This document shows, piece after piece, positions 1-64,000 of a stretch of DNA of 64,000 nucleotides (within the stretch, counting starts at the first letter, position 1; the number at the start of each line of letters is the position of its first letter). The translations under genes were made by a program, and so were the position numbers. The stretch covers positions 2,464,001 to 2,528,000 of the forward strand of contig CAWIAD010000001.1 of the NCBI GenBank assembly GCA_963833985.1, given 5' to 3'. The stretch is from an uncultured Planctomycetaceae bacterium. GTDB lineage: Bacteria; Planctomycetota; Planctomycetia; Isosphaerales; Isosphaeraceae. Below the pieces are notes generated by a model, which saw only the letters and a list, made by a program, of their open reading frames with translations, was not told where the DNA came from and did no database searches.

Positions 1-868
1 CCACCAACAACCGGTTATGGTTCACCAGATTCCCCGCTTCATGGCGGTGGAGAAAAAAGCCAAGAAGTTTAGCAAGATCGCTCTGCTGGTACTCGACGGC
101 CTTGCCTTTGATCAATGGCTTCTACTCAGGAAGAATCTCGAAGTCGGCGACAAAGCATGGCGGTTCCGCGAATCGACGGCGTTCGCCTGGGTTCCGACTC
201 TCACGTCAGTCACCCGTCAGTCAATCTTTGCCGGAGAACCGCCGCTCTACTTCCCGGATTCTCTCGCGACGACCGCAAAGGAGAAGGCCCACTGGCTGAG
301 GTTCTGGGAGGACCAAGGCGTTCCTCGTGCCAGCATCGATCTGGTTACGAGCCTCGATGGTCCGAACGATTCGAAGCTGGAGACGGCTCTCGGCAACCCA
401 CGACTCTCGGTCCTGGGCATCGTATGGAACAAGGTCGATGACATCATGCACGGAATGCAGATGCAGACGGCCGGGATGCACAACCAGGTGCGTCTGTGGG
501 CTAGTCAGGGCCATTTGCAACAACTGCTCGCCCGTCTTCACGAGGAGGGCTTCGTCGTCTATCTGACCGCCGACCACGGAAACGTCACAGCCACCGGCGT
601 TGGCAATCCGAAGGAAGGCGTTCTGGTGGAAACCAAAGGCAAGAGGGTCCGTGTTTACGATCGTGTCCAGTTCCTTGAGGAAGTTGCAGTCAAGTTTCCC
701 GATTCGGTGCGATGGACGAATCAGGGGCTACCCCCGGCTCGGTACGTTCTCCTGGCGGGCGACCTGAAGGCATTCACGGACGAAGGCGAGGAAGTTGTGT
801 CCCACGGCGGGATCGCCCTGGAAGAAGTCATGGTGCCGTTCGTGGCGATCACCAGGGAGAGGACATGA
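1..868 (+). CDS. pglZ: BREX (type 3-like) PglZ phosphatase-domain protein, C-terminal part (5' end outside window)
   Basis: Alkaline-phosphatase-fold PglZ motifs: LLVLDGL, PTLTSVTRQSIF, YLTADHGN, SHGGIALEEVMVP. Confidence 0.9.
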   Translation, partial: HQQPVMVHQIPRFMAVEKKAKKFSKIALLVLDGLAFDQWLLLRKNLEVGDKAWRFRESTAFAWVPTLTSVTRQSIFAGEPPLYFPDSLATTAKEKAHWLRFWEDQGVPRASIDLVTSLDGPNDSKLETALGNPRLSVLGIVWNKVDDIMHGMQMQTAGMHNQVRLWASQGHLQQLLARLHEEGFVVYLTADHGNVTATGVGNPKEGVLVETKGKRVRVYDRVQFLEEVAVKFPDSVRWTNQGLPPARYVLLAGDLKAFTDEGEEVVSHGGIALEEVMVPFVAITRERT

Positions 869-2343
869 GGAAGGTCCTCGGAATCGACAGGAAGATCAAA
901 AGGGCGTGGGTCGATGCGGTGCTGGACCGGCTGACGCAAACGACGGACGAGACGGAACTGCGCGCCTTCTTGGATGAGCTCCTGAAGGACGAAGTCTCCG
1001 GTAAGGAGTCGAGGGCCAAGACGACCGGGATCATCCTGCGAATCTGGAGCGGAATCCCATCAGCAAGAATCCCGCTGCGTGACCGGGCCGTGGCGATGCT
1101 GCCTCGCATCTCGGGGCAGGAACGAATCTGGCTGCATTGGGGTATGATGGTACTGGCGTACCCGTTCTTTCGAGACATTGCCGAAGTCGTCGGTCGCCTC
1201 TTGTCGCTCCAGGACGATTTCACCACGGCTCAGGTACAGGGCCGAATACTCACGACCTGGGGAGACCGGGCCACGAGCAAGGTAGCGGTGCCGAAGCTCA
1301 TAACGACCCTCGTGGATTGGGAGGTCCTTCGCTCGACGAAGACGAAGGGTCACTTTCTCCTGGCCCGGAAGATGACCGCCAGTACCCCAGACCTGCAACT
1401 CTGGCTGCTCGAAGCGCTTCTGGGGGCCAGCGCGGCCGATGAAATTGAGGCCCAGCAGTTCTTGCGTCTGCCCGAGTCGTTTCCGTTCAACCTGAGCATT
1501 GGGCTTGCTGATCTTCGACGACATGAAGGCTTTAACATCCATCGTCAAGGACTCGACATGGATATGGTCTCGCTACGGCCGGTGAAGAAGACCATCCCAG
1601 TGAAGTCTCCGAAGAAGCCTGTTAAGAAGCCCAAGCAGGCAGCGCCCAGCGTGTTTGATGCGATTTCTGTCGAGACACCGAAGTACCCCGTCGCTCAACA
1701 GATCGTCCAAGAGGTTGTCGAGGTCGCTCCTGTCCCCACGGCGGAACTTCATCCGAACCTCGAACCGTTCATCGCCTCCAAGATGGTTCCGCCCATTGAA
1801 TTGGCAATGTCCGAGCCAGACCGGACCGAGTCGCGGGCAGATTTCGTTACGACAGAGAGGTTGACGATCGTCAGGGATCTGGACCTCTCGGTCAACGTAC
1901 CGTTCTCGGCTCCGATCGGCGAATGTGTGAGACTCTTCCATGAAAGTCTCGACTTCGCGTGTATCGCCTTGGCTCACGACACGATCGACGCTATTCTGCG
2001 GCTTGTTTGCAAAGTGAAACTCGGCGCAAGGCAGGCCAAGTGTGCCGACATACGCAACCAATTCGGAGGTCTGACAGCGATCGGCGTGCTGCCGATTCCC
2101 ATGAAGACCAGACTCGAAAAGCTCTGGTACGAGCGAGTCGATTACCTGGAACTGAACATGGCCGAGCCTTCCGATCAATCGGCGATCGAGGAAGTGGCAT
2201 CGAGCCACATCTCGGTTCTGGTCGAACTCGTTCGTCACTTCCTTGGGCAATCGTCGGTTCAAGGCAAAGTTCTACCCGATCACCCGGAGTACTGGAACCA
2301 AGTCAAGAAAAGGCTCACATTCAAAGCCGAAACGGCAGGGTGA
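865..2343 (+). CDS. BREX-3 BrxA-like protein with a long C-terminal extension
   Basis: ATG at 865 overlaps the pglZ stop (ATGA). N-terminus GIDRKIKRAWVD...RIW...LHWGMMVLAYPFF...WGDR resembles the gene that follows pglZ in type 3 BREX. A Lys/Pro-rich linker and an extra helical domain follow. Confidence 0.7.
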   Translation: MRKVLGIDRKIKRAWVDAVLDRLTQTTDETELRAFLDELLKDEVSGKESRAKTTGIILRIWSGIPSARIPLRDRAVAMLPRISGQERIWLHWGMMVLAYPFFRDIAEVVGRLLSLQDDFTTAQVQGRILTTWGDRATSKVAVPKLITTLVDWEVLRSTKTKGHFLLARKMTASTPDLQLWLLEALLGASAADEIEAQQFLRLPESFPFNLSIGLADLRRHEGFNIHRQGLDMDMVSLRPVKKTIPVKSPKKPVKKPKQAAPSVFDAISVETPKYPVAQQIVQEVVEVAPVPTAELHPNLEPFIASKMVPPIELAMSEPDRTESRADFVTTERLTIVRDLDLSVNVPFSAPIGECVRLFHESLDFACIALAHDTIDAILRLVCKVKLGARQAKCADIRNQFGGLTAIGVLPIPMKTRLEKLWYERVDYLELNMAEPSDQSAIEEVASSHISVLVELVRHFLGQSSVQGKVLPDHPEYWNQVKKRLTFKAETAG

Positions 2344-2641
2344 CCGAAGGAGCCGAGTGGGTCTGGGCGAGTTCCTTGATGTAGGCCGAGACGTGGAAGC
2401 TCTTGATGTCCTTGAGGGCGAGCCGTCGGGCCTCGGACCACTCGAAGAACCGCCGGGCGTTCCGGTAATAGGCCGCCCGCGTGTTCTTGTTGCGGATCGT
2501 GTCCGTGAAGAACGTGAAGAACCGCTCGGACGCCTTCGGCCCCTCGTCGGCGATGACGGCGGGGATGGTCGTCGTGGCGGCCCGTTCGATGGTCGCCGGG
2601 AGCGGAGCGTCGTCGGTCGTCAGGTTCCGGTTCTTGAGCAT
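2341..2641 (-). pseudogene. Truncated tyrosine recombinase/resolvase (N-terminal SAM-like domain only)
   Basis: RFFTFFTDTIRNKNTRAAYYRNARRFFEW...HVSAYIKELAQTHSAPSV, then homology ends at the brxA stop. No catalytic R-H-R-Y domain. Confidence 0.75.
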
Positions 2642-2680
2642 TTCGGTCCTCGGCCTGGGTCCCCTGCCCGGTCCCCATTT

Positions 2681-2708
2681 TAGTCGCATAACGCCCTTTA
2701 TGCGAGCC
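2681..2708. promoter_or_regulatory. dif/res-like tyrosine-recombinase crossover site
   Basis: TCGCATAA-CGCCCT-TTATGCGA: perfect 8-bp inverted arms around a 6-bp spacer, 40 bp upstream of the recombinase ATG. Confidence 0.6.
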
Positions 2709-2952
2709 ATATCGGACCAGGGAAGGGGGCGGCAAGAGTGGATTTTTTGCAGCGTCCCTCGGCCAGAGAATCCACCCCAGAAACGCGAAACCCACCGGCG
2801 GTCGAGCCGATTTACAGACATCGCATGCGGGCATGCATTTTGTCCGTGGATGTTGACAGACCAATGACCCATTGACACGGCCCTCGGGACCGTAGATTTT
2901 GAGGCATGTTTCCCTGGTTTGCGATACGCACCGTGTTTAGAGGAGTCCGCCG

Positions 2953-3339
2953 ATGTCGGATGCCGCGTCGAAAGGGAGGCCTAACTCGTCTGCCGAACTC
3001 ACGCTGAACGAGCTTCAAGCGGTCGACCCTGAAATCTTGAAGGAGCTGCAGGAGAAGTATGGACTTGAGATCCAGGTCCGGTCAAACAGCGAAGCCATCA
3101 ACCAACTCTTGCAGGGAGTTGGGCGCACGGCCGCCCTCAGCCCCCAGGAGTTCACCCGCGGCTTTGATCGGACCAACCCCGGGTACGACAAATTCTATGA
3201 CCGCGACGGACCTGGTGGTGGTGGTTCCCGAGAGCAAGTGACTAAGCCAATCGAGAACCTGCTTGCCGTCTCACTGCAGGAGGCGATTAAGTCGTTGTCG
3301 GCAGAACAACTGGCCACAATCAAGAAGCTACACGGCTAA
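2953..3339 (+). CDS. Putative RiPP precursor (128 aa; leader, internal aromatic-X-Arg/Lys core, follower)
   Basis: AGGAG RBS at 2941. Core FTRGFDR-TNPG-YDKFYDR (3151-3204) followed by GPGGGGS. Lies directly upstream of a radical SAM gene. Confidence 0.7.
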   Translation: MSDAASKGRPNSSAELTLNELQAVDPEILKELQEKYGLEIQVRSNSEAINQLLQGVGRTAALSPQEFTRGFDRTNPGYDKFYDRDGPGGGGSREQVTKPIENLLAVSLQEAIKSLSAEQLATIKKLHG

Positions 3340-3562
3340 CAGCTCGGTCCGTCCACAATCGGGACGCCCTCTCAAGCGCCCTACGACCGTGAAATGTTAC
3401 CCGTTCCATAGACTCGTTTCGGCTGAATGCCAGCTCTCGAATTGGGTAGAGTCAGGCGTTCCAGGGGCGCTATAGCCTACTTGCGACAGCGGTGAGGCAA
3501 TCCCTGCGCCGTTACGTCAAAGCGTGTTGTTCCCGCAATCATGAGATAGGGATGGCCCCCTA

Positions 3563-4777
3563 ATGGTTTCGCTTGCTCCACAGTTGCTCCACCTCAGTAC
3601 AGAGGCTGCAGCTTATGTACGGCCGGCCAACTACCTCCTGGTTAAGCTGGCGGCGAGGTGTAACCTCAAGTGTTCTTACTGCTACTGGTTCCGCGACCCG
3701 AGCGTCTATGGGCGACCCAAGGTCATGACTGAGGAGGTCGAGGCGGCGCTCTTGGAAAAGCTACAGCGACACCTCGTTAACTATGGCCTAGACCGATTCT
3801 ATTTGCTGTTTCACGGGGGTGAGCCGACTCTTTTCGGTCGAGATCGCTTCGAGCAGCTCACCGGCCGTTTGCGGGCACTGGAGGCACGTCTTGGGGTGCA
3901 GTTACGTCTGGCGATGACGACTAACGGCTTGCTGCTCGACGACGATTGGATAGACGTCCTGAAACGCCACCAAGTCTCGGTGACACTGAGCTTCGATGGT
4001 CCGCCGCAAGTTAACGACACGCGGCGGATCGACTTCGTCGGTCGGGGCTCGCTCCAACAGAGCGTGGCCGCCCTTCAGCGTCTTCGTGCTGCGGACCTCG
4101 AGCCGGGTGTACTAGCCGTCTGCGATCCGACCCAGGAACCCAGGCTCGTTACCGATTACTTCGTCCAGGAGTTGCACATCCAGGAGTTCGACATCTTGGT
4201 TCCCGATGCTACGCATGAAGACCATACCGTCTCGATCGCCGATTACTATAAGCGGCTCTTCGACATCTGGTTGGACGAACTGGCCCCGCGCGGGGTGCGC
4301 ATCCGCTATCTCGATAGCCTCATCGCAGGTCTGGCCGGCTACGAGAGTCACTCGGAGTCAATCGGCTACGGTCCCAACCTGCACTTTACGATGCTCACCG
4401 ACGGCAGCCTCGAGGCGCTCGACACGGTGCGAATTGCCGGACCGGGGATTACAAACAGTTGTCTAAACATCCTCACCGATGAGATCCAGGACTTGGTCCG
4501 TGACCCGTTCTGGCGGGAGCTGCTCGAGGCCTCAGTCCATCTGCACAGGCAATGCGAGCAGTGTGTGTACCGCTCTGCTTGCGGTGGAGGGCACATCGCG
4601 TCGCGCTGGTCGAGGGCGAATCGCTTTGACAACCCGAGCGTTTACTGCCGGGATCTCATCGAGATCCTCCGCCACATTTGGCAGAGGATGGCACCAGACC
4701 TTTACTTGGTCGGCATTCCTCCGGACGCGGCGTGCAACTCGGGGTCACCGCAGAATCCTGCCAAGAGCATACACTAA
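3563..4777 (+). CDS. Radical SAM/SPASM peptide maturase, FxsB/YhhB-like (cyclophane-forming)
   Basis: CNLKCSYC, FHGGEP, TTNG, SFDGP, TDGSLEALD, CEQCVYRSACGGG, FDNPSVYCRDL. Confidence 0.85.
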   Translation: MVSLAPQLLHLSTEAAAYVRPANYLLVKLAARCNLKCSYCYWFRDPSVYGRPKVMTEEVEAALLEKLQRHLVNYGLDRFYLLFHGGEPTLFGRDRFEQLTGRLRALEARLGVQLRLAMTTNGLLLDDDWIDVLKRHQVSVTLSFDGPPQVNDTRRIDFVGRGSLQQSVAALQRLRAADLEPGVLAVCDPTQEPRLVTDYFVQELHIQEFDILVPDATHEDHTVSIADYYKRLFDIWLDELAPRGVRIRYLDSLIAGLAGYESHSESIGYGPNLHFTMLTDGSLEALDTVRIAGPGITNSCLNILTDEIQDLVRDPFWRELLEASVHLHRQCEQCVYRSACGGGHIASRWSRANRFDNPSVYCRDLIEILRHIWQRMAPDLYLVGIPPDAACNSGSPQNPAKSIH

Positions 4778-4829
4778 GTTCAAGTTTCGCGAATTCTGAG
4801 GCGGTTCGCGCGTGCCGAGGAGCAAGCCT

Positions 4830-5990
4830 ATGGCCAGTCCCTACGTTTTGGTTCCCCCACCTGTATCGTTCGAGCCCTTCCCTTACTTCCAAGCTGCGCC
4901 GGTGATTCAGAAATATAATTGTGACGAACTGTTTACGTGGCTGAGTGCGGAGGCTCCCTGGCGATACCACCAGGAGTGTTTCTACCAGCAGATGGAATGC
5001 GATCTTCTGACGACGGAGCTTACTGGTCTCGCATCGCGGCTGTTCGACCCCGAGGCTCTGGCCGAACTCGTAGCCATCATGGAGGCGAGCTTCGGCGAGG
5101 TGCTCGACCAGCGGTTGAGTGTCGTCGCACACAAGCTACTGCCGGGCTACCAGATAAACATCCACAACGACGCGCCCGATCCGGGCATGGAGACACACCG
5201 CCTCGTTTTACAGCTAAATCCCCACGGTGTCCGGCCAGTCGGCGGAGACCTGGTGCTTTTCCGTAGCCGGTCGGAGCAGGACGTCCACGCCACGTTCGCT
5301 CCGGACTACAACACTGCGGTCGCCTTTGCCCTTTCGGACCGCTCCTACCACGCCGTGACTCCCGTCGAGACAGGGGTTCGCTATACGGTCGTCTACTCAT
5401 TCTGGACGAAGGACAGCGCGGAGGAAGCACGCCGGCGGGATGCCTCACTCGATGGCGAGGCCATCAAGACACTGGTCAGCATCCTCCAAGCCATCGGCGC
5501 GAACCGCGTTGCCCACAGCGACCGGACGCTGCTTGACCACCTACTAGGTACCTGCGAGCTTCTCCGCGCGTGGGGGTGCCGCCAGGCCGTGTGTGTGGCT
5601 GGGCTGTTCCACAGCGTGTACGGCACCGAGAGCTTAACTACTACCCTCGTCCGGCCCGAAGAGCGCGGCTTGCTCTGCGGGCTGATTGGCCCGGAAGCCG
5701 AAGAGCTGGTGCATCTGTTCGGAACTACTGCGCGGTTGACCCTCTTCGAGCGGTCAGAGGAAGGATGCGTGTTGCAGCTCCGCTCCACACGGGCTGACGA
5801 CTGGCTCACGGTTACACCCCAGCAGGCGCAGGACCTCCTCGCGATCAGCGCGGCTAACTTCGTCGAACAGGCGGCACGCGCTGAGCCCCCATTCTATCCG
5901 AACGACCCGAGTGTTACTGGCTACCAACGATTAGCAGGGCTCCTGCCCGAGCGGGCACGTGGTACTTTGGCACGCTTGGGAGCCTTGTGA
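4830..5990 (+). CDS. 2OG-Fe(II) oxygenase (YhhC-like) fused to a C-terminal HD-like (DUF6817-like) domain
   Basis: GAGGAG RBS. EPFPYF, HND...SYHAV...RYTVVYSF facial-triad and 2OG-binding motifs. C-terminal HSDRTLLDHL...AGLFHSVYGTE. Confidence 0.8.
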   Translation: MASPYVLVPPPVSFEPFPYFQAAPVIQKYNCDELFTWLSAEAPWRYHQECFYQQMECDLLTTELTGLASRLFDPEALAELVAIMEASFGEVLDQRLSVVAHKLLPGYQINIHNDAPDPGMETHRLVLQLNPHGVRPVGGDLVLFRSRSEQDVHATFAPDYNTAVAFALSDRSYHAVTPVETGVRYTVVYSFWTKDSAEEARRRDASLDGEAIKTLVSILQAIGANRVAHSDRTLLDHLLGTCELLRAWGCRQAVCVAGLFHSVYGTESLTTTLVRPEERGLLCGLIGPEAEELVHLFGTTARLTLFERSEEGCVLQLRSTRADDWLTVTPQQAQDLLAISAANFVEQAARAEPPFYPNDPSVTGYQRLAGLLPERARGTLARLGAL

Positions 5991-5997
5991 GGGTTCC

Positions 5998-7154
5998 ATG
6001 CCCTGGCCTGCGATCGAACTCCATGCATATGAGCAATGCAGCCAGATGGTGCTTGACCAACTCGCTGCGGCCGGCGCAGGTGACACCGCACACGCTGGCG
6101 CCAGCCTGCTCGTGCACCTTCGCAATACCCAGAAGATCCTGGAACGCTGGCAATGCCCACCCGGGCTCTGCCTGGCCGGTCTGTGCCACAGCGTCTATGG
6201 TGCCGTGTTCCCCCTCCGTCAAGCCGCCCGCCGGCGTGTGGCTGACTGGATCGGGGCCGAGGCTGAGCGCGTTGTCTGGTTCATCGCTACCGTGCACGCT
6301 GATGAGGTCGCGCGTCGGCTACTGGTCGTACCGACCGGTGACGCTAACATGATTTTGGCTCGTGCTGCCCTCGTGCTAGTGGCCAGCGACTTCGAGCAAC
6401 TCGGTCGCGTGCTGTTGTCCCCACGTCAGATCGAGCAACAACGACACCTCGCCATCCAGTGTCTACACTGGCTGCCCGAAGACGCCCGTGCCGACCTAGT
6501 GCGGCTCTACGCGGTTAGCCCCGACTCTACCGACACCGACTGGTCTCGCAGTACCGCCGAGGTCTATGACGCTGAAGCACGTAGGTACAATGCCCTCCGC
6601 GAGCTCACCTCCGACGACGTTCAATTGCTCCAACTGGTCGAGAAGCTGCTGCCGCCCGGGCGCGGGTGCTCGATCTGGGTTGCGGCAGCGGCGAGCCGAT
6701 CATGCGCCGCCTAACCGGCCGTTTCACCGTTGTAGGTCTGGACATCTCCAGCGAGCAACTAGCCCTAGCGCAACGCGCCCGAATAACAGCGCGGCTTGTG
6801 CGAGCCGACATGCTGCACCTGCCCTTCCCCGACTCGGCGTTCGATGGCGTGTGCTCCTACTATGCCATCGTTCATGTACCGCGCGTGAGACACGCACTGA
6901 TTCTTCGCGAGCTGCGCCGCGTGTTACGGCCAGGTGGCTGGGCACTCATTTGCCTTGGGGCCAAAGACGTCCCGGCCTGGCAAGACGTAGCCTTGCTCGG
7001 CCGCCCGATCTTGTTCAGCCATTACGACGTTAATGAGAACCTCGAGATGCTCGCGGAGCAGGGTCTGGCTATCCGTTGGTCATATATCGTGGGCGCAGAC
7101 ACTGCAGCGGCATTTCTCTTCGCTCTGGTTCAGGCTGAGGAGGACCCTGCGTGA
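5998..7154 (+). CDS. HD-like (DUF6817-like) domain fused to a class I SAM methyltransferase (frameshift near 6660)
   Basis: HAGASLLVHL...AGLCHSVYG in the first ORF. VLDLGCGSG, GLDISSEQL, LRRVLRPGG in the second. One extra G at CCCGGG^CGCGGG joins them as LPPGARVLDLGCG. Confidence 0.7.
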
Positions 7155-8164
7155 TACCCGATAGACTGGTCCTGGAACGGCGATGCTTCCCGACCCGGAT
7201 TGCAGCCGAGCGCGCTTTACGTGGGCTCTACCGTGATCGGTGGCCCGTGCTGGTCGGCGAGACCGCCCACGAGCGGCTTTATTGCATTGAAGACGCGTTA
7301 GTCGGCCGCCCAGCTCGCGATCCGAATCTCGCCTGCAACCTTCGAGAAATCCTAGGGATTAGCCCGGAAGAGGCGGCCCACTTCCGCAGTTTTCGGGCCA
7401 GACATGGCGGTTGCAGGCTCACTACATTGCAGCACACGTGGGCACTAGAGGCCCTGAGCAAATGGGCCACGAGGCGTCACCCCGGCGATCCACCGCCTCT
7501 GTTACTGCACGTGGACGCGCACGACGACCTTCAGCCGCCCAGTCTCGTTGCAACTACTGATCCATGGATCTACCAAGCACCTGTAGGTGGGGACGTACTC
7601 GACCTCCACGACCCAGCTACGGTATCTCCGTTCGTAGAGCGTGGACTCATCGGCATTGGGGGCTTCCTGGTTCCAATCCTGCACGCCTTGGTAGCCGCTC
7701 AGGTCGTGTGGTTGCACCCACTTGAGGTTCGGCCCGCAAATACTCAGGCCAGCCTGCGGTCCGCCACCGAGCCATTTCTATTTTTTGGAGGGTGCTTCCA
7801 ACGGCCGATCATTGAGGTCGAGCCATGTGACGTAGAATCGGCCCATCCTTTACGCCTGCTCGCGACGGATAACTTGTCGTCCCTAGTATCGTGGCTCACG
7901 CCAGGCCCCGTGCTCGTTGACATCGACTTCGATTACTTCTGCAACCTCTATGACGATAGCCAGGTTCGGCCCCAAGAGCCACCGTCCCACAATGAGGTAT
8001 TAGACCACATCGATCGGTTCGCCAGCGAGTTGGGTCGCATCCTGAGGAACCACCGCGTCGAGCTTGTCACACTAGCGTTGTCGCCAGAATTCTTCCCGTC
8101 TGCCTACTGGCCCAGGTGCCTTGAGAGGCTCGAGGAACTCGGCGATTGTTTACTCGAAGCGTAG
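7151..8164 (+). CDS. UPF0489-family arginase/deacetylase-fold enzyme (peptide-arginase-like)
   Basis: QHTWAL, LLHVDAHDDL, LVDIDFDYFCN, LVTLALSPEFFP. Start overlaps the upstream stop (GTGA). Confidence 0.7.
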   Translation: MIPDRLVLERRCFPTRIAAERALRGLYRDRWPVLVGETAHERLYCIEDALVGRPARDPNLACNLREILGISPEEAAHFRSFRARHGGCRLTTLQHTWALEALSKWATRRHPGDPPPLLLHVDAHDDLQPPSLVATTDPWIYQAPVGGDVLDLHDPATVSPFVERGLIGIGGFLVPILHALVAAQVVWLHPLEVRPANTQASLRSATEPFLFFGGCFQRPIIEVEPCDVESAHPLRLLATDNLSSLVSWLTPGPVLVDIDFDYFCNLYDDSQVRPQEPPSHNEVLDHIDRFASELGRILRNHRVELVTLALSPEFFPSAYWPRCLERLEELGDCLLEA

Positions 8165-8171
8165 TACGTTA

Positions 8172-8243
8172 GCCCGGTATTCCGCCGCGATGTCCAGCGG
8201 GCTGCGCAAGGACACAGGCTGTCGTCGCGGCGGAATACCGGGC
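8172..8243. repeat. Perfect 19-bp inverted repeat (34-nt loop)
   Basis: GCCCGGTATTCCGCCGCGA (8172-8190) / TCGCGGCGGAATACCGGGC (8225-8243). Confidence 0.9.
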
Positions 8244-8572
8244 CGTTGGACGAAACCGGCCGCGGCATCCCCATTCCGCGATGTCGCATCGAATTTCAAT
8301 TTGCCACCCGGGAGCCAACTTGGGGAATTGTATCCCGGCTCAACTGATGTCACCAGCTTGGACTCGAGATCGAGGCTGGCAACCTGAGCCAGTCACCAGG
8401 GATTGAGGCAAAGTATCGCCGGCTAATATGAGGATCGCCGGAATTGATCCGATCGTGACGAGCGTCAAGGGGGGACCAATCGCGGACCATGCTCGGCGCG
8501 GAGAATGAGCGACCGGTCCCAGCCGAAGCAAGTGGCGATGGAACCGGGAGATGCGTTTCAGGTGCATTCGAG

Positions 8573-9960
8573 TCATGAGCTATCGAGAATGGGAATGCGT
8601 TGACGTTCTTCGTGCCCGGGTCGGGCGGCTCGCCAGATCGTTTGCAGGTAACCCACGCCACAGCCGGGGCAGCGGTCCTCGACCAGAACCGCGGCTGGCG
8701 GCGCAGCGGGGGACGAGGCGAGCGAGGCCGTGTCAGCCGATGCGACAATGAGCGAAACCAGGACCACCAGTATGGAAATGCCCATGCGTGACGGCGATGC
8801 CGACTCGAACTCGACCAGAGACGGCGCTGGTCCCGCCCCAGTTGGCGACTGGTCGCTGTCCGTCGAACCACGACTGTCGCCCGATGGCGGCGACTTGGTC
8901 TCTGGGGCCGCCAGCGCGCGGCACAACGCCAAGCGCTCACCGCGATCTCGGTGGGCCAAGATTCCATATTGCCGAATCCGCACCAACCCCTTGGGAATAA
9001 TGTGCATCGCGAACCGGCGCACGAATTCCACCGCGTCCAGCGTCATCTCCTTGCGTCGGCAACCGTCGGCATAGTCCTTCCAGGTGAAGGTGACCCGATC
9101 GTTCTGGAGCTTCACCAGGCGGCGATTGCTCAAGGCGACTCGGTGCGTGTACCCAGTTAAGTACTTAAGCACCTGTTCAGGTCCGCCGAAGGGTTCCTTG
9201 GCAAAGACGATCCATTCCTTCTGGTACAACGCTCGTATCAATGCCCCCCAGGCCGCCGGGCTCTTCAGGGGCAAGGTGCTCCCCGCGAACTGGAGTTGGC
9301 CGGCTTGGTAAGCCGCGCGCAAGGCCGCCAGGTACTTGCCGCGGAAAACCGGGCTGAGAACCTTGACCGACAAGAACCAGTTGGGCCGGCACGACACCCA
9401 GCGTGGTGCCTGGTCGCCAGGGTCAGTCGCGGCGTTTCCCGAGGTTTTGGCGGGGACCGCCAACCCGCCGCCGGGCACCACACAGTGAACGTGGGGATGA
9501 TGCTCGAGCTGCTGCCCCCACGTGTGCAAGACCATCAGCACCCCGATCCGTGCTCCCAGGTGCTTGGGGTCGGCCGCCACCTCCATGAGAGTCTCCTTGG
9601 CGGCGTCGAAGAGCAGCCGATACAAGAACTGGCGGTTGCCCAAGGCCAGCGCGCTGAGCTCGTGGGGCAAGGTGAAGACGACGTGGAAGTAGGGCACGGG
9701 CAGGAGGTCGGCCTGACATTTGGCCAGCCAGGCTGCCCGCTTGCTCCCACCGCACTGGGGACAGCTTCGGTTGCCGCAGGAATGATAGTGGTACCGTACC
9801 TCGCTGCAGTGATCGCACTGGGTGACGTGACCGCCCAGGGCGGCCGTGCGGCAGAGCGCCAGGTCGTGTAGCGTCTGCCGCACATGGGGGCACTGGGGCC
9901 AACGGTTCAGGAACTCGGCTCCATACCGCCGCACGAGTTGACCGAAGGTCAGGGGCTGGT
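8573..9960 (-). CDS. IS91-family transposase (start approximate)
   Basis: Zn-binding CRTAALGG...CDHC...HSCGNRSCPQC, YFHVVFTLP, LHTWG...HPHVH (HUH), YLTGYTHR, RIRQYG. Confidence 0.9.
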
Positions 9961-10803
9961 CGATGGACCCTGCGGCGGGGGCAGACGGTCGAGCGGGCTG
10001 ACCACCTGTCGCAGTCCCGCCAAGGTGACGTGCGTGTATAGAGCCGTGGTCCCGATCCGATGATGGCCCAGCAAAGCTTGAATCGTGCGGGTGTCGACTC
10101 CCGCTTCCAGGAGATGGGTGGCATGGCAGTGGCGCAGAGTGTGCGGTGTGATCCGCGGCAGGCCCGCGTCGCGGCAGGCCCGCTTGCAGGCTTTCTGCGC
10201 CGTCGCGGCGTTCAGGGGTCGATGGCGATCCTTGCCCGGAAACATCCATTCTGTCGGCCTCGTTGCACGCCAGTAGGCACGCAGTTCTTCCAGGAGTCGA
10301 GGGGAGAGTGGCACCAGCCGTTCCTTCTGTCCCTTGCCCACCACCCGCACCACCATTCGGCTGCTGTCGATCTGTGCGGCGGTCAGGTGCAAGGCTTCGC
10401 TGATCCGTAACCCGGTGGCGTAGATGGTCCGCAGTACCATCCGGACGGTCCGGTCGCGCACGGTGTCGAGGAAGAGGGCCACCTGTTGGGGTGAGCGGAC
10501 CGCCGGCAACAGTTTGGGCCGCTTGCCGTAGGGGAGCCGTGTGACCACCGTGTCACTGGGATAGGTTACCCGATAAAAGAAGCGGAGGGCGGCCACGGCC
10601 TGATTGTAGGACGACCACGAGACCTTTCTGTGGTGGAGAAGATGCAGCAGATAGCGATGGACCTGCTCGTTGTCGAGTTGATCGGGGGATTGGTTGAAGT
10701 GGCGTGCCAGCTCGCGGAGGTGGAAGACGTAAGCCTCGATGGTCTTGGGCGAGCGGTTGCGTAGCTGAAGGTCTTCGATCAAGTGTTGCCGGAGCGGAGT
10801 CAT
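9949..10803 (-). CDS. Tyrosine recombinase/site-specific integrase associated with the IS91 transposase
   Basis: LQLRNRSPKTIEAY, YATGLRISE, GKGQKER, PHTLRHCHATHLLEAG, LLGH...TALYTH. Confidence 0.92.
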   Translation of the reverse strand: MTPLRQHLIEDLQLRNRSPKTIEAYVFHLRELARHFNQSPDQLDNEQVHRYLLHLLHHRKVSWSSYNQAVAALRFFYRVTYPSDTVVTRLPYGKRPKLLPAVRSPQQVALFLDTVRDRTVRMVLRTIYATGLRISEALHLTAAQIDSSRMVVRVVGKGQKERLVPLSPRLLEELRAYWRATRPTEWMFPGKDRHRPLNAATAQKACKRACRDAGLPRITPHTLRHCHATHLLEAGVDTRTIQALLGHHRIGTTALYTHVTLAGLRQVVSPLDRLPPPQGPSTSP

Positions 10804-11015
10804 GGTGAGGATTCCCGTGGAAAGCAAGAAAATCGCGTGGTCAGACCGCCGCGACAAACATGCCACAGGAAGGGCTCTGGCGCAAATCGTCATAACCGGA
10901 ATGATCGGCACAACCGGTATCAGGTGGGGAGAGGAGGAAAAAGCGCCCCGCGAGCGAGGAAAGGGCAAGGGTCGGTAAGGTCTACCGTAAGGTTTCGTTC
11001 AACTATAGGTTTTAC

Positions 11016-11135
11016 GGGGGGGTGATTCAGCGCACTTCTTAACCAACTCGGGGGGGCGATTCAGCGCACCAGGGGGGGGGATTCAGCGTGGATAACTTCG
11101 TTAACGGACCGACTTATCCACAGGGGGTGACCGCA
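11016..11135. promoter_or_regulatory. Plasmid-type replication origin: iterons and DnaA boxes
   Basis: Three G-run-GATTCAGCG direct repeats (~11016, 11050, 11072). Perfect DnaA box TTATCCACA at 11114-11122 and an inverted 8/9 box at ~11087-11095. Lies next to the 3' end of repA. Confidence 0.7.
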
Positions 11136-11164
11136 CGCCCAATCCTGCCAGACTGAAGGTTGCC

Positions 11165-12097
11165 TTACTGATCGGGGGGGGGTGACTCGCGGAGGAGGAT
11201 GCCACCGGGAACGTCTTCGATCCTGGCGTCTGGATAAACGAGCCAGACCTTCCGTAGGACATCGCGGAACTCCCGTTTGAAGTCCTTGGAGTTTTTGTAT
11301 TCCTGGCCGAATTGCTCTCGCAGGTTCTCCCAACTCAGCATGACTCCGCCTGGCTGTCTGATCCGGCAGAGCCGGTGGGCCAGCCACGTGTAAACGTCGA
11401 GAGCAAGGGCCGAATGCTTGAGGGCCGAGAGTGCCCGATAATCGAGGGGCACCGCGTGCTGGGCCAGTGTCTCGTAGAAATCGGTCGAGAGTTCCAGGAC
11501 GCCGGGCCACAAAGTCTGCTGTTGCCCGTCGTGTTGAAACCAAGCCTCGAATCGCTTGATCGGCTTGGCATCGACCGTGACGACCTTTCCCTGGGAACTC
11601 ATCCCGATGGTTAGGCGGCAAGCGGCCAGAGCTTCCATCTGCTTCCGAAACGTAGTGTATCCGCCGCGTTCGCCGCCGTTGGTCTGAATGCCCAGTGTCT
11701 GCAAGAATTGCCGCATGCTGTCGCCCAGTTCGACGCGACGGTCTTGCGTGCGGATCGCTTCGGAACTGAGGTGGACCATGACGAGGCGGGGCGTAGTCCC
11801 GTAGGGCAACGGTTGCGGCTTCCATTCCTTGCCGGTCCACAGTTTACCGGCTTCGAGCAGGATGCTGAACGGGCCATTATGCCGCTCGAAGACGCGAGCC
11901 TCAGTTGCTCGTCGCGGCATTCCGACCTGGCACATCACGGTGTGCAGGAAGTCGGTTCGATCGGGTGGCTCGCTGAGGATTCGGTCGTAGGCTTCGACGA
12001 TTCGATCGGCCACGGGACGACGTGAACGCTTCGGGGCTTCCCTCGTCGTGAGCGAATCTTGGCTTTGGAATTGTGCTTCAGGTTCCTGTGTGGTCAC
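11165..12097 (-). CDS. repA: Plasmid replication initiator RepA (RepA_C/IncW-like)
   Basis: FLHTVMCQVGMP, LPYGTTPRL, LWPGVLELSTDFY...HAVPLD, ALDVYTWLAHRL, LREQFG. Confidence 0.85.
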   Translation of the reverse strand: MTTQEPEAQFQSQDSLTTREAPKRSRRPVADRIVEAYDRILSEPPDRTDFLHTVMCQVGMPRRATEARVFERHNGPFSILLEAGKLWTGKEWKPQPLPYGTTPRLVMVHLSSEAIRTQDRRVELGDSMRQFLQTLGIQTNGGERGGYTTFRKQMEALAACRLTIGMSSQGKVVTVDAKPIKRFEAWFQHDGQQQTLWPGVLELSTDFYETLAQHAVPLDYRALSALKHSALALDVYTWLAHRLCRIRQPGGVMLSWENLREQFGQEYKNSKDFKREFRDVLRKVWLVYPDARIEDVPGGILLRESPPPDQ

Positions 12098-12419
12098 TAT
12101 CGCAATTACGGGTTGTTACAAAATCGTCTTTCTGCATTTCCGTGATGGGCGCACTTGCGGTCACCACGGGTTCACTTGCTCGCTCGACTGCTGGACTCTC
12201 CGGTTTGAATCGCTTTTCAAGAAGTGCTCGAACCACGTCCGCCATCTGGTCGCCGTTCAAGGCACACTGGCTCTTGACCCGCTGGTGAAGTGACTTGGGT
12301 ATGTCGATCGTGAGCCGCTTCATCGGTTCATTTGAACGCGATCGGTCGGAGATCCAGTCGTCGGGCGAGGTTGGTCCAGACGTCGATGTTGGTTTGCGGC
12401 CGATGGTGATCTTCTTCAT
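12078..12419 (-). CDS. Ribbon-helix-helix partition protein (ParG-like)
   Basis: MKRLTIDIPKSLHQRVKSQC...MADVVRALL; translationally coupled to parA. Confidence 0.75.
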   Translation of the reverse strand: MKKITIGRKPTSTSGPTSPDDWISDRSRSNEPMKRLTIDIPKSLHQRVKSQCALNGDQMADVVRALLEKRFKPESPAVERASEPVVTASAPITEMQKDDFVTTRNCDSDHTGT

Positions 12420-13045
12420 GCGGCGAAAACCACGATTTCATCTACCAAGGCGAGCAGTTCCTTTCCTGCCGGGTGGTTTGGGGCCGTCTCGAAGACGGTC
12501 TGTCCCTGGGCGGCCGACTCCGCCAGGGCGACCCGCTGGCAGATCGCGGTATTCATCACCGGGATCGGATAATCGGCCAGAGCATCGACCACGTCACACC
12601 CGAGAGCCGTATTCACGATTTTGCGATTAATCGCAAAGGCGGATTTCAGGTCCGGTTTGAAGACCGTGGCCTCTTGCATGAGGTCGATAATCTCCTTCGC
12701 GGCCCAAACGTCGTAGGGCGAAGGTTGCACGGGCACCACCACCAGGTCGCTCGCCATGATCGCGGATCGGGCCACGTCGTAAACACGGGGCGGGCCGTCG
12801 ATGATCACGACGTCGTAACCTCGGGCTAGAGTTGGCAGCTCTTTGTGGAGAGATGCCCTGGGCAGTCCGGCGACGGGGAACAACGATTCACCCCGGCGAG
12901 CGGCTGCCCAATCGAGGGCCGAGCCTTGAGGGTCGGCGTCGACGAGCAGGACGCGCTGATGGCAACGGGCGAGTGCTTCGGCGACATGGATCGCGAGGGT
13001 CGTCTTACCCACGCCGCCTTTTTGGTTGAGAAAACTAACGATCAT
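12416..13045 (-). CDS. parA: ParA/ParF-type partition ATPase
   Basis: NQKGGVGKTT, VDADPQGS, IIDGPP, PVQPSPYD. Confidence 0.92.
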   Translation of the reverse strand: MIVSFLNQKGGVGKTTLAIHVAEALARCHQRVLLVDADPQGSALDWAAARRGESLFPVAGLPRASLHKELPTLARGYDVVIIDGPPRVYDVARSAIMASDLVVVPVQPSPYDVWAAKEIIDLMQEATVFKPDLKSAFAINRKIVNTALGCDVVDALADYPIPVMNTAICQRVALAESAAQGQTVFETAPNHPAGKELLALVDEIVVFAA

Positions 13046-13142
13046 TGATGCCTCTCTGAAATACGATTTTGCGGAATTGCGATTCACCGAGTAGCACGAT
13101 TTTTCGAGATGGTCAAACACGAAGTTGAAGGCAGGCGTCTTC

Positions 13143-13951
13143 TCCGAGTAGAGAGGGGACGCACAGCAAACCACCGAAGCTGGATTATCCCAATGTCCAT
13201 GAAGCGTCTGGGATAGACGCGCTCCGGGTTCCTGTGTTTTCCCCTCCCCCTCTGAAATTCCGTACGGCGGGTTTTCCCCAGTACGGCTTCAAACAGGAAT
13301 TCGACCGCGACCTTCGCCGCCCAGCGGTTAAGCAGAGCAACTTATACGCGGCCAAAGTCTCGCTCGTCTTCCACCTAAAATGGACCTTGCGGTCAAGACC
13401 TCCCCGCGAGGGGAAGCTAAGAAGGAAAATCCCCAAGACAATCCTGTCCAGAGGTCCTTGGCTCGCCAGCGGGTTATCCTGTCCCGCCGGGTCATCGCTT
13501 ACTATGACCTCATCAGCGCCTCTCCCTCCCACTCGGCAACTTATGAATTTGCTGTCGAGTCCTCCAACCCAGATGGGCGGGGAGGGAGAGGGTCCCCATT
13601 TTACTTGGCGTGTCGGTTCATGCGTGCCATCCCCAGAACCCCGGTGGACCGGTCGGCTGCACGTGGCTGTTGCTTCACCGACCGTAGTAGCCTTCGCCAT
13701 TTCCGCCGAGGCTCGGCATCCACAGCGCCACGGAAGTTGGTTCACCCGTGGACAGTGTAACGGGGCGGACAGGTTCGCTTTCGCTACGGCCCGCATGATT
13801 GCTAGCCCCTCACCAACAAAGGACGTTTACGATCAAGCTTTCGCTGGGCGAGTCACCCCAACCCAACGTCGATTATGACTACGCGGGCAAACAGCCTATT
13901 CCCGCGGCCGGACTCACACCGGCAAGACACACCACCTTATGGGCTGCAAAC
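13143..13951 (-). ncRNA. Group II intron lacking the RT ORF (internally deleted)
   Basis: Domain V GAAGCCGTACTGGGGAAAACCCGCCGTACGGAATTTC (13254-13290, minus). Domain VI stem GAGGGG...CCCCTC with a bulged A and a CTACTCG end. Intron-like D2/D3 stretch at ~13440-13520. 5' end GTTTGCAGCCC. Only ~810 nt long. Confidence 0.75.
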
Positions 13952-15011
13952 GGAAACACAGAGGTGCGGAAACACGATTTTCCGCACTCCGTTCCAGTCC
14001 ATCGCGGGCCTCGACGCCCGCTGGAACGGTTCCAGTGGGCCTATGCAGTGCATAGGGAAGACGCCTGAACCTTGAAGGGGTCTTGTCGGAGATCAAAACG
14101 CGGAAGCTCTGGCTTCCTCGACGGTAGCGATTGATCGAGGTCTTTGGGCTTGTAAAGGGACCAGGATTTCGACCGGGAGGCGGACGAATTGAACTCGCGT
14201 CTGACTGATGTCATGAGGGACCACGAAACAGCGACGATGACGAGCAGCCGAGGATGGCTGCCACCACAGCCGACGGATCGAAGTCCGATCAAAGAAAACG
14301 GGGCTGACCAAGATCGCCACGGACAACGCCGAGATCGGTTCATCCGGCACGAAACATCTAATCGTAGGGTCCGGGTATTGTCGGCCTGGAGGCATGGTGC
14401 AAAGGCCGATCGGCTGTGCCGTTGAGCGACCGACGGGAGCGACCCTGAACCGGCGAACCCTTCTTGCCTTTCTCCCTCGTATCCCCGGCGGGGACGGAAG
14501 GGGGAACAGCACGAAGCGCCGCGTACTCGCGGCCACCGCTCAAGCAAACCGGCCGGTTTCGCCCCCCATGAGACATGGGGCGAAACTGAGACGGAACAAA
14601 CATCGGCCGGAGCCCAGCGACCCACCGCCAGGCGACGAACGCGCGGCCCGGATGAACGACATGGAAGTTGGGCGTCCGGGTCGCCCGTCGCCGATCGCAC
14701 CAGTGGGATAAGCGAGGACATAGGGCAACGCGGCTCGAAGACCCCGCCTTGACTTTGGCAGCGTCCTGAGCGCGGGTCTTGAAAGCGAGAAGACGCAAGT
14801 ACGCCCGCAAGCCTTGGGTTCCGGTTAGTCAATCTCCTCCGTCTGCGGCGTTACAGACTGACGGTTGATCCCACCTGGAACCGGTAGATTCTCGAACTCT
14901 CAAGAGACTTGGCGTTTGGGGCTTGATCGAAATCGGACGGTGTGATGCGGATGTCGGCGAGAGTGAGGGCGCTGAGCATGGCACGGGCGGCACGATGGGT
15001 CGTTTGGGCCA

Positions 15012-15197
15012 TCACTCGCCTGAGGTTGGCCTACTGTTCTCACCGAGGTTCTTCGTTTTGAGTGCCTCCTCGAAGTAGGCGTATGCACGCTGGCGAGTGG
15101 CCTCGCTGTCGGGCCAGTTTTGCTGAATCTGTGCCTGCTGCAAATACGCAGTGAGCGAACACGCGTGAAAAAGATCGTCCAGGATGTCGTCGGTCAT
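15012..15197 (-). CDS. Small hypothetical protein (leading-region operon)
   Basis: 61 aa, GGAGG RBS, overlaps the upstream stop. Confidence 0.55.
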   Translation of the reverse strand: MTDDILDDLFHACSLTAYLQQAQIQQNWPDSEATRQRAYAYFEEALKTKNLGENSRPTSGE

Positions 15198-15523
15198 GTT
15201 GGCCTCCCGGTTGCCTCCGTAACGGCCTCCAGCGCCTTGCGGTACGCTTCGCCCTCCGGCCCATCAGATTCGTCGTAGTCGGCGAGCAGGTTGGCACAGA
15301 TCACGAGAGCGGCCAATAGTCTTGGGGCAGATGAAGCCAAGCGAGCGTTCGCCCCCTGGAGATCGGGCGGCGTATCCTCGTTCGTGTCGAAGATCTTGTT
15401 GCCGTCGGCATCGACGATTTCAAAGGCAGCCAGTTCTGATTCGATGCCGTCCTCACCCCGACGGATTCGGTACGGGCTGTACTCATGGCTCCAGGGTGCT
15501 GGAGAAAACTCCGGGGCCGTCAT
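15194..15523 (-). CDS. Hypothetical mobile-element protein
   Basis: SPAPW...ANARLASSAPRLLAAL, a motif common in phage and plasmid proteins; coupled operon. Confidence 0.65.
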   Translation of the reverse strand: MTAPEFSPAPWSHEYSPYRIRRGEDGIESELAAFEIVDADGNKIFDTNEDTPPDLQGANARLASSAPRLLAALVICANLLADYDESDGPEGEAYRKALEAVTEATGRPT

Positions 15524-15822
15524 GCTGCCCTCCCGGTCGCTGCGGCGATCGCCTGCTTGACTTGGGCCTGTATCTCGCAGCGGGGCTTGCCGAGTTGAGC
15601 GTCGATCCAGTCGGAGGCGGCGATCAGGGCCTCCAGCAACATCGGAGCAGCGTTCTTGTCGGCGGACCTCCTGCCAGCATCGAAGGCTGCTTTCAGTGCC
15701 TCTTCAACTTGCCAAACGGCCACATTGTAAAAGTCGAGGCTGTCCGAACGGCGGGTTGCGAGGGTCGTAATGTTGAGGTGCTCGCGAGCTATAACGGCAA
15801 GGATGGGGTCGGGTTGTGTCAT
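15520..15822 (-). CDS. DUF6900-like protein
   Basis: IAREHLNITTLATRRSDSLDFYNVAVWQVEEALKAAFDAG. Confidence 0.7.
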   Translation of the reverse strand: MTQPDPILAVIAREHLNITTLATRRSDSLDFYNVAVWQVEEALKAAFDAGRRSADKNAAPMLLEALIAASDWIDAQLGKPRCEIQAQVKQAIAAATGRAA

Positions 15823-15844
15823 GGTTAGTCCTTTCTGTTGGCGG

Positions 15845-16603
15845 TTAAGATTGTTTCTCGAAGACCATGCAGGTGTCGTGCAGGCCGGGGATGAAACCGC
15901 TGCGGTAAACTTTCCGTGAACTGCTGGCACCGTGGCTGAATCGAATGATGTCGGTGCAGCACTGCCGGAGTCCGGAGTCGAAGGCGAGACGTTTCGTGTG
16001 CCAGGTGAGAGGGACAAAGCCTTCTTCGCGGTCGCAGTAGTCACCCATCAGGATCGCCAGCTTCCCGCCACGTTTCAGGGCACGGGCGCTATTGCGGATG
16101 AACTGGCGGTATCGCGTGAGGAAATGCTCCAAAGTCGGCGAGCGCGACAGGTCGCGGGGATCGTCGGCGTAGAGCTTCTGTCGCCAGTAAGCGGGATGGG
16201 ACCAAATGAAGTCGAAGGTCTCCTCGGCGGAGAAGTCATTCGGATCGCAGGCGTCAAAGCCCTGATGGATGTCCCAGGAGAAACAGGCAAGGCCAAGTTC
16301 ATTGCAGACATCGCGGCAGGTGCCCGATCCGGCCATTGGGTCCAGAATCAAGGACGGCCGGAAATACAGCAGGAGATCCTTGATGAGGTTTCCGCCGCAG
16401 TTTCCGGGCCAACTCCGGTCTCCGTACTCACCGGCCCGGTGGAAGTGATAGAGGCTGGTCAGGTGTGGCACCGGTGATGCGTTTCGTGGTGCTTGTGGCA
16501 GCCGAGCATAGAGGGGTCGGTCACGCTCCTCAGTTCTTCTGGGCGCGACCCGTTTCAGGCGGCCGGCATAGAAGGGATTAGCGGTGTGTGTTGCGTAGCT
16601 CAT
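15845..16603 (-). CDS. Orphan DNA amino-methyltransferase
   Basis: WPGNCGG, ILDPMAGSGT (motif I), HPAYW (motif IV variant), LKRGGKLAILMGD. Confidence 0.8.
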   Translation of the reverse strand: MSYATHTANPFYAGRLKRVAPRRTEERDRPLYARLPQAPRNASPVPHLTSLYHFHRAGEYGDRSWPGNCGGNLIKDLLLYFRPSLILDPMAGSGTCRDVCNELGLACFSWDIHQGFDACDPNDFSAEETFDFIWSHPAYWRQKLYADDPRDLSRSPTLEHFLTRYRQFIRNSARALKRGGKLAILMGDYCDREEGFVPLTWHTKRLAFDSGLRQCCTDIIRFSHGASSSRKVYRSGFIPGLHDTCMVFEKQS

Positions 16604-16821
16604 GGGTTCATTCTCCTTTCGTCTTGTTGTTCGTCATTGAGTTCGTTGATGTAGTGGCGGCAAGCCTGGGCAAGAGCGAGATGAAAGTCCTCGCCATTGG
16701 CGTCGGCCCAGTGCATCGCATCGGTGAGAAAATCGACGAGGTTCGAGTGATCGTCGTCATCGGAGTACGCAGTGATCGCCTTCTGGCAGCGATCCGCCCG
16801 TTGCTGGTTACTCGGCGTCAT
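16600..16821 (-). CDS. Small hypothetical protein
   Basis: 73 aa, LVDFLTDAMHW; coupled at both ends. Confidence 0.6.
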   Translation of the reverse strand: MTPSNQQRADRCQKAITAYSDDDDHSNLVDFLTDAMHWADANGEDFHLALAQACRHYINELNDEQQDERRMNP

Positions 16822-17174
16822 GGCTGCCTCCTATCCGCAAGGTAGCCGCCGTACGCTTTCCAGGTGAAATCGTTGGTATCGACGGCAACTATGCCCGCAT
16901 TTCCTGGGCTGTGATCTTCCATTCGGTTCGTGTTCCGAACGTCGGCCAGCGAGAAGTCGTTCGACGATATCCCGAGGCTCAGATTGCCAGCGATGTTGGT
17001 GTGACAGATGCCGACGAACCGTGCGGCGGCATAGAGCGCGTCCGAGAACCGTCCATGCATAAGAACCTTGAGCTGGTCCAGCCAGGACGGCAGTGCCTCG
17101 CCGTGCCAATGAAGGTAGACCGTTGGGGACACGCGGGTCTGGTCGTAAAAGACGATACAAGCTCGATTGCCCAT
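16818..17174 (-). CDS. Hypothetical protein
   Basis: MGNRACIVF...VYLHWHG; GGAGG RBS. Confidence 0.65.
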   Translation of the reverse strand: MGNRACIVFYDQTRVSPTVYLHWHGEALPSWLDQLKVLMHGRFSDALYAAARFVGICHTNIAGNLSLGISSNDFSLADVRNTNRMEDHSPGNAGIVAVDTNDFTWKAYGGYLADRRQP

Positions 17175-17175
17175 G

Positions 17176-17460
17176 TCACGCCTCCGTTCCATCGGAACTC
17201 TCAGCGTCGAGGGTTTGTTCGTGCTCGGCGATGGCCTCTCGAAGATAGGGCTCGTACTGATCGCCTCGCCACGAGTTCTCGCCAAAGGTGATGTTGCCAA
17301 GAGCGAGCTTGTCGAGGTTGAAGACGGCAACGTGTCGTCTCTCGTCGAAGACGATGCCGAGCATTCGTCCGGCTTCCGGGTCGCGAAAGATCATGACATG
17401 GAACGGTGCGCCGGAGATGCCATTGCGATGAAGGTGGATATTCTCGATTCGAAGTCTCAT
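17176..17460 (-). CDS. Hypothetical protein
   Basis: HRNGISGAPFHV...NSWRGD; in operon. Confidence 0.6.
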   Translation of the reverse strand: MRLRIENIHLHRNGISGAPFHVMIFRDPEAGRMLGIVFDERRHVAVFNLDKLALGNITFGENSWRGDQYEPYLREAIAEHEQTLDAESSDGTEA

Positions 17461-17470
17461 GGTTGCCCCC

Positions 17471-17626
17471 TTAGTCATGGTTGCCAAGCTGGAGGCGGAG
17501 TTCCTGAAACTCGCGATCGAGGTCGTCGTAGGCCACGTCGAAGTCTGAATCGCAGCCGGCGGAAAGTTCGTCGGACAATTGATGAAAGCGGGAGGTGATG
17601 GCGACATAGTCGGAAATGGTTTGCAT
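17471..17626 (-). CDS. Small acidic hypothetical protein
   Basis: 51 aa, AAGGA RBS, D/E-rich. Confidence 0.4.
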   Translation of the reverse strand: MQTISDYVAITSRFHQLSDELSAGCDSDFDVAYDDLDREFQELRLQLGNHD

Positions 17627-17680
17627 GATCTGAATCCTTTCAAGTGGTGGGGCGGGCACCGTAGCACCCGCCCCGTTGCG

Positions 17681-17893
17681 TTAGTCTTTCTTTTCAGTGG
17701 CGACGCGGAGGGTGATCCGGCCGTCGAGCGGTACACAATCGAGCTGGATGTTGAATCCCTTTCCGTCGGCGTGTGGCCATACGCTTCCGATTCGCGTCCA
17801 GAACCCCTTCTGTCCGTCGCGGTCGCGTACCTGGTAGGCGATGTGGGTTGGGGATTTCGAGTTGGTGCCTTCGGTTGGTTTGGTGTCAGACAT
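17681..17893 (-). CDS. Small plasmid leading-region protein (putative ssDNA-binding)
   Basis: AAGGAG RBS; PTHIAYQVR...FWTRIGSVWPHADGKGFNIQLD. Confidence 0.7.
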   Translation of the reverse strand: MSDTKPTEGTNSKSPTHIAYQVRDRDGQKGFWTRIGSVWPHADGKGFNIQLDCVPLDGRITLRVATEKKD

Positions 17894-17953
17894 GGTTGGT
17901 CTCCTTCTTTGTTTTACCGGCCACGCCCATCGCGGCCTGATGGCACAGCGAAT

Positions 17954-18058
17954 AAAGCCGCCGAATGCCGGGGCACTCGCGCATCGCGACAAGCGAAAGA
18001 CGGAGGTTCCGCATCGCGGAAACCGTCTTGGCAGCTTGCGCGACCCGGTGGCGGCTTT
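17954..18058. promoter_or_regulatory. Long imperfect hairpin; putative single-strand promoter/origin (Frpo/ssi-like)
   Basis: Nested inverted repeats AAAGCCGCC/GGCGGCTTT, TCGCGCA/TGCGCGA, AAGACGG/CCGTCTT, TTCCGC/GCGGAA. Confidence 0.55.
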
Positions 18059-18881
18059 AGCTTGCCCATCAGAAAGGCCGTGGGGAGTGCTGGCAAATAC
18101 GTGGGAGAACAGCCGATTCATACCGAACCTCGAATGGCCCTCTTGATCTGCTGCTCAGGAAGTGCCTTCCCGGCGTTTACCGACGACGCGGGAAGGATCA
18201 ACGCGGGAGGATAATGCGATGCTGTGCCAGCAAGAGGATGCTCCAGCATGCCGATGGATCGCGGCGGCGGCTCACAAAAGCACAGCCGCGAATGGAATCA
18301 GCTTCGGTGGCGAGGAGCGAACGACGACCGTGGCAAATAAGGTTCGACGGATCAAAACGGTTGAAGGCAACGCAGAGAACCGAGCGGATCGGGCTTCGAG
18401 TCGGTTTCAGCTTCGCCAGCCGAGCGCCGATGTTCCAACCTCGAACGGTGTCAGCCGGTTTGGGTTGGAGGTCGCTGAGAAGACCAGGCATCGATCAACC
18501 GTCGAGACCGATCATGCCGAACTTCTGGAAAGGAATCTGGGTTCCTCTTGCGCCACCGTATCGAATGACGTCGGCACGAATGCACGTCGCACCTCTAGGC
18601 GTTTTCTCGCTCGACACCTCATCGCGTCGGGAGGTGACAGACTGTTCGCGGGAGGTCGAGGAGCCCGTGTCCAGAATACTAGGTGTCCAGGTCGAGAGTT
18701 ATTCGGACACGCCGTTTTTGCCAGCCTCAGAAGCGGCAGCGAGTGACGTATTGTCGTGATGTTTGAGTCATCCACCATCCATATCGAAGTCCGAAGACGA
18801 CGCTGAAGTGTTAGCGACATTCCAAAAGGTTAACACTTATTAACGGTTCTTTAAGCGAGTGGTGGTAGACTAAAATGAGGC

Positions 18882-21557
18882 ATGATACGCATCTCTCAAC
18901 AAGACAGTGCCGCCGCCGCCAAGGGCTATTACTCGAAATCCGATTATTATTCGGAAGGCCAAGAACTGGTCGGCATGTGGGGCGGCAAGGGCGCAAATCA
19001 CTTGGGACTGTCGGGGACGGTCGACAAGGAATCGTTCGATCGCCTTTCCGATAACCTTCATCCGCTGACCGGTGAGCAATTGACGGTTCGTACTCGGGCT
19101 GAGCGTACCGTCGGATACGACTTCACATTCTCGGTCCCCAAGAGCGTCTCGCTGCTTTACGGGCGCACCGGTAACTCGCAAATCCTCGATGCCTTTCGTT
19201 CGTCAGTCGATGAGACGATGCACGAGATGGAAGGCGAGATGCAGACCCGGGTCCGAACAGGAAAGCAGGACAGTAACCGCGTTACGGGAAATATGGTCTG
19301 GGCTGAGTTCATCCACACGACCTCTCGGCCGGTGGACGGTATTCCCGACCCGCAACTTCACGCCCACGTCTTCGTGTTCAATTCGACCTGGGATCGAGAG
19401 GAGGACCGCTGGAAAGCGGGCCAGTTTCGCGAACTGAAGCGAGACGCCCCCTATTTTCAGGCGGCGTTCCGCGTGCGGCTCGCGAACAAGCTGCAAGATC
19501 TCGGATTCGGAGTCGAACGCAAACGCGACGATTTCGAGGTCCAGGGAATTCCCGCCGACATCTTGAAACGCTTCTCGCGGCGGACGGAACTCATCGAGAA
19601 GGTGGCCGAGGAAAAGGGCATTACCAGCCCGGACCGCAAGGCCGAACTCGGGGCCGAGACGAGGGAGACGAAAGACCGCGAACTGAGCTTGCCGCAACTT
19701 CGCGATGCGTGGAATGACCGTCTCACGCTGCAGGAACGCCATCTGCTCGACGGCGTCTCCAACCGTGACACGCAATATGCACGACCCGAGTTCGGCGAGG
19801 CGAGGGCCGTGGATCACGCAATTGCCCATAGCTTCGTACGGGACGCCGTTCTGCCTGAACGAAAGCTCGTAACTGAAGCTTTGAAGCGGGGCTTGGGCTC
19901 GGTGACGGTGGAAGGCGTTTCCCAGGAGATGAAGAAGAGACCGTTGATCCGGAGCGCCTTTGGCGGGCGGGACATGGCCACGACCAAGGAAATGGTGTCG
20001 CTGGAAGCCAAGGCGATCGCTTTCGCTCGCGACGGTCGTGGACGTTTCCGGCCTCTGGGCGATCCGAAGCGGGAATGTTCGCGGGAGTGGTTCAACGATG
20101 GCCAGAAGGCGGCCGTACGGCATGTGCTTGGATCACGAGACCGCGTGATGATCATCCGGGGCGTCGCTGGAACGGGGAAAACGACCCTTGAACAGGAGAT
20201 CGGCGAGGCATTGTCTGAAGCGGGCAAGCCGGTCGTCGCCATCGCCCAGTCGGTGAAGGCCAGCCGTGAGATCCTCCGCCAGGAAGCAGGCTTTGAATCG
20301 GCTGATACCGTGGCGATGTTTCTGAAGGACAAGCAGATGCAAGAGGCGGCTAGGAACGGCGTCATCCTCGTCGATGAGGCATCCCAGCTCGGCACCGTGG
20401 ACATGATGAAGGTCTTTGAAGTCGCCGAGCAAACCAACGCTCGCGTGGTCCTGGTCGGCGATCGACGCCAGCACCGATCGGTTACGGCGGGCGAGCCCTT
20501 GCGGCTCCTGGAGGAGAAGGCGGGCGTTCGCGTGGCGGAAGTCAGCGAGATCCTGCGCCAGAAGGGCGACTACAAGAAAGCCGCCAAGGCCCTCAGTGAA
20601 GGGAATACCGAAGACGCCTTCAAGGTACTCGACAAGCTTGGCTGGATCAGGGAGATGGGTGACAAGGAGCGTTACCAGGTTCTGGCCGATGCCTATCTCA
20701 CAGCGGCGTCTGAGACGAAAGCTGGCGGCGGGCACAAGTCGGCACTCGTCGTTTCTCCGACCCACGCTGAGGCGGGCAGCATCACTGCGGCCATCCGTGC
20801 CGGGCTGAAGTCTGATGGCCGCATCAGCGGCGAGCAGGTGCTCACCACCTGGGTGCCCACGCACCCGACCGATGCCCAGAAGCGGGACGCGACGCAGTAC
20901 GATCCGGGATACATGCTTCAGTTCCACCAGAATGCCAAGGGCTTCAAGAAAGGGGCACGGCTGGTGATGGGCGAAGAGACAAAGCCCCCCGTAACAATGG
21001 CAGGCTCGTTTGAAGTCTACCGTCCCTTGCCGTTGTCCGTCGGCGTCGGTGATCGAATCCGACTCACCGCTGGTGGCAAGACCAAAGACGGCGAGCACCG
21101 CTTGAGCAATGGCTCGATGTTTACCGTCCAGGGTTTCACGAAACGAGGCGACCTGATCGTGGATCACGGCTGGGTAATCGAGAGGGAATTCGGGCACCTC
21201 TCGCACGGCTACGTCGTGACCAGCCATGCGAGTCAGGGGGCGACTGTGGACAAAGTCATCATCGGCCTTTCGAGCGAGTCCTTCCCGGCAACGTATCAGC
21301 GGACCGCCTACGTTGCGCTCACGCGGGGCAAGGAGCAGGCGTTGATTTTCACTGACGACAAAGATGGTTTGCTCAAGGCGATGAGCAGGCCGGACGATCC
21401 GCTGTCAGCGACGGAGGTCGCTGAGTCGGAGAAACAGGCCACTCCGGTCAAGGCCCGCCGTCCCATGTCACAGCCGTTGCTGGGGCACGACCTTGGCAAT
21501 TATCGCGATGTCAGGCAACTGTCCCAACCGATGCAGGAAATGAGCCATGAGCGATGA
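18882..21557 (+). CDS. MobF relaxase-helicase (TrwC-like)
   Basis: YY...DYY, YDFTFSVPKSVS, HTTSRP...DPQLHAH; helicase motifs GVAGTGKT, DEASQ, GDRRQH, TSHASQGATVD. Confidence 0.95.
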   Translation: MIRISQQDSAAAAKGYYSKSDYYSEGQELVGMWGGKGANHLGLSGTVDKESFDRLSDNLHPLTGEQLTVRTRAERTVGYDFTFSVPKSVSLLYGRTGNSQILDAFRSSVDETMHEMEGEMQTRVRTGKQDSNRVTGNMVWAEFIHTTSRPVDGIPDPQLHAHVFVFNSTWDREEDRWKAGQFRELKRDAPYFQAAFRVRLANKLQDLGFGVERKRDDFEVQGIPADILKRFSRRTELIEKVAEEKGITSPDRKAELGAETRETKDRELSLPQLRDAWNDRLTLQERHLLDGVSNRDTQYARPEFGEARAVDHAIAHSFVRDAVLPERKLVTEALKRGLGSVTVEGVSQEMKKRPLIRSAFGGRDMATTKEMVSLEAKAIAFARDGRGRFRPLGDPKRECSREWFNDGQKAAVRHVLGSRDRVMIIRGVAGTGKTTLEQEIGEALSEAGKPVVAIAQSVKASREILRQEAGFESADTVAMFLKDKQMQEAARNGVILVDEASQLGTVDMMKVFEVAEQTNARVVLVGDRRQHRSVTAGEPLRLLEEKAGVRVAEVSEILRQKGDYKKAAKALSEGNTEDAFKVLDKLGWIREMGDKERYQVLADAYLTAASETKAGGGHKSALVVSPTHAEAGSITAAIRAGLKSDGRISGEQVLTTWVPTHPTDAQKRDATQYDPGYMLQFHQNAKGFKKGARLVMGEETKPPVTMAGSFEVYRPLPLSVGVGDRIRLTAGGKTKDGEHRLSNGSMFTVQGFTKRGDLIVDHGWVIEREFGHLSHGYVVTSHASQGATVDKVIIGLSSESFPATYQRTAYVALTRGKEQALIFTDDKDGLLKAMSRPDDPLSATEVAESEKQATPVKARRPMSQPLLGHDLGNYRDVRQLSQPMQEMSHER

Positions 21558-22065
21558 CCGAACACATCAAGATCGCCTGCGAGGCGCATTATTCTCCGAC
21601 GGCAAGGCTCCGGAGCCGCTCAAGAAGGACGATGACGGAGGGAATGAAGGATCGTGCGCGGCCTTCGGGTACCTTCGGGGCATCCGTGATTCTTCGACGT
21701 CGGTAGAGTTCCGTTTTCGCTCTGGCAACAGCATGTGGTTTCCGTACTCGTGGCTTGGTCCCTGGCGGTATGATCCCAGTGAAGGACTATTGCTCAAATT
21801 CTCAGGCGATGTAGTGTATCTGATTCTGATCAAGGGAAGCAATCTTGCCAAGCCCCTCGCAGACAGCTCGATCAACCTAACACATGCTGGTTTGCAGCGC
21901 TCGCGTGTGCTCTGGGTTCGGGAAATGACCGGCGACGAGATCGAGCGTGTTGGGGACACTGCGCCTACGATCGACAGTATCCTGATCGGCGAATTTACCG
22001 ACCAAGAGTCACGCCGCGAGTGGCTCCAGACGCACGCTCCAGCGTTCTTCGACAATCCTGCCTGA
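21547..22065 (+). CDS. Hypothetical protein coupled to the relaxase
   Basis: 172-aa ORF overlapping the relaxase stop. Confidence 0.65.
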   Translation: MSDDRTHQDRLRGALFSDGKAPEPLKKDDDGGNEGSCAAFGYLRGIRDSSTSVEFRFRSGNSMWFPYSWLGPWRYDPSEGLLLKFSGDVVYLILIKGSNLAKPLADSSINLTHAGLQRSRVLWVREMTGDEIERVGDTAPTIDSILIGEFTDQESRREWLQTHAPAFFDNPA

Positions 22066-22441
22066 GACAACTCACCCCGGCTGAAAACCGTTGCCCTATT
22101 TACCTCTTCTGTCGGGGGCTGCTTCGCCCATCGCGGAGTTTAATTGCTGGGCTTGTCATAAAATTTCCTTTCTGTTGTCAGGTCGCATCATCGCGTCCAT
22201 ATCAAATCGACCGCACGGGTCATGGGCGTGGCGCAGCGCACCGGTCAACCGAAGACCGGAAGGCTTCCTCGGGAGAGCCGGTCTGGCAGGTTTACCGGCA
22301 CGACGACTCGTGCAGATTGCGTGTAAGAACGCCTTGCGAAATGAATTAGCGGGAAAGGATGTCGATATGAAAAGCCAGCACGTACGCCGTCGGAAAGGTA
22401 AGCGCTAGTCGATCTGGATAGGAAACACCGCTCAGAGGTGA

Positions 22442-22654
22442 CTACTCGCCTTCCGTGAAGCAATCCTCGACCGGCGGGGCCGACGGATCGGACTGGAAAT
22501 GATCGCCCTCAAGCTCTGGGCCTATGCCGTGCCGCGCCATGAGCTTCAGCAGCTCACTGACTCTGTCCAGGTCTAGGGCGTCCATCGCCTCGTATTTGTC
22601 GATCTTCCCGCTCCGGTAGTCCAAGAGAACCTGACGGATGGCGTCGTTTTCCAT
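22442..22654 (-). CDS. Small HTH-like hypothetical protein
   Basis: AGGAG RBS; YRSGKIDKYEAMDALDL...LMARHGI (UPF0175-like pattern). Confidence 0.4.
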   Translation of the reverse strand: MENDAIRQVLLDYRSGKIDKYEAMDALDLDRVSELLKLMARHGIGPELEGDHFQSDPSAPPVEDCFTEGE

Positions 22655-23264
22655 GTGGCGATACTCCTGGGCGCCCTTCTCCCGGCAGGATCGAATCCTC
22701 GCGCCGTTCATCTTTGAGGGTGAGTTTTAGGGCTTGGAAATGGTCTTCTTCAAGCACCTGATCATTTTAGTGTGAAATTAATAGGCACGAATCCGAGGTT
22801 TTCCAGCTAACAGTGGCTGGAATTAAGCGATAGTAAGCCATCTTCGCATTGTCTCCTCGAAGTTTTTCGAAAGGATGCGTGCTCGCTCTTCGGCTCTGCA
22901 TTGCGCTATCTAGAATTCTTTTAGAGGCCGAGCAGACCAAGTGACGGGAGCAAGTGACCTCGGGGCGAACTTCGCGCTTGGCTGTTTGCGTTTCCATCGG
23001 TCAGCCGCCCAAGCCCGCACAAATTCTACGTTCTTTGTGACCCGCCCCAATCGCGCCGGGGTTGTCTAGCTTCAAGTGTTTGTCCTTGAAGTATTTAGGG
23101 ACCATTCGTGCGCGGTCTTCGTGAGGTATTCCGCAAGGCTTTGGATTGGTTTCGGGGCTCTGCAACGGACGACCTCGATAATTTGTGCAGTGGTCCGAGC
23201 AGAACGAGTGAAGTGAGCATGAGACGGCCGCGGCAAACGACATTTTTTGAGGGAGATTCCCACG

Positions 23265-24059
23265 ATGGAAGGCAAGCGAACCAGAGTCAAGATCGCCGAC
23301 CTGAAACGTCGGCCCATGCGTCAGCATAGCGGGACAAAGGAGGAGCTGAAAGCGCTTGCCCTATCATGGCTTGAGCGCCCGGTTCACGACATCATCGTAA
23401 CTCCTAGCATGAGGCTTGTAGACGGCCACCGCCGCACTGATGGGCTGGAGATGATTGGCGAAACCGAGATCGAAGTCTTCATGACCGATGAGGAGCTTGA
23501 CGACAAGGCCGTCCTTGAGGTGGGGCTGACGACCGCCATCCACCGTGCCGACTTGTCGGGATTCGATAAGTTCCAGGCGTGCGAGAAGCTGATGGATATC
23601 CATCCAGAATGGCAAAATCAGGACCTAGCGCAGTGCTTGAAAGTCGATCCATCGACGGTGACCCGGTTCCGCTCTCCCTCGAAGTGCGTCGCTGAAGTGG
23701 TGGAGGCACTCCGAGAGAACAAGATCGCGATCAGCGATGCGTACGAAATCAGTAAAGCCGTCGACCGCGAGGACCAGCTCCGGCTGCTGAGCCTTAAGTG
23801 CGCGGGAGCCAACCGGGAAGCTCTGGCGGCGCAAGGTCGCAAGCAGCGAGCGGCGGCAACGCCTGCCGTTCGTGTCAGCAAGATCAAGTGCCCCTTGCCT
23901 TCGGGGCAGGTCATTACCGTCTCAGGGCAGGAACTGAGCCTCGATGAAGCGATTGACTCGCTGAAAGAGGCGATTAAGGCGATGAGCAAAGCGCGGGATA
24001 CTGGCCTCGATGCAAAGACGGCCATGGCGGTGTGGAAGGACATGGCTAAGGCCGGTTAG
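23265..24059 (+). CDS. ParB/Srx N-terminal-domain DNA-binding protein
   Basis: LVDGHRR motif; HTH QDLAQCLKVDPSTVTR. Confidence 0.8.
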   Translation: MEGKRTRVKIADLKRRPMRQHSGTKEELKALALSWLERPVHDIIVTPSMRLVDGHRRTDGLEMIGETEIEVFMTDEELDDKAVLEVGLTTAIHRADLSGFDKFQACEKLMDIHPEWQNQDLAQCLKVDPSTVTRFRSPSKCVAEVVEALRENKIAISDAYEISKAVDREDQLRLLSLKCAGANREALAAQGRKQRAAATPAVRVSKIKCPLPSGQVITVSGQELSLDEAIDSLKEAIKAMSKARDTGLDAKTAMAVWKDMAKAG

Positions 24060-24185
24060 GCCGATGGCGCTCTAAGATGTGAGCAATCTATCGCAACAGT
24101 ATACGTCAGCCTGCCGGAATCGTTTTCGGCGGGGACGTGAAAAGTGCGCCCCCAGCTAGGGGGATTTCAAGAACAGAGGTTCGAG

Positions 24186-24350
24186 ATGTTATTTCTCTTG
24201 CACGGGTTCGTCTGGATGATGATTTTGCTCGCCGGGTTGATCGTGTTGGCGAGGAAGATGTTCGCGAACGCGAACCCAGAAATTAAGGCTGCCACGAGGA
24301 AGGCGGCTGCTGAGAAGGCGACTCAACTGATCAATCGCTTCTTGAATTAA
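24186..24350 (+). CDS. Small membrane protein
   Basis: GAGG RBS, one hydrophobic helix, basic tail. Confidence 0.5.
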   Translation: MLFLLHGFVWMMILLAGLIVLARKMFANANPEIKAATRKAAAEKATQLINRFLN

Positions 24351-24401
24351 CCATGACGGGCGGCGGAAACGTCGCCCCTCTAACAACAACGGAGAATTCC
24401 C

Positions 24402-26144
24402 ATGTATGCGTTATCTCGGCTCATGTTGATCCTCACCGTTATTGGCTGCTGCGGCTGCCTGGTGGCTTTTGCATCGGTCGGTGGTGGGGTTGCCCTTATC
24501 GCCGTTCCCATCGCTCTCATCGCGGTCGCTGTCCGGCGTCGATCTGGAGTGTTCACCGCCCATGGTACCGCTAGATGGGCAACGCTCAAAGATTTGCAGT
24601 ACGCCGGAATGGTTGGCGCTAAGAGCGGGCCGATCATCGGCAGAATGGCGAATAACGCCAAGACTCCGCTCCTGAAAGCCCTGAATGATCTATTCAGGTT
24701 CAGGGTTTCGTCCAAGGCGGCTTGCGAGCAGTTCTTCGATGCGATCCGGTACTTCAATCGACCGCAGCGGCAGTCAGAGCTGATAAGGCTCCCGAACGCC
24801 GTGCATACGGCAGTGTTCGCACCCACGGGGGTTGGCAAGGGCGTTTCGTGCGTGATCCCGTTCCTCATGACATCTCGTGAGTCAGCCGTCGTCGTGGACC
24901 CAAAGGGTGAAAACTATCAACTAACAGCCGGGCATCGGCAGAAGGTGTTTGGCCACCAGATCGTAGCGCTCGACCCGTTCAAATTAGTTACGCAGACGCC
25001 GAATTCGTTCAACGTATTGGACTTCATCGACAAGGATTCGCCGACGGCTATCGATGAATGTCGTGACCTGGCCGAAGCTCTGGTGATTCGCACCGGCCAG
25101 GAGCGTGATCCACATTGGGTGGACTCAGCCGAGGCGTGGATCGCCGCCCTGACTGCCCTCGTTGTGCACTACGGCGAGCCGAATGACCGGTCGCTGCAAA
25201 CAGTGCGTACTCTGCTGGCGAGTCCAGAGAAGCTGGAGATGGCGATCAAGCTTATGAGTGCCTCTGAGGCATGGGACGGAATGCTGGCACGCATGGGCAA
25301 CCAGCTCACGCACTTTAAGGACAAGGAGCTGAACTCGGTGATGACCACGACGGGCCGCTTCCTTCGGTTCCTCGATACCTTGGCCGTCGCTGATAGCACA
25401 AAGACCAGCAGCTTTAATCCTGCCGATTTGCGGAAGGGAAAGATGACGGTGTACCTGATCCTTCCGCCTGAGCATATGCGGGCGCAGTCACCCTTGCTTC
25501 GGATGTGGATCGGCTCCTTACTTCGGGCTGTCGTTCGCGGCGGATTGCAGGAAGAAAACCTCGTCACCTACCTATTAGACGAGGCCGCATCCCTTGGCCA
25601 CATGGATGCCCTGGACGACGCGTTGACTGTCTACCGGGGGTATGGCGTCAGGCTCCAGTTCTTTTATCAGTCGGTTTCGCAGTTGAGGAAGTCTTTCCCT
25701 GACGGGCAAGACCAAGTGGTGCTCGGAAACGTTAGTCAAGTGTTCTTCGGAACTATGGAGCTTTCGACTGCGGAGTACGTCAGCAACCGGCTGGGTGAGC
25801 AGACCATCGTGGTGAGCAGCGGTGGGACGAGCACAGGTACGTCGCATCAGATGTCCGGCGAGGGGGATGGCAGCACAACCCACTCAAGGAATGCTTCTGA
25901 CAATTGGGCACAGCTCGGACGAAAGCTGCTGAAGACGGAAGAAGTGCTGGCTTTGGATAAGCGGATTGCCATCACCTTCACTCCGGGAGTGCCGCCGATC
26001 TGGACGACGCTGGTGCGGTACTACGAAGAATCGCTTTGCGGAGGCGGAGCCGGGTACTTGGAACGGTTCAAGGCGGCGGCTGGGGTGCTGTTCAAGTCAG
26101 CCGCCCTGCTGGCCATGGTGTGTGCGCTGATCTATTCGCTCTAG
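24402..26144 (+). CDS. Type IV coupling protein (VirD4/TraG family)
   Basis: N-terminal TMs, HGTARWA, Walker A APTGVGKG, VVDPKGE, Walker B LLDEAASLG. Confidence 0.92.
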   Translation: MYALSRLMLILTVIGCCGCLVAFASVGGGVALIAVPIALIAVAVRRRSGVFTAHGTARWATLKDLQYAGMVGAKSGPIIGRMANNAKTPLLKALNDLFRFRVSSKAACEQFFDAIRYFNRPQRQSELIRLPNAVHTAVFAPTGVGKGVSCVIPFLMTSRESAVVVDPKGENYQLTAGHRQKVFGHQIVALDPFKLVTQTPNSFNVLDFIDKDSPTAIDECRDLAEALVIRTGQERDPHWVDSAEAWIAALTALVVHYGEPNDRSLQTVRTLLASPEKLEMAIKLMSASEAWDGMLARMGNQLTHFKDKELNSVMTTTGRFLRFLDTLAVADSTKTSSFNPADLRKGKMTVYLILPPEHMRAQSPLLRMWIGSLLRAVVRGGLQEENLVTYLLDEAASLGHMDALDDALTVYRGYGVRLQFFYQSVSQLRKSFPDGQDQVVLGNVSQVFFGTMELSTAEYVSNRLGEQTIVVSSGGTSTGTSHQMSGEGDGSTTHSRNASDNWAQLGRKLLKTEEVLALDKRIAITFTPGVPPIWTTLVRYYEESLCGGGAGYLERFKAAAGVLFKSAALLAMVCALIYSL

Positions 26145-26163
26145 AAAAGAAAGGGGGTGAGCG

Positions 26164-26439
26164 ATGGCAGGAGAAGTGGAGGAAAGAGGTTTCGCCGATG
26201 TCATGGTTGATGCGATCGGAGCGATGTTTCCCGAAAAGGGAGGCACGATGGATCGAGTGATAACGCAAGGATCGGCGGAGCTTGCCTCGGCACTGTTCGG
26301 CGGTAGCGATGCCTACGTCGCCTACGGCGAAGGCCAGAAACCGATTGAGGTTGAGGCTCCGCAGATTCAACCAGAGCAGCCCGTGCAGGCTGTGGAAGCC
26401 CCGCAGGTTCAACAGGAACGCGGCGGGATGGAGATGTAA
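26164..26439 (+). CDS. Hypothetical protein
   Basis: RBS and a 91-aa ORF after virD4. Confidence 0.5.
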   Translation: MAGEVEERGFADVMVDAIGAMFPEKGGTMDRVITQGSAELASALFGGSDAYVAYGEGQKPIEVEAPQIQPEQPVQAVEAPQVQQERGGMEM

Positions 26440-26488
26440 CGACCGAAGCGTGTTTTATCAACGGCATCAACAAAGAAAGGACAGTGCA

Positions 26489-26677
26489 ATGCAATTCGTG
26501 AGTCAGGTGCTTTTCTTCGGAATCATCGTCTGGGTGTTCTGGATGATGACCTTCAGGCCAAAGCAGTTCATGGAACTGAACGAGCACGCGAAGCAAAACC
26601 AGAGGGACGCGCTGCGTGGCGCAGGAAAGGCCGCTGGCGTCGGGTTGAAAGTGCTCGGGATGTTCCTGAAGAAGTAA
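26489..26677 (+). CDS. Small membrane protein
   Basis: AAGGA RBS; hydrophobic N-terminus. Confidence 0.5.
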   Translation: MQFVSQVLFFGIIVWVFWMMTFRPKQFMELNEHAKQNQRDALRGAGKAAGVGLKVLGMFLKK

Positions 26678-26684
26678 CGAACCG

Positions 26685-26706
26685 GGCGGGGGCTTCGGCT
26701 CCCGCC
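26685..26706 (+). terminator. GC-rich hairpin after the operon (no U-tract)
   Basis: GGCGGGGGC-TTCG-GCTCCCGCC stem-loop. Confidence 0.4.
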
Positions 26707-26874
26707 GTCACTCAGTCGTCGGCGTGGCAGTTTCAGATACTCATGACAAAGAGAGGTGATAGCAATGCTTAGTCGCGTGATTCAGGAGATCGACTCGTAT
26801 CTGGCGTCCCCCATGAGGGACGCAACGGACAGTTGGGAAATCGAGGAACGCAGGTTTTTGCGTTACCTGCTCTC

Positions 26875-28158
26875 CAGGGCCAGCGCGCACTTTAGGCAGG
26901 CTTGGTAGGATGTAGGGGTTGCGCTTTGTGCCGTTTATTTGTATACCTCTCCGTGTGTGACATCGCTCCCGGCACACGGAGAATCCGCCATGGCAGATCA
27001 TCGACGTGTCTCTTTGGATGAGGTTGTGGCCCACTTTCAGCAATTGGAGGATCCACGCTCGACCATCAATCAGCGACATCCCCTGGTCAGTGTACTGGTT
27101 ATCGCCTTGCTGGCGGTGCTCGCCGGTGCCGCCGGGCCAACCGCGATCGGCGCTGGGCATCCCTGAAGCAGGAGCTTCTCCTTCAGGTGCTCGAGTTGCC
27201 CAACGGCGTGCCGCGCAAGGATGTCTTCCGCCGCGTCCTCATGATGCTGAAGCCGGCCGCCTTCCAGGCCTGCTTTGCCAGTTGGTTGCAGTCGTTGCGT
27301 ACGGCGGCGATCGCGGCGACCGGCGTGGAGCAACCCATCCTGGCTGTGGACGGCAAGACGGTGCGACGCAGCCACGACCACAAGAACGGTCTGGGTGCCC
27401 TGCATTCGGTCACCGTCTGGGCCAGCGAGTTCGGCCTCTCGCTGGGTCAGGTGGCCTGCGACGAAAAATCGAACGAAATCACGGCCATTCCCGAGCTTTT
27501 GAGGCTGGTGGACATCAAAGGGGCGATCATCACCATCGACGCGATGGGCACTCAGAAGGCAATCGCAGCGGAGATCATCAAGGGCAAGGCCGACTTTGTG
27601 CTGGCGCTGAAGGGGAACCAAGAGACGCTGCATCAGGCGGTCATCGATTACATCGACAAGCAACTCGATGGAGACATCTCCGATGCGCAAGAACATGTAA
27701 CGAATGAGCGTGGACATGGGCGTGAGGAGATGCGAACCTATCTCCAGCTCCCGGCCCCCAAGGAGCTGCCCGGCTTCGATCTGTGGGCGGGACTGAAGTC
27801 GATCGGGGTGGTGACGTCGCGCTGCCTTCGGGACGGGAAGGAATCTGTCGAAGTCCGCTACTACATCAGCAGTCTGGCCCTGGATGTGAAAACCTTCGCC
27901 CGAGCCGTTCGTGGGCACTGGGGTATCGAGAACAGCTGTCACTGGACGCTGGACATGAGCTTTCGCGAGGACGAATCGCGGCTCCGCGAGCGGCGGTTGA
28001 GAGAGAATTTCGCGTGGCTGAACCGCTTCGCGTTGTCGCTCTGCAAACAGCATCCTGGACGCCAAAGCGTCGTGATGAAGCGCCGGAGTTGCGGTTGGAG
28101 CGATACCTTCTTGATGGAAGTCGTTACTGGATCTACATGTTAGTGTGCGCTGGCCCTG
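26875..28158 (+). mobile_element. ISAs1-family insertion sequence
   Basis: Terminal IRs CAGGGCCAGCGCGCACT / AGTGTGCGCTGGCCCTG (16/17). 10-bp target duplication ACCTGCTCTC at 26865-26874 and 28159-28168. Confidence 0.95.
26990..28143 (+). CDS. ISAs1 transposase (frameshift near 27150)
   Basis: LEDPR, AVDGKT, KSNEITAIP, TIDAMGTQ, LKGNQ, RGHWGIEN...HW.LD..FRED. Confidence 0.9.
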
Positions 28159-28288
28159 ACCTGCTCTCGCAGCTTCAAACGCAGTTGGCCGTGATGAGCG
28201 TGGACAGGTGATCGTGGGGCGGGAGGTCGTTCTTCCCGCCTATCCCCTCGCTTTCAAAACAGAGTGAAGAAACGCAGAGGAGTCCAGC

Positions 28289-28657
28289 ATGAAGAAGATG
28301 CTTTTCGGGCCGGTTGGGAAGACGGTTGGTATGTTCATCTTCGGGCTAATCGCCTTGGGGCCGGCAGGGATCGCGGTTATTGCCGTGGTTTCGTTCTTGA
28401 TCGGAGTTCCGGTCGCCGTCATAGCTCGGTGCAGAAGGGGCAGCGGCTCATCGGCAGTAGCCGCCGAGTCCGAGCAGGCCGCCTCGGGCGACGATAACTC
28501 GTTCCGCAGCAGGTATGAGGCGATGAAACCAAAGGTTCTACGCGCGATGGTGTGCTTCTGGTTGGCAATCGTCGCGCTCATCGGGTGGAAGATGTATGAA
28601 GAGTATCGGTTTCAGCAGAACTGGCCGAGGGTCATGGAGCAGTTGGGAGAGCGATAG
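28289..28657 (+). CDS. Membrane hypothetical protein
   Basis: GAGGAG RBS, hydrophobic segments. Confidence 0.5.
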   Translation: MKKMLFGPVGKTVGMFIFGLIALGPAGIAVIAVVSFLIGVPVAVIARCRRGSGSSAVAAESEQAASGDDNSFRSRYEAMKPKVLRAMVCFWLAIVALIGWKMYEEYRFQQNWPRVMEQLGER

Positions 28658-28716
28658 AGGGGCGTCGTGATCGACTGGGCCGGGACCTCCACCGGCCATT
28701 TCTTCAGGGGGGGACC

Positions 28717-28899
28717 ATGTTCATCGAATCGCAAAGTGCCGATCCGGCCATTCACGCTCTGTGCATCAAGATCGCCAGAAGGTGCGTGTGGGTCATACAG
28801 GCCGTTCTGCGGGAAGAAGAGAGAGGATTGGCGGTCAACGAGTTTTACCGCGTGTGCCGCGAGGAATTGGACAAGCCTCGCGCGACGCCGGAGGTATAG
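28717..28899 (+). CDS. Small hypothetical protein
   Basis: 60 aa, RBS, operon position. Confidence 0.5.
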   Translation: MFIESQSADPAIHALCIKIARRCVWVIQAVLREEERGLAVNEFYRVCREELDKPRATPEV

Positions 28900-28901
28900 C
28901 G

Positions 28902-29075
28902 ATGGCCGACGAAACATCACTGAAAGAACAGTTCAAGGCAATTCTAGCAGAGCAGAAAACCGACTACCAAGCCGCACGTTTACGCGACACCGGGCAAGAT
29001 TACGAGAAGTTCATCAAAGAACGCACAGAGCGGGCGCTGGCTCGCATGCAGGGGAAGGAAGGGCGTGATTTATGA
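28902..29075 (+). CDS. Small hypothetical protein
   Basis: GGAGG RBS, MADETSLKEQF...; coupled to the next gene. Confidence 0.5.
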   Translation: MADETSLKEQFKAILAEQKTDYQAARLRDTGQDYEKFIKERTERALARMQGKEGRDL

Positions 29076-29479
29076 CCGACAAGCCACCCCGAGTCGATTG
29101 GCGCGGTGCTGATCTTCGAGGCGTCAACATGGCGGGCATGAATCTGGAGGGTGTTGACCTGCGAGCCGCAGATATGAGCGGGGCGAATTTCACCGGCAGC
29201 AATCTTCGGTATGCCGACTTTCGCGGTGCGGTGATTCACGGCACGAACTTTCAGAACGCCTCGCTCTATGGAGCGAAGATGCAGGGCGTGGAGGCGAAGC
29301 ACGCAGATTTCAGGGGAGCCGATTTGCGGCAAGTGAATTTCGGCGGCGCGTATCTTGAGGGGGCTGTCATGCCTGCGATAGACGCCCAGAGGGTGGCTTT
29401 CCAACAGCTGCTCGCTCAGGAACGGAAAGAAGCTAAGGCAATGCAGCCAGCAAAAGAAAATGAAGGGCGTGAGATATGA
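29072..29479 (+). CDS. Pentapeptide-repeat protein
   Basis: Repeats ADLRG/VNMAG/VDLRA/ANFTG/ADFRG/ADLRQ. Confidence 0.9.
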   Translation: MTDKPPRVDWRGADLRGVNMAGMNLEGVDLRAADMSGANFTGSNLRYADFRGAVIHGTNFQNASLYGAKMQGVEAKHADFRGADLRQVNFGGAYLEGAVMPAIDAQRVAFQQLLAQERKEAKAMQPAKENEGREI

Positions 29480-29542
29480 CCATCGAAGAGGCGGAAAGAC
29501 AGGACCGGAGATAAAGGCGGCCCTGAAAGGTGGGGTAGGACA

Positions 29543-29833
29543 ATGACGCTTGAGGAGCGGCTTGAACATATCGAGGCCATGCTGGCGCAACTGGTCGAGC
29601 GGCAGGCGGTCAAGGATTTTTACACACCGGAGGAGTTCGCCCGTCTGGTCGGGCGGGAAGCCTTCACCTGCCGCGAGTATTGCCGCCTAGGTCGCATCCG
29701 GGCGCTGAAGAAAGCAAGCGGACGCGGCAAATATGCGTCGTGGGTCATCCCGCACGATGAATTGCTCAGGTTTCAGCGTGAGGGGCTCTTGCCGGACCGG
29801 CGTCGTCAGCCAAACACTGCCAGCACTGCCTGA
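29543..29833 (+). CDS. Excisionase-like HTH protein
   Basis: FYTPEEFARLVGR..FTCREYCRLGRI...WVIPHDEL; convergent with and overlapping the integrase. Confidence 0.75.
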   Translation: MTLEERLEHIEAMLAQLVERQAVKDFYTPEEFARLVGREAFTCREYCRLGRIRALKKASGRGKYASWVIPHDELLRFQREGLLPDRRRQPNTASTA

Positions 29834-31143
29834 CTCTTTACCTGCGGGGTAAGGTGCCGGTAGCGACGCTGCATTTCGAGTGATTGATGGCCCAGGATGT
29901 CGTCGATGATCCGCTGATCGACCCCTGCCGCCGCGAGGCACGACGCAACCGAGTGCCGCAGTACATGCAAGCCCCGGACCACCTCCCACTTTGAACCGGC
30001 CAGAGTTCGTTTGAAATGGTCGTGGCATTCGCTGGGTGTGAGCGGACCTATTTCCGGCCGGTCCTGCCGCTCATGCACCGTCGCGAGACGCTCAGCCAGG
30101 GTCTTTGCCCTGGCTGTCCCGCTTTGGTGACCGGTGGTGCGGCTGCGTTTGCGGCTTCTCTCAACTGGCCCGGCGTGGCAAAAGAGCGTGTTGCCGCCGG
30201 GATGGACGGATAGCCATGCCTGGAGAGCTTCCTTCAGCACTGTCGTCAGTGGTGCCCTGCGGGTCGAATCCTTGCCTCTGACACGTTTTTTCTCGCGGAT
30301 GGTGACGCTGCCGCCGTCGAAATCCACATCGGTTACCAGCATCCGCGTCAATTCGCTCCGCCTTGCCCCGGTGTGAGCGGCCATGCAGATCATCGGGAAA
30401 ATCCACGGATGGGCGGCGTGCTCTTTGGCATAGGCCAGCAATTCTGCGATTTCCGGTGTCCGTAGATAGAGGCTCTCCCACAGCTCCTTACGCTGGGCGG
30501 TCGTGATTCCGCCCGCCTTGAGCCGACGCTCGATCTCGTCGATGGTCTGAAACGGCGGCTTTTCGCTGGACTTCGGGTAACGCAACCCGTGATAGGGAAA
30601 GCGGCCGGTGACCATCCCCATTTTCTCAGCCCAGTTCCACGCCGTCCGTAGAGTGATGATTTCTTTCCTGATGGTGGCCGGACTGAGCCGCCTGCCCCCC
30701 ATGCCCTTGGCTTTGGCACGCCGGTCCACATAGCCTTGCAGGTCGGCAAGCTTCAGTTCACGGATGGGGAACCGCTCGCCGAGGGCGGCGGTCAGGTGCT
30801 TGAAGTGCAGCCCGATCCCTTCGATTGTTCGGGCTTCGAGAGAATCCCGATGCGTCGCCAGGTAGCGGTCGCGGAAACCGGTGAGCGTGAGTTCCCGCGA
30901 TTCGGCGGATACTTCCTGCACGTCGGCCGGTGGCTTGCCGTCGAACTGGACGAACTCGACGATATCAACGTCGGGCGGCAATTCGATCAGCCGTTGCTTA
31001 AGTCGCATCAACAGGTAATCAACCTGTGCTGCTTTGTTCGCGGCTTCCTCAGCCGACACCTTGCCGAGTGCGAGCTTTTCTTGTTTGCCGTGCCAACGGA
31101 AATGGATGCGGTATCGCCCGCTTCGCTCTTCGATTGCAGCCAT
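29806..31143 (-). CDS. Tyrosine integrase of the island
   Basis: HTGARRSE, HVLRHS, ILGHQS...RRYRH; starts 90 bp downstream of the tRNA 3' end. Confidence 0.92.
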   Translation of the reverse strand: MAAIEERSGRYRIHFRWHGKQEKLALGKVSAEEAANKAAQVDYLLMRLKQRLIELPPDVDIVEFVQFDGKPPADVQEVSAESRELTLTGFRDRYLATHRDSLEARTIEGIGLHFKHLTAALGERFPIRELKLADLQGYVDRRAKAKGMGGRRLSPATIRKEIITLRTAWNWAEKMGMVTGRFPYHGLRYPKSSEKPPFQTIDEIERRLKAGGITTAQRKELWESLYLRTPEIAELLAYAKEHAAHPWIFPMICMAAHTGARRSELTRMLVTDVDFDGGSVTIREKKRVRGKDSTRRAPLTTVLKEALQAWLSVHPGGNTLFCHAGPVERSRKRSRTTGHQSGTARAKTLAERLATVHERQDRPEIGPLTPSECHDHFKRTLAGSKWEVVRGLHVLRHSVASCLAAAGVDQRIIDDILGHQSLEMQRRYRHLTPQVKSQAVLAVFG

Positions 31144-31233
31144 CGTTGCGGCTCCAATATCACCGCAACGCTGTTCCCAATTTGTTCCCACTGAGGGCAA
31201 ACCGACACGTTGCGATTTGCCGTAAGTATATAG

Positions 31234-31316
31234 TACCGAAGGTGGGACTTGAACCCACACGGGTGTTACCCCACCGGATTTTGAGTCCGGCGCGTCTGCC
31301 ATTCCGCCACTTCGGC
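31234..31316 (-). tRNA. tRNA-Leu (CAA)
   Basis: GCCGAAGTGGCGGAATGGCAGACGCG-CCGGA CTCAAAA TCCGG-long variable arm-GGTTCAAGTCC...TTCGGTA; CCA not encoded. Confidence 0.97.
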
Positions 31317-31398
31317 ATGCATCAGTATCAAGCATGTTCCGAAGCCTGGCGGCTGTCAACCCCCGTATCACCGGGACGGCTGGGACCTGCGTGGGCGC

Positions 31399-31740
31399 TC
31401 AGCGACGCAACAGAAGCATGGCCAGCACCATGATCACCGAGGCCGCGGGGACGACGATCTTGGGGTCCCAGGGCATGGAACGGAAGAACGGAGTGACCTC
31501 TCCCCAGAAGCAATCGGTCAGCTCGTGCATCTCGTCCTGGACGCCGTCGAGAACAGGCGTTCTGACATCGGCCGCAACGCCGAGGACCTCCTTCCACATG
31601 CCGACGCAGAGACACGTCCCCTCCAGCACCAGGGGACCAAGACCAACCACCAGAATGAGCGCCATGATCGCGAGCGGCCACCTCGATCGGCGATGCTCGA
31701 CGTCCATCTCACTTCCAAGCTGGCCGGCGAGCTTGCGCAT
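31399..31740 (-). CDS. Small membrane protein
   Basis: Two hydrophobic helices; follows tadC. Confidence 0.55.
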   Translation of the reverse strand: MRKLAGQLGSEMDVEHRRSRWPLAIMALILVVGLGPLVLEGTCLCVGMWKEVLGVAADVRTPVLDGVQDEMHELTDCFWGEVTPFFRSMPWDPKIVVPAASVIMVLAMLLLRR

Positions 31741-31758
31741 CGCCCGTTCCTTTCTCGG

Positions 31759-32709
31759 CTACTTCGCCATGATCGTGTTCGCGATCTGGATGCCGGCAGG
31801 ACCTACCAGGACCACGAAAACACCAGGGAAGATGAAGAGGATCAGCGGGATCATGATCTTCACGGCCGTCTTCGCCGCCCGCTCCTCGGCGTACTGCCGC
31901 CGGCGCAGTCGCATGGCATCGGACTGGACACGCAAGGCCGAGCCGATGCTCGAGCCGAACTTTTCCGCCTGGATGATCACCGCGGCCAGCGACCGCATGT
32001 CGTCCACGCCGGTGCGCAGGCCCAGGTCGCGGAGCACATCCTTGCGCGGACGGCCCATCTGAAGCTGAAAGTTCGAGATGGCGAACTCTTCACAGAGTAC
32101 CGCGCAGGAGGTTGCCAGTTCCGTCGTCACCCGGCGCATCGCGGCGTCGAGCCCGAGCCCGGCCTCGACGCAGACGACCATCAGGTCCAGCGCGTCGGGC
32201 AGGCCCAGAAAGATGGCCTCGGCCCGCTTCTTCTTGCGGCTGTCCACCACCATGCCCGGCAGGTAGAAGCCAATGCCCCCGCAGACGGCCGTGATCGTCA
32301 GTGCATTGCGGGTGATGCCCATCTTCAGAGCCACCAACGGAAACGCGATAAACAGGCCCAGGAGCATGAGTATGAGCTTGATGCCGAAGAGGATGGCCAC
32401 CGCGTTCTCATTGCGAAAGCCCGCATTGAGCAGCTTGAGCCGGACCTTGCCCAGCTCCTCCTCGTCAGACGGGCGGAGCGACTGGCCCAGCTTGTTCGCC
32501 GCCCTGGTGACCTGTGCCTGGAACTTCTCCTGCCGCCCTGTCAGACGGGTCTCGGCCTCCTTGCGGTCGAGCGTCGGGTTCATGATCCGGCGCAGCCGAT
32601 CCTCGGCGCCGGTCTTGCGGTCGTTCATCGCCGAGAGAATGGCCCAGACGGCCATCGTGATCGACAGGAACACCAGGAACGGCAGCAGTGTTTCAAGAGA
32701 TACCGGCAC
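31759..32709 (-). CDS. tadC: Tad pilus inner-membrane platform protein TadC
   Basis: LPDALDLMVVCVEAGLGLD, AEERAAKTAVKIMIPL. Confidence 0.9.
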   Translation of the reverse strand: MPVSLETLLPFLVFLSITMAVWAILSAMNDRKTGAEDRLRRIMNPTLDRKEAETRLTGRQEKFQAQVTRAANKLGQSLRPSDEEELGKVRLKLLNAGFRNENAVAILFGIKLILMLLGLFIAFPLVALKMGITRNALTITAVCGGIGFYLPGMVVDSRKKKRAEAIFLGLPDALDLMVVCVEAGLGLDAAMRRVTTELATSCAVLCEEFAISNFQLQMGRPRKDVLRDLGLRTGVDDMRSLAAVIIQAEKFGSSIGSALRVQSDAMRLRRRQYAEERAAKTAVKIMIPLILFIFPGVFVVLVGPAGIQIANTIMAK

Positions 32710-32715
32710 GGGTCA

Positions 32716-33690
32716 TCACACCTTGATCGCCACGATCTTGTTGATCATCCACGCGCCCAGAAGCTGCAAGACCCCGGTGATCACCAGCATCTTGGTGCCG
32801 ACCGACGTCGTGAACAGTGGACTGATGTAGGGGTAGTTGGAAAACGACAGAAACGCAAGCAGCCCCGGCGGCAGGGCGAGCAAGACGATACCCGAAAGCC
32901 GGCCCTCGGCCGTGAGCGCCTTGACGTGGCCCATCAGCTCGTAGCGCTGGCGGATCAGCCGGCCGATCTTGTCGAGCACCTCGGCCAGGTCGCCGCCGGT
33001 GGCCCGCTGGATGATGATGGCGATCACGAAGAAGCGTACGTCCATCACTGGAATACGGTCGGCCATGTTGCGCAGCGAGAACTCGATGGGGATGCCCAGG
33101 TTCTGCTCTTCGAAAACGCGGTTGAACTCATCGGCGATCGGTCCGCGCATCTCCTCGGCCACGAGGTGGAACCCCGAGGCCAGGCCGTGCCCGGCGCGGA
33201 GGGCCCGGCCGATCAGTTCCACCGCCTCTGGCATGGCATCGACGAACTTCTTGATGCGTGCCTGCTTCCGCCTGAGCAGCCAGAAGAACGGCATTGACGC
33301 CAGGAAGCCGGCGCCCAGGGGAATCGCGTAGAAGGGCAGCCGGAACACCACCGCGACCACGATCCCAGTCACCGCCAGCCCGATCACCATCGCCATGAAC
33401 GAGTTGAACGTCAGGTTCACATCGGCCTGCTCGTACAGCAGGTTGAGGTTCTCCGGATTGGGAATCAGCCTGGCCCAGAGCGATTCGCCGGTCAGCTTGA
33501 TGGCCGACGGCCGGAGCAGGATGCCCTTGGCAAGTTGCTCTTTACTGCGCTTGCCGCCGGAGCCGGTGAGCCCTTCCAACCTTTGCTCGGCAAGCTTGCC
33601 GAAGGAGCCGGACATGACAAGCCCGATGGCGCCCACCACCGTGATCACGCCGACCCCGACCACCATCGACATCAGCATCGCTTCATCCAT
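32716..33690 (-). CDS. tadB: Tad pilus inner-membrane platform protein TadB
   Basis: ALRAGH, QRATGGDLAEVL, ALTAEGRLS. Confidence 0.9.
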   Translation of the reverse strand: MDEAMLMSMVVGVGVITVVGAIGLVMSGSFGKLAEQRLEGLTGSGGKRSKEQLAKGILLRPSAIKLTGESLWARLIPNPENLNLLYEQADVNLTFNSFMAMVIGLAVTGIVVAVVFRLPFYAIPLGAGFLASMPFFWLLRRKQARIKKFVDAMPEAVELIGRALRAGHGLASGFHLVAEEMRGPIADEFNRVFEEQNLGIPIEFSLRNMADRIPVMDVRFFVIAIIIQRATGGDLAEVLDKIGRLIRQRYELMGHVKALTAEGRLSGIVLLALPPGLLAFLSFSNYPYISPLFTTSVGTKMLVITGVLQLLGAWMINKIVAIKV

Positions 33691-33780
33691 AATGATCCTC
33701 GCTCCGGGAGATTGGCGCGGGTCGGGCGGGAACGTGGTGCCGGGTACGTTTTCCTGAAATCAACAATCTTTCACTGGGTT

Positions 33781-35245
<1,465 letters not shown>

Positions 35246-35276
35246 CGCAGATGGCTCCTGAAACTTTCAGTCTGTC

Positions 35277-36461
35277 CTAAAAGAAGGCGGCGAAGAGCCC
35301 CTTCCTGGGCTTGGCTTCGTCGTTCGACAAGGCCGGGCTGAGCGCGCGGGCGATCTCGAGGATGGACTGGTGCGCCCGGCTCCCCGATGCAACGTCGCTG
35401 ATCGGCACGCCCCGGATTCGCGCGGTCTGGAACGGCTTGACCGCAACGGGGATTTGCCACGAGATCGGCATCTTGAGCGTTTCCTCGGCCTTCTTCAGGC
35501 TGATCTCCGTCTCGGCCGAGCCGGCCCGATTGACGACCAGTTTCACTCGCTCCACCATGCCGTCGAACTGCTTGAACAGGTTCAGCAGCCGGGACGTGTT
35601 GCGCAGGCAGGTGAGGTCAAGCACCACGACCATGAGGATCACGTCGGCCATCTCGAAGGCCACGAAATCCGAGGACTGGAGCCCCTTGCTGGTATCGATG
35701 ATCAGGCAAGGGAATGCCGCCTTGAGCAGCCCCAGCAGGCGCTTGAGCGTCTCGGGGTCCACCTTCGCGGCGTCCTCAAGGGCCACGGGGTGGGGCAGCA
35801 CGTACAGACCCGAGGAATGCTGGGTCATCGACCGCTTGAGCAGGGTCAGGTCGAGCCGGTCGAAGCTCTGGACCACGTTGATCAGCGTGTTATCGGGAAT
35901 GATGTCCAGGCAGGCATCCACCGAGCCGAACATGAGGTCGAAGTCAAGGAGGATGGTCTCGAACTGGTGGCTGCCGGCCAGGCTGGTGGCCAGGTTGACC
36001 GCCAGCGACGTGCAGCCGACTCCCCCCGCGGCCCCGGTGATCGTGACGATCTGCGGCCCCTTGACCGAGGACGAGACCGAATCGCCCCGGTCGCGAAAGA
36101 GCCGGGTGAAGATCTCGAGCAGCTCGCTGGCTTCCGTGGGCAGCGTCAGGAATTCGCGGGCGCCGGCACGGATGGACTTGAGGATCAGCGTGCTGTCGCA
36201 ACTGGCGCTGGCTGGCAGCACCAGGGCTCCGGGCAGGGACTGCACCATGCTGGAGATCGCATCGATGGCCAGGGCCGGATCCGAGTCGAGGGCGACGAGG
36301 CAGAGGTCCGGGGAGAGCTCGACCATGCGGCTGGCGGCGACCTTGTAGCTGGACAGCACCTCGGCGATCCACACCGAGCTCATGGAGCTCAGGAGTCGCT
36401 GTAGCTCTTGCCGCGACTCCTCGTTGGGATCGACCAGAACGACTCGAATCACATCCTTCAT
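35277..36461 (-). CDS. cpaE: CpaE/TadZ receiver-domain MinD-like protein
   Basis: Atypical receiver domain plus GAAGGVGCTS. Confidence 0.85.
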   Translation of the reverse strand: MKDVIRVVLVDPNEESRQELQRLLSSMSSVWIAEVLSSYKVAASRMVELSPDLCLVALDSDPALAIDAISSMVQSLPGALVLPASASCDSTLILKSIRAGAREFLTLPTEASELLEIFTRLFRDRGDSVSSSVKGPQIVTITGAAGGVGCTSLAVNLATSLAGSHQFETILLDFDLMFGSVDACLDIIPDNTLINVVQSFDRLDLTLLKRSMTQHSSGLYVLPHPVALEDAAKVDPETLKRLLGLLKAAFPCLIIDTSKGLQSSDFVAFEMADVILMVVVLDLTCLRNTSRLLNLFKQFDGMVERVKLVVNRAGSAETEISLKKAEETLKMPISWQIPVAVKPFQTARIRGVPISDVASGSRAHQSILEIARALSPALSNDEAKPRKGLFAAFF

Positions 36462-36585
36462 GTCTGTCTACCCGTGCGCTAGGGATCTCGCCGTTCCGAC
36501 ATCCTCGACGGATAGCGGTTCAAACTCGGTGCGGCGTGTCTTGCTCCGATGGCGGAGCTGGGCGAGGATCTCGAGCGATGGCGTA

Positions 36586-37611
36586 TCACGGAAACCTGTC
36601 CAGGGCGCTCTTACCGTCACCATCCATCCCTGCGGTGGCCGTTGTGCCGAACCCCACGGTCGCCGGCTCGTCGTCATCGAGCTCCGGCTTTCGCCGCAGG
36701 CTCTTGCGAGCCGCCTCGTTGACCGCGACGCGTTCGGGATATTCGCCGCCTCTCTTGTCTTGAAGCGGCCTGTAGATGTAGACAAACCGCATCTCTGGCG
36801 GCCGGGCCTCAGGCGGGCGGGCCGCAGGCGGAGGGGGCGGAGGGGGCTCGGCCATTTTCTTGGCCAGGGCCGCCTTGAGCTCATCCAGTTCTTTCTCGAG
36901 TTTGGCCCGATAGGCCTTCTCCTCCTCGTTCTCCTGGGGCTTGGGCTTGGGGCGTTCAATCAGGTCGTGGTCGTTCACGCCCCGCAACGACAAACTCAGG
37001 GGCCCTTTCGCCCGGGCCGCAACGAGGATGTCCACCTGCTCGGGAAAGACGGCCACGGTCACGGTGCGGTTCTGAAGGGCCTTCTCTTCGGGACGGGTGA
37101 AGACCTGGCCGGCCGCCAGCACCTGGAGGTCCTGGAGGATGGTCTCGCCCCGCTGGAACTGGGACTTATCACTGGTCTCGTACCGCACCACGTCCACTCG
37201 ATGTCCGGGCAGAATGAAGCCGGAGACGCCGGATTGCTCGTTGACCTCGATGGCATAAGCACGCATACCCTTGGGGATGTTCGCCACCAGTCCCGGCGGC
37301 GTACCCTTGGCGCCGAGCTTCTTGTCCACGATCGGGTCGCCCTCGAGCATCGTCGTCCTGACCCAGCGCTCCTCGACGTCCTTGAATGACGAGAATGCCC
37401 CCACGGGAACCGCGGATCGGGACATCCGCACGGACTTGACCATGTCGGGCTTGAGTATCTCCTCTTCCTTGAAATCGCGCATGGCGACGAGGATTTCCTG
37501 GGTCTCCTCCTCGACGGCCGCCGGCTTGCTGAGAAGCCTGCGGGTGGCGAGCATGGCGCCCAGGCCGAGCACGACGGCGAGAACCAGCACCATGAGCGAT
37601 TTGCCGTTCAT
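36586..37611 (-). CDS. cpaB: Flp pilus assembly protein CpaB
   Basis: SAF domain, IPKGMRA, GVSGFILPGHRVDV, LSLSLR. Confidence 0.9.
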   Translation of the reverse strand: MNGKSLMVLVLAVVLGLGAMLATRRLLSKPAAVEEETQEILVAMRDFKEEEILKPDMVKSVRMSRSAVPVGAFSSFKDVEERWVRTTMLEGDPIVDKKLGAKGTPPGLVANIPKGMRAYAIEVNEQSGVSGFILPGHRVDVVRYETSDKSQFQRGETILQDLQVLAAGQVFTRPEEKALQNRTVTVAVFPEQVDILVAARAKGPLSLSLRGVNDHDLIERPKPKPQENEEEKAYRAKLEKELDELKAALAKKMAEPPPPPPPAARPPEARPPEMRFVYIYRPLQDKRGGEYPERVAVNEAARKSLRRKPELDDDEPATVGFGTTATAGMDGDGKSALDRFP

Positions 37612-37696
37612 CGGAACTCTTCACTTTCCGCCCTGTTGGGCTGTCGGAACACATGACCACGGCGGTGGCCGACCCGGCGCTCGCTCGCTCGCTCTC

Positions 37697-38251
37697 TCAA
37701 CCCGCCGCGTGGAAGAAGAGCCCCATCCAGGCGAAGCAGGAGATTGACCCGATGGCGATGGGGATGCCATACGGGAGCAGCGTCATCGTCGGCTTGCGCT
37801 GGCGGGCTCGCTCGGCGAGCAGTTCGGGATTCCGGATCGAGAGAATCTCGTGGCCGATCGTCTGGAACATCACCCAGTGGCGTATGAGGTTCCCGGAGGC
37901 CAGAATCATGGCGGCGCCGATCAGGCCGCCTACCAGGGCGGTGGAAACGAAGGCATAAAAGGTGAGCCAGGGTCCCAGCCAGGCGCCGACCCCGGCCATC
38001 AGCTTCACGTCTCCGGCGCCCATGCCGCCGATCGCGTACAGGGGCAGCAGCGTCATCAACCCCACGCCTGCACCCCCGAGCGACAGGAGGAGCGTTTCAC
38101 GACCTCCTGTCCAGCCCCAGAAGAGCAGCCCACCAAGAGCAAAATGGAATGTCAGCCAGTTCGGCACGCGCAATTGCCTGCCGTCGATCACCGCGGCCTC
38201 GACCAGGACCGCCGAGACGAGCCAGAACACCCACTGAGGAACCTGCATCAT
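37697..38251 (-). CDS. cpaA: Prepilin peptidase CpaA/TadV (A24)
   Basis: IDGRQLRVPNWL, GMGAGDVKL, LPYGIPI. Confidence 0.9.
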   Translation of the reverse strand: MMQVPQWVFWLVSAVLVEAAVIDGRQLRVPNWLTFHFALGGLLFWGWTGGRETLLLSLGGAGVGLMTLLPLYAIGGMGAGDVKLMAGVGAWLGPWLTFYAFVSTALVGGLIGAAMILASGNLIRHWVMFQTIGHEILSIRNPELLAERARQRKPTMTLLPYGIPIAIGSISCFAWMGLFFHAAG

Positions 38252-38555
38252 CACCAACTCCTTGAACCGGCTCGGCCGCTCGTGTTTCCGATTGCTCTGC
38301 GCCGACAGCCGGGACTCTCTACAACCCAGCCGCCCTTGAGTAACTTGGGTCGCGTAGTCCGCTCTGTCAAATCAGGCTGGTCGATCGTGGTGGGCACGCC
38401 CGCCCCGGCGGGAGCCGGCGTGAGTGAGCCTGGCGCTGAACGAAGAAAGGGTGAAGCGACGGGTTCGTCCCGCGGCTTCACCCGAGGCTTACCGAGACCA
38501 GACGACGGAGAGAACTGACGGGCCGGTACCTCCGGGACGCCGGCCCCCGGGATCT

Positions 38556-38735
38556 TCACGACGCGGTCAGCGAGGTATTCACGGTGGTGAAGGTACTGCT
38601 GATGCTCTTGCCGAGGGTGGTCACGATCGAGATGCACGCCACGAGGATCAGGGCCAGCATGACCGCATACTCGACGGCCGTCGGGCCATCCTCGCTGACC
38701 AGGAAACCGTGGACCTTGGAAATCAGGGTCTGCAT
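38556..38735 (-). CDS. flp: Flp/Fap pilin (59 aa; absent from the supplied ORF track)
   Basis: Translated by hand: MQTLISKVHGFLVSEDG/PTAVEYAVMLALILVACISIVTTLG...; AAGGAG RBS. Confidence 0.92.
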   Translation of the reverse strand: MQTLISKVHGFLVSEDGPTAVEYAVMLALILVACISIVTTLGKSISSTFTTVNTSLTAS

Positions 38736-39073
38736 GGAGATCTCCTTGAACAGGCTACCAAACCGAGAAAACGCATGTTGATGCTGCTTCGCCTGGACCG
38801 ATGCCGCGGAGCCGGTTCTCGAAGCGGTCTGCCGCGCCTCGTTCCACTGGCTGGAGAACGTTCGGTTCGACCCGTTGTCACCAGCATCAATCCAAACCTA
38901 GGTCACGACCGCAAGACCTGCAAAAAGCCTTGATGCCGGCTCGCCGCGACGTTGCCGGCAGGCGACATAAGCATAGGGCCCCGGTTCCTGCCGCCATGTT
39001 CTAAGCTTCTTCCGGGACGCCGGATCGCCCGCGCTGAACTGAACTGGCGGCAGTAGATGACGAAGCATTCTGG

Positions 39074-39985
39074 ATGATGACCGGCTGGACCGCGTGTGCC
39101 GTTGATGAGCTGTTGCGTTCGCGGCATCGCTGTGGCGGCTGGGGCTACCGCAGCGACCTCGACCCGAGTGTCGAGGCCACGGCACTGGCCTGTCTGGGAA
39201 TCTGGAGCTGCCGGGCGCTCACGCAGCAGACCGCCGCACGCGAGGCCGTCGAGCGCGGGGCCAGGTGGCTGCGCAGCCTTCAAGCAGCGGACGGCTCGCT
39301 GGGAATCACCAGCAAACTGCCCAACCCTGGCTGGGCCACGCCGCACGCGGTCCTTATATGGAACGCGCTGGCGGCGTACGCGCCGGCACGTCAGCGCGCC
39401 ACAGCCTGGCTGCTCGAGCAGAAGGGGACCACGCTCACCCCCGAGACGGCTTACCTGGGCGCCGCGGCCGGTCATGACGCGACGCTGGTAGGGTGGCCCT
39501 GGGTTGCCGACACGCATTCCTGGATCGAGCCCACGGCCATGGCGATCCTGGCCCTTCAGAGCGAGCGGCTCGGCGATCATCCCCGGGTTGCCGAGGGCGT
39601 CCGTCTGATCCTCAACCGCGCGCTCCGCGAAGGCGGATGGAACTACGGCAACACCAGCGTGTTCGGCCGGCAGCTTCGCCCCCAGCCTGGCCCCACCGGC
39701 CTGGCGCTGCTCGCGCTGGCAAGCCAGGCGCGCCCGGCCCGGCCGAAAGCCGTGGACCCGGCCATCGCCTACCTGCTGCGAACGCTGCCGGCGGTGCGCG
39801 CTCCCCTGTCACTGGCCTGGGGCGTGCTCGGCCTCCGCGCCTGGAACGCTTGCCCGGTAGAGACTCCGGACTGGCTGGCCGACTCTTTCACGCGGCAAGC
39901 CGGCCGGCGCGACGCCATCACAGGACTGAGCCTGCTTCTCCTGGCCCAGGGGAACAATGTGTTGATCACAAGGAAACCGGAATGA
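39074..39985 (+). CDS. Prenyltransferase/squalene-cyclase-repeat protein
   Basis: GGWGY, QAADGS, GWPW...WIEPTA, GGWNYGN repeats. Confidence 0.7.
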   Translation: MMTGWTACAVDELLRSRHRCGGWGYRSDLDPSVEATALACLGIWSCRALTQQTAAREAVERGARWLRSLQAADGSLGITSKLPNPGWATPHAVLIWNALAAYAPARQRATAWLLEQKGTTLTPETAYLGAAAGHDATLVGWPWVADTHSWIEPTAMAILALQSERLGDHPRVAEGVRLILNRALREGGWNYGNTSVFGRQLRPQPGPTGLALLALASQARPARPKAVDPAIAYLLRTLPAVRAPLSLAWGVLGLRAWNACPVETPDWLADSFTRQAGRRDAITGLSLLLLAQGNNVLITRKPE

Positions 39986-40962
39986 ACCGGCGGACCTTCC
40001 TCACAGCGGCCGGAACCATGGCAACCGCCGGACTGGCGCTCAAGCAGGCACGCGATCTCGACGAGGCGGGCCTGCGTGCCGATGTCTTCATCACCCGTGC
40101 GACGTCCTACACCGAGGACCTGGAGACATTGATCCGCCACGGGTTGCGGGAACTCGGGCTTGGCCCGGCCACCTTCAAAGGCAAGTCCGTCTTGCTCAAG
40201 CCCAATCTCGTTGAGCCCAGCCACGATGATCCCCAGATCAATACCCATCCCGCCGTCGTCCGGGCGGTGGCCGAGGTCGCCCGCCGCTGGCAAGCCAGCG
40301 AGGTGCTCGTGGCCGAGGGGCAGGGGCACATCCGCGACTCTCAGTACGTCCTGGAAGAGTCCGGCCTGGCGCCGGTTCTGACCGAGGCGCGGCTCGAGTT
40401 CATCGACCTCAATCACGACGACATTGCCGCCGTGCCGAACCGCCTGGGCTGCACCCATCTGCATGAGCTCATGCTTCCCCTCAGCCTGCGGCGGGCCGAC
40501 CTCATCATCTCGCTGCCCAAGATGAAGACCCACCACTGGGCCGGCGTGACGCTGTCGCTCAAGAATCTCTTCGGTGTCATGCCGGGCATCTGCTATGGCT
40601 GGCCCAAGAACGTGCTGCACCACGCCGGGATTCCCGGGTCGATCCTCGATATCGCGGCCACCGTTCAGCCCCATCTGGCCATCGTGGACGGTATCATTGG
40701 AATGGAAGGCGACGGCCCCATCATGGGCACGGCGAAAGCCTCCGGCGTGCTGGTCATGGGCACCAACCTCCCCGCTGTGGACGCGACCGCTACCCGGCTC
40801 ATGGGCATCAACCCCGCGCGGGTCTCGTACCTTGCGGGCGCGTCCGGACGGCTCGGACCCATCGCCGAAACGCATATCAACCAGCGCGGGGAGTCCATCG
40901 GGCCACTGGTGCAACCTTACATGCTGATGCGTTATCCAGCATTCGCGAACCTTCGAGACTGA
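39982..40962 (+). CDS. DUF362 protein with a Tat-like signal
   Basis: MNRRTFL, LLKPNL, THP, PKMKTH, LSLKNLFG, DGIIGMEGDGP. Confidence 0.85.
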   Translation: MNRRTFLTAAGTMATAGLALKQARDLDEAGLRADVFITRATSYTEDLETLIRHGLRELGLGPATFKGKSVLLKPNLVEPSHDDPQINTHPAVVRAVAEVARRWQASEVLVAEGQGHIRDSQYVLEESGLAPVLTEARLEFIDLNHDDIAAVPNRLGCTHLHELMLPLSLRRADLIISLPKMKTHHWAGVTLSLKNLFGVMPGICYGWPKNVLHHAGIPGSILDIAATVQPHLAIVDGIIGMEGDGPIMGTAKASGVLVMGTNLPAVDATATRLMGINPARVSYLAGASGRLGPIAETHINQRGESIGPLVQPYMLMRYPAFANLRD

Positions 40963-41192
40963 TCCGACCCGTTGCAGGAGATCGAGCGCATGGAATGAAC
41001 CAAGCCACGAACGTTCCCCGCACCAGTCGACCGGGCGGAAACGTCTCTGAGATAATGCCCCGCTTTAAGCTGTTGCTTTCGCTGCTTTGTTTGGCATAAT
41101 GGTTGACTCTCAGCCACTTCGACCGTTGAGGAGGGCCTGACCGACGCTGGCAGGCGCACGAGCATGGATGTGAGAGAAAGGGTTGCTTTTCC

Positions 41193-41711
41193 ATGGCTCA
41201 ACACCATTTATACGCGTCGTGCCGGGCCGCCGTGGGGGATGCTCTCGGGCTTCATCTGCGGCTTGCTGGCAGGGTTGTGACGCTGGCCCAAAGCTTCCAG
41301 TCTTACGTCGTGGTCTCCCGCGCGGGCAAAAGCGCCAACGGCAGGGGCATCCTGAGCTTGCTGTGTCTTGCCGCCGGGCATGGGACGGTCCTGACCATTG
41401 AAGCGGCCGGCTGTGACGCCGAGGAGGCCGCGACTGCTTTGGCCCGGTTGATCTCGACCCGAGACGAGCAAGGTGTTGCCCAGCCCGAGCAACAATCGCA
41501 GTGCAAGCCGGAAACATTCTCCTGCGCGTTCGAGGGGCGAGAAGGCACCGGCCCCGAAAACCGGGAGCGGCCGCAAGCAGGTCGATCCCCCGGGTCGGAC
41601 CCCAGCTGGGATTCGTGGCGCCGCGGATCCGTCAGTCCCCAGCGCGACCGGCGCGTGAAGACGGGCAACTGGAGGGTGCTGGGACGACGGCAGTCGCGCA
41701 CATCGACATGA
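41193..41711 (+). CDS. HPr-family phosphocarrier with a C-terminal tail
   Basis: LGLHLR, ANGRGILSLLCLAAGHG, AAGCDAEEA. Confidence 0.7.
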   Translation: MAQHHLYASCRAAVGDALGLHLRLAGRVVTLAQSFQSYVVVSRAGKSANGRGILSLLCLAAGHGTVLTIEAAGCDAEEAATALARLISTRDEQGVAQPEQQSQCKPETFSCAFEGREGTGPENRERPQAGRSPGSDPSWDSWRRGSVSPQRDRRVKTGNWRVLGRRQSRTST

Positions 41712-41922
41712 ACCGGTCCGCGCTCCGCTGTAAGCCAAAGTTGCAAAGTCGCTCGGACGCGCAGCCCGCCTTGACCGGTAGGCTCACCGAACGTAGACTC
41801 CGCGGCTGGACCTCGGGGCAGTTCGCGAATTGATGAAAGCGCGAGGATGCCTTTCGGGTCGCCCAGGGTTCGCTTCGAGCGGCCCGGCGCACGCCGCGGA
41901 GATGGTGCGCCCTGGACCAGGG

Positions 41923-42648
41923 ATGGTATTCATGGAACTTTCGGTTCCTCCTCGTTGCTCACTCCCGGTCCGGGCCTGGAATGCGTTTTGCAGCCGGGGC
42001 CCGCGCTATGCGTGGCACAAGACGCTGCGCCGCAGCCTTGGCCGCTGGCCCTCTTGGAAGCGGCGATGGGTTTACGGCAATCCACGGCGCTACTGGACCT
42101 TGCGCGGGGGAGACGATTACTTCCTGGAACAGGAAGGCCAGGCGTCGCGAACGCTGCGCGCGGAGTGGCTCGCGTGGCGTCTGGCGGCCTATCGTCCGCA
42201 GTCGGTTCTGGAGGTGGGATGCGGCTACGGCAAGCTGCTGCGGGCGCTGCGGCGGAACCTCGATGTCCCGCTTGTGGGTCTGGATTTCAGCAGCACACAG
42301 CTCGAGCACGCCCGGCGGTTTCTTGGCGATCTCGACGGCATCCAGGTGATTCTCGGCTGCGGCGAGCAACTGCCATTTGCGGACGGGGCGTTCGACATGG
42401 TGGTCACCTCGGCGGTCATCTTGCACAACCCGCCGCCGGCCGCCGAGCAGATTCGCCGTGAAATTCTCCGCGTGGCGCGGCGGTTCGCCGCCCACAACGA
42501 GGAGACCAGCAGCAGCTACAACCGCTACGGCTACGACACCGCGGACTGGTATCGCAGCCAGGGGATTTCCCTGGCCGAAGTGGGACCGATTCCCATGGAT
42601 CCTGACCCGGTCACGTCCCAGTTCTGCGTGGCCGTGCTCTCCCCATAA
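41923..42648 (+). CDS. Class I SAM methyltransferase (start approximate)
   Basis: VLEVGCGYG, GLDFS, LPFADGAFD. Confidence 0.85.
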   Translation: MVFMELSVPPRCSLPVRAWNAFCSRGPRYAWHKTLRRSLGRWPSWKRRWVYGNPRRYWTLRGGDDYFLEQEGQASRTLRAEWLAWRLAAYRPQSVLEVGCGYGKLLRALRRNLDVPLVGLDFSSTQLEHARRFLGDLDGIQVILGCGEQLPFADGAFDMVVTSAVILHNPPPAAEQIRREILRVARRFAAHNEETSSSYNRYGYDTADWYRSQGISLAEVGPIPMDPDPVTSQFCVAVLSP

Positions 42649-42671
42649 CCCAACTCTCAGGCGAGACCCGC

Positions 42672-44568
42672 ATGCTCGATCTTGCACTGGCCGTCTTCCT
42701 GGCGCTGATCGCGGCCGGTATCGGCAAGCGCCTGCTGAGCTGGCTCGGCGAGCTTCCCGGCCATCCGCTCGACGCGCTGGCCCTGGCTGCCCCGCTGGGT
42801 CTGGGGCTTCTGGCCCTGTGTGAGCTGCTGCTGGGTCAGTGCGGCTGGCTGAACCTGGTGGGCCTGGCGGTGCTCCTGGCGGTGGCGACCGAACTGGGCC
42901 TGCTGGCAGGCGTGCGCCTGCTTGGCGCGCTGGCCGGCACGCGTAAAGGGTACCCGCAAGAGGGATCTTCACCACTCCCGGCGATTGATCGGGTGATGCT
43001 CGTTTTCCTGGCTCTCACACTGGCCGCGACGGCGATGGCGGCGATGGCTCCGGTCACCGATGGTGACGCACTCTGCTATCACCTTCAAGTGCCCAAGGTC
43101 TTCCTGGTGCGCCAGGCTGTCTATTTCGACCCGGACCTGCACGAGACGGTCTATCCGCTGGTGACCGAACTGCTCTACGCGATGGCCCTGGAATTCCGCG
43201 GGCCGGTGGCCTGCCGCTGTCTCCAGTGGGTGCTCGGCCTGGTATTCGCCGCCGGCGTGGCCGCGCTGGCCCGTCCCACGCTGGGACGCCGGGCGTGGTG
43301 GGCCGCGACCCTGGCCCTGCTCGTCCCGGCCATCAGCAACGGTATGGCCGCGCCGCTCAATGACGTCTCGCTGGCGGCGTTCGGCGTGGCGGCGCTGCTG
43401 GCCTGGACGCGGTTTGTCGAACGGCCGTCCCGCGCGTCGCTGCTGGTGGCGGGAACGTTCATGGGTCTGGCCCTGGGTGTCAAGTACCCGGCGCTGGTGC
43501 TGGCCGGGATGCTCACAGCCGCCACGCTCTTGCGCCGCTCTACGACCCGGGCTGGCGCACCCGGCGCGGGGTGGTCCGGCGCTTGCGGCAGGTACGGGCT
43601 TCCTGGCGGCCGCCTTGCTGGTGGGCGGCGTCTGGTATCTGAGGGCCTACGTCTCCACGGGCAATCCGGTGTATCCCTTCTTCAGAAGCACGTTTGGCGG
43701 CGCCGGGCTGGATGAGGTGCTGGCACCCATCAAACGTCCGCTGTCGCCTGGCGTCTGGAAGCTGCTGGGCGCGATCGTGCCGCTGACGCTCGAGCCCGAC
43801 CGATTTGATAGCTTCGCGCACCAGTTCGGGCCATGCTTCCTGCTCTTCTTGCCGGCACTCTTGATGGAGCGTGCTCCCCGGCGTGTGCTCGGCCTGGCGG
43901 GTATTGGCTACGCCTTCCTGGTCCTGTGCATGACGCAGCGCCAGAGCATGCGGTTCCTGCTCTTCGCGGTCGGGCCAATGTCGGTAGGGATCGCCTACCT
44001 GGCCACACGCTGGTCTCAGCGACGGACGCGGCCGGCGTGGGTCCTGATGATGGCGCTCATGCTCGTTCTGGGCATGGAGACAGGTCTTTCGCTGACGCGT
44101 GGCTGCCGCGCCGCGGCGGTGGTGCTCGGCCGGGAGAGCTTCGCCGAGTTCCTCCGCCGCAAGGAGCCCACCTTCCGGGTAGGGCGCTGGATCGCCCGCA
44201 ACCTGCCTGAGTCGGCACGGGTGATCGGGCAGGATCACCGCGGGTTCTACATCCCCCGCGGCTACACCATGGAACTGGCCCACAGGCGGCGGACAGGGCT
44301 AGGCCAGAACCACGAGAGTTCGGGGCAGGTTGTGGACGAGCTCAAGAAAGAGGGGTACACGCATCTGATGATGTGCCCGCCGGTGGAGAAAGACTCCGTC
44401 GAGTTCGACCCCACTCTGGGCCATTTGCTCTCGCCCTGGCTGGCCGGCCACACTCCGCTGTACCACGAAGACCTGGCCGACCCCGACGGAGTCGTCCGGA
44501 GGTATGCCATTTACGGTCTTTCCGACGAGACCGCGACCGTCCCGGATCCGGAGAAGGTACGGCGATGA
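42672..44568 (+). CDS. Polytopic membrane protein, GT-C/ArnT-like (frameshift near 43540)
   Basis: DGDALCYHLQVPK, many TMs, KY motif, WYLR...TGNPVYPF. Confidence 0.65.
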
Positions 44569-44635
44569 GCCCGCGCTGGCGGATCCTGCCCGTGCGGGAG
44601 CCATTCAATGCCGACGAGGGCAGGGGCGGTGGGAA

Positions 44636-45563
44636 ATGAGCCCGCGGCAGCCAACGCTCGGGGAACTGCGCGGTCGTCCAGAAACAGAGGCACCGCGAGA
44701 TCGGCAACTGGCTGGCGCGCCGCATCGGGCGGCCGACGGCCGTCTACGGCACCTGGTTGGCCGTGCGGCTTGGGCTTTCGGCTCACCAGGTCACGGCGGC
44801 CGCGCTGGCGGCGAGCCTGGCGGGAGCTGCGGCCATCGCCACAGGCAGTCGGGGCGGCTTCATCGCGGGGGTCACCCTGGCGCACCTGGGCTTCTGGCTG
44901 GACCACGTGGACGGCCAGGTGGCGCGATGGCGCGGCACCGTCTCCCTGGACGGCGTCTACTTCGATTACGTGATGCATCACGTGGTCAACCTGGCGCTGG
45001 GCTTCGCTCTGGGTTTCGGCCTGGCCAGCCGGTCTGGCCAGCCGCTCTGGGCCGTCGCCGGGTTCGCGACCGCGGTTGGCTGGGCGATCCTGAGCTTGCA
45101 CAATGACTGCCGGTACAAGGCCGTCTTTCAAAGGCTCAAGAGCAGCCAGCAGCGGTACATCGTTGCCGGCGGCAGTGGCGGAAGGCCCGCGCCGCCGGCC
45201 CCGTGGCCGAAGCAGGGGTCAGGGATGCTGAGCTGGCCGCTCTACAAGCTGTGCGAGCCCCATGCGGTGCTCGCGGGGCTCACGGCACTCGCCCTGCTGG
45301 CGCCCTGTGCGGAGTCGCTCTGGGAGACATGCTGGCGCGGCGCCGCGCTGGGGATGGCCCTACTCGCACCCGTGCTCGGGGCTGCGAGGGTGGTCCGTTC
45401 CATCCGGCGAGGGTCCGCCGAGGCAGAGTTCTCCGCGTGGTTCCGCCTCTGCGGTGAAGAGGCACGAGGCACGCCTACCGGGTGGTTTCCCACCCACCCC
45501 CTGGACAGCCGCACTGCCGGCGTTGTATCACCAAGCGAGGCGTGCGATCCCTCCGCGGCCTGA
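44636..45563 (+). CDS. CDP-alcohol phosphatidyltransferase family (frameshift near 44680)
   Basis: LDHVDGQVARWRGTVSLDGVYFD signature. Confidence 0.8.
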
Positions 45564-45602
45564 GGGCTGCGCCGATTCCAGAAGTCTCGTGGGGACTTGA
45601 CG

Positions 45603-46709
45603 ATGCCGGGAGCCGAGCTGGACAGCCAGGCGCACCTGCCATCCTGGCCATCCCATCGTGCGCCGGGTATCGGCGTGGTGGGCGCGGGGTTCATCGTGCG
45701 TGATTGCCACCTGGTGGCGTACCAGCAAGCGGGGTTCCACGTCCTGGGAATCACCTCGCGCAGCCAGGAGCGAGCTCACGAGGTGGCCCGCGAGCGCGGA
45801 GTTCCGCGCGTCTACCCGTCGCTGGAGGCCATGCTCGAGGAGCCGGCGATCGAGGTCGTGGACATCGCGGTGCCACCGGCCGAGCAGCCGGCCGTGATCC
45901 GCCGCGTGCTGGCGGCACCGGGTCGGGTGCGCGGCATCCTGGCGCAGAAGCCGCTGGCACTCACGCTCCAGGACGCGCGGCTGCTGGTGAACGAGTGTGC
46001 CGTGGCCGGCGTGCGGCTCCAGGTCAACCAGAACATGCGCTACGACCATTCCGTCCGGGCGCTCAGGCACCTGCTGGACCGCGGAGTGCTCGGCCAGCCG
46101 GTGCTGGCCACCATCGAGATGAGGGCGGTCCCGCACTGGATGCCGTGGGCGCGTGAGGGCCGCTCGCTCTCCACCTTCATCATGAGCATCCACCATCTGG
46201 ACACGTTCCGCTACTGGCTCGGTGATCCGCTCCGCGTGCTGGCGAGCACGGGCCGGGACCCCAGGACCGAGTTCGCGCACGTGGACGGCATCAATCTCAC
46301 CATCCTGGAGTACGACTCGGGAGCCCGGGCCTCGAGCTGGGACGACGTCTGGTGTGGCCCGATCCAGGAAGGTGCCGCCGCCGACATCGGTATCCGCTGG
46401 CGGTTCGAGGGCACGGACGGACTGGCTCTGGGGACGATCGGCTGGCCCGGCTGGCCCCGGCACGTTCCCAGCACGCTGGACTACTCGACGCGGCAAGACG
46501 ACGGGCTCTGGCACAGTCCCCGATGGACCGAGTCATGGTTTCCCGACGCCTTCGCGGGGACCATGGCCGGGCTGCTCTGTGCCCTTGAGGAGAATGCGGA
46601 ACCCGACATCTCGGGACGCGACAACCTTGGCACCATGGCCCTGTGCGAGGCCGTCTTCACTGCCGCGACGGAACACCGCATGGTACGATTCGACGAGTTT
46701 CGCCCATAA
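45603..46709 (+). CDS. Gfo/Idh/MocA oxidoreductase
   Basis: GVVGAGFI, QKPLA, VNQNMRY, IHHLD. Confidence 0.88.
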   Translation: MPGAELDSQAHLPSWPSHRAPGIGVVGAGFIVRDCHLVAYQQAGFHVLGITSRSQERAHEVARERGVPRVYPSLEAMLEEPAIEVVDIAVPPAEQPAVIRRVLAAPGRVRGILAQKPLALTLQDARLLVNECAVAGVRLQVNQNMRYDHSVRALRHLLDRGVLGQPVLATIEMRAVPHWMPWAREGRSLSTFIMSIHHLDTFRYWLGDPLRVLASTGRDPRTEFAHVDGINLTILEYDSGARASSWDDVWCGPIQEGAAADIGIRWRFEGTDGLALGTIGWPGWPRHVPSTLDYSTRQDDGLWHSPRWTESWFPDAFAGTMAGLLCALEENAEPDISGRDNLGTMALCEAVFTAATEHRMVRFDEFRP

Positions 46710-46876
46710 TAGGACTGGGGTTCCGGCCGGGTGGGCATTGGATATGCCCGGCGCGTACGATGGCCGGGCAATTCCGTCCGGGTCGATCGGGGCAACCGCA
46801 AATCGGCAGCGCTCTGGAATACGCATCCTGCCGGGAAGGCCTGCGGGCTGGCCCCGGCGCACTAACGGAAGCATTC

Positions 46877-48526
46877 GTGCTCTTAACTCCTGGTCATCCA
46901 CTTATCGCCGCCATCCTTCCGCTCTCCGCTGTCGCGGTCGGAAGTTCGATCTGGCAGCCGCTGATGTTGATCGGGCTGCTGGTGATCATGAGCGGCTCCG
47001 GTATAGCGCTCTGGCGGCTGCGAAAGCGTCATAGCGACCTGTCGATCGATCTGGAAGCGGTGGCCGCCGAGCGCCGCCGGGCCGTGAAGGCCCTGCGTGA
47101 GACCGAGGTTTTTTACCATTCCCTGGTGGAGACCCTGCCGCAGAATATCCTGCGCAAGGACCTTGACGGCAAGTTTACCTTCGCGAACCAGCGGTTCTGT
47201 CATGACCTGGGGCGGAAGCTCGAGGACATCCTGGGCAAGACCGATTTCGACTTCGCGCCCCGCGAGCTGGCGGAGAAATACCGCCGCGACGATCGCTGGG
47301 TCATCGACAGCGGCCAGGTGCTCGATGTCGTCGAGGAGCACGTCACCCCGCAGGGCGAAACCCTGTACGTCCAGGTGATGAAGACCCCGCTCCTCTCGCA
47401 TGATGGCAAGCCCATCGGCATCCAGGGCATCTTCTGGGATGTGACGGCGCGGATCCGCGCCGAGCAGCAGCTCAAGGAGCAGAATTTGATGCTCCAGGAG
47501 CTGGCCGACTCGGAGCGGAAGGCTCACGAAGCGCTCAAGAACACCCAGAGCCGGCTGGTGCAGACGGAAAAGATGGCCAGCCTCGGGAACCTCGTGGCGG
47601 GCGTCGCACACGAGATCAACAATCCGCTGTCGTTCGTGAGCAACAACGTGGCCGTACTGGAGCGCGATCTCGGCGACCTGCTGCGGCTGGTCGAGCTCTA
47701 TCGCCGGGCCGATGGCGAACTTCATAAGGTGCACCCAGAACTCATGTCCGGCATCAAGGACCTGGGCGACCGGATCGACCTGGAATACAGTCTGTCGAAT
47801 ATGCCCAGGCTCATCGAACGGACCCGTGAGGGCTTGCGGCGCATCGAGCGCATCGTCAAGGAGCTGCGGCTCTTCGCCCGCGTGGACGAGGGCGAATGGA
47901 ACGAGGTCGACCTCAATCCGGGCATCGAGTCGTCGATCAACATGGTCAAGGGCTACGCCCGCAAGCGCGGGGTGCGCATCGTGATGGACCTGGGCGCCCT
48001 GCCCACCATCCGCTGCCGTGCCGCCAGGATCCACCAGGTCATCGTCAACCTGCTCACCAACGCCATCGACGCCTGCGCGGCGGAGACCGGCGTGGTCACC
48101 GTGCACACCGAGACCGAACCCGAGATCATGGGCGTGCGCATCGACATCCAGGACAATGGCTGCGGAATCTCCGAGGCGATCCGCGAGCGCATCTTCGACC
48201 CGTTCTTCACGACCAAGCCGGTGGGCCAGGGGACCGGCCTCGGTCTGAGCATCAGCTACGGCATCATCGAGGAGCACAACGGGCGGATCGAGGTTCAGTC
48301 CGCGCCGGGAACCGGTGCGCGGTTCACCATCCATCTGCCCATCGAACCCCGGCGCAAGAGCCACGTTGAGCCCGAACAAGCTCGCGGTGAGCAGGACGAA
48401 GCGGACGTAGAGTTGGACGCGCAGGTTGACGGCGCACCGGCGTCTCCGGCGGTTCCCGAGCCAGCGGTCGCCGCGCCCGGATTGCCCGCACCGCAGACCG
48501 CACCCTCCGGAGAACGGGCGACATGA
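46877..48526 (+). CDS. PAS-domain sensor histidine kinase (start approximate)
   Basis: TM, PAS, AHEINNP, NLLTNA, DNGCG, PFFTTK, GTGLGL. Confidence 0.92.
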
Positions 48527-49346
48527 AGCTGGGACTGATCAACTCGGCCTGGGTCCAGTCCGGCCGGGATACCGCCTACGGCATCGCCAGGACTCGCGAG
48601 CTGGGCTTTGACGCCATTGACATCTTCGCCGACCCGCTCGATATCGACGCCCAGGAGCGCTCGCTCATCCGCACCGCGTGCCAGGCCGCCGGCCTGCCAA
48701 TCATCAGCGTCGCCTGCGTGGCCGTCGGTCTCATCGATTTTAACCCCAGCGTGCAGCAGTTCCACGTCGGCCGTGTGAATGCCTACCTGGAGATGGCCCA
48801 CGAGTTCCAGGCCAGGAATCTACTGCTGGTGCTGGGCGAATACATCTGGCAGAAGGAAGTGATCCCCGCGGAGCAGCAGTGGGCCACCGCTGTGCGGCAC
48901 GTCCGGGCCGTGGGCGACCGTGCCCGCGCTCTGGGACTGGAGATTGCGCTGGAGCTGGAACCCTTCACGCTCTCGCTTCTGAACGACGTCCCCAGCATGC
49001 TGCGGTTCCTCGACGAGGTCGGTCACCCGGCGGTGATGGCCAATCTCGATATCTCGCACCTGGCGCTGGCCCGTCAGGATCCGTCGTCGATCGATTCCCT
49101 GCGCGGTCGTGTGGCGCACGTGCACATCTCGGACTGCGACGGCAAGGTGCATGGCGACCTGCCGCCTGGCAGGGGAGTGGTTGACTTCCCGCCCTATCTG
49201 GAAGCGATCCAGCGTCTGGGTATCGATGACCGGACGATCTCGGTGGAGCTGGAATACTCACCGGACCCCGAGCACATCGTCGAGTGGGTGGCCGAGGCGT
49301 ATGAGCAGACCGCCGCGCTCGATGCGCAGCCGGTTTGCGGCCATGA
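48523..49346 (+). CDS. Sugar phosphate isomerase/epimerase (3' end approximate; probable frameshift)
   Basis: ALELEP, NLDISH, HVHISD, H..LPPGRG, SVELE. Confidence 0.8.
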
Positions 49347-51072
49347 GCTCCCCCTGGCCTCGTCTTGGCGCCGCCTGCCTGTTGACGGCGTTATGGCTCC
49401 TGGTCGGTTGGCCGCTCGGGGCCACGGTCCTGGAGGCGACCCGGGCACCGGCGCGGCTAACCGCGGCGCTCTCCGACGCCGGGCTGGAAGACTGGGCCGG
49501 ATGGGTCCGGCGTACCTGGAACATCGAGCCGGAACCAGCCTCCGGCAGCGTGCTCGATCCGGCCGCGACCGCCAGCTTGCTCCGCCCGGATCGAAGCCTG
49601 AGCCGGCCGGCACGGCTGGCGCTGGAGACGCTCACCCTTGTGCTCATCACCGAGGCCCTGGCGCTGCCGCCGGGAATCTTGCTGGCCCTGATACTCTTTC
49701 GCACGGATGCCCGGGGCAGGGGGCTGCTGCTGGGAACTCTCGCCATCGCACTCTTCGTGCCGCTGCCGTTGCACGCGACGGCGTGGCTGGGCGCGTTCGG
49801 TAACGCGGGCCGGATGCAGGCCTTCGGGCTCCAGCCCATTCTCGTGGGACGCCTGGGCGCGGCCGTCGTGCATGCGCTGGCGGCGTTGCCCTGGATTGTC
49901 TTCCTCGTGGGGCTGGGACTGCGCACCGTCGAGCCGGAGCTGGAGCAATCCGCCACACTGGAGCTCCCCCCGTGGCGAGTGGCCTTCCAGGTCACGTTGC
50001 GCCGCTCCGCCGGGGCGATCGCCGCGGCCGCGGTGGCCGTCGCGGTGCTCACGGCGGGCGACATGACCGTGACCGACCTCTTGCAGGTACGTACCTACGC
50101 CGAGGAAGCCTACGTCCAGTTCACGCTCGGCCGGGGCCCCGCCGACGCGGCCGTGGTGTCAGTGCCTCCACTCCTGGTTCTCGGCGGCGCCATCCTCTGG
50201 ATCGCCCGCTCGCTGGGCCGGGCGGACCCGGCACGGCTGGCTTCGGCCTTCACGCACGCCCGGCTCTGGGAGCTGGGACGCTGGCGAACGAGAGTGGGCC
50301 TGGCGCTGCTCTTTCTCGTCGGCAACCTCGCGGCCTTGCCCCTCTATAGCCTGGTCTGGCGCGCCGGCCGCGTCGGCGGGCGGGCGCGCGCCGGACTGCC
50401 GCCCATATGGTCGCCTGGCGGACTGTGGGGCACGCTCGGCTTCGCCGCTTCCGAGTGTCTGGAGCCCATCCAGAATAGCCTGGTCCTGGCCGCCTGCGCC
50501 GCGACGATTGTGACCGCGCTCGCCTGGGGACTGGCCTGGATGAGCCGCAACTCCGTCTTCTGGAAGGTCACGTTGCTGGGCACCCTCGCCCTGACTCTGG
50601 CCGCACCCGGTCCGGTCGCCGGCATGGCGCTGGACTCGCTTACCGCTGGTTTCCCGGCATTTACGACTCGCCAGAGATCGTGATCATGGCCCAGGCCGTC
50701 CGCACTCTTCCGTACGCGATCCTCATTCTCTGGCCCGCTCTGCGCGTGCTGCCGACCGAGCTGCTCGAATCCGCCGTGCTGGACGGCCACGGCCCGGCCG
50801 GGCTGGTGTGGTCTGTGGCCTTGCCGCTCTCGTGGCGAGCCATCCTCGCCGCCTGGTGCGTCACCTTCGTGCTTGGCTTCGGCGAGCTGCCGGCCACGAA
50901 CCTGCTTCAGCCCCCCGGCGTGACGACCATCACCTTCCGCATCTGGACCCTGTTGCACACGGGCGTGGAAAGCCACCTGGCCGGAGTCGCCCTGGTCACC
51001 TTGAGCGTCCTGGCCATCGCGGCGATTGGACCGGTCATCGGCCTGAGACTTCTCCTGGCGCCTGGGCGCTGA
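49343..51072 (+). CDS. ABC transporter permease, Fe3+/thiamine-type (frameshift near 50640)
   Basis: Two EAA-like loops (ELEQSATLE, ELLESAVLDG); many TMs. Confidence 0.75.
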
Positions 51073-51123
51073 GCGGCGCCGCGCCTTTTCCAGCGGGGTC
51101 GGTGAGACGAGTGGAATCCCGCG

Positions 51124-52641
51124 TCACGCTGCCGCGGTGCTCGCCGGGTTGGACAGGGTGTCGAGCACGTTCTGGGCCGTGGTCTCGGCGGCGCGGATGC
51201 AGTCCGGAATGCCGACGCCGTCGAACGCGATGCCGGTGAGAAAGAGCCGCGGGTAACGGACGAGCTTGCGGCGGATCGCCTCCACGCGCTCCAGGTGGCC
51301 AAGAACATACTGGGGCATTGCCCGCGCGTGGCGAGCGATCTGGAACAGGAGCGGGTCGCCCTGCACGCCAATCAGGGAGGAAAGTTCCTGAGTGACCAGG
51401 TCGCGGATCGCAGCATCGTCCAGATCGAACAACTCGGGCTGCGTCGCGCCCCCGATGAAGACTCGCAAGAGCACCGTGCCGGCCGGCGCTCGATCCGGGA
51501 ACTTGACGCTGGAAAACGAGGCCGCCAGGATCGAGCGGTTCTCGATGGCCGGCACGACGACGCCGAATCCGTCGAGCGGGTGCTGCACCTGGTCGCGGCG
51601 ATAGGCCACGCTGGTGATGACCGACGAGGCATACGGAATGGCCCGGAGCTGGAGCGCCAGGGCCGGGTCCTCGGAGTCGATCATCCGTGCTGTCGCGTGC
51701 GCCTCGGTGGTCATGATGACCGCATCGGCCTCCAGCGGCGGGCCGTCCAAAAGCTCAACCAGCCAGGGCGACACGGCTCCGTTGCGGGTGATCCGGCGCA
51801 CGGGGCAATTCGTGCGCACGGTTCCCGGCGGCAGGGCGGACGCGAGGGTGCGCGGCAAGGTGTCCATGCCATCGGCCAGGGTGACGAACATCCCGTAACG
51901 GGCCCCCGATGCCTGGAGTTCGAGCGCGTGGGCGGACCGGTCCTGCGCTCGCTGATGCCTGGCTGCGCGGATCAGACTGCCGTGCTCGCGCTCCATCGCC
52001 TGGAACTGCGGAAGCGTCGCCTTCATGCTCAGGTCGTTGGGGTCGCCCGTGTAGATGCCGCCCACCAGAGGCTGGACCAGACGATCAAGCGCCTCGCGTC
52101 CCAGCCGGCGACGTACGAACGCGGCGAGGCTCTCCTCGTTGTCGTCATCGCGGCGTGGAACCACTAGGTCGAGCAACACCCGCAGCTTGCCGCGCCAGGA
52201 GAGCACGGGGGTGGTCAAAATGGGCACGAGGCGGTGCGGGGCCATGAGCACGAAGCCCTCGGGTACCGGCACCAGTTGCCCTTTGCGGACCACGAACGAG
52301 CGGCGATGACTGGGGTCGGTCTCTCTGAGCTGCTCGCCCAGGCCCAGCCGCTTGCAGAGATCAATACCCCAGGGCTTGTTGGTGATGAACGAGTCGGGAC
52401 CACCCTCGAGTGTGAACCCGCCCGAGCGCTCGGTCCAGATCACGCCGCCCACGCGGTCTTTCGCCTCCAGCACCACCACCTCGACCGCCCGCCGTTCGGC
52501 CGTCGCCAGCTCGGAGATGCGATGCGCCAGGGCGAGCCCGGAAAGTCCGCCGCCGACAACCACCACGCGATCGGCTGTCCTGGAGCTCGCATTGCGCTCG
52601 ACCAAGTTGCCTATCTCCTTGCGCACAGGCCGATTCCTCAC
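51124..52641 (-). CDS. hemG: Protoporphyrinogen/coproporphyrinogen oxidase (HemY type; start approximate)
   Basis: VVGGGLSGL, EGGPDSF, GGIYTGD, MPQY..GH, GVGIPDC. Confidence 0.92.
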   Translation of the reverse strand: MRNRPVRKEIGNLVERNASSRTADRVVVVGGGLSGLALAHRISELATAERRAVEVVVLEAKDRVGGVIWTERSGGFTLEGGPDSFITNKPWGIDLCKRLGLGEQLRETDPSHRRSFVVRKGQLVPVPEGFVLMAPHRLVPILTTPVLSWRGKLRVLLDLVVPRRDDDNEESLAAFVRRRLGREALDRLVQPLVGGIYTGDPNDLSMKATLPQFQAMEREHGSLIRAARHQRAQDRSAHALELQASGARYGMFVTLADGMDTLPRTLASALPPGTVRTNCPVRRITRNGAVSPWLVELLDGPPLEADAVIMTTEAHATARMIDSEDPALALQLRAIPYASSVITSVAYRRDQVQHPLDGFGVVVPAIENRSILAASFSSVKFPDRAPAGTVLLRVFIGGATQPELFDLDDAAIRDLVTQELSSLIGVQGDPLLFQIARHARAMPQYVLGHLERVEAIRRKLVRYPRLFLTGIAFDGVGIPDCIRAAETTAQNVLDTLSNPASTAAA

Positions 52642-52971
52642 AGGCGTAGCTGCTCAGGGCTCTCGGAAGTCGTCGTCACGGATGCGTTCCATCTGGCTAG
52701 CATTTCTCTTCCGTAAAATCAATGCTACCCGTAACTTCACCCGGGTGATCCAAGATAAACTTCCATGTCGCCGGTTCCGCACAATATGATCAGTGCATGC
52801 AGAATGCCAGCCCAGTCGACCCAGTCATTCTAACAGTCTGCCAAAGCGCTTGCCATCACCGCAGAATAAAGCAAGCGTCACATGAGACGTCTCGACCCGG
52901 CGTCGCCTGCGCGCCGGTTTGGACCGAGGCAGGATTTCGGTAGCGACGAACGGCGCTCAACCGAGCTCAGC

Positions 52972-54048
52972 TCACCGGCTGGAGATTTCGTGAACCAGAT
53001 CCACCAGTGCCCGAACGTTTTCAACCGGGGTCTGAGGCAGGATCCCGTGGCCCAGGTTGAAGATGTGGCCCGGACGTCCGCCCGCCTGGTCAAGGATGTG
53101 CTGGGTCTGCCGTTTGATCTCCGGCCATCCCGCCAGAAGGACCACTGGATCGAGGTTCCCTTGCACGGCCACCCCGGAACCAAGCCGCTGCCATGATTCG
53201 GCCAGATCGACCCGCCAGTCCAGCCCGATCACCGATCCGCCGGCGTCACGTTGCATCTCCAGCAGTGACCCCGTGCCCGTGCCGAAATGGATGGCTGGGA
53301 CAGCAGGGTCGAGCGCACCGAAAAGTCGGGTCATGTGCGGCTGCACGAATCGCTGGTAGTCCATCGGACCAAGCGATCCCACCCAGCTATCGAAAAGCTG
53401 TACGGCCTGCGCCCCGGCGGCAATTTGCGAGTTCAGGTAAAGAGCGGTCGCCTTCACAAAATGCGTCATGAGCGCGTCCCAGGCCCCCTGATCGCGGTAC
53501 ATGAAGGACTTGGCGGTTTCATAGTGCCGCGATCCCCCCCCCTCGATGGCATAGCAGGCCAGCGTGAACGGAGCCCCGGCGAAGCCGATGAGTGGAGTGG
53601 ACGGCGGCAACGCCGCCCGGATGGACGTGACGGCCTCGTACACAAAGGAAAGCGGCGAAGGGTCTTCCATCGGACAAACACGGTCGACGTCGCACGCTTC
53701 CCGGATCGGGTTATGAATTACCGGACCCTCGCCCCGCGCAAACTCGAGGTGAAACCCCAGCGGTTCCAGGATCAACAGGATGTCGGCGAAGAGGATGGCG
53801 GCATCCACCTTGAGGATTTCGGCGGCGGTGACTGTCACTTCCGTGGCCAGTTCAGGACGCTTGCAAAGTTCCAGGAATGAGACCTTTGAGCGGATGGCGC
53901 GGTACTCGGACATGTAACGGCCTGCCTGCCGCATGAGCCAGATCGGCGTCACCTCAGTCGGCAGCCGGCGGCAGGCCCGCAGGAACGGGCTGTGCACGGA
54001 CACATCCTGCTTCGTACCGAGAGGCACGCTGGGTGAGGGTTCCGGCAT
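52972..54048 (-). CDS. hemE: Uroporphyrinogen decarboxylase
   Basis: WLMRQAGRY, ILFADIL, IGFAGAPFT, QGNLDP, FNLGHGI. Confidence 0.96.
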   Translation of the reverse strand: MPEPSPSVPLGTKQDVSVHSPFLRACRRLPTEVTPIWLMRQAGRYMSEYRAIRSKVSFLELCKRPELATEVTVTAAEILKVDAAILFADILLILEPLGFHLEFARGEGPVIHNPIREACDVDRVCPMEDPSPLSFVYEAVTSIRAALPPSTPLIGFAGAPFTLACYAIEGGGSRHYETAKSFMYRDQGAWDALMTHFVKATALYLNSQIAAGAQAVQLFDSWVGSLGPMDYQRFVQPHMTRLFGALDPAVPAIHFGTGTGSLLEMQRDAGGSVIGLDWRVDLAESWQRLGSGVAVQGNLDPVVLLAGWPEIKRQTQHILDQAGGRPGHIFNLGHGILPQTPVENVRALVDLVHEISSR

Positions 54049-54277
54049 GGCGTCTTCACTCAAAAACGGGATGATCGTGCGGAGCCAGGTTCATTCTAGC
54101 TTCCCGGCGACCGCACGACGAATTCCGTCCCGCTTCGTGCGTAGAATGAGAAGTGAGTGGATCCGCGGGGAATTTGCACCTCCCTGGTGCGATGCAGCGG
54201 ATCGGGTCATGTTTTTGATCGAAGCGGTCCGGCCCATCCACGCACCGGATTCCAAAGCAGTCCTGAGAAAGTTATCC

Positions 54278-55260
<983 letters not shown>

Positions 55261-55264
<4 letters not shown>

Positions 55265-56470
55265 ACGATGAGTCGTCCGTCAACGTGCTCGACGAGGCGT
55301 TCACCGCAATCGAGGAGACGCTTGACCGGGCCGGACCAGAAGCGGCGCTCGAGCCAGCTCGTGGAGCGCCTGGACCAGGCCGGCGCGTATCGGGCGCTGC
55401 TCGATGCACTGCTGCTGAAGGCACGCCACGAACTGGGTCTGCCGCTCATCGAGGCCGGTGGACCGGGAGCGATCCCGGAGGGGATTCGCATCCGGTTCGA
55501 GGAGCGCTTCGCGGACGCCATCCGCCTGGTTGCTTCCCGCTACCTGGCCCGGGATGACATCCCCGCCGGCTGGGCCTACTGCCGGGTGATCGCCGAGCCG
55601 GAGCCGGTCAAGGCGGCGATCGAGCATTACCGTCCGGGTGAGAACGCCGATTCGATTGCGACCGTGATCGACATCGCCTTCCACCAGGGCGTCCACCCGG
55701 CGCGCGGGTTCGAGCTGATCCTGGAGCATTACGGCACCTGCTCGGCGATCACCGCTCTGGAGCAGAATCCGCCCGCGGATCCGGCCGTCCAGACCGCCTG
55801 CGTGGACCGTCTCGTCCGGCATCTGCACGATCAGCTCACCGGGAGCCTCCGCTTCGACCTGAATCAGCGGGGGGAGACCACGTCCGAGACCGACTCGTCC
55901 ATCGCCGGGCTCATCGCCAACCGTGACTGGCTGTTCGCGGAGGACGGGTACCACATCGACGTCTCGCACCTGGCGGCGACGGTGCGGTATTCCACACTCC
56001 TGGCTGATCCGGCAACGCTGGCCCTGGCGGTGGATCTGACCGAGTATGGCCGCCGGCTCTCGCCGCGGCTGGTGTTCGAGGGCGTGCCCCCCTTCGAGCG
56101 GATCTTCGAGGACCATCGCATCTACCTGCGCGCCTTGCTGAACCAGGATGTCGATGCGGCGATCGGCCACTTCCGTGCGAAGGTTGAGAGTACCCAGCGC
56201 GACGACCCGGAATCCTCAATCCCTGTCCAGGTGCTGGTGAACCTGTTGTCGCGTCTGGAGCGGTTCGACGAGGCAATCGACCTGGCCGAGAAGCGGCTGG
56301 GGCACCTGCCTGAGCAGGCGCTTGCTTGTCCGACGATCGCGCAGCTCTGCGCGCTCGCCAGGCGGATGGACCGGCTGGCGGTCATTGCCCGTCATCACGG
56401 GAATCTGGTCCACTTCCTGGCGGCGCGGATGCTGGACGCCACCGTGCGTGATCCGCGGCCAGGCCCGTGA
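55261..56470 (+). CDS. Conserved hypothetical helical protein (frameshift near 55345)
   Basis: ATG overlaps the LOG stop; long GC3-rich frame with HYGTCSAIT, YHIDVSHL. Confidence 0.65.
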
Positions 56471-56508
56471 GCCGATTGCCTGTCCCGGCGTCGATGTTGA
56501 TGCTCCGA

Positions 56509-57321
56509 TCAGCCGTTCCAGGAGGCGGAGTTCGTCCAGGAGCGGCCGGTGGGAACCACAATCGGGGCGAGCTGCCAGTCGCCTGTGCTCTGACGCACCC
56601 AGTGATAGCCCGGCGGTACGGCCCACTCGCTCTGGCTCTGCGAGCCGTAATAGGCTCGCCTCCGCTCCTCGGCAAGCACGCTTGCCTCCTCGGCGCCGGC
56701 CACCGCGTAGATGAAAGCGGCCAGGCCAACGTGGATCAGGTTCTGTGGAAACGCGGCGAAGTTCAAGAAGCTGTAAATGCCGAACAAAAGGGCAAGGCCG
56801 CGACCGATCGACGCCGCGATTGACGTGGCCTGGATGCGGCCCAGCCAGCCGCTCAGCAGGGCACGCAGCACCCGGCCGCCGTCCATGGGAAAGGCCGGGA
56901 TCAGGTTGAAAGCGCCCAGGACCAGGTTGGCAAGCATCAAGACACCAAAGAAGCTTCCGCGGCCGAGTCCCGACTCGAAGCCGCCAATCTTCAGGGACTC
57001 CAGCCCCAGGAGTGCGGCGACGATGGCGAAATTCACGGCCGGCCCCGCCAGGGCGATCAGAAGCTCCGCGCCGGGGGCCCGCGGCATGCGTTCCAGCCGG
57101 GCCACTCCACCGATCGGGTACAGGGTGATATCGAGAGTCTCGATTCCGAACTGCCGCGCCATGAAGGCGTGCCCCAGCTCGTGCAAGAGTACGCAGCCGA
57201 ACAGGCTCAGCGTCAGAAGTGGCGAAAACGGAGTGATCCCCGGCAACAAAACCAGCAAGAAGGTCGGATGCAGGTATAGCTTGATCCCCGCAACCCGCCC
57301 AAGTTTCCAAGATATGCGCAT
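56509..57321 (-). CDS. Site-2 protease (M50)
   Basis: HELGH, AGPAVN, FNLIPAFPMDGGR. Confidence 0.92.
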   Translation of the reverse strand: MRISWKLGRVAGIKLYLHPTFLLVLLPGITPFSPLLTLSLFGCVLLHELGHAFMARQFGIETLDITLYPIGGVARLERMPRAPGAELLIALAGPAVNFAIVAALLGLESLKIGGFESGLGRGSFFGVLMLANLVLGAFNLIPAFPMDGGRVLRALLSGWLGRIQATSIAASIGRGLALLFGIYSFLNFAAFPQNLIHVGLAAFIYAVAGAEEASVLAEERRRAYYGSQSQSEWAVPPGYHWVRQSTGDWQLAPIVVPTGRSWTNSASWNG

Positions 57322-57494
57322 CGAAACAGTACTTCCTTTCCAGAATCGGGACGTAACGCCGTCCTGATCATCTCATTGTACTTCGTCGTCGAAGTCAGGA
57401 AAGTTCGAGATTCGCATTCCAGAGACCCAGTCCGTCGCCAGGAAGGGGTATGGAAGAAGGTCTGGAGCAGGAGACCAGACGTGTGGTGGTTCTT

Positions 57495-58739
57495 TCATCG
57501 CTCGAGGATGCCGGGACGGGTGATCTTGTAACCCTTGACGCTCACCTCGATCAGTGGCCAGTTCTGTGCCGCGGTGACCGCTTCATAACCGCGCGCATCG
57601 ACCACGACGGTGTCTTCCGACCGCGCCGACCCGACGCTGGGGTTCCAGCAGATGGCCATGTGAGGCTTCAGTACGACCTTGCTGTCCGGGGTGAGCATGC
57701 ACTCGCGCTGCGCATAACCAGTGAGTGTACCCTGGTAATCGAGGGTCCACTCATGAGGTGCGTTGAACTTCTCATAGATGCGGCGAGCGCGGCGAAACAC
57801 TTCGGGGACCGGCTCGCCCGGCCTGGAAAAGAAGATGCACGAGGCATCGACCATGGTAGAGAGCGTGTGTTGCGACTGAAACAGCGGATCGGCCGGACCA
57901 AATGACACAGTCCGGGTGAGCGATGCGCACAGGCCATGGCGCCGGCCCGTGATGGCGATCGTGGCCCGCTTCACGATGGGGGCTGCCTTGAATGTGGGCT
58001 GCCGGTAGCGCGCCAGCCGGTCATCGCTGGCGACCCGGAGGTCGACCGGGACGACGCCCTCTCGAAGCAGCCTGTGAGCCAGGTGTCCCGCCACGTCGGC
58101 CTCGCGCTCGCCCCGGTCGAAGTTGCGGCAAGTCGCCTCCACAGCCAGCGTCAATGTGCGGCCCAGCTCGCGGAGGCGCTGGCGTTCCAGTGGAGTAAGC
58201 GAGAGCCGCAGACTGCGCAACGCATCAACGTCACGCCGCCAGGGCATGCATCCGCTCGACCCCAAATCGGTAGCGATGCGCTTGTTATGGCAGAGTTCCG
58301 CGACCGTGCGGAAGGGATCGTCAAACCACGGACGCTCCTTGAGCTGAAAACCGAGCCCGGCCAGCTCTTCCTCGAAAACCCGGCTGCTCTGCACGTTGTC
58401 GGAAATCACCGCCCGCGAGCCGCGGTTGATGAAAAGCAGCACCGAGCTGAATTCCGAGGTCAGGTCCTGGCTCAGGTCGCCGCCGGAGGTGAACCAGGCC
58501 ACGGAGTCCGCACGGCCCAGAACCATGCCGTCCTGCTCGCTGGCATCGAGGAAATCGCGGACCCTCTGGTGCTTGGTCTCGATATCTTCGCGACGCCGCC
58601 GGAGCTCCAGATTCTCATGGTCGGCGGCCGGGTCAGGCACCACGGGAAGCGTATCGGTATGCGGCCGATCCGCGGCAGTGATCAGCACCGGGTCGAACTC
58701 GCCCGAGAGATCGATGTCTCCCGGCAACGCCGTGATCAC
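57495..58739 (-). CDS. M24 (Xaa-Pro peptidase-like) family protein
   Basis: AWFTSGG, SLTRTV, QGTLTGY, WNPSV...SEDT; some metal ligands appear degenerate. Confidence 0.7.
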   Translation of the reverse strand: MITALPGDIDLSGEFDPVLITAADRPHTDTLPVVPDPAADHENLELRRRREDIETKHQRVRDFLDASEQDGMVLGRADSVAWFTSGGDLSQDLTSEFSSVLLFINRGSRAVISDNVQSSRVFEEELAGLGFQLKERPWFDDPFRTVAELCHNKRIATDLGSSGCMPWRRDVDALRSLRLSLTPLERQRLRELGRTLTLAVEATCRNFDRGEREADVAGHLAHRLLREGVVPVDLRVASDDRLARYRQPTFKAAPIVKRATIAITGRRHGLCASLTRTVSFGPADPLFQSQHTLSTMVDASCIFFSRPGEPVPEVFRRARRIYEKFNAPHEWTLDYQGTLTGYAQRECMLTPDSKVVLKPHMAICWNPSVGSARSEDTVVVDARGYEAVTAAQNWPLIEVSVKGYKITRPGILER

Positions 58740-58844
58740 GCTCCCCACGTGAAGCTCGGTCGACACCAGCCGCCTCCTGTGAACGGCGAGCATCCGGCTC
58801 GCTCTAAGCCGAGCGCCTGCGAACCCACGCAAACATGATGGAAA

Positions 58845-59939
58845 CTAATGGCTTAAGGATTGGCTGACTTTATCCTTCCAGGTTGTGTCCAGGAATTCAA
58901 GGATCTGGAGGACCAAATTCCTCGGAGTTCTGAGAGGAAAGTTCAGCTCATGGCCGGCTCCGGGAAGCACGACGAGCTGGTTCGGCACGCCCGCCAGGGT
59001 CAGCGCCGAAGCGAGTTCCACGGACTGGCTGACCGGGACCAGGGGGTCGCGCCCGCCATGAACCAGGAATGTCGGCGGATCCCCCGGCTGCACCTGGTCC
59101 ACCGGCGAGGCCGCCTGGTAGTTTCCGGGCACCGCCCAGGGCGGTCCTCCCAGGAACTGCCGGACGGCCACGGCCGCTTGCGGACTGGCCGAGAACAGGG
59201 CCGGCAGATCCGTCGGGCTCGAAAAGCTGACCACCGCGCTGACTGCGGCTGAATCCGCGACACTGGATCCTCCGCCGGTATTGACTGACTGCGTGCCCAG
59301 CAAGTTGGCCAGGTTCGCCCCGGCCGATTCGCCCATCGCCACGACCTCTCCCGGGTTGAACTGGAAAACTCCCGCATCTTGCTTGATCCAGCGCACGGCA
59401 GACTGAAGGTCTTGCAGGCTCATGGGCCATGTTGGGTTATCCGGCGAAGAAAGCGGGTAATTGGGCGCGACCACCGCATAGTTGTTGGGCACGAACGCCG
59501 ACGCGATCCTGGGCCCGTAGTCCTTCTTGTCCTGCTTCCGCCAGCCACCCCCGTGGATCGCCACGATCACGGGCCAGCCCCCCACGGGCGGAACGCCCGA
59601 GGGAAGGTACACATCCAGTTGTTCGGCGAGACCGCTTGCGGTTGTGTAGGTGATGTTCCTGATCACGGTTCCCGTATCCTGCGCCGATGCTTCGCGCGAG
59701 GGGTGCCTGATGATCCCGGAACTGCCAGCAGGCACCGACCTTCGGAGCGAGGCCTCGTGCCCGGGTAATCCGGCGACAAGAACCGGACCATGAGCAGGAA
59801 TGCCCACAGCCCCTGCCGTCAGCAAAGTTCGCGCTTCCAGGTGCGCCAGCCCATCGGGCCGAAAGCAGAACGAGGTACGCCTGCGGAATCCAGGCTGATG
59901 AGTGCTGCGGCCGCGGTTGACAGTACGGAAGCGGTTCAT
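58845..59939 (-). CDS. Alpha/beta hydrolase with a planctomycete-type LE.R.LL N-terminal motif
   Basis: LEARTLL, HGGGW, GESAG, D-PLVP, GAGH. Confidence 0.85.
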   Translation of the reverse strand: MNRFRTVNRGRSTHQPGFRRRTSFCFRPDGLAHLEARTLLTAGAVGIPAHGPVLVAGLPGHEASLRRSVPAGSSGIIRHPSREASAQDTGTVIRNITYTTASGLAEQLDVYLPSGVPPVGGWPVIVAIHGGGWRKQDKKDYGPRIASAFVPNNYAVVAPNYPLSSPDNPTWPMSLQDLQSAVRWIKQDAGVFQFNPGEVVAMGESAGANLANLLGTQSVNTGGGSSVADSAAVSAVVSFSSPTDLPALFSASPQAAVAVRQFLGGPPWAVPGNYQAASPVDQVQPGDPPTFLVHGGRDPLVPVSQSVELASALTLAGVPNQLVVLPGAGHELNFPLRTPRNLVLQILEFLDTTWKDKVSQSLSH

Positions 59940-59987
59940 TGTGTGTTGCCGGTGCCTCTCGGGAGTCTTTGCTGCGTCACATGAGGT

Positions 59988-61012
59988 CTATCGAGGCACT
60001 CTGGGTGCCGGAAGCCGAGCGTGTTGCCGGTCCGGGTGATCGGTCAGGTCTGAGCGAGATGGCTCGTCCGTTACGGCTTCGTCTCCCAAAACTTGCCACA
60101 CGCACTCAAGGAAGGCAAGAATCTCCGGCGCCAGATCCCGGGTCTCCGGGTATCTCACAACCAGCTCGAACCCATGGCGAGATCCGTTCACAACGATGAA
60201 CCGGTTCATGACCCCGTGTTCGGTCAGGGTCTCCGCCATGCTCTCCGCTTGCCGAAGTGGCACCCAGCGATCCTCCGTACCGTGAATGAGCAGCGCGGGA
60301 GCCGCGCCGGCACCGGCGTGCTCCAGCGGTGAGGCCCCAGCGGCGCGCACGGCCAGTCCGCGGCGGATCGGCCCAGAAACTGCCGCACCGGCTCATGCTC
60401 CAGCCGCCGGCTTTCGACCAGCGCGAAGAGAGACGTCGGTCCGTAGAGACTGACGACCGCCTGGACCCGCGAGGAGACCGCCTCCGGCTCCGGACCGGGA
60501 GCGAGCGTCCCCAGCAACAACGCCAGATGCCCTCCGACCCCACTGCCCAGGGCAGCGATGCGGCTGGCGTCGACACCAAACTCATCGGCATGGCCGCGGA
60601 TCCAGCGAACCGCCTGGCGAAGATCCTCCAGGGCTGACGGCCAGCTCGGGGCCGCGGGACGGGAAAGCCGGTAATCGGCCACGAACACCACGTACCCCTG
60701 GCTGGCCAGCCGGGCGACCTGGGGACCATAGAGCGATCGGGAGCCTCCGCTCCAGCTCCCGCCGTGAATCGCCAGCAAGCCCGGCCGTCGTCTCAACTGC
60801 GGCCCCCGCGCTGCCCGCTCCGGCGGCATGTATACGTCAAGCAGCAATGCCGTGGTGCCCTCCACGCCATAGATCCGGTCCTTGACGATCGTGGCATCGG
60901 CACGGGCCAGTGCCTCGGCCTGCACCCGGGGGTCGACCGCCCAGAGCCTCGCCACACACCAGAAGAGTAAGAGCCAGGTGATCGTCTCGATCGCGGTTCG
61001 CAACGTCTGCAT
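59988..61012 (-). CDS. Alpha/beta hydrolase (frameshift near 60345)
   Basis: HGGSW, GSGVGG (nucleophile position atypical), HGTEDRWVP, HGF. Confidence 0.75.
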
Positions 61013-61240
61013 CGGCTCGGGTGCCACCAGTCAGGAACGAGCTTGCTCGCGCGTTGGTTCCACGGTTCCAGGTACGCGCCGCAGCGGTCGGCCAGGTTCA
61101 CCTGCCCTCGAAGAGCGGACGGATCTCGTTGCCGTGCACGTCCCTCCCTCCTTATTATACAAGTGGTCCCGGGCATCACGGCTGGACCGAGACGCGAGAG
61201 CCGCCGGCCGCCTGTCCCAGTCTCCAGCGAGCCTGAAGCC

Positions 61241-61740
61241 GTGGCGATCGATCTTCCGAAACTGCCGTTGCTCGCCCAGCGCGAGATCGAAGCGAAGATT
61301 GTCGGTCCGCTCGTGCGAGCTGTTGCGGCAGAGATCGGAGAGGAGAAGACCCTGGAGATCCTCCGCGGCGTCATCAGCGAGCTGGCGCGGCAGGGGGCGC
61401 CGAGCTGGCCCGGAACCTGGGTGAACAGACCCTCCAGACATTTGCCGGTGCCCTGGACCGCTGGCGAGAGGGAGGCGCGCTCGAGATCGAGATGCTCGAG
61501 CAGTCGCCCGATCGGCTGGCTTTCAACGTGGTCCGCTGCCGCTACGCCGAGATGTACCGCGCCCTGGGCCTGGAAGCGCTCGGCGCCAGTCTTTCCTGTC
61601 AGCGCGACTTCGCGCTGGTGCAGGGGTTCAACCCCGAGATCCGGCTAAAGCGGACCCAGACTCTCATGGAAGGTGCTCCGTTTTGCGATTTCCGGTTCCA
61701 TCGCGCAGTAGCCGGTCCACCAGCGAGCGACGAAACCTGA
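61241..61740 (+). CDS. L-2-amino-thiazoline-4-carboxylate hydrolase family (frameshift near 61400)
   Basis: LLAQREIEAKI, FNVVRCRYAEMY, LSCQRD, RTQTLMEGAPFCDFRF. Confidence 0.8.
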
Positions 61741-61802
61741 GCCTGGCCGCGAGGCTTCTGGGGGTGGGCATCTGGGGGAGGACGCAGACCGCGCCGGTCG
61801 CT

Positions 61803-62483
61803 TCACCGGCCCTGCGAGAAGCCGGCCTGCTGGGCAGCTTCGTCTCGCTTCCCGGGGGGTTGAGCCCGGGCAGCGAACCGGAAGGGCATTCCCAGCAGGT
61901 TATTCCAGAGCTCCTGCTGTCCTGGCGAGAGCATGGCCAGAATCTTTTGACGGTAGGTCTGATCGCTTTGCTGCGACGAGCGGCCCTGCGTCCGCAGCTG
62001 ATTGCGCTCGGCGATCAGCCGGGCCATCGTCTGCTGTTGTTCGGCCGTCAGTTTGAGGTAGGTCGCAACCATGGGGCGGCTGAGCATGGCGGACTCGCCT
62101 TCCCATTGCAACTCGATCTGGCGGAGCCGTTCAAGCTGATTACCGGTCAGGTTCATGCTGAGCCATTCGAGCTGTGCCTGATCGATGGCCCGGCGCTCCA
62201 CCAGCACGGCAGCCCCGGTCTTGCCGCGGAGTGCGAGTGCCCGGCGAGTCAGCTCGTTGATCGTATTCTGCGACCCGAGGATCTGGGTTCGTTCCATCCG
62301 CAAGTCGGCCTGGATGTCCGGGCGAGACAGGAGGAGCAAGGGCGCGGTGCGGATTCCCAGGCGATTGTCGGGCAGGTACCAATCGTTTGCCGGACTGGTG
62401 CTCTGAGCGTGCAACGCCCCCATCGGGACGAGCTGGATCCAGAGGATCCCCATCAGGACGAGCCGTCCTTTGCCTCGCCACAT
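61803..62483 (-). CDS. Exported hypothetical helical protein
   Basis: Signal-like N-terminus; RLRQIELQWEG, LKLTAEQQ. Confidence 0.6.
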   Translation of the reverse strand: MWRGKGRLVLMGILWIQLVPMGALHAQSTSPANDWYLPDNRLGIRTAPLLLLSRPDIQADLRMERTQILGSQNTINELTRRALALRGKTGAAVLVERRAIDQAQLEWLSMNLTGNQLERLRQIELQWEGESAMLSRPMVATYLKLTAEQQQTMARLIAERNQLRTQGRSSQQSDQTYRQKILAMLSPGQQELWNNLLGMPFRFAARAQPPGKRDEAAQQAGFSQGR

Positions 62484-62699
62484 GGCCCGGTTCCCTCCAG
62501 TGCCTGGATCGTCGAGCAGGTCTGCCTGCCACCGCATCCTGAGCCGGCGATCAGGCGAATCGCCAGCGCCACGCTCCCGAAGCAGATCAGCGAGCGTGGC
62601 GGCGGGTGGTTTATACGCTCATCCGTGCGATCGGAAAAGGCCAGTGTCCCGGCGCTGGCGGCCAAGGTTTGCACCTGGCCGCCGGGGCGCGGGACTGGG

Positions 62700-64000
62700 T
62701 CAGTTCGGCGAACCGCTGTTGGGGGACTGCTGTCCGCCAAGGCCGCGGCGTTCGCGCAGGCTCTGGCGACGGGGGGTCGTCGACTTGGTGGCGGTACTGG
62801 AGCTTGCGGCTGGCGTCGAGGCGGCGGGACTCGCGGCCTTGGCGGTGTCTGCGGATGCGTTGCCGCCATTGCCATTGGCGTTCGCGGTGCCGCCGGCTCC
62901 GTTCCGACCGTTCGCGCCGGGGCCACCACGGAAGAAGCCGGCCGTGAGGGATTCGACGTCAAACGGCTTGCCCAGCAGCTTCTTGAAGCTGGAGACCTGG
63001 CGGCGGTCCATGGCCTTGAAGACGGCCGCGTACTCGCGCTGGCGAAGCTGTTCGGTCTCCTTGCGGGTCTCCTCCATCTGGGCCTTTACCTCGGGCTTTT
63101 CCATGACCTGCTGCCAGACCGCGGGGTCAAATCGCGGCCGGTTCTGGCCGGGACCGTTGGCGCCGCCCTGGCCACGGCCGAAGCGGCCTCCGCCGGGCTG
63201 CCCGGGCTGGCCCGCGGTTGCGGCCGGGTTGGCGGCGTTCGGATCAGGCTGGCCGCCAGCATTCGCGGCCCCGCCAGCTGGCGGGTTCGGCATGAAGGTC
63301 CGCATGAGCTGAAAGTTCTTGGCCATGAGCTGGCGGCGAGCCTGGTTGGCCTCGTTCAGGACACCCTGGATCTCGACCTGCTGCTCTTCGGTGATCTCGA
63401 GCTTGGCGGCGACATCCTGGCGGAGGACCGCCCTGGGCCCCTCGGATTGCAGCTGGATCTCCCGGAGGCGCTTCATCTGTGTCTTGTCCAGCGCGCTGGC
63501 CAGGGCATTTTCCGACTCGTTTTGAAGCTGCTGCATCGCCATGCGCATCATCTCGCGTCCCTGGTTCTGCACAACGTTTGCCGCTTGCCGGCCCTGGACC
63601 CGGGCAGCCTGCTGTTGCAGCGCCGGATCGACGGGCTGGCCGCCCTGAATCCGTCCGCCATAGACCTGGGGCTGGTAGCCCCGGCTGTTGAGCGTCCCGG
63701 CCAGCGGGTTGCCCGCACCGGCTCCACGCGCGTCAATGCTGGGATCAATCGGGACCTGTCCCCCTTGCAGCGCCTGGGCCTGAGCGAGTTGCTGCGCCTG
63801 GGTTTTGGCCATGTCGGTTTGCTGGCGAAGCTGCTGGAAGACCTCACCGCGCCGCTTGTTGGCATCTTCGGAGAGCTGCTTGACCTTGGCCTTCTGGCGA
63901 TCGGTCAGCTTGAGCTCCTTCTGAACCGCTTCATTACTGACCAGCGTGAACAGGTTGCCGCCCGGCCCGCCGGGTCCGCCTGGACCGCCCGGCCCTCCAC
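62700..64000 (-). CDS. Gly/Gln-rich hypothetical protein (5' end outside window)
   Basis: RLREIQLQSEG, LEITEEQQ, LLGKPFD; same repeat type as its neighbour. Confidence 0.65.
   Translation of the reverse strand, partial: GGPGGPGGPGGPGGNLFTLVSNEAVQKELKLTDRQKAKVKQLSEDANKRRGEVFQQLRQQTDMAKTQAQQLAQAQALQGGQVPIDPSIDARGAGAGNPLAGTLNSRGYQPQVYGGRIQGGQPVDPALQQQAARVQGRQAANVVQNQGREMMRMAMQQLQNESENALASALDKTQMKRLREIQLQSEGPRAVLRQDVAAKLEITEEQQVEIQGVLNEANQARRQLMAKNFQLMRTFMPNPPAGGAANAGGQPDPNAANPAATAGQPGQPGGGRFGRGQGGANGPGQNRPRFDPAVWQQVMEKPEVKAQMEETRKETEQLRQREYAAVFKAMDRRQVSSFKKLLGKPFDVESLTAGFFRGGPGANGRNGAGGTANANGNGGNASADTAKAASPAASTPAASSSTATKSTTPRRQSLRERRGLGGQQSPNSGSPN

Follow-up and report, generated by a model that had tools for sequence, protein, structure and literature searches.

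A run of co-oriented genes near the start of the window (the whole 64,000-nucleotide stretch of DNA that was analyzed) most likely directs the synthesis of a ribosomal peptide that carries as many as four small aromatic rings and whose Asp and Arg residues are further rebuilt. Gene content, conservation, synteny, natural fusions, folds and the conservation of metal ligands were observed directly. Each chemical step is one that we infer, and we consider it reasonably probable that this is a triceptide-type RiPP cluster whose pathway leads through cyclophanes, aminomalonate and ornithine, with optional methylation.

Organization of the gene cluster

ORF calling placed six parts in one co-oriented run on the + strand, from 2953 to 8164:

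2953..3339, + strand: precursor gene (128-aa ORF)
3151..3207, + strand: precursor core F67-D85, with four aromatic-X-basic triplets paired 2+2 around a T-N-P-G turn
3563..4777, + strand: radical SAM/SPASM (rSAM) gene (404-aa ORF)
4812..5990, + strand: 2OG-DUF6817 fusion gene (392 aa counted from GTG)
5998..6714 (ORF start 5959/5998), + strand: DUF6817 ORF (PF20680), 5' piece of a broken gene
6650..6668, + strand: frameshift site, in the G/C-rich run ccgcccgggcgcggg
6666..7154, + strand: methyltransferase ORF (Methyltransf_11/Methyltransf_25), 3' piece of the broken gene
7151..8164, + strand: arginase-like gene (337-aa ORF)

The sequence GAGGAG lies 7 nt upstream of the precursor ATG (2953). 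Successive intergenic spacings are 223 nt, 34-52 nt and 7 nt, and the start of the arginase-like gene then overlaps the stop of the methyltransferase piece by 4 nt. The 2OG-DUF6817 reading frame probably begins with the ATG at 4830, because the database copy of this protein (P0009) has 386 aa. The ORFs and their spacing confirm the original prediction of five tight, co-oriented genes headed by a small ORF. All five of the enzyme ORFs that it listed are present, but the two called 'HD-like' and 'methyltransferase' are one frameshifted gene.

A conserved precursor peptide with a dense core

The precursor consists of a conserved leader (approximately residues 15-57), the core, and a follower of approximately 43 residues. 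The four aromatic-X-basic triplets noted earlier were borne out by counting: there are exactly four [FYW]-x-[KR] triplets (F67-T-R, F71-D-R, Y78-D-K and Y82-D-R), spanning 18 residues, and at least four within 18 residues occurred in only 1 of 200,000 shuffles of the peptide. The precursor had no Pfam or NCBIfam match, and the YhhA model was likewise unmatched, which counts against our preferred reading.

We found seven precursor homologues among 5.8 billion clustered proteins, and scans of genomes and metagenomes gave eight further loci. In the resulting alignment of 16 non-identical sequences, the 19-residue core was nearly invariant, with the consensus [FY][TD]RGFDR[TS][NS]PGY[DS][KR][FY]Y[DN]RD. 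RGFDR, PGY and Y-x-R-D were identical in all 16, and all three core Arg residues were invariant. The follower was conserved within the closest sub-group and varied widely in sequence and length outside it.

A precursor-like peptide preceded the rSAM gene in all six loci that had sequence downstream of the precursor. This agrees with the proposal of a RiPP-type cluster, the small ORF being a conserved precursor that accompanies the rSAM. Five related loci extend far enough to reveal the gene order, and all five, L007 (a Chloroflexia MAG), L008 (Microbispora), L009 (a Gammaproteobacteria MAG), L011 and L012, have precursor, rSAM, 2OG-DUF6817, arginase-like. The second DUF6817 was present or absent among these depending on the locus. 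In L010 the contig ends after the precursor and rSAM, and L013 and L014 end or diverge after the precursor.

Neither the five complete related loci nor the window contained a conserved protease or exporter, and there is accordingly no support for a small mature peptide being released. It is conceivable, if rather unlikely, that the product is instead a modified small protein of approximately 100-130 aa that stays uncut, or that forms one domain within a larger protein, and that acts in the cell or at its surface through the four-ring segment as functional site. Such a product would fit the position of the core in the middle of the ORF, the conserved follower of the closest sub-group, and L013, in which a precursor-like N-terminus heads a 376-aa ORF. 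However, unlinked proteases serve many RiPP clusters, L013 is a 1.6-kb metagenome contig whose long ORF may stem from an error of assembly or reading frame, and the wide variation of the follower beyond the closest sub-group speaks against such a product.

The radical SAM enzyme is a candidate cyclophane synthase

The rSAM protein matched Radical_SAM, and its best NCBIfam models were YhhB (269.2 bits; cut-off 445), FxsB (246.8; 370) and XyeB (200.7; 450), the same three families named in the original prediction. It fell below the curated cut-off of every named cyclophane family, which counts against the preferred reading; four tested orthologues were also below (269-287 bits for YhhB, cut-off 445). 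C33/C37/C40 and C331/C334/C340/C362 were invariant in 40 homologues. We regard the enzyme as a candidate YhhB-like three-residue cyclophane synthase. Its clade (436 proteins at E≤1e-40; 46-69% identity among the 40 aligned) greatly exceeds the precursor family in size, and close relatives may therefore serve other peptides.

The predicted complex of the rSAM with the precursor scored 0.69, compared to 0.02 for the best of three controls. Of 157 solved complexes, 116 scored at least this high, as did 2 of 215 mismatched pairs; these counts are only rough for this complex because our own alignments were used as input. Contact agreement between runs was at least 53%, and partner pLDDT was at least 57. 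In the predicted complex, the leader pairs through residues 36-49 with rSAM residues 376-387, and the core contacts rSAM residue 119 through residues 79-81. A structural study of ChlB with a peptide reportedly exists, and the score may reflect likeness to that structure.

A putative Asp hydroxylase fused to a SmaX-type domain

In the next protein, approximately residues 20-200 form a YhhC-type 2OG-Fe(II) oxygenase and approximately residues 224-360 a fused DUF6817/SmaX-type HD-like domain. The predicted YhhC-like oxygenase was upheld by NF041706 (YhhC), at 164.9 bits against a cut-off of 150, and the 2OG fold was confirmed; PF20680 matched at 86.9 bits. H118, D120, H180, R190, H243 and H267 were invariant in 18 homologues, and N349 nearly so. 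In this first DUF6817, H243, H267 and N349 are spaced by 24 and 82 residues. The pattern matches that of SmaX, whose His39, His63 and Asn143 are spaced by 24 and 80 residues in the available text of Kim et al. (JACS 2025; PMC12186529). The HD dyad is H-S, versus H-D in the HD protein 4yf1.

According to the same text, the product of YhhC is erythro-beta-hydroxy-Asp, and SmaX together with a 2OG Asp hydroxylase (SmaO/SmaX) converts Asp to aminomalonate. The expected net shift is thus approximately -14 Da per Asp and not the +16 proposed earlier. The two 'HD-like' domains of the original prediction were both found, as DUF6817, although their membership in the SmaX family had been missed.

The last enzyme is distantly related to OspR

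Family-profile and fold comparisons both indicate that the last enzyme is a divergent, peptide-arginase-like hydrolase of the ureohydrolase fold. The relationship to OspR that had been suggested stands, as a distant one. The family profile matched OspR (8brp; E 6.5e-7), and a Foldseek search with the AF2 model (pLDDT 95.5) placed OspR at the top (E 6e-8, probability 1.0), followed by guanidinopropionase, agmatinase, proclavaminate amidinohydrolase and arginase. The TM-score to OspR was only 0.46-0.54, which counts against our reading, and identity is approximately 18-19%. The ligands D122, H124, D126, D259 and D261 (DxHxD and DxD) were invariant in 71 sequences; at position 95, 54 of these have His and 15 have Asp.

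The sub-family is distinct from the known peptide arginases and has 346 cluster representatives at E≤1e-10. Among 14 long members scanned, seven were fused to DUF6817 and/or 2OG domains, two of these (P0060 and P0061) also bearing a methyltransferase, and five to GNAT. Relatives lie directly 3' of yhhA-yhhB on plasmids, by annotation in all three regions examined and by coordinates in two more. These plasmid clusters have HExxH hydroxylases and lack DUF6817, and the trait that their YhhA cores have in common with the precursor core is the aromatic-X-Arg triplet.

There is a small chance that the same cluster carries out other tailoring, with an arginase-fold enzyme that is not a peptidyl-arginine hydrolase but a deacylase, or one that hydrolyzes another amidine or amide, such as a side chain modified by the 2OG and DUF6817 domains, and with DUF6817 domains that may not make aminomalonate. 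The enzyme scored 19.1 bits for UPF0489 (PF12640; cut-off 27), and an NCBIfam search gave no peptide-arginase match. Peptide arginases are described as having an EEHxE motif (PMC12707348), of which it retains only the His; like the two preceding results, this also counts against our reading. It has an N-terminal extension of approximately 90 residues that OspR lacks. The fusions could mean that it acts on the product of its partners rather than on Arg, and in the second DUF6817 Ser-Asp replaces Asn as the third ligand. Against this, the nearest folds after OspR are all guanidino-group hydrolases, the three core Arg residues are invariant, the plasmid clusters have the X-Arg of the triplets in common with this one, and the GNAT fusions are consistent with acylation of a newly made ornithine amine. 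Action on peptidyl Arg is the reading that we prefer.

A frameshifted gene in a mobile region

The 5' piece (5998-6714) encodes the second DUF6817 (PF20680, 71.2 bits) and the first methyltransferase helix, and the 3' piece (6666-7154) encodes a class I SAM-dependent methyltransferase (Methyltransf_11, 74.8 bits; Methyltransf_25, 72.5 bits). Frame 1 reads ...LVEKLLPPGRG, beyond which residues are out of frame, and frame 3 carries on as ...ARVLDLGCGSGEP. In L007 the two parts are intact in one 383-aa protein, in one frame and two codons apart, and the 3' piece is 57% identical to the C-terminal part of this fusion. Judged by sequence, the two ORFs are a single gene broken by a frameshift near 6650-6668, which could be either a sequencing error or a real mutation. 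The methyltransferase foreseen in the original prediction thus exists as a domain, but in a frameshifted gene, and it is missing from four of six complete clusters; L008 lacks the whole DUF6817-methyltransferase gene. The second DUF6817 may not be catalytic, because one of its two His residues is lost in each of L009, L011, L012 and P0057.

The cluster is flanked on one side by a BREX-3 PglZ gene and on the other by genes for an IS91-family transposase, integrases, RepA/ParA, a TrwC relaxase and a T4SS coupling protein. In a sample of 401 genomes of the source phylum, the source genome included, a full-length 2OG-DUF6817 match was confined to the source genome. The gene cluster is rare, horizontally spread and carried in a mobile region. 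That it is a decaying, non-functional passenger in the source genome, as the mobile neighborhood, this rarity and one frameshifted gene of five might suggest, is improbable: the remaining four genes are unbroken and retain every catalytic residue, the broken gene is dispensable in related clusters, and the break falls within a G/C run and could have arisen during assembly, two such breaks being present in the same cluster of the Chloroflexia MAG.

Comparison with known systems

The original paper on the YhhA/YhhB/YhhC triceptide system is reportedly that of Sugiyama et al. (JACS 2022). We made the comparison through the available portions of PMC11002830 and PMC12186529 and the NCBIfam models NF041705, NF041707 and NF041706. 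In both systems a small precursor comes first, with an rSAM/SPASM enzyme and a 2OG Asp hydroxylase after it, the window 2OG domain passes the YhhC cut-off, and YhhB is the best rSAM model, albeit at 269 bits against 445. As described there, YhhB joins Tyr-C3 and His-C2 to the C-beta of Arg (PMC11002830). Annotated YhhA cores end in YDR-x-HNR-HNR, so aromatic-X-Arg triplets including Y-D-R are common to both precursors. In contrast, YhhA has 47-60 aa and the window precursor 128 aa, with a mid-protein core, a follower, and four F/Y triplets around the TNPG turn without His triplets. The fusion of the 2OG enzyme to DUF6817 and the additional DUF6817-methyltransferase and arginase-like genes also differ from the Yhh system.

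The window shares with SmaO/SmaX the pairing of a 2OG Asp hydroxylase and a DUF6817 HD-like domain, the two being fused here; SmaA, unlike the window precursor, is a Gly-rich GG-leader peptide from a graspetide-type cluster with a PCAT exporter (PMC12186529, available text). The same text notes that YhhC-associated precursors lack GD/DG motifs, lists 17 'Triceptide' rows with YhhC-type 2OG/SmaX proteins, and predicts the Asp-to-aminomalonate cascade for triceptide clusters with YhhC-SmaX fusions. Supplement 2 includes MBC8085712.1 (P0027; 37% identical to the window 2OG-DUF6817 protein) together with MBC8085711.1 (an rSAM) and MBC8085713.1 (a second SmaX homologue). The terms 'arginase' and 'UPF0489' and the window core motif do not occur in the main text and readable supplement text, figures excluded.

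Like the peptide arginases OspR (landornamide), BipC and PbsE (biphenomycin type; UPF0489), the last enzyme has the ureohydrolase fold, the DxHxD and DxDxD metal motifs, and a RiPP context with Arg between or beside cross-linked aromatics, as in the biphenomycin F-R-F motif. ChlB/ChlH-type FxsB enzymes form a cyclophane on a native Y-D-R and beta-hydroxylate the ring Asp after ring closure, but they are rSAMs fused to an alpha-KG HExxH hydroxylase (PMC11499958 and PMC12636437, available portions). The window rSAM is unfused, its hydroxylase is a classical 2OG double-stranded beta-helix of the YhhC type, and DUF6817, methyltransferase and arginase-like partners are added.

Proposed pathway

The substrate would be the 128-aa product of 2953-3339, whose conserved leader, above all G37-N50, would dock as a strand onto the C-terminal strand of the rSAM/SPASM enzyme. 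The rSAM would join the aromatic ring of each triplet to a side-chain carbon of its third residue, by analogy with YhhB the C-beta of Arg or Lys, giving up to four three-residue cyclophanes. The 2OG domain would beta-hydroxylate the mid-ring Asp, and the fused DUF6817 would oxidatively cleave hydroxy-Asp between C-beta and C-gamma to leave aminomalonate. The arginase-like enzyme, a putative binuclear-metal hydrolase, would remove the guanidino group of ring Arg to give ornithine. The second DUF6817-methyltransferase protein may add a methyl group, only in the sub-clade that possesses it; our guess is that the target is the newly made aminomalonate carboxylate.

In the literature searched, no product was described for this precursor family and no link between an arginase and a triceptide. 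The earlier view that neither the enzyme combination nor the precursor was recognized holds for the precursor family, which is uncharacterized in that literature, but Kim et al. (2025) list YhhC-SmaX triceptide clusters, and arginase-like relatives occur in annotated yhhA-yhhB plasmid clusters. The enzyme types are all known already; the peptide family and the set of tailoring enzymes are uncharacterized, and the cluster is a lead for genome mining.

A conserved precursor at the head of the cluster

The genes at 2953-8164 form a genuine RiPP cluster, with conserved counterparts in several phyla. We counted six plus-strand ORFs in it:

2953-3339, +, precursor ORF, 128 aa, without a Pfam or NCBIfam family
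3563-4777, +, radical SAM (rSAM) ORF, 404 aa; Radical_SAM, with YhhB, FxsB and XyeB as top NCBIfam models
4812-5990, +, 2OG-DUF6817 ORF, 392 aa; YhhC at residues 21-197 and DUF6817 at residues 224-308
5959/5998-6714, +, DUF6817 ORF, about 240-250 aa; DUF6817 at 71.2 bits
6666-7154, +, methyltransferase ORF, 162 aa; class I methyltransferase
7151-8164, +, arginase-like ORF, 337 aa; weak UPF0489 match

The original prediction of a small leading ORF with four aromatic-X-basic triplets proved correct. The precursor contains exactly four [FYW]-x-[KR] triplets (F67-T-R, F71-D-R, Y78-D-K and Y82-D-R) spanning 18 residues, and equally tight packing arose in 1 of 200,000 shuffles of the peptide. Relatives are rare: there were seven among 5.8 billion clustered proteins, and pattern scans found three precursor loci in genomes of 185,579 species and five in JGI metagenomes. 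The ESM Atlas gave no usable match for the precursor.

We aligned 16 non-identical precursors, including that of the window; some are near-duplicates. The core consensus was [FY][TD]RGFDR[TS][NS]PGY[DS][KR][FY]Y[DN]RD, with RGFDR, PGY and Y-x-R-D invariant and all four triplets kept in all 16 sequences. The basic residue of the third triplet was Lys in 14 and Arg in two. A leader segment was also kept (L..LDPE.L..LQ..(F/Y/H)G.E.QVRS and relatives). When searched with the model of the known triceptide precursor YhhA (NF041705, cut-off 36 bits), none of three precursors (from the window, a Gammaproteobacteria MAG and Microbispora) matched at E≤0.01; both annotated YhhA peptides that we scored reached 60.9 and 61.1. 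On a 1.6-kb metagenome contig (L013, 177-1307), a 376-aa ORF without a Pfam family begins with a precursor-like leader and core; it is either a substrate the size of a protein or an artefact of assembly or reading frame.

Gene layout and a split gene

The genes are tightly spaced. A GAGGAG box lies 7 nt upstream of the precursor ATG, the intergenic gaps are, in order, 223, 34-52 and 7 nt, and the last junction is a 4-nt overlap. The 2OG-DUF6817 protein probably starts at the ATG at 4830, because its database copy (P0009) is 386 aa long. The 223-nt gap 3' of the precursor gene had an RNA structure z-score of -0.03, giving no support for an attenuator or terminator there. A consensus scan found no promoter-like sites on the plus strand and three terminator-like sites, all weak, where 1.4 were expected.

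On sequence evidence, the ORFs at 5959/5998-6714 and 6666-7154 are one gene split by a frameshift. Frame 1 runs to ...LVEKLLPPGRG and continues with out-of-frame residues, and frame 3 goes on ...ARVLDLGCGSGEP, the SAM-binding loop. The counterpart in a Chloroflexia MAG (L007) is intact, a single 383-aa DUF6817-methyltransferase protein with both parts in the same frame, two codons apart. The break falls in a G/C-rich run at about 6650-6668. Logan contigs provided only two read sets, of small share (0.16), with three pieces of 33-36 bases and about 86-91% likeness; one further 151-base piece (6719-6869) was identical to the window. No piece from the two Logan-derived read sets that we aligned spans 6650-6668. 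The frameshift may be an assembly error or a true mutation. The Chloroflexia copy of the cluster itself has frame breaks in the rSAM gene (10589-11762) and the arginase-like gene (14018-15113), which are probably assembly errors of this long-read MAG; the lone frameshift in the window may therefore be an error too.

Synteny, distribution and surroundings

We compared gene order by tblastn and Pfam across eight loci of the precursor family (L007-L014). The order precursor, rSAM, 2OG-DUF6817, arginase-like was found in L007, Microbispora (L008), the Gammaproteobacteria MAG (L009), L011 and L012. The 1.3-kb contig L010 ends after precursor and rSAM, and L014 stops at the precursor. In all six loci with sequence at that position, the rSAM gene lies directly downstream of the precursor. 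The original prediction hinged on a similar peptide upstream of rSAM homologues, and the closest homologues carry the same peptide. A second DUF6817 domain is present in five of the six complete clusters and missing from Microbispora. The window and L007 have it joined to the methyltransferase; in L009, L011 and L012 it forms a C-terminal fusion on the 2OG-DUF6817 protein. The methyltransferase occurs in two of the six complete clusters.

In a sample of 401 genomes of the window's phylum, its own included, the 2OG-DUF6817 protein was matched over its full length only in that genome itself (G000). For the class of Microbispora, also represented by 401 sampled genomes, a match at E≤1e-20 was found only in the Microbispora genome itself. 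In the window, the cluster is flanked by the 3' end of a BREX-3 pglZ gene on one side, so that it abuts a phage-defence island, and by mobile-element genes (8573-31371) on the other:

2-868, +, BREX-3 type pglZ, 3' end, the window opening inside the gene; NF033449 at 373.5 bits (cut-off 250)
862-2343, +, 493-aa ORF after pglZ, without a Pfam or NCBIfam family
8573-10249, -, IS91-family transposase
9949-10968, -, integrase
11165-12097, -, RepA
12416-13174, -, ParA
18882-21557, +, TrwC relaxase
24402-26144, +, type IV coupling protein
29806-31371, -, second integrase

The mobile genes look like an integrated conjugative element or plasmid adjoining the cluster. Distribution and surroundings together fit a rare cassette that has moved horizontally. 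Further along (33781-37611, minus strand) are Tad/Flp-pilus-type genes for a T2SSE ATPase, a TadZ-like ParA-family protein and RcpC/CpaB, unrelated to the cluster.

No conserved protease or exporter was found in the related loci examined, so the product may stay a small protein. The 376-aa ORF on L013, one short contig, also points to a product kept in that form. After the Microbispora cluster (13484-14296) there is a weakly trypsin-like ORF (PF00089 at 20.4 bits, just below the cut-off of 20.6), the sole protease-like neighbour across the loci examined.

The radical SAM enzyme

The rSAM enzyme matched PF04055 at 61.9 bits, and its CX3CX2C motif (C33, C37, C40) and SPASM cysteines (C331, C334, C340, C362) were invariant in 40 homologues. 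It scored below the cut-offs of the YhhB (NF041707, 269.2 versus 445 bits), FxsB (TIGR04269, 246.8 versus 370) and XyeB (200.7 versus 450) models. Four orthologues scored 279-287 bits on the YhhB model, compared to 498.7 for the annotated YhhB of plasmid region L019. The available text of PMC11002830 has YhhB joining Tyr-C3 and His-C2 to Arg-C-beta, that of PMC11499958 gives Y-D-R as the native motif of ChlB, and on two plasmids the annotated YhhA peptides have Y-D-R, H-N/H-R and H-N-R at their C-terminal end. By the curated models, the window system is not a YhhB/YhhA member, yet it has the aromatic-X-Arg logic in common with Yhh.

Structure prediction supports binding between the enzyme and the precursor, and nothing beyond binding. 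The predicted complex of the rSAM protein with precursor residues 14-92 scored 0.69, compared to 0.02 for the best of three controls. Of 157 solved complexes, 116 reached the mark that it passed, as did 2 of 215 mismatched pairs; these counts are only rough because the analysis used its own alignments. Runs agreed in at least 53% of contacts, with a partner pLDDT of at least 57. Confident predicted contacts joined leader residues 36-49 to rSAM residues 376-387, and core residues 79-81 were predicted to contact rSAM residue 119. Structures of cyclophane synthases with peptides reportedly exist, so the pass may reflect likeness to them.

The rSAM clade far exceeds the precursor family in size, with 436 proteins at E≤1e-40, including entries from Sorangium, Blastococcus, Microbacterium, Streptomyces and Bacillus thuringiensis. 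The plasmid collection contained no close relative (best identity 36%).

A probable hydroxylase fused to a SmaX-type domain

The N-terminal part of the 2OG-DUF6817 protein passed the YhhC threshold (NF041706, 164.9 bits versus 150), and the HxD...H triad and 2OG-binding Arg (H118, D120, H180, R190) were invariant in 18 homologues. The AF2 model had a pLDDT of 89.4 and matched 2OG oxygenases of the prolyl-hydroxylase type; every listed fold match covers the 2OG domain, so the fold search is silent on DUF6817. That domain matched PF20680 at 86.9 bits, and its profile had one weak HD-domain match among PDB sequences (4yf1, E 0.0019). H243 and H267 were invariant and N349 nearly so in the 18 homologues. 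The HD dyad is H-S, compared to H-D in 4yf1.

According to the available parts of PMC12186529 (Kim et al. 2025), the YhhC product is erythro-beta-hydroxy-Asp, and SmaX, a DUF6817/HD_4-like single-iron enzyme with ligands His39, His63 and Asn143, acts second, after SmaO (a 2OG enzyme), and cleaves hydroxy-Asp to give aminomalonate. The SmaX ligand spacing is 24/80, compared to 24/82 in the first DUF6817 domain of the window. By its Pfam match, His/His/Asn ligands, dyad without Asp and fusion to a YhhC domain, this first domain is of SmaX type. The second domain of the window keeps two His, with Ser-Asp replacing Asn, and one His is replaced in each of L009, L011, L012 and the database protein P0057.

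The same source lists 17 "Triceptide" rows with YhhC-type 2OG/SmaX proteins, mostly single fusions; in one row, MBC8085712.1 (P0027 here) appears beside an rSAM enzyme and a further SmaX homologue. MBC8085712.1 is 37% identical to the window 2OG-DUF6817 protein, and its rSAM neighbour (P0239) is 54% identical to the window rSAM. These rows put the 2OG-SmaX part of the combination already in print, as a prediction. The original view that the enzyme combination was unrecognised thus needs narrowing: triceptide plus 2OG/SmaX was predicted in PMC12186529, and the precursor and the arginase link were not found in the available parts of that paper. In the plasmid collection, the full 2OG-DUF6817 fusion was absent, with none of seven records covering at least 80% of the query.

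An arginase-like enzyme related to OspR

The last enzyme had been proposed to be peptide-arginase-like. OspR is indeed its nearest relative by profile and fold and the metal motifs are kept, but it fell short of the curated families: PF12640 scored 19.1 bits (cut-off 27) and no NCBIfam model matched, the peptide arginase model NF052474 included. The sole PDB family matched by a six-orthologue profile was the peptide arginase OspR (8brp, E 6.5e-7). In this alignment, H95 pairs with the His of EEHNE, DAHDD with DEHSD, and DIDxDYF with DIDIDYF; in the EEHxE region (LQHTW versus EEHNE) the His alone is aligned. The AF2 model (pLDDT 95.5) had OspR as its top three Foldseek matches (E 6e-8 to 3e-7, TM 0.46-0.54; 8brp first, probability 1.0), followed by guanidinopropionase, agmatinase, proclavaminate amidinohydrolase and arginases.

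D122, H124, D126, D259 and D261 were invariant in 71 family members. At position 95, 54 of the 71 have His and 15 have Asp, and the same alignment has His replacing Asp at position 257 in 15 sequences; these changes may be a metal-ligand swap within a sub-group. Of 1.84 billion cluster representatives, the family profile matched 504 at E≤1e-3, and stricter limits left 346 (E≤1e-10) and 111 (E≤1e-30); relatives in RefSeq plasmids are named "hypothetical protein".

Domains joined to the arginase-like domain in 14 long members
P0057, P0070: DUF6817
P0060, P0061: DUF6817 and methyltransferase
P0075, P0080: 2OG
P0175: 2OG and DUF6817
Five members: GNAT
One member: HTH domain
One member: no further domain

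In the plasmid collection, five records contain a relative of the arginase-like enzyme, and in all five it adjoins a YhhB gene. Three fetched regions (L019, L021, L022) have the order yhhA, yhhB-HExxH, arginase-like, GNAT, glycosyltransferase, with an IS21 inserted in one, where yhhA lies beyond the fetched stretch; in two more records the two genes are adjacent by coordinates. These clusters differ from the window in having no DUF6817, and share with it the aromatic-X-Arg triplet. In L019 (4443-9391), L021 (1431-6384) and L022 (1-6410), from Novosphingobium and Rhizobium, yhhB is fused or adjacent to an HExxH hydroxylase, and the clusters also hold GNAT and family-2 glycosyltransferase genes. 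The gene content suggests ornithine formation, acylation and glycosylation in the Yhh-type triceptides of these plasmids.

Three features make Arg-to-ornithine conversion the best reading for the arginase-like enzyme: the shared aromatic-X-Arg motif, its guanidino-hydrolase fold and the invariance of all three core Arg residues. In biphenomycin biosynthesis, peptide arginases act on Arg between cross-linked aromatic residues (PMC12707348, in its available parts). In the literature searched, which took in few subscription papers and not Sugiyama et al. 2022, pathways combining an arginase with an rSAM enzyme were of the B12-rSAM biphenomycin type alone, and neither the precursor family nor any cluster combining a triceptide synthase and a peptide arginase was described.

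A proposed pathway and its significance

From the genes, conservation, fusions, folds and ligands, which we observed directly, we infer the following chemical steps and their order. The leader would dock onto the rSAM enzyme, which would form up to four three-residue cyclophanes on F67-T-R, F71-D-R, Y78-D-K and Y82-D-R. Ring Asp would be converted to hydroxy-Asp and then to aminomalonate, and Arg to Orn. In the sub-clade with the transferase, a methyl group would then be added, possibly to the carboxylate of aminomalonate. By formula, these steps would change the mass by -2.016 Da per cyclophane, +15.995 Da for Asp to hydroxy-Asp, -30.011 Da for hydroxy-Asp to aminomalonate (net -14.016 Da per Asp), -42.022 Da for Arg to Orn and +14.016 Da per methyl group; an aminomalonate methyl ester would share its elemental composition with Asp, so that a methylated product may look unmodified at MS1. 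The system is most likely a triceptide with a predicted aminomalonate cascade, not a new category; its precursor family is undescribed and its arginase-like partner uncharacterised. Against this reading, all matches to curated families fall below threshold, YhhC and DUF6817 excepted.

A more far-reaching reading, which we consider rather unlikely, is that an undescribed module acts on one aromatic-Asp-Arg ring, so that each cyclophane gains aminomalonate and ornithine and the product is a poly-chelating segment. The module would consist of a distinct peptide-arginase-like sub-family with its own N-terminal domain, elsewhere fused to DUF6817, 2OG and methyltransferase domains. In place of a classical secreted antibiotic peptide, the end product would be either a RiPP that binds metal or a modified small protein kept whole. 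Aminomalonate would then serve as a malonate-type chelator, pre-organised on rigid cyclophanes, and the sub-clade methyltransferase would turn the decarboxylation-prone aminomalonate into its methyl ester, capping or stabilising it.

If the triceptide pathway is as proposed, three rare post-translational chemistries would meet in one 19-residue segment: radical C-C cyclophanes, Asp-to-aminomalonate, which has been demonstrated to date in one graspetide-type pathway, and Arg-to-ornithine. With five compactly arranged genes and an invariant core, the cluster lends itself readily to heterologous expression, and it would open the predicted "triceptide plus SmaX" clusters to experiment for the first time. 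It would also define the substrate of the sizeable, still unannotated arginase-like sub-family and account for the fusions of these enzymes to DUF6817, 2OG, methyltransferase and GNAT domains.

Follow-up and report, generated by a model that had tools for sequence, protein, structure and literature searches.

The window analysed here, a stretch of 64,000 nucleotides, contains a putative RiPP precursor gene (P0001) followed on the same strand by genes for a radical SAM (rSAM) enzyme and for candidate tailoring enzymes. The features are as follows.

2940-2945, forward strand: ribosome-binding-type GAGGAG, 8 nt before the precursor ATG.
2953-3339, forward strand: RiPP precursor gene P0001, 128 aa, with 94 core-bearing homologs.
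2953-3150, forward strand: leader, residues 1-66, with a helix pair (18-36), an extended segment (38-44) and a helix (47-55).
3151-3204, forward strand: core, residues 67-84, with FTR at 3151-3159 and FDR at 3163-3171, then the hinge TNPG at 3172-3183, YDK at 3184-3192 and YDR at 3196-3204.
3205-3228, forward strand: D85 and the GPGGGGS linker, the least conserved region.
3238-3249, forward strand: follower motif VTKP, residues 96-99 (family consensus VINP).
3268-3336, forward strand: follower tail, residues 106-128, a predicted helix pair that appears to resemble leader residues 16-37.
3563-4777, forward strand: radical SAM cyclophane synthase, YhhB/ChlB-like, without an N-terminal RRE and without a HEXXH fusion.
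4812-5990, forward strand: YhhC-type 2OG/Fe(II) oxygenase fused to a SmaX-type DUF6817 domain (YhhC and DUF6817 models).
5998-7154, forward strand: second DUF6817 domain with a class I methyltransferase, start approximate, split by a frameshift.
7151-8164, forward strand: peptide arginase-like protein with PF12640 motifs, below the family cut-offs.

Translation of positions 3151-3204 gives FTRGFDRTNPGYDKFYDR, residues 67-84 of the open reading frame, laid out as the heptad FTRGFDR, the tetrapeptide TNPG and the heptad YDKFYDR. This agrees with an earlier sequence-only reading, according to which both heptads fit aromatic-x-[RK]-x-aromatic-D-R with TNPG between them. That reading had also described a 66-aa leader and a follower of about 36 aa, both of which we recover (the follower as residues 93-128, 36 aa), and a GPGGGGS linker directly after the core, which is incorrect in that D85 intervenes. 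No NCBIfam or Pfam family was matched by the precursor above cut-off. Over the stop-free six-frame stretches of its own genome (10.9 million residues) we counted 82 single heptads and one double, the P0001 frame itself, with 0.004 doubles expected, and none of 200,000 shuffles of the precursor protein contained two heptads; these chance figures are flattering because the pattern itself was derived from the observation. Promoter and terminator scans gave results at chance level. AlphaFold2 placed helices at residues 18-23, 26-36, 47-55, 108-114 and 117-127 (pLDDT 81-94 for leader residues 11-50), with a low-confidence core, a pTM of 0.34 and no confident packing between the helical flanks. The model matched no PDB fold at E 0.001 (Foldseek) or at Z 2 (VIA-align), which is weak evidence; the best E of the precursor profile against PDB sequences was 0.021, and the ESM Atlas held no usable match for P0001 or its homolog P0087.

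Three homolog searches yielded 98 proteins, 96 of which remained after removal of the long, unrelated P0049 and P0050; these rows are cluster representatives and not independent lineages. The core pattern was matched in 94 of the 96, so the conservation of the heptads, which the sequence-only reading had proposed as a check, was borne out and the interpretation as a RiPP core is supported. P0026 has the core with a longer spacer and P0028 has none. Precursors in 94/96 homologs carry three or four aromatic-X-[R/K] triplets, P0001 carrying four. The family consensus is [aromatic-D/T-R/K-x]-[F/Y]-D-R-T-x-P-G-Y-D-[R/K]-x-[Y/F]-D-[R/K], in which D72, R/K73 and D/N83 are invariant (94/94 each) and Y78 (93/94), P76 (89/94), T74 and G77 (87/94 each) nearly so. 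Mean modal frequency is highest in the TxPG hinge (0.79), followed by heptad 2 (0.74), heptad 1 (0.64), leader (0.41) and follower (0.37), and a core that is nearly fixed across distant phyla suggests a conserved target. Comparison of the 18 core codons of P0001 with those of eight related loci gives 6-11 synonymous changes and 2-4 non-synonymous ones; the excess of the former indicates selection on the peptide level. Since the codons differ, a DNA-level tandem repeat can be ruled out as the cause of the conservation.

The expectation that whole heptads would vary in copy number did not hold. Two heptads were present in 56/95 sequences, one in 39/95 and three in none, and the variable element is instead the first triplet: 55/94 homologs have four triplets, and 39/94 have three, the first being missing. 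Conservation of the TxPG hinge equals that of the heptads, three heptads occur in no homolog, and the first triplet is missing from 39/94; the stretch is therefore better read as a single predicted core of 18 residues with four aromatic-X-[R/K] triplets. An origin of the heptads by duplication is nevertheless well supported, since in 15 of 55 two-heptad homologs they are alike at 6/7 residues (identical at 3/7 in P0001). Together with the core of P0040, which repeats FDKTSPG, this likeness suggests that the ancestral unit may have been 11 residues long.

The rSAM protein scores 269 bits with the NCBIfam model for YhhB, which does not reach the cut-off of 445, 247 bits with FxsB and 201 bits with XyeB. 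Its nearest solved structure is ChlB (9GM3, E 5e-51). With the YhhB score under the cut-off and only 28% identity to an annotated YhhB, its linkage chemistry may differ. At least 415 relatives were found at E 1e-50. In an alignment of 98 of the 120 homologs listed, C33, C37 and C40 as well as C331, C334, C340 and C362 are invariant, as is D215 of the ILVPDA motif (98/98). This residue matches D214 in the LLPDA motif of HtkB, a number counted by hand on the available part of the printed gene. Asp214 of HtkB favours a basic residue at X3, and ChlB acts on its native YDR and also on FDR (PMC11499958). The invariant match of D215 supports the earlier proposal that Arg is a plausible rSAM target. 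YhhB joins Tyr C3 to the C-beta of Arg (PMC11002830) and WprB joins Trp to the C-gamma of Arg (PMC11851443).

The oxygenase passes the YhhC model (164.9 bits, cut-off 150), scores 86.9 bits with DUF6817 and has the motif H118-x-D120...H180. Matched by spacing to the published SmaX numbering (H31, H39, H63, T68, R104, N143, Q147; PMC12186529), all seven SmaX residues are present in the fused domain as H235, H243, H267, T272, R308, N349 and Q353. In related loci the positions of SmaX Arg104 and Gln147 are variable, and the SmaX-type domain has His-His-Asn in four of five and His-His-Asp in L002. YhhC is described to yield erythro-hydroxy-Asp, and the activity of SmaX was demonstrated with a flexible DGDG motif rather than with Asp locked in a ring (PMC12186529). 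The sequence-only reading missed both the YhhC/SmaX-type enzyme and the invariant Asp72, which by homology is a likely target of this enzyme. Three related loci (L003:4873-6666, L005:4413-6104, L006:2525-4120) have two DUF6817-like domains per oxygenase, the second with degenerate metal ligands.

The second DUF6817 domain of the window, joined to the methyltransferase, lacks the SmaX Thr and Asn. Its gene is interrupted by a frameshift in a G run between 6660 and 6666 and is a single intact gene in L001. The rSAM and arginase genes of L001 are frameshifted too, which indicates sequencing indels, and the frameshift in the window is possibly a sequencing error. The arginase-like protein carries QHTWAL, DAHDD and VDIDFDYFC at the places of the PF12640 motifs EEH(N/H)EAF, DXHXD and LDIDLDYFSC (PMC12703449); the first motif has diverged but kept its His, and all six metal ligands are present. 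Both family scores remain under their cut-offs (UPF0489 19.1 bits, cut-off 27; pept_arginase 14.3 bits, cut-off 350), and the counterparts in related loci score 17.1-26.5 bits. The six ligands and the recurrence of the gene in all five related loci that are long enough strengthen the suggestion, made earlier, that the core Arg may also serve an arginase-like enzyme. We found neither close second copies of the cluster enzymes in the same genome nor a peptidase or exporter in the cluster of the window.

The gene order precursor, rSAM, 2OG/DUF6817, arginase is shared by L001, L002, L003, L005 and L006, that is, by all five related loci of sufficient length; L004 shows precursor and rSAM and then ends, and L007 and L008 are too short to show gene order. 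Among the five, the methyltransferase occurs only in L001 and a protease-like gene adjoins the cluster only in L002, where a trypsin-like protease gene (13484-14293; 20.4 bits, cut-off 20.6) directly follows the arginase in a Microbispora cluster. The GC content of the cluster is 57-63%, against 65% for the genome, and the surrounding stretch is GC-poor; BREX pglZ precedes the cluster, which is flanked by an integrase fragment on one side and an IS91/integrase/RepA block on the other. This GC-poor island measures ~55 kb. Window positions 2-2343 hold the end of a BREX type 3 pglZ (382 bits, cut-off 250) and then a 491-aa gene without family match, the integrase fragment lies at 2321-2878 (reverse strand), and 8573-13174 (reverse strand) comprises the IS91 transposase with its integrase, RepA and a ParA-like gene. 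Horizontal acquisition is likely, since kin of the cluster are absent from 400 genomes of the same phylum and from 40 relatives, among which a single weak match (E 9e-4) was rejected for lying inside an unrelated 658-aa frame. The 250 further genomes searched from the family of the L002 genome contained no kin either, plasmids gave no match to the precursor and viral contigs none to a follower-less homolog. The family is thinly spread over Chloroflexia, Microbispora, Gammaproteobacteria, Dyadobacter, Sorangium, Asticcacaulis and Nitrospira. Its cultured carriers include Microbispora, Dyadobacter sp. Leaf189, Sorangium and Asticcacaulis.

Judged by its genes, the P0001 system appears to work like a Yhh triceptide, yet it is not a Yhh member. 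Aromatic-X2-X3 triplets lie next to an rSAM of the three-residue-cyclophane type, both of them marks of a triceptide. As in the Yhh systems (NF041707, NF041706; PMC11002830, PMC12186529), there is a YDR triplet for a predicted Tyr-to-Arg ring, an adjacent 2OG Asp hydroxylase that passes the YhhC model and, as in the minimal Yhh cluster, no peptidase. However, YhhA is short with a C-terminal core, and the annotated YhhA precursors end in YDR-x-HxR-HNR, whereas P0001 has only Phe and Tyr as aromatic residues, a TxPG hinge, a long leader and an optional follower. The additional DUF6817, methyltransferase and arginase also set the cluster apart. Strict membership was rejected: the rSAM score falls short of the YhhB cut-off, none of the 94 aligned precursors has a match to a YhhA model at E 0.01, and the precursor profile reaches a probability of just 0.9 against a YhhA (compare 85.7 for follower tail and leader below), the Tyr-His-His core type being absent.

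The pairing of a 2OG enzyme with DUF6817, fused here, and the seven active-site residues recall the SmaO/SmaX cascade (PMC12186529). SmaA, however, belongs to the graspetide precursors and carries its modification at DGDG, whereas the ring Asp residues of P0001 lie in aromatic-D-[RK]; the DG/GD substrate motif of SmaO is not found in the core of P0001, whose sole DG, D85-G86, is private to it. YhhC-linked precursors likewise lack a DG/GD motif (PMC12186529). A table by Kim et al. 2025 (PMC12186529) lists, without tests, putative triceptide clusters with YhhC-SmaX fusions. Three enzymes named there (MBC8085711.1, WP_182882620.1, WP_208799491.1) are the rSAM homologs P0152, P0239 and P0240, so this cluster type is already on record; homologous precursors have neighbouring accessions (WP_056290293.1, WP_182882619.1, WP_208799492.1). 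The available text of that paper makes no mention of an arginase, a methyltransferase or a follower, and the word arginase does not occur in either of its supplements.

ChlB (PDB 9GM3/9GMC) and HtkB resemble the rSAM described here as three-residue cyclophane enzymes with an LPD motif, but their precursors and tailoring differ. HtkA offers a precedent for a follower in the 22-residue tail after its HTK motif, as read by eye from the available part of the printed gene. ChlB carries a fused HEXXH domain, whereas this rSAM has none. Minviopeptin (MicA-D, PMC12912966) is likewise a multi-triplet triceptide, and the C-terminal part of MicA, a further precedent for a follower, is removed in maturation; however, MicC is an oxidative cleavage enzyme acting at Gly and MicD an ADP-ribosylating one, and neither type of enzyme was detected in the P0001 cluster. 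The arginase-like protein shares three motifs and six metal ligands with the PF12640 peptide arginases OspR, FlmR, OhkR and PbsE, but P0001 is none of the precursor types described for them (NHLP, N11P, SCIFF, SCCRRSCN, DD(I/V)LF and MGXRRSSE; PMC12703449). In the triceptide, arginase, aminomalonate and DUF6817 literature searched we found neither a study of the P0001 family nor an occurrence of the core sequence strings, though earlier triceptide studies may list the precursor.

We consider it probable that the core matures to a tetracyclic triceptide whose residues include aminomalonate and ornithine and that the follower is a likely optional accessory, a proposal whose chemistry is drawn from homology. 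The rSAM would bind the leader and join each aromatic ring to the C-beta of the Arg or Lys two residues on. That such rings form is very likely, and we lean towards all four being closed (F67-R69, F71-R73, Y78-K80 and Y82-R84), with the TNPG hinge keeping two bicyclic halves apart. The YhhC-type domain would very probably beta-hydroxylate the ring Asp residues D72, D79 and D83, and the fused SmaX-type domain would probably cleave hydroxy-Asp to aminomalonate. Conversion of ring Arg to ornithine by the arginase is likely. Only tentatively, and provided that a sequencing error explains the frameshift, do we assign the methylation of ornithine or the capping of aminomalonate to the methyltransferase, which is confined to the P0001 subfamily; methyl-capped aminomalonate would be isobaric with Asp. 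Host proteases are the probable means by which leader and follower are removed. The follower, with its VINP-type motif and leader-like helix pair, would likely aid docking on one enzyme or shield the precursor.

The follower varies strongly across the family. At least 15 residues come after the core in 73/94 homologs, 4-14 in 3/94 and at most three in 18/94, with follower lengths from 0 to 54; MBS0160841.1 is one of the follower-less homologs. The position of the core in the middle of the protein, emphasised earlier, thus applies to P0001 and is not a family constant. A conserved Gly linker was ruled out: at least three Gly within the first 10 follower residues occur in 3/94 homologs, and the Gly run is private to P0001. 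Sequence windows of the follower have hydrophobic moments of moderate size (0.26-0.42). Among the 73 followers of at least 15 aa, 61 have a VINP-type motif, compared with 6.6 in shuffles, and in 52 of these 61 it ends 13-15 residues past the core. As 76/94 homologs keep a follower and most long ones have this positioned motif, the follower is under selection in most lineages. L32 and G37 of the leader are nearly invariant (94 rows). In leader-only trees of 92 rows (two dropped for short leaders; columns few and support values rough), a fully supported clade of 14 follower-less rows lies inside the group of P0001, and the follower state changed at least twice, with up to five gains or losses. 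The follower is thus optional and not needed family-wide, and likely an accessory part as far as sequences tell. A single terminal Gly, possibly an amidation signal, ends 14 follower-less precursors after the last triplet (P0021, P0038, P0042, P0075, P0081, P0083, P0084, P0086-P0088, P0091, P0093-P0095).

New here is the apparent resemblance of the follower tail to the leader helix pair, for which support is moderate because the compared pair was picked by eye. The profiles of tail residues 106-128 and leader residues 16-37 align with an hhalign probability of 85.7 (E 5e-6). The P0001 tail itself scores 5.2 bits on the leader profile, and seven of 67 followers of at least 20 aa, all from the P0001 subfamily, reach 5.2-13.2 bits, scores attained by at most 1/200 shuffles; three further subfamily members score about 2 bits. 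As controls from the same genome, 18/3158 C-termini and 60/9474 internal pieces reach 5.2 bits, a rate of 0.6%, which falls to 0-0.04% at 12.3 bits.

This resemblance, its low control rate and the positioned VINP-type motif would fit a follower that is a required second recognition element in the P0001 subfamily, with its tail docked from the opposite side at the same rSAM site (or at a tailoring enzyme), which would bring both core halves within reach. The sequence-only reading had suggested such a role, and the leader-like repeat lends it some support. However, the nearest leaders belong to follower-less four-triplet precursors, the seven scoring followers are close kin, and amphipathic helices look alike. 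In addition, the follower-less P0038, P0042 and P0081 apparently share assemblies with the rSAM homologs P0145, P0138 and P0167, respectively, suggesting that this enzyme family can act on precursors that lack a follower. We therefore regard a required role as unlikely. An uncut, modified mini-protein, also raised by that reading, would have its flanking helix pairs packed together or across two copies, with the stapled core as a loop. The helical prediction of both flanks (pLDDT about 85-94), the leader-like tail and the cluster without peptidase or exporter are compatible with it, and the 224-nt gap before the rSAM gene would permit excess precursor. On the other hand, plain yhhABC clusters likewise have no peptidase, characterised triceptides are cut before the first ring (PMC12912966), 18/94 homologs do without the follower, whose length is so variable, and the low pTM and lack of a PDB fold match, weak evidence as they are, also argue against a packed fold. 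An uncut product is thus less likely than a trimmed one, and we rate it as improbable.

Alternatively, the cyclised and hydroxylated peptide might stop at hydroxy-Asp and keep its Arg, or the rSAM might form a different linkage (to C-gamma, or with a spacing other than i, i+2), and the cluster may be decaying. The sub-threshold scores of rSAM and arginase, the WprB precedent (PMC11851443), the frameshift at 6660-6666 and the mobile-element flanks would agree with this. Nevertheless, both the SmaX-type domain and the arginase have kept their metal ligands, in the window as well as in related loci. Four of the five genes are uninterrupted, and the two other frameshifts of L001 indicate sequencing indels. 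We consider this alternative very unlikely. A bolder version of the proposed tetracyclic triceptide also seems unlikely to us: a precursor bracketed by two helix-pair recognition copies, with a core of four aromatic-aminomalonate-ornithine cyclophanes and a methyl cap, as an uncut or doubly docked mini-protein. If true, it would unite three chemistries otherwise not found together in the literature searched and be an example of a leader duplicated as a follower.

What makes the tetracyclic triceptide proposal interesting is mainly what would happen to Asp and Arg; that the core is placed centrally is of little importance by itself. The system would be a test case for an Asp-to-aminomalonate cascade and a peptide arginase acting inside strained three-residue cyclophanes; if the proposed chemistry is true, 18 residues would carry up to ten or more modifications. 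The family offers natural controls with three or four triplets, with or without a follower and with or without a methyltransferase. At L007 (177-1304) no stop codon separates the precursor homolog from a 376-aa frame that looks unrelated and has no Pfam match; either the contig is chimeric or the two are fused. At one locus, L003, two FKBP-type prolyl isomerase genes (1349-2929) lie directly upstream of the precursor, the core of which has a conserved Pro.
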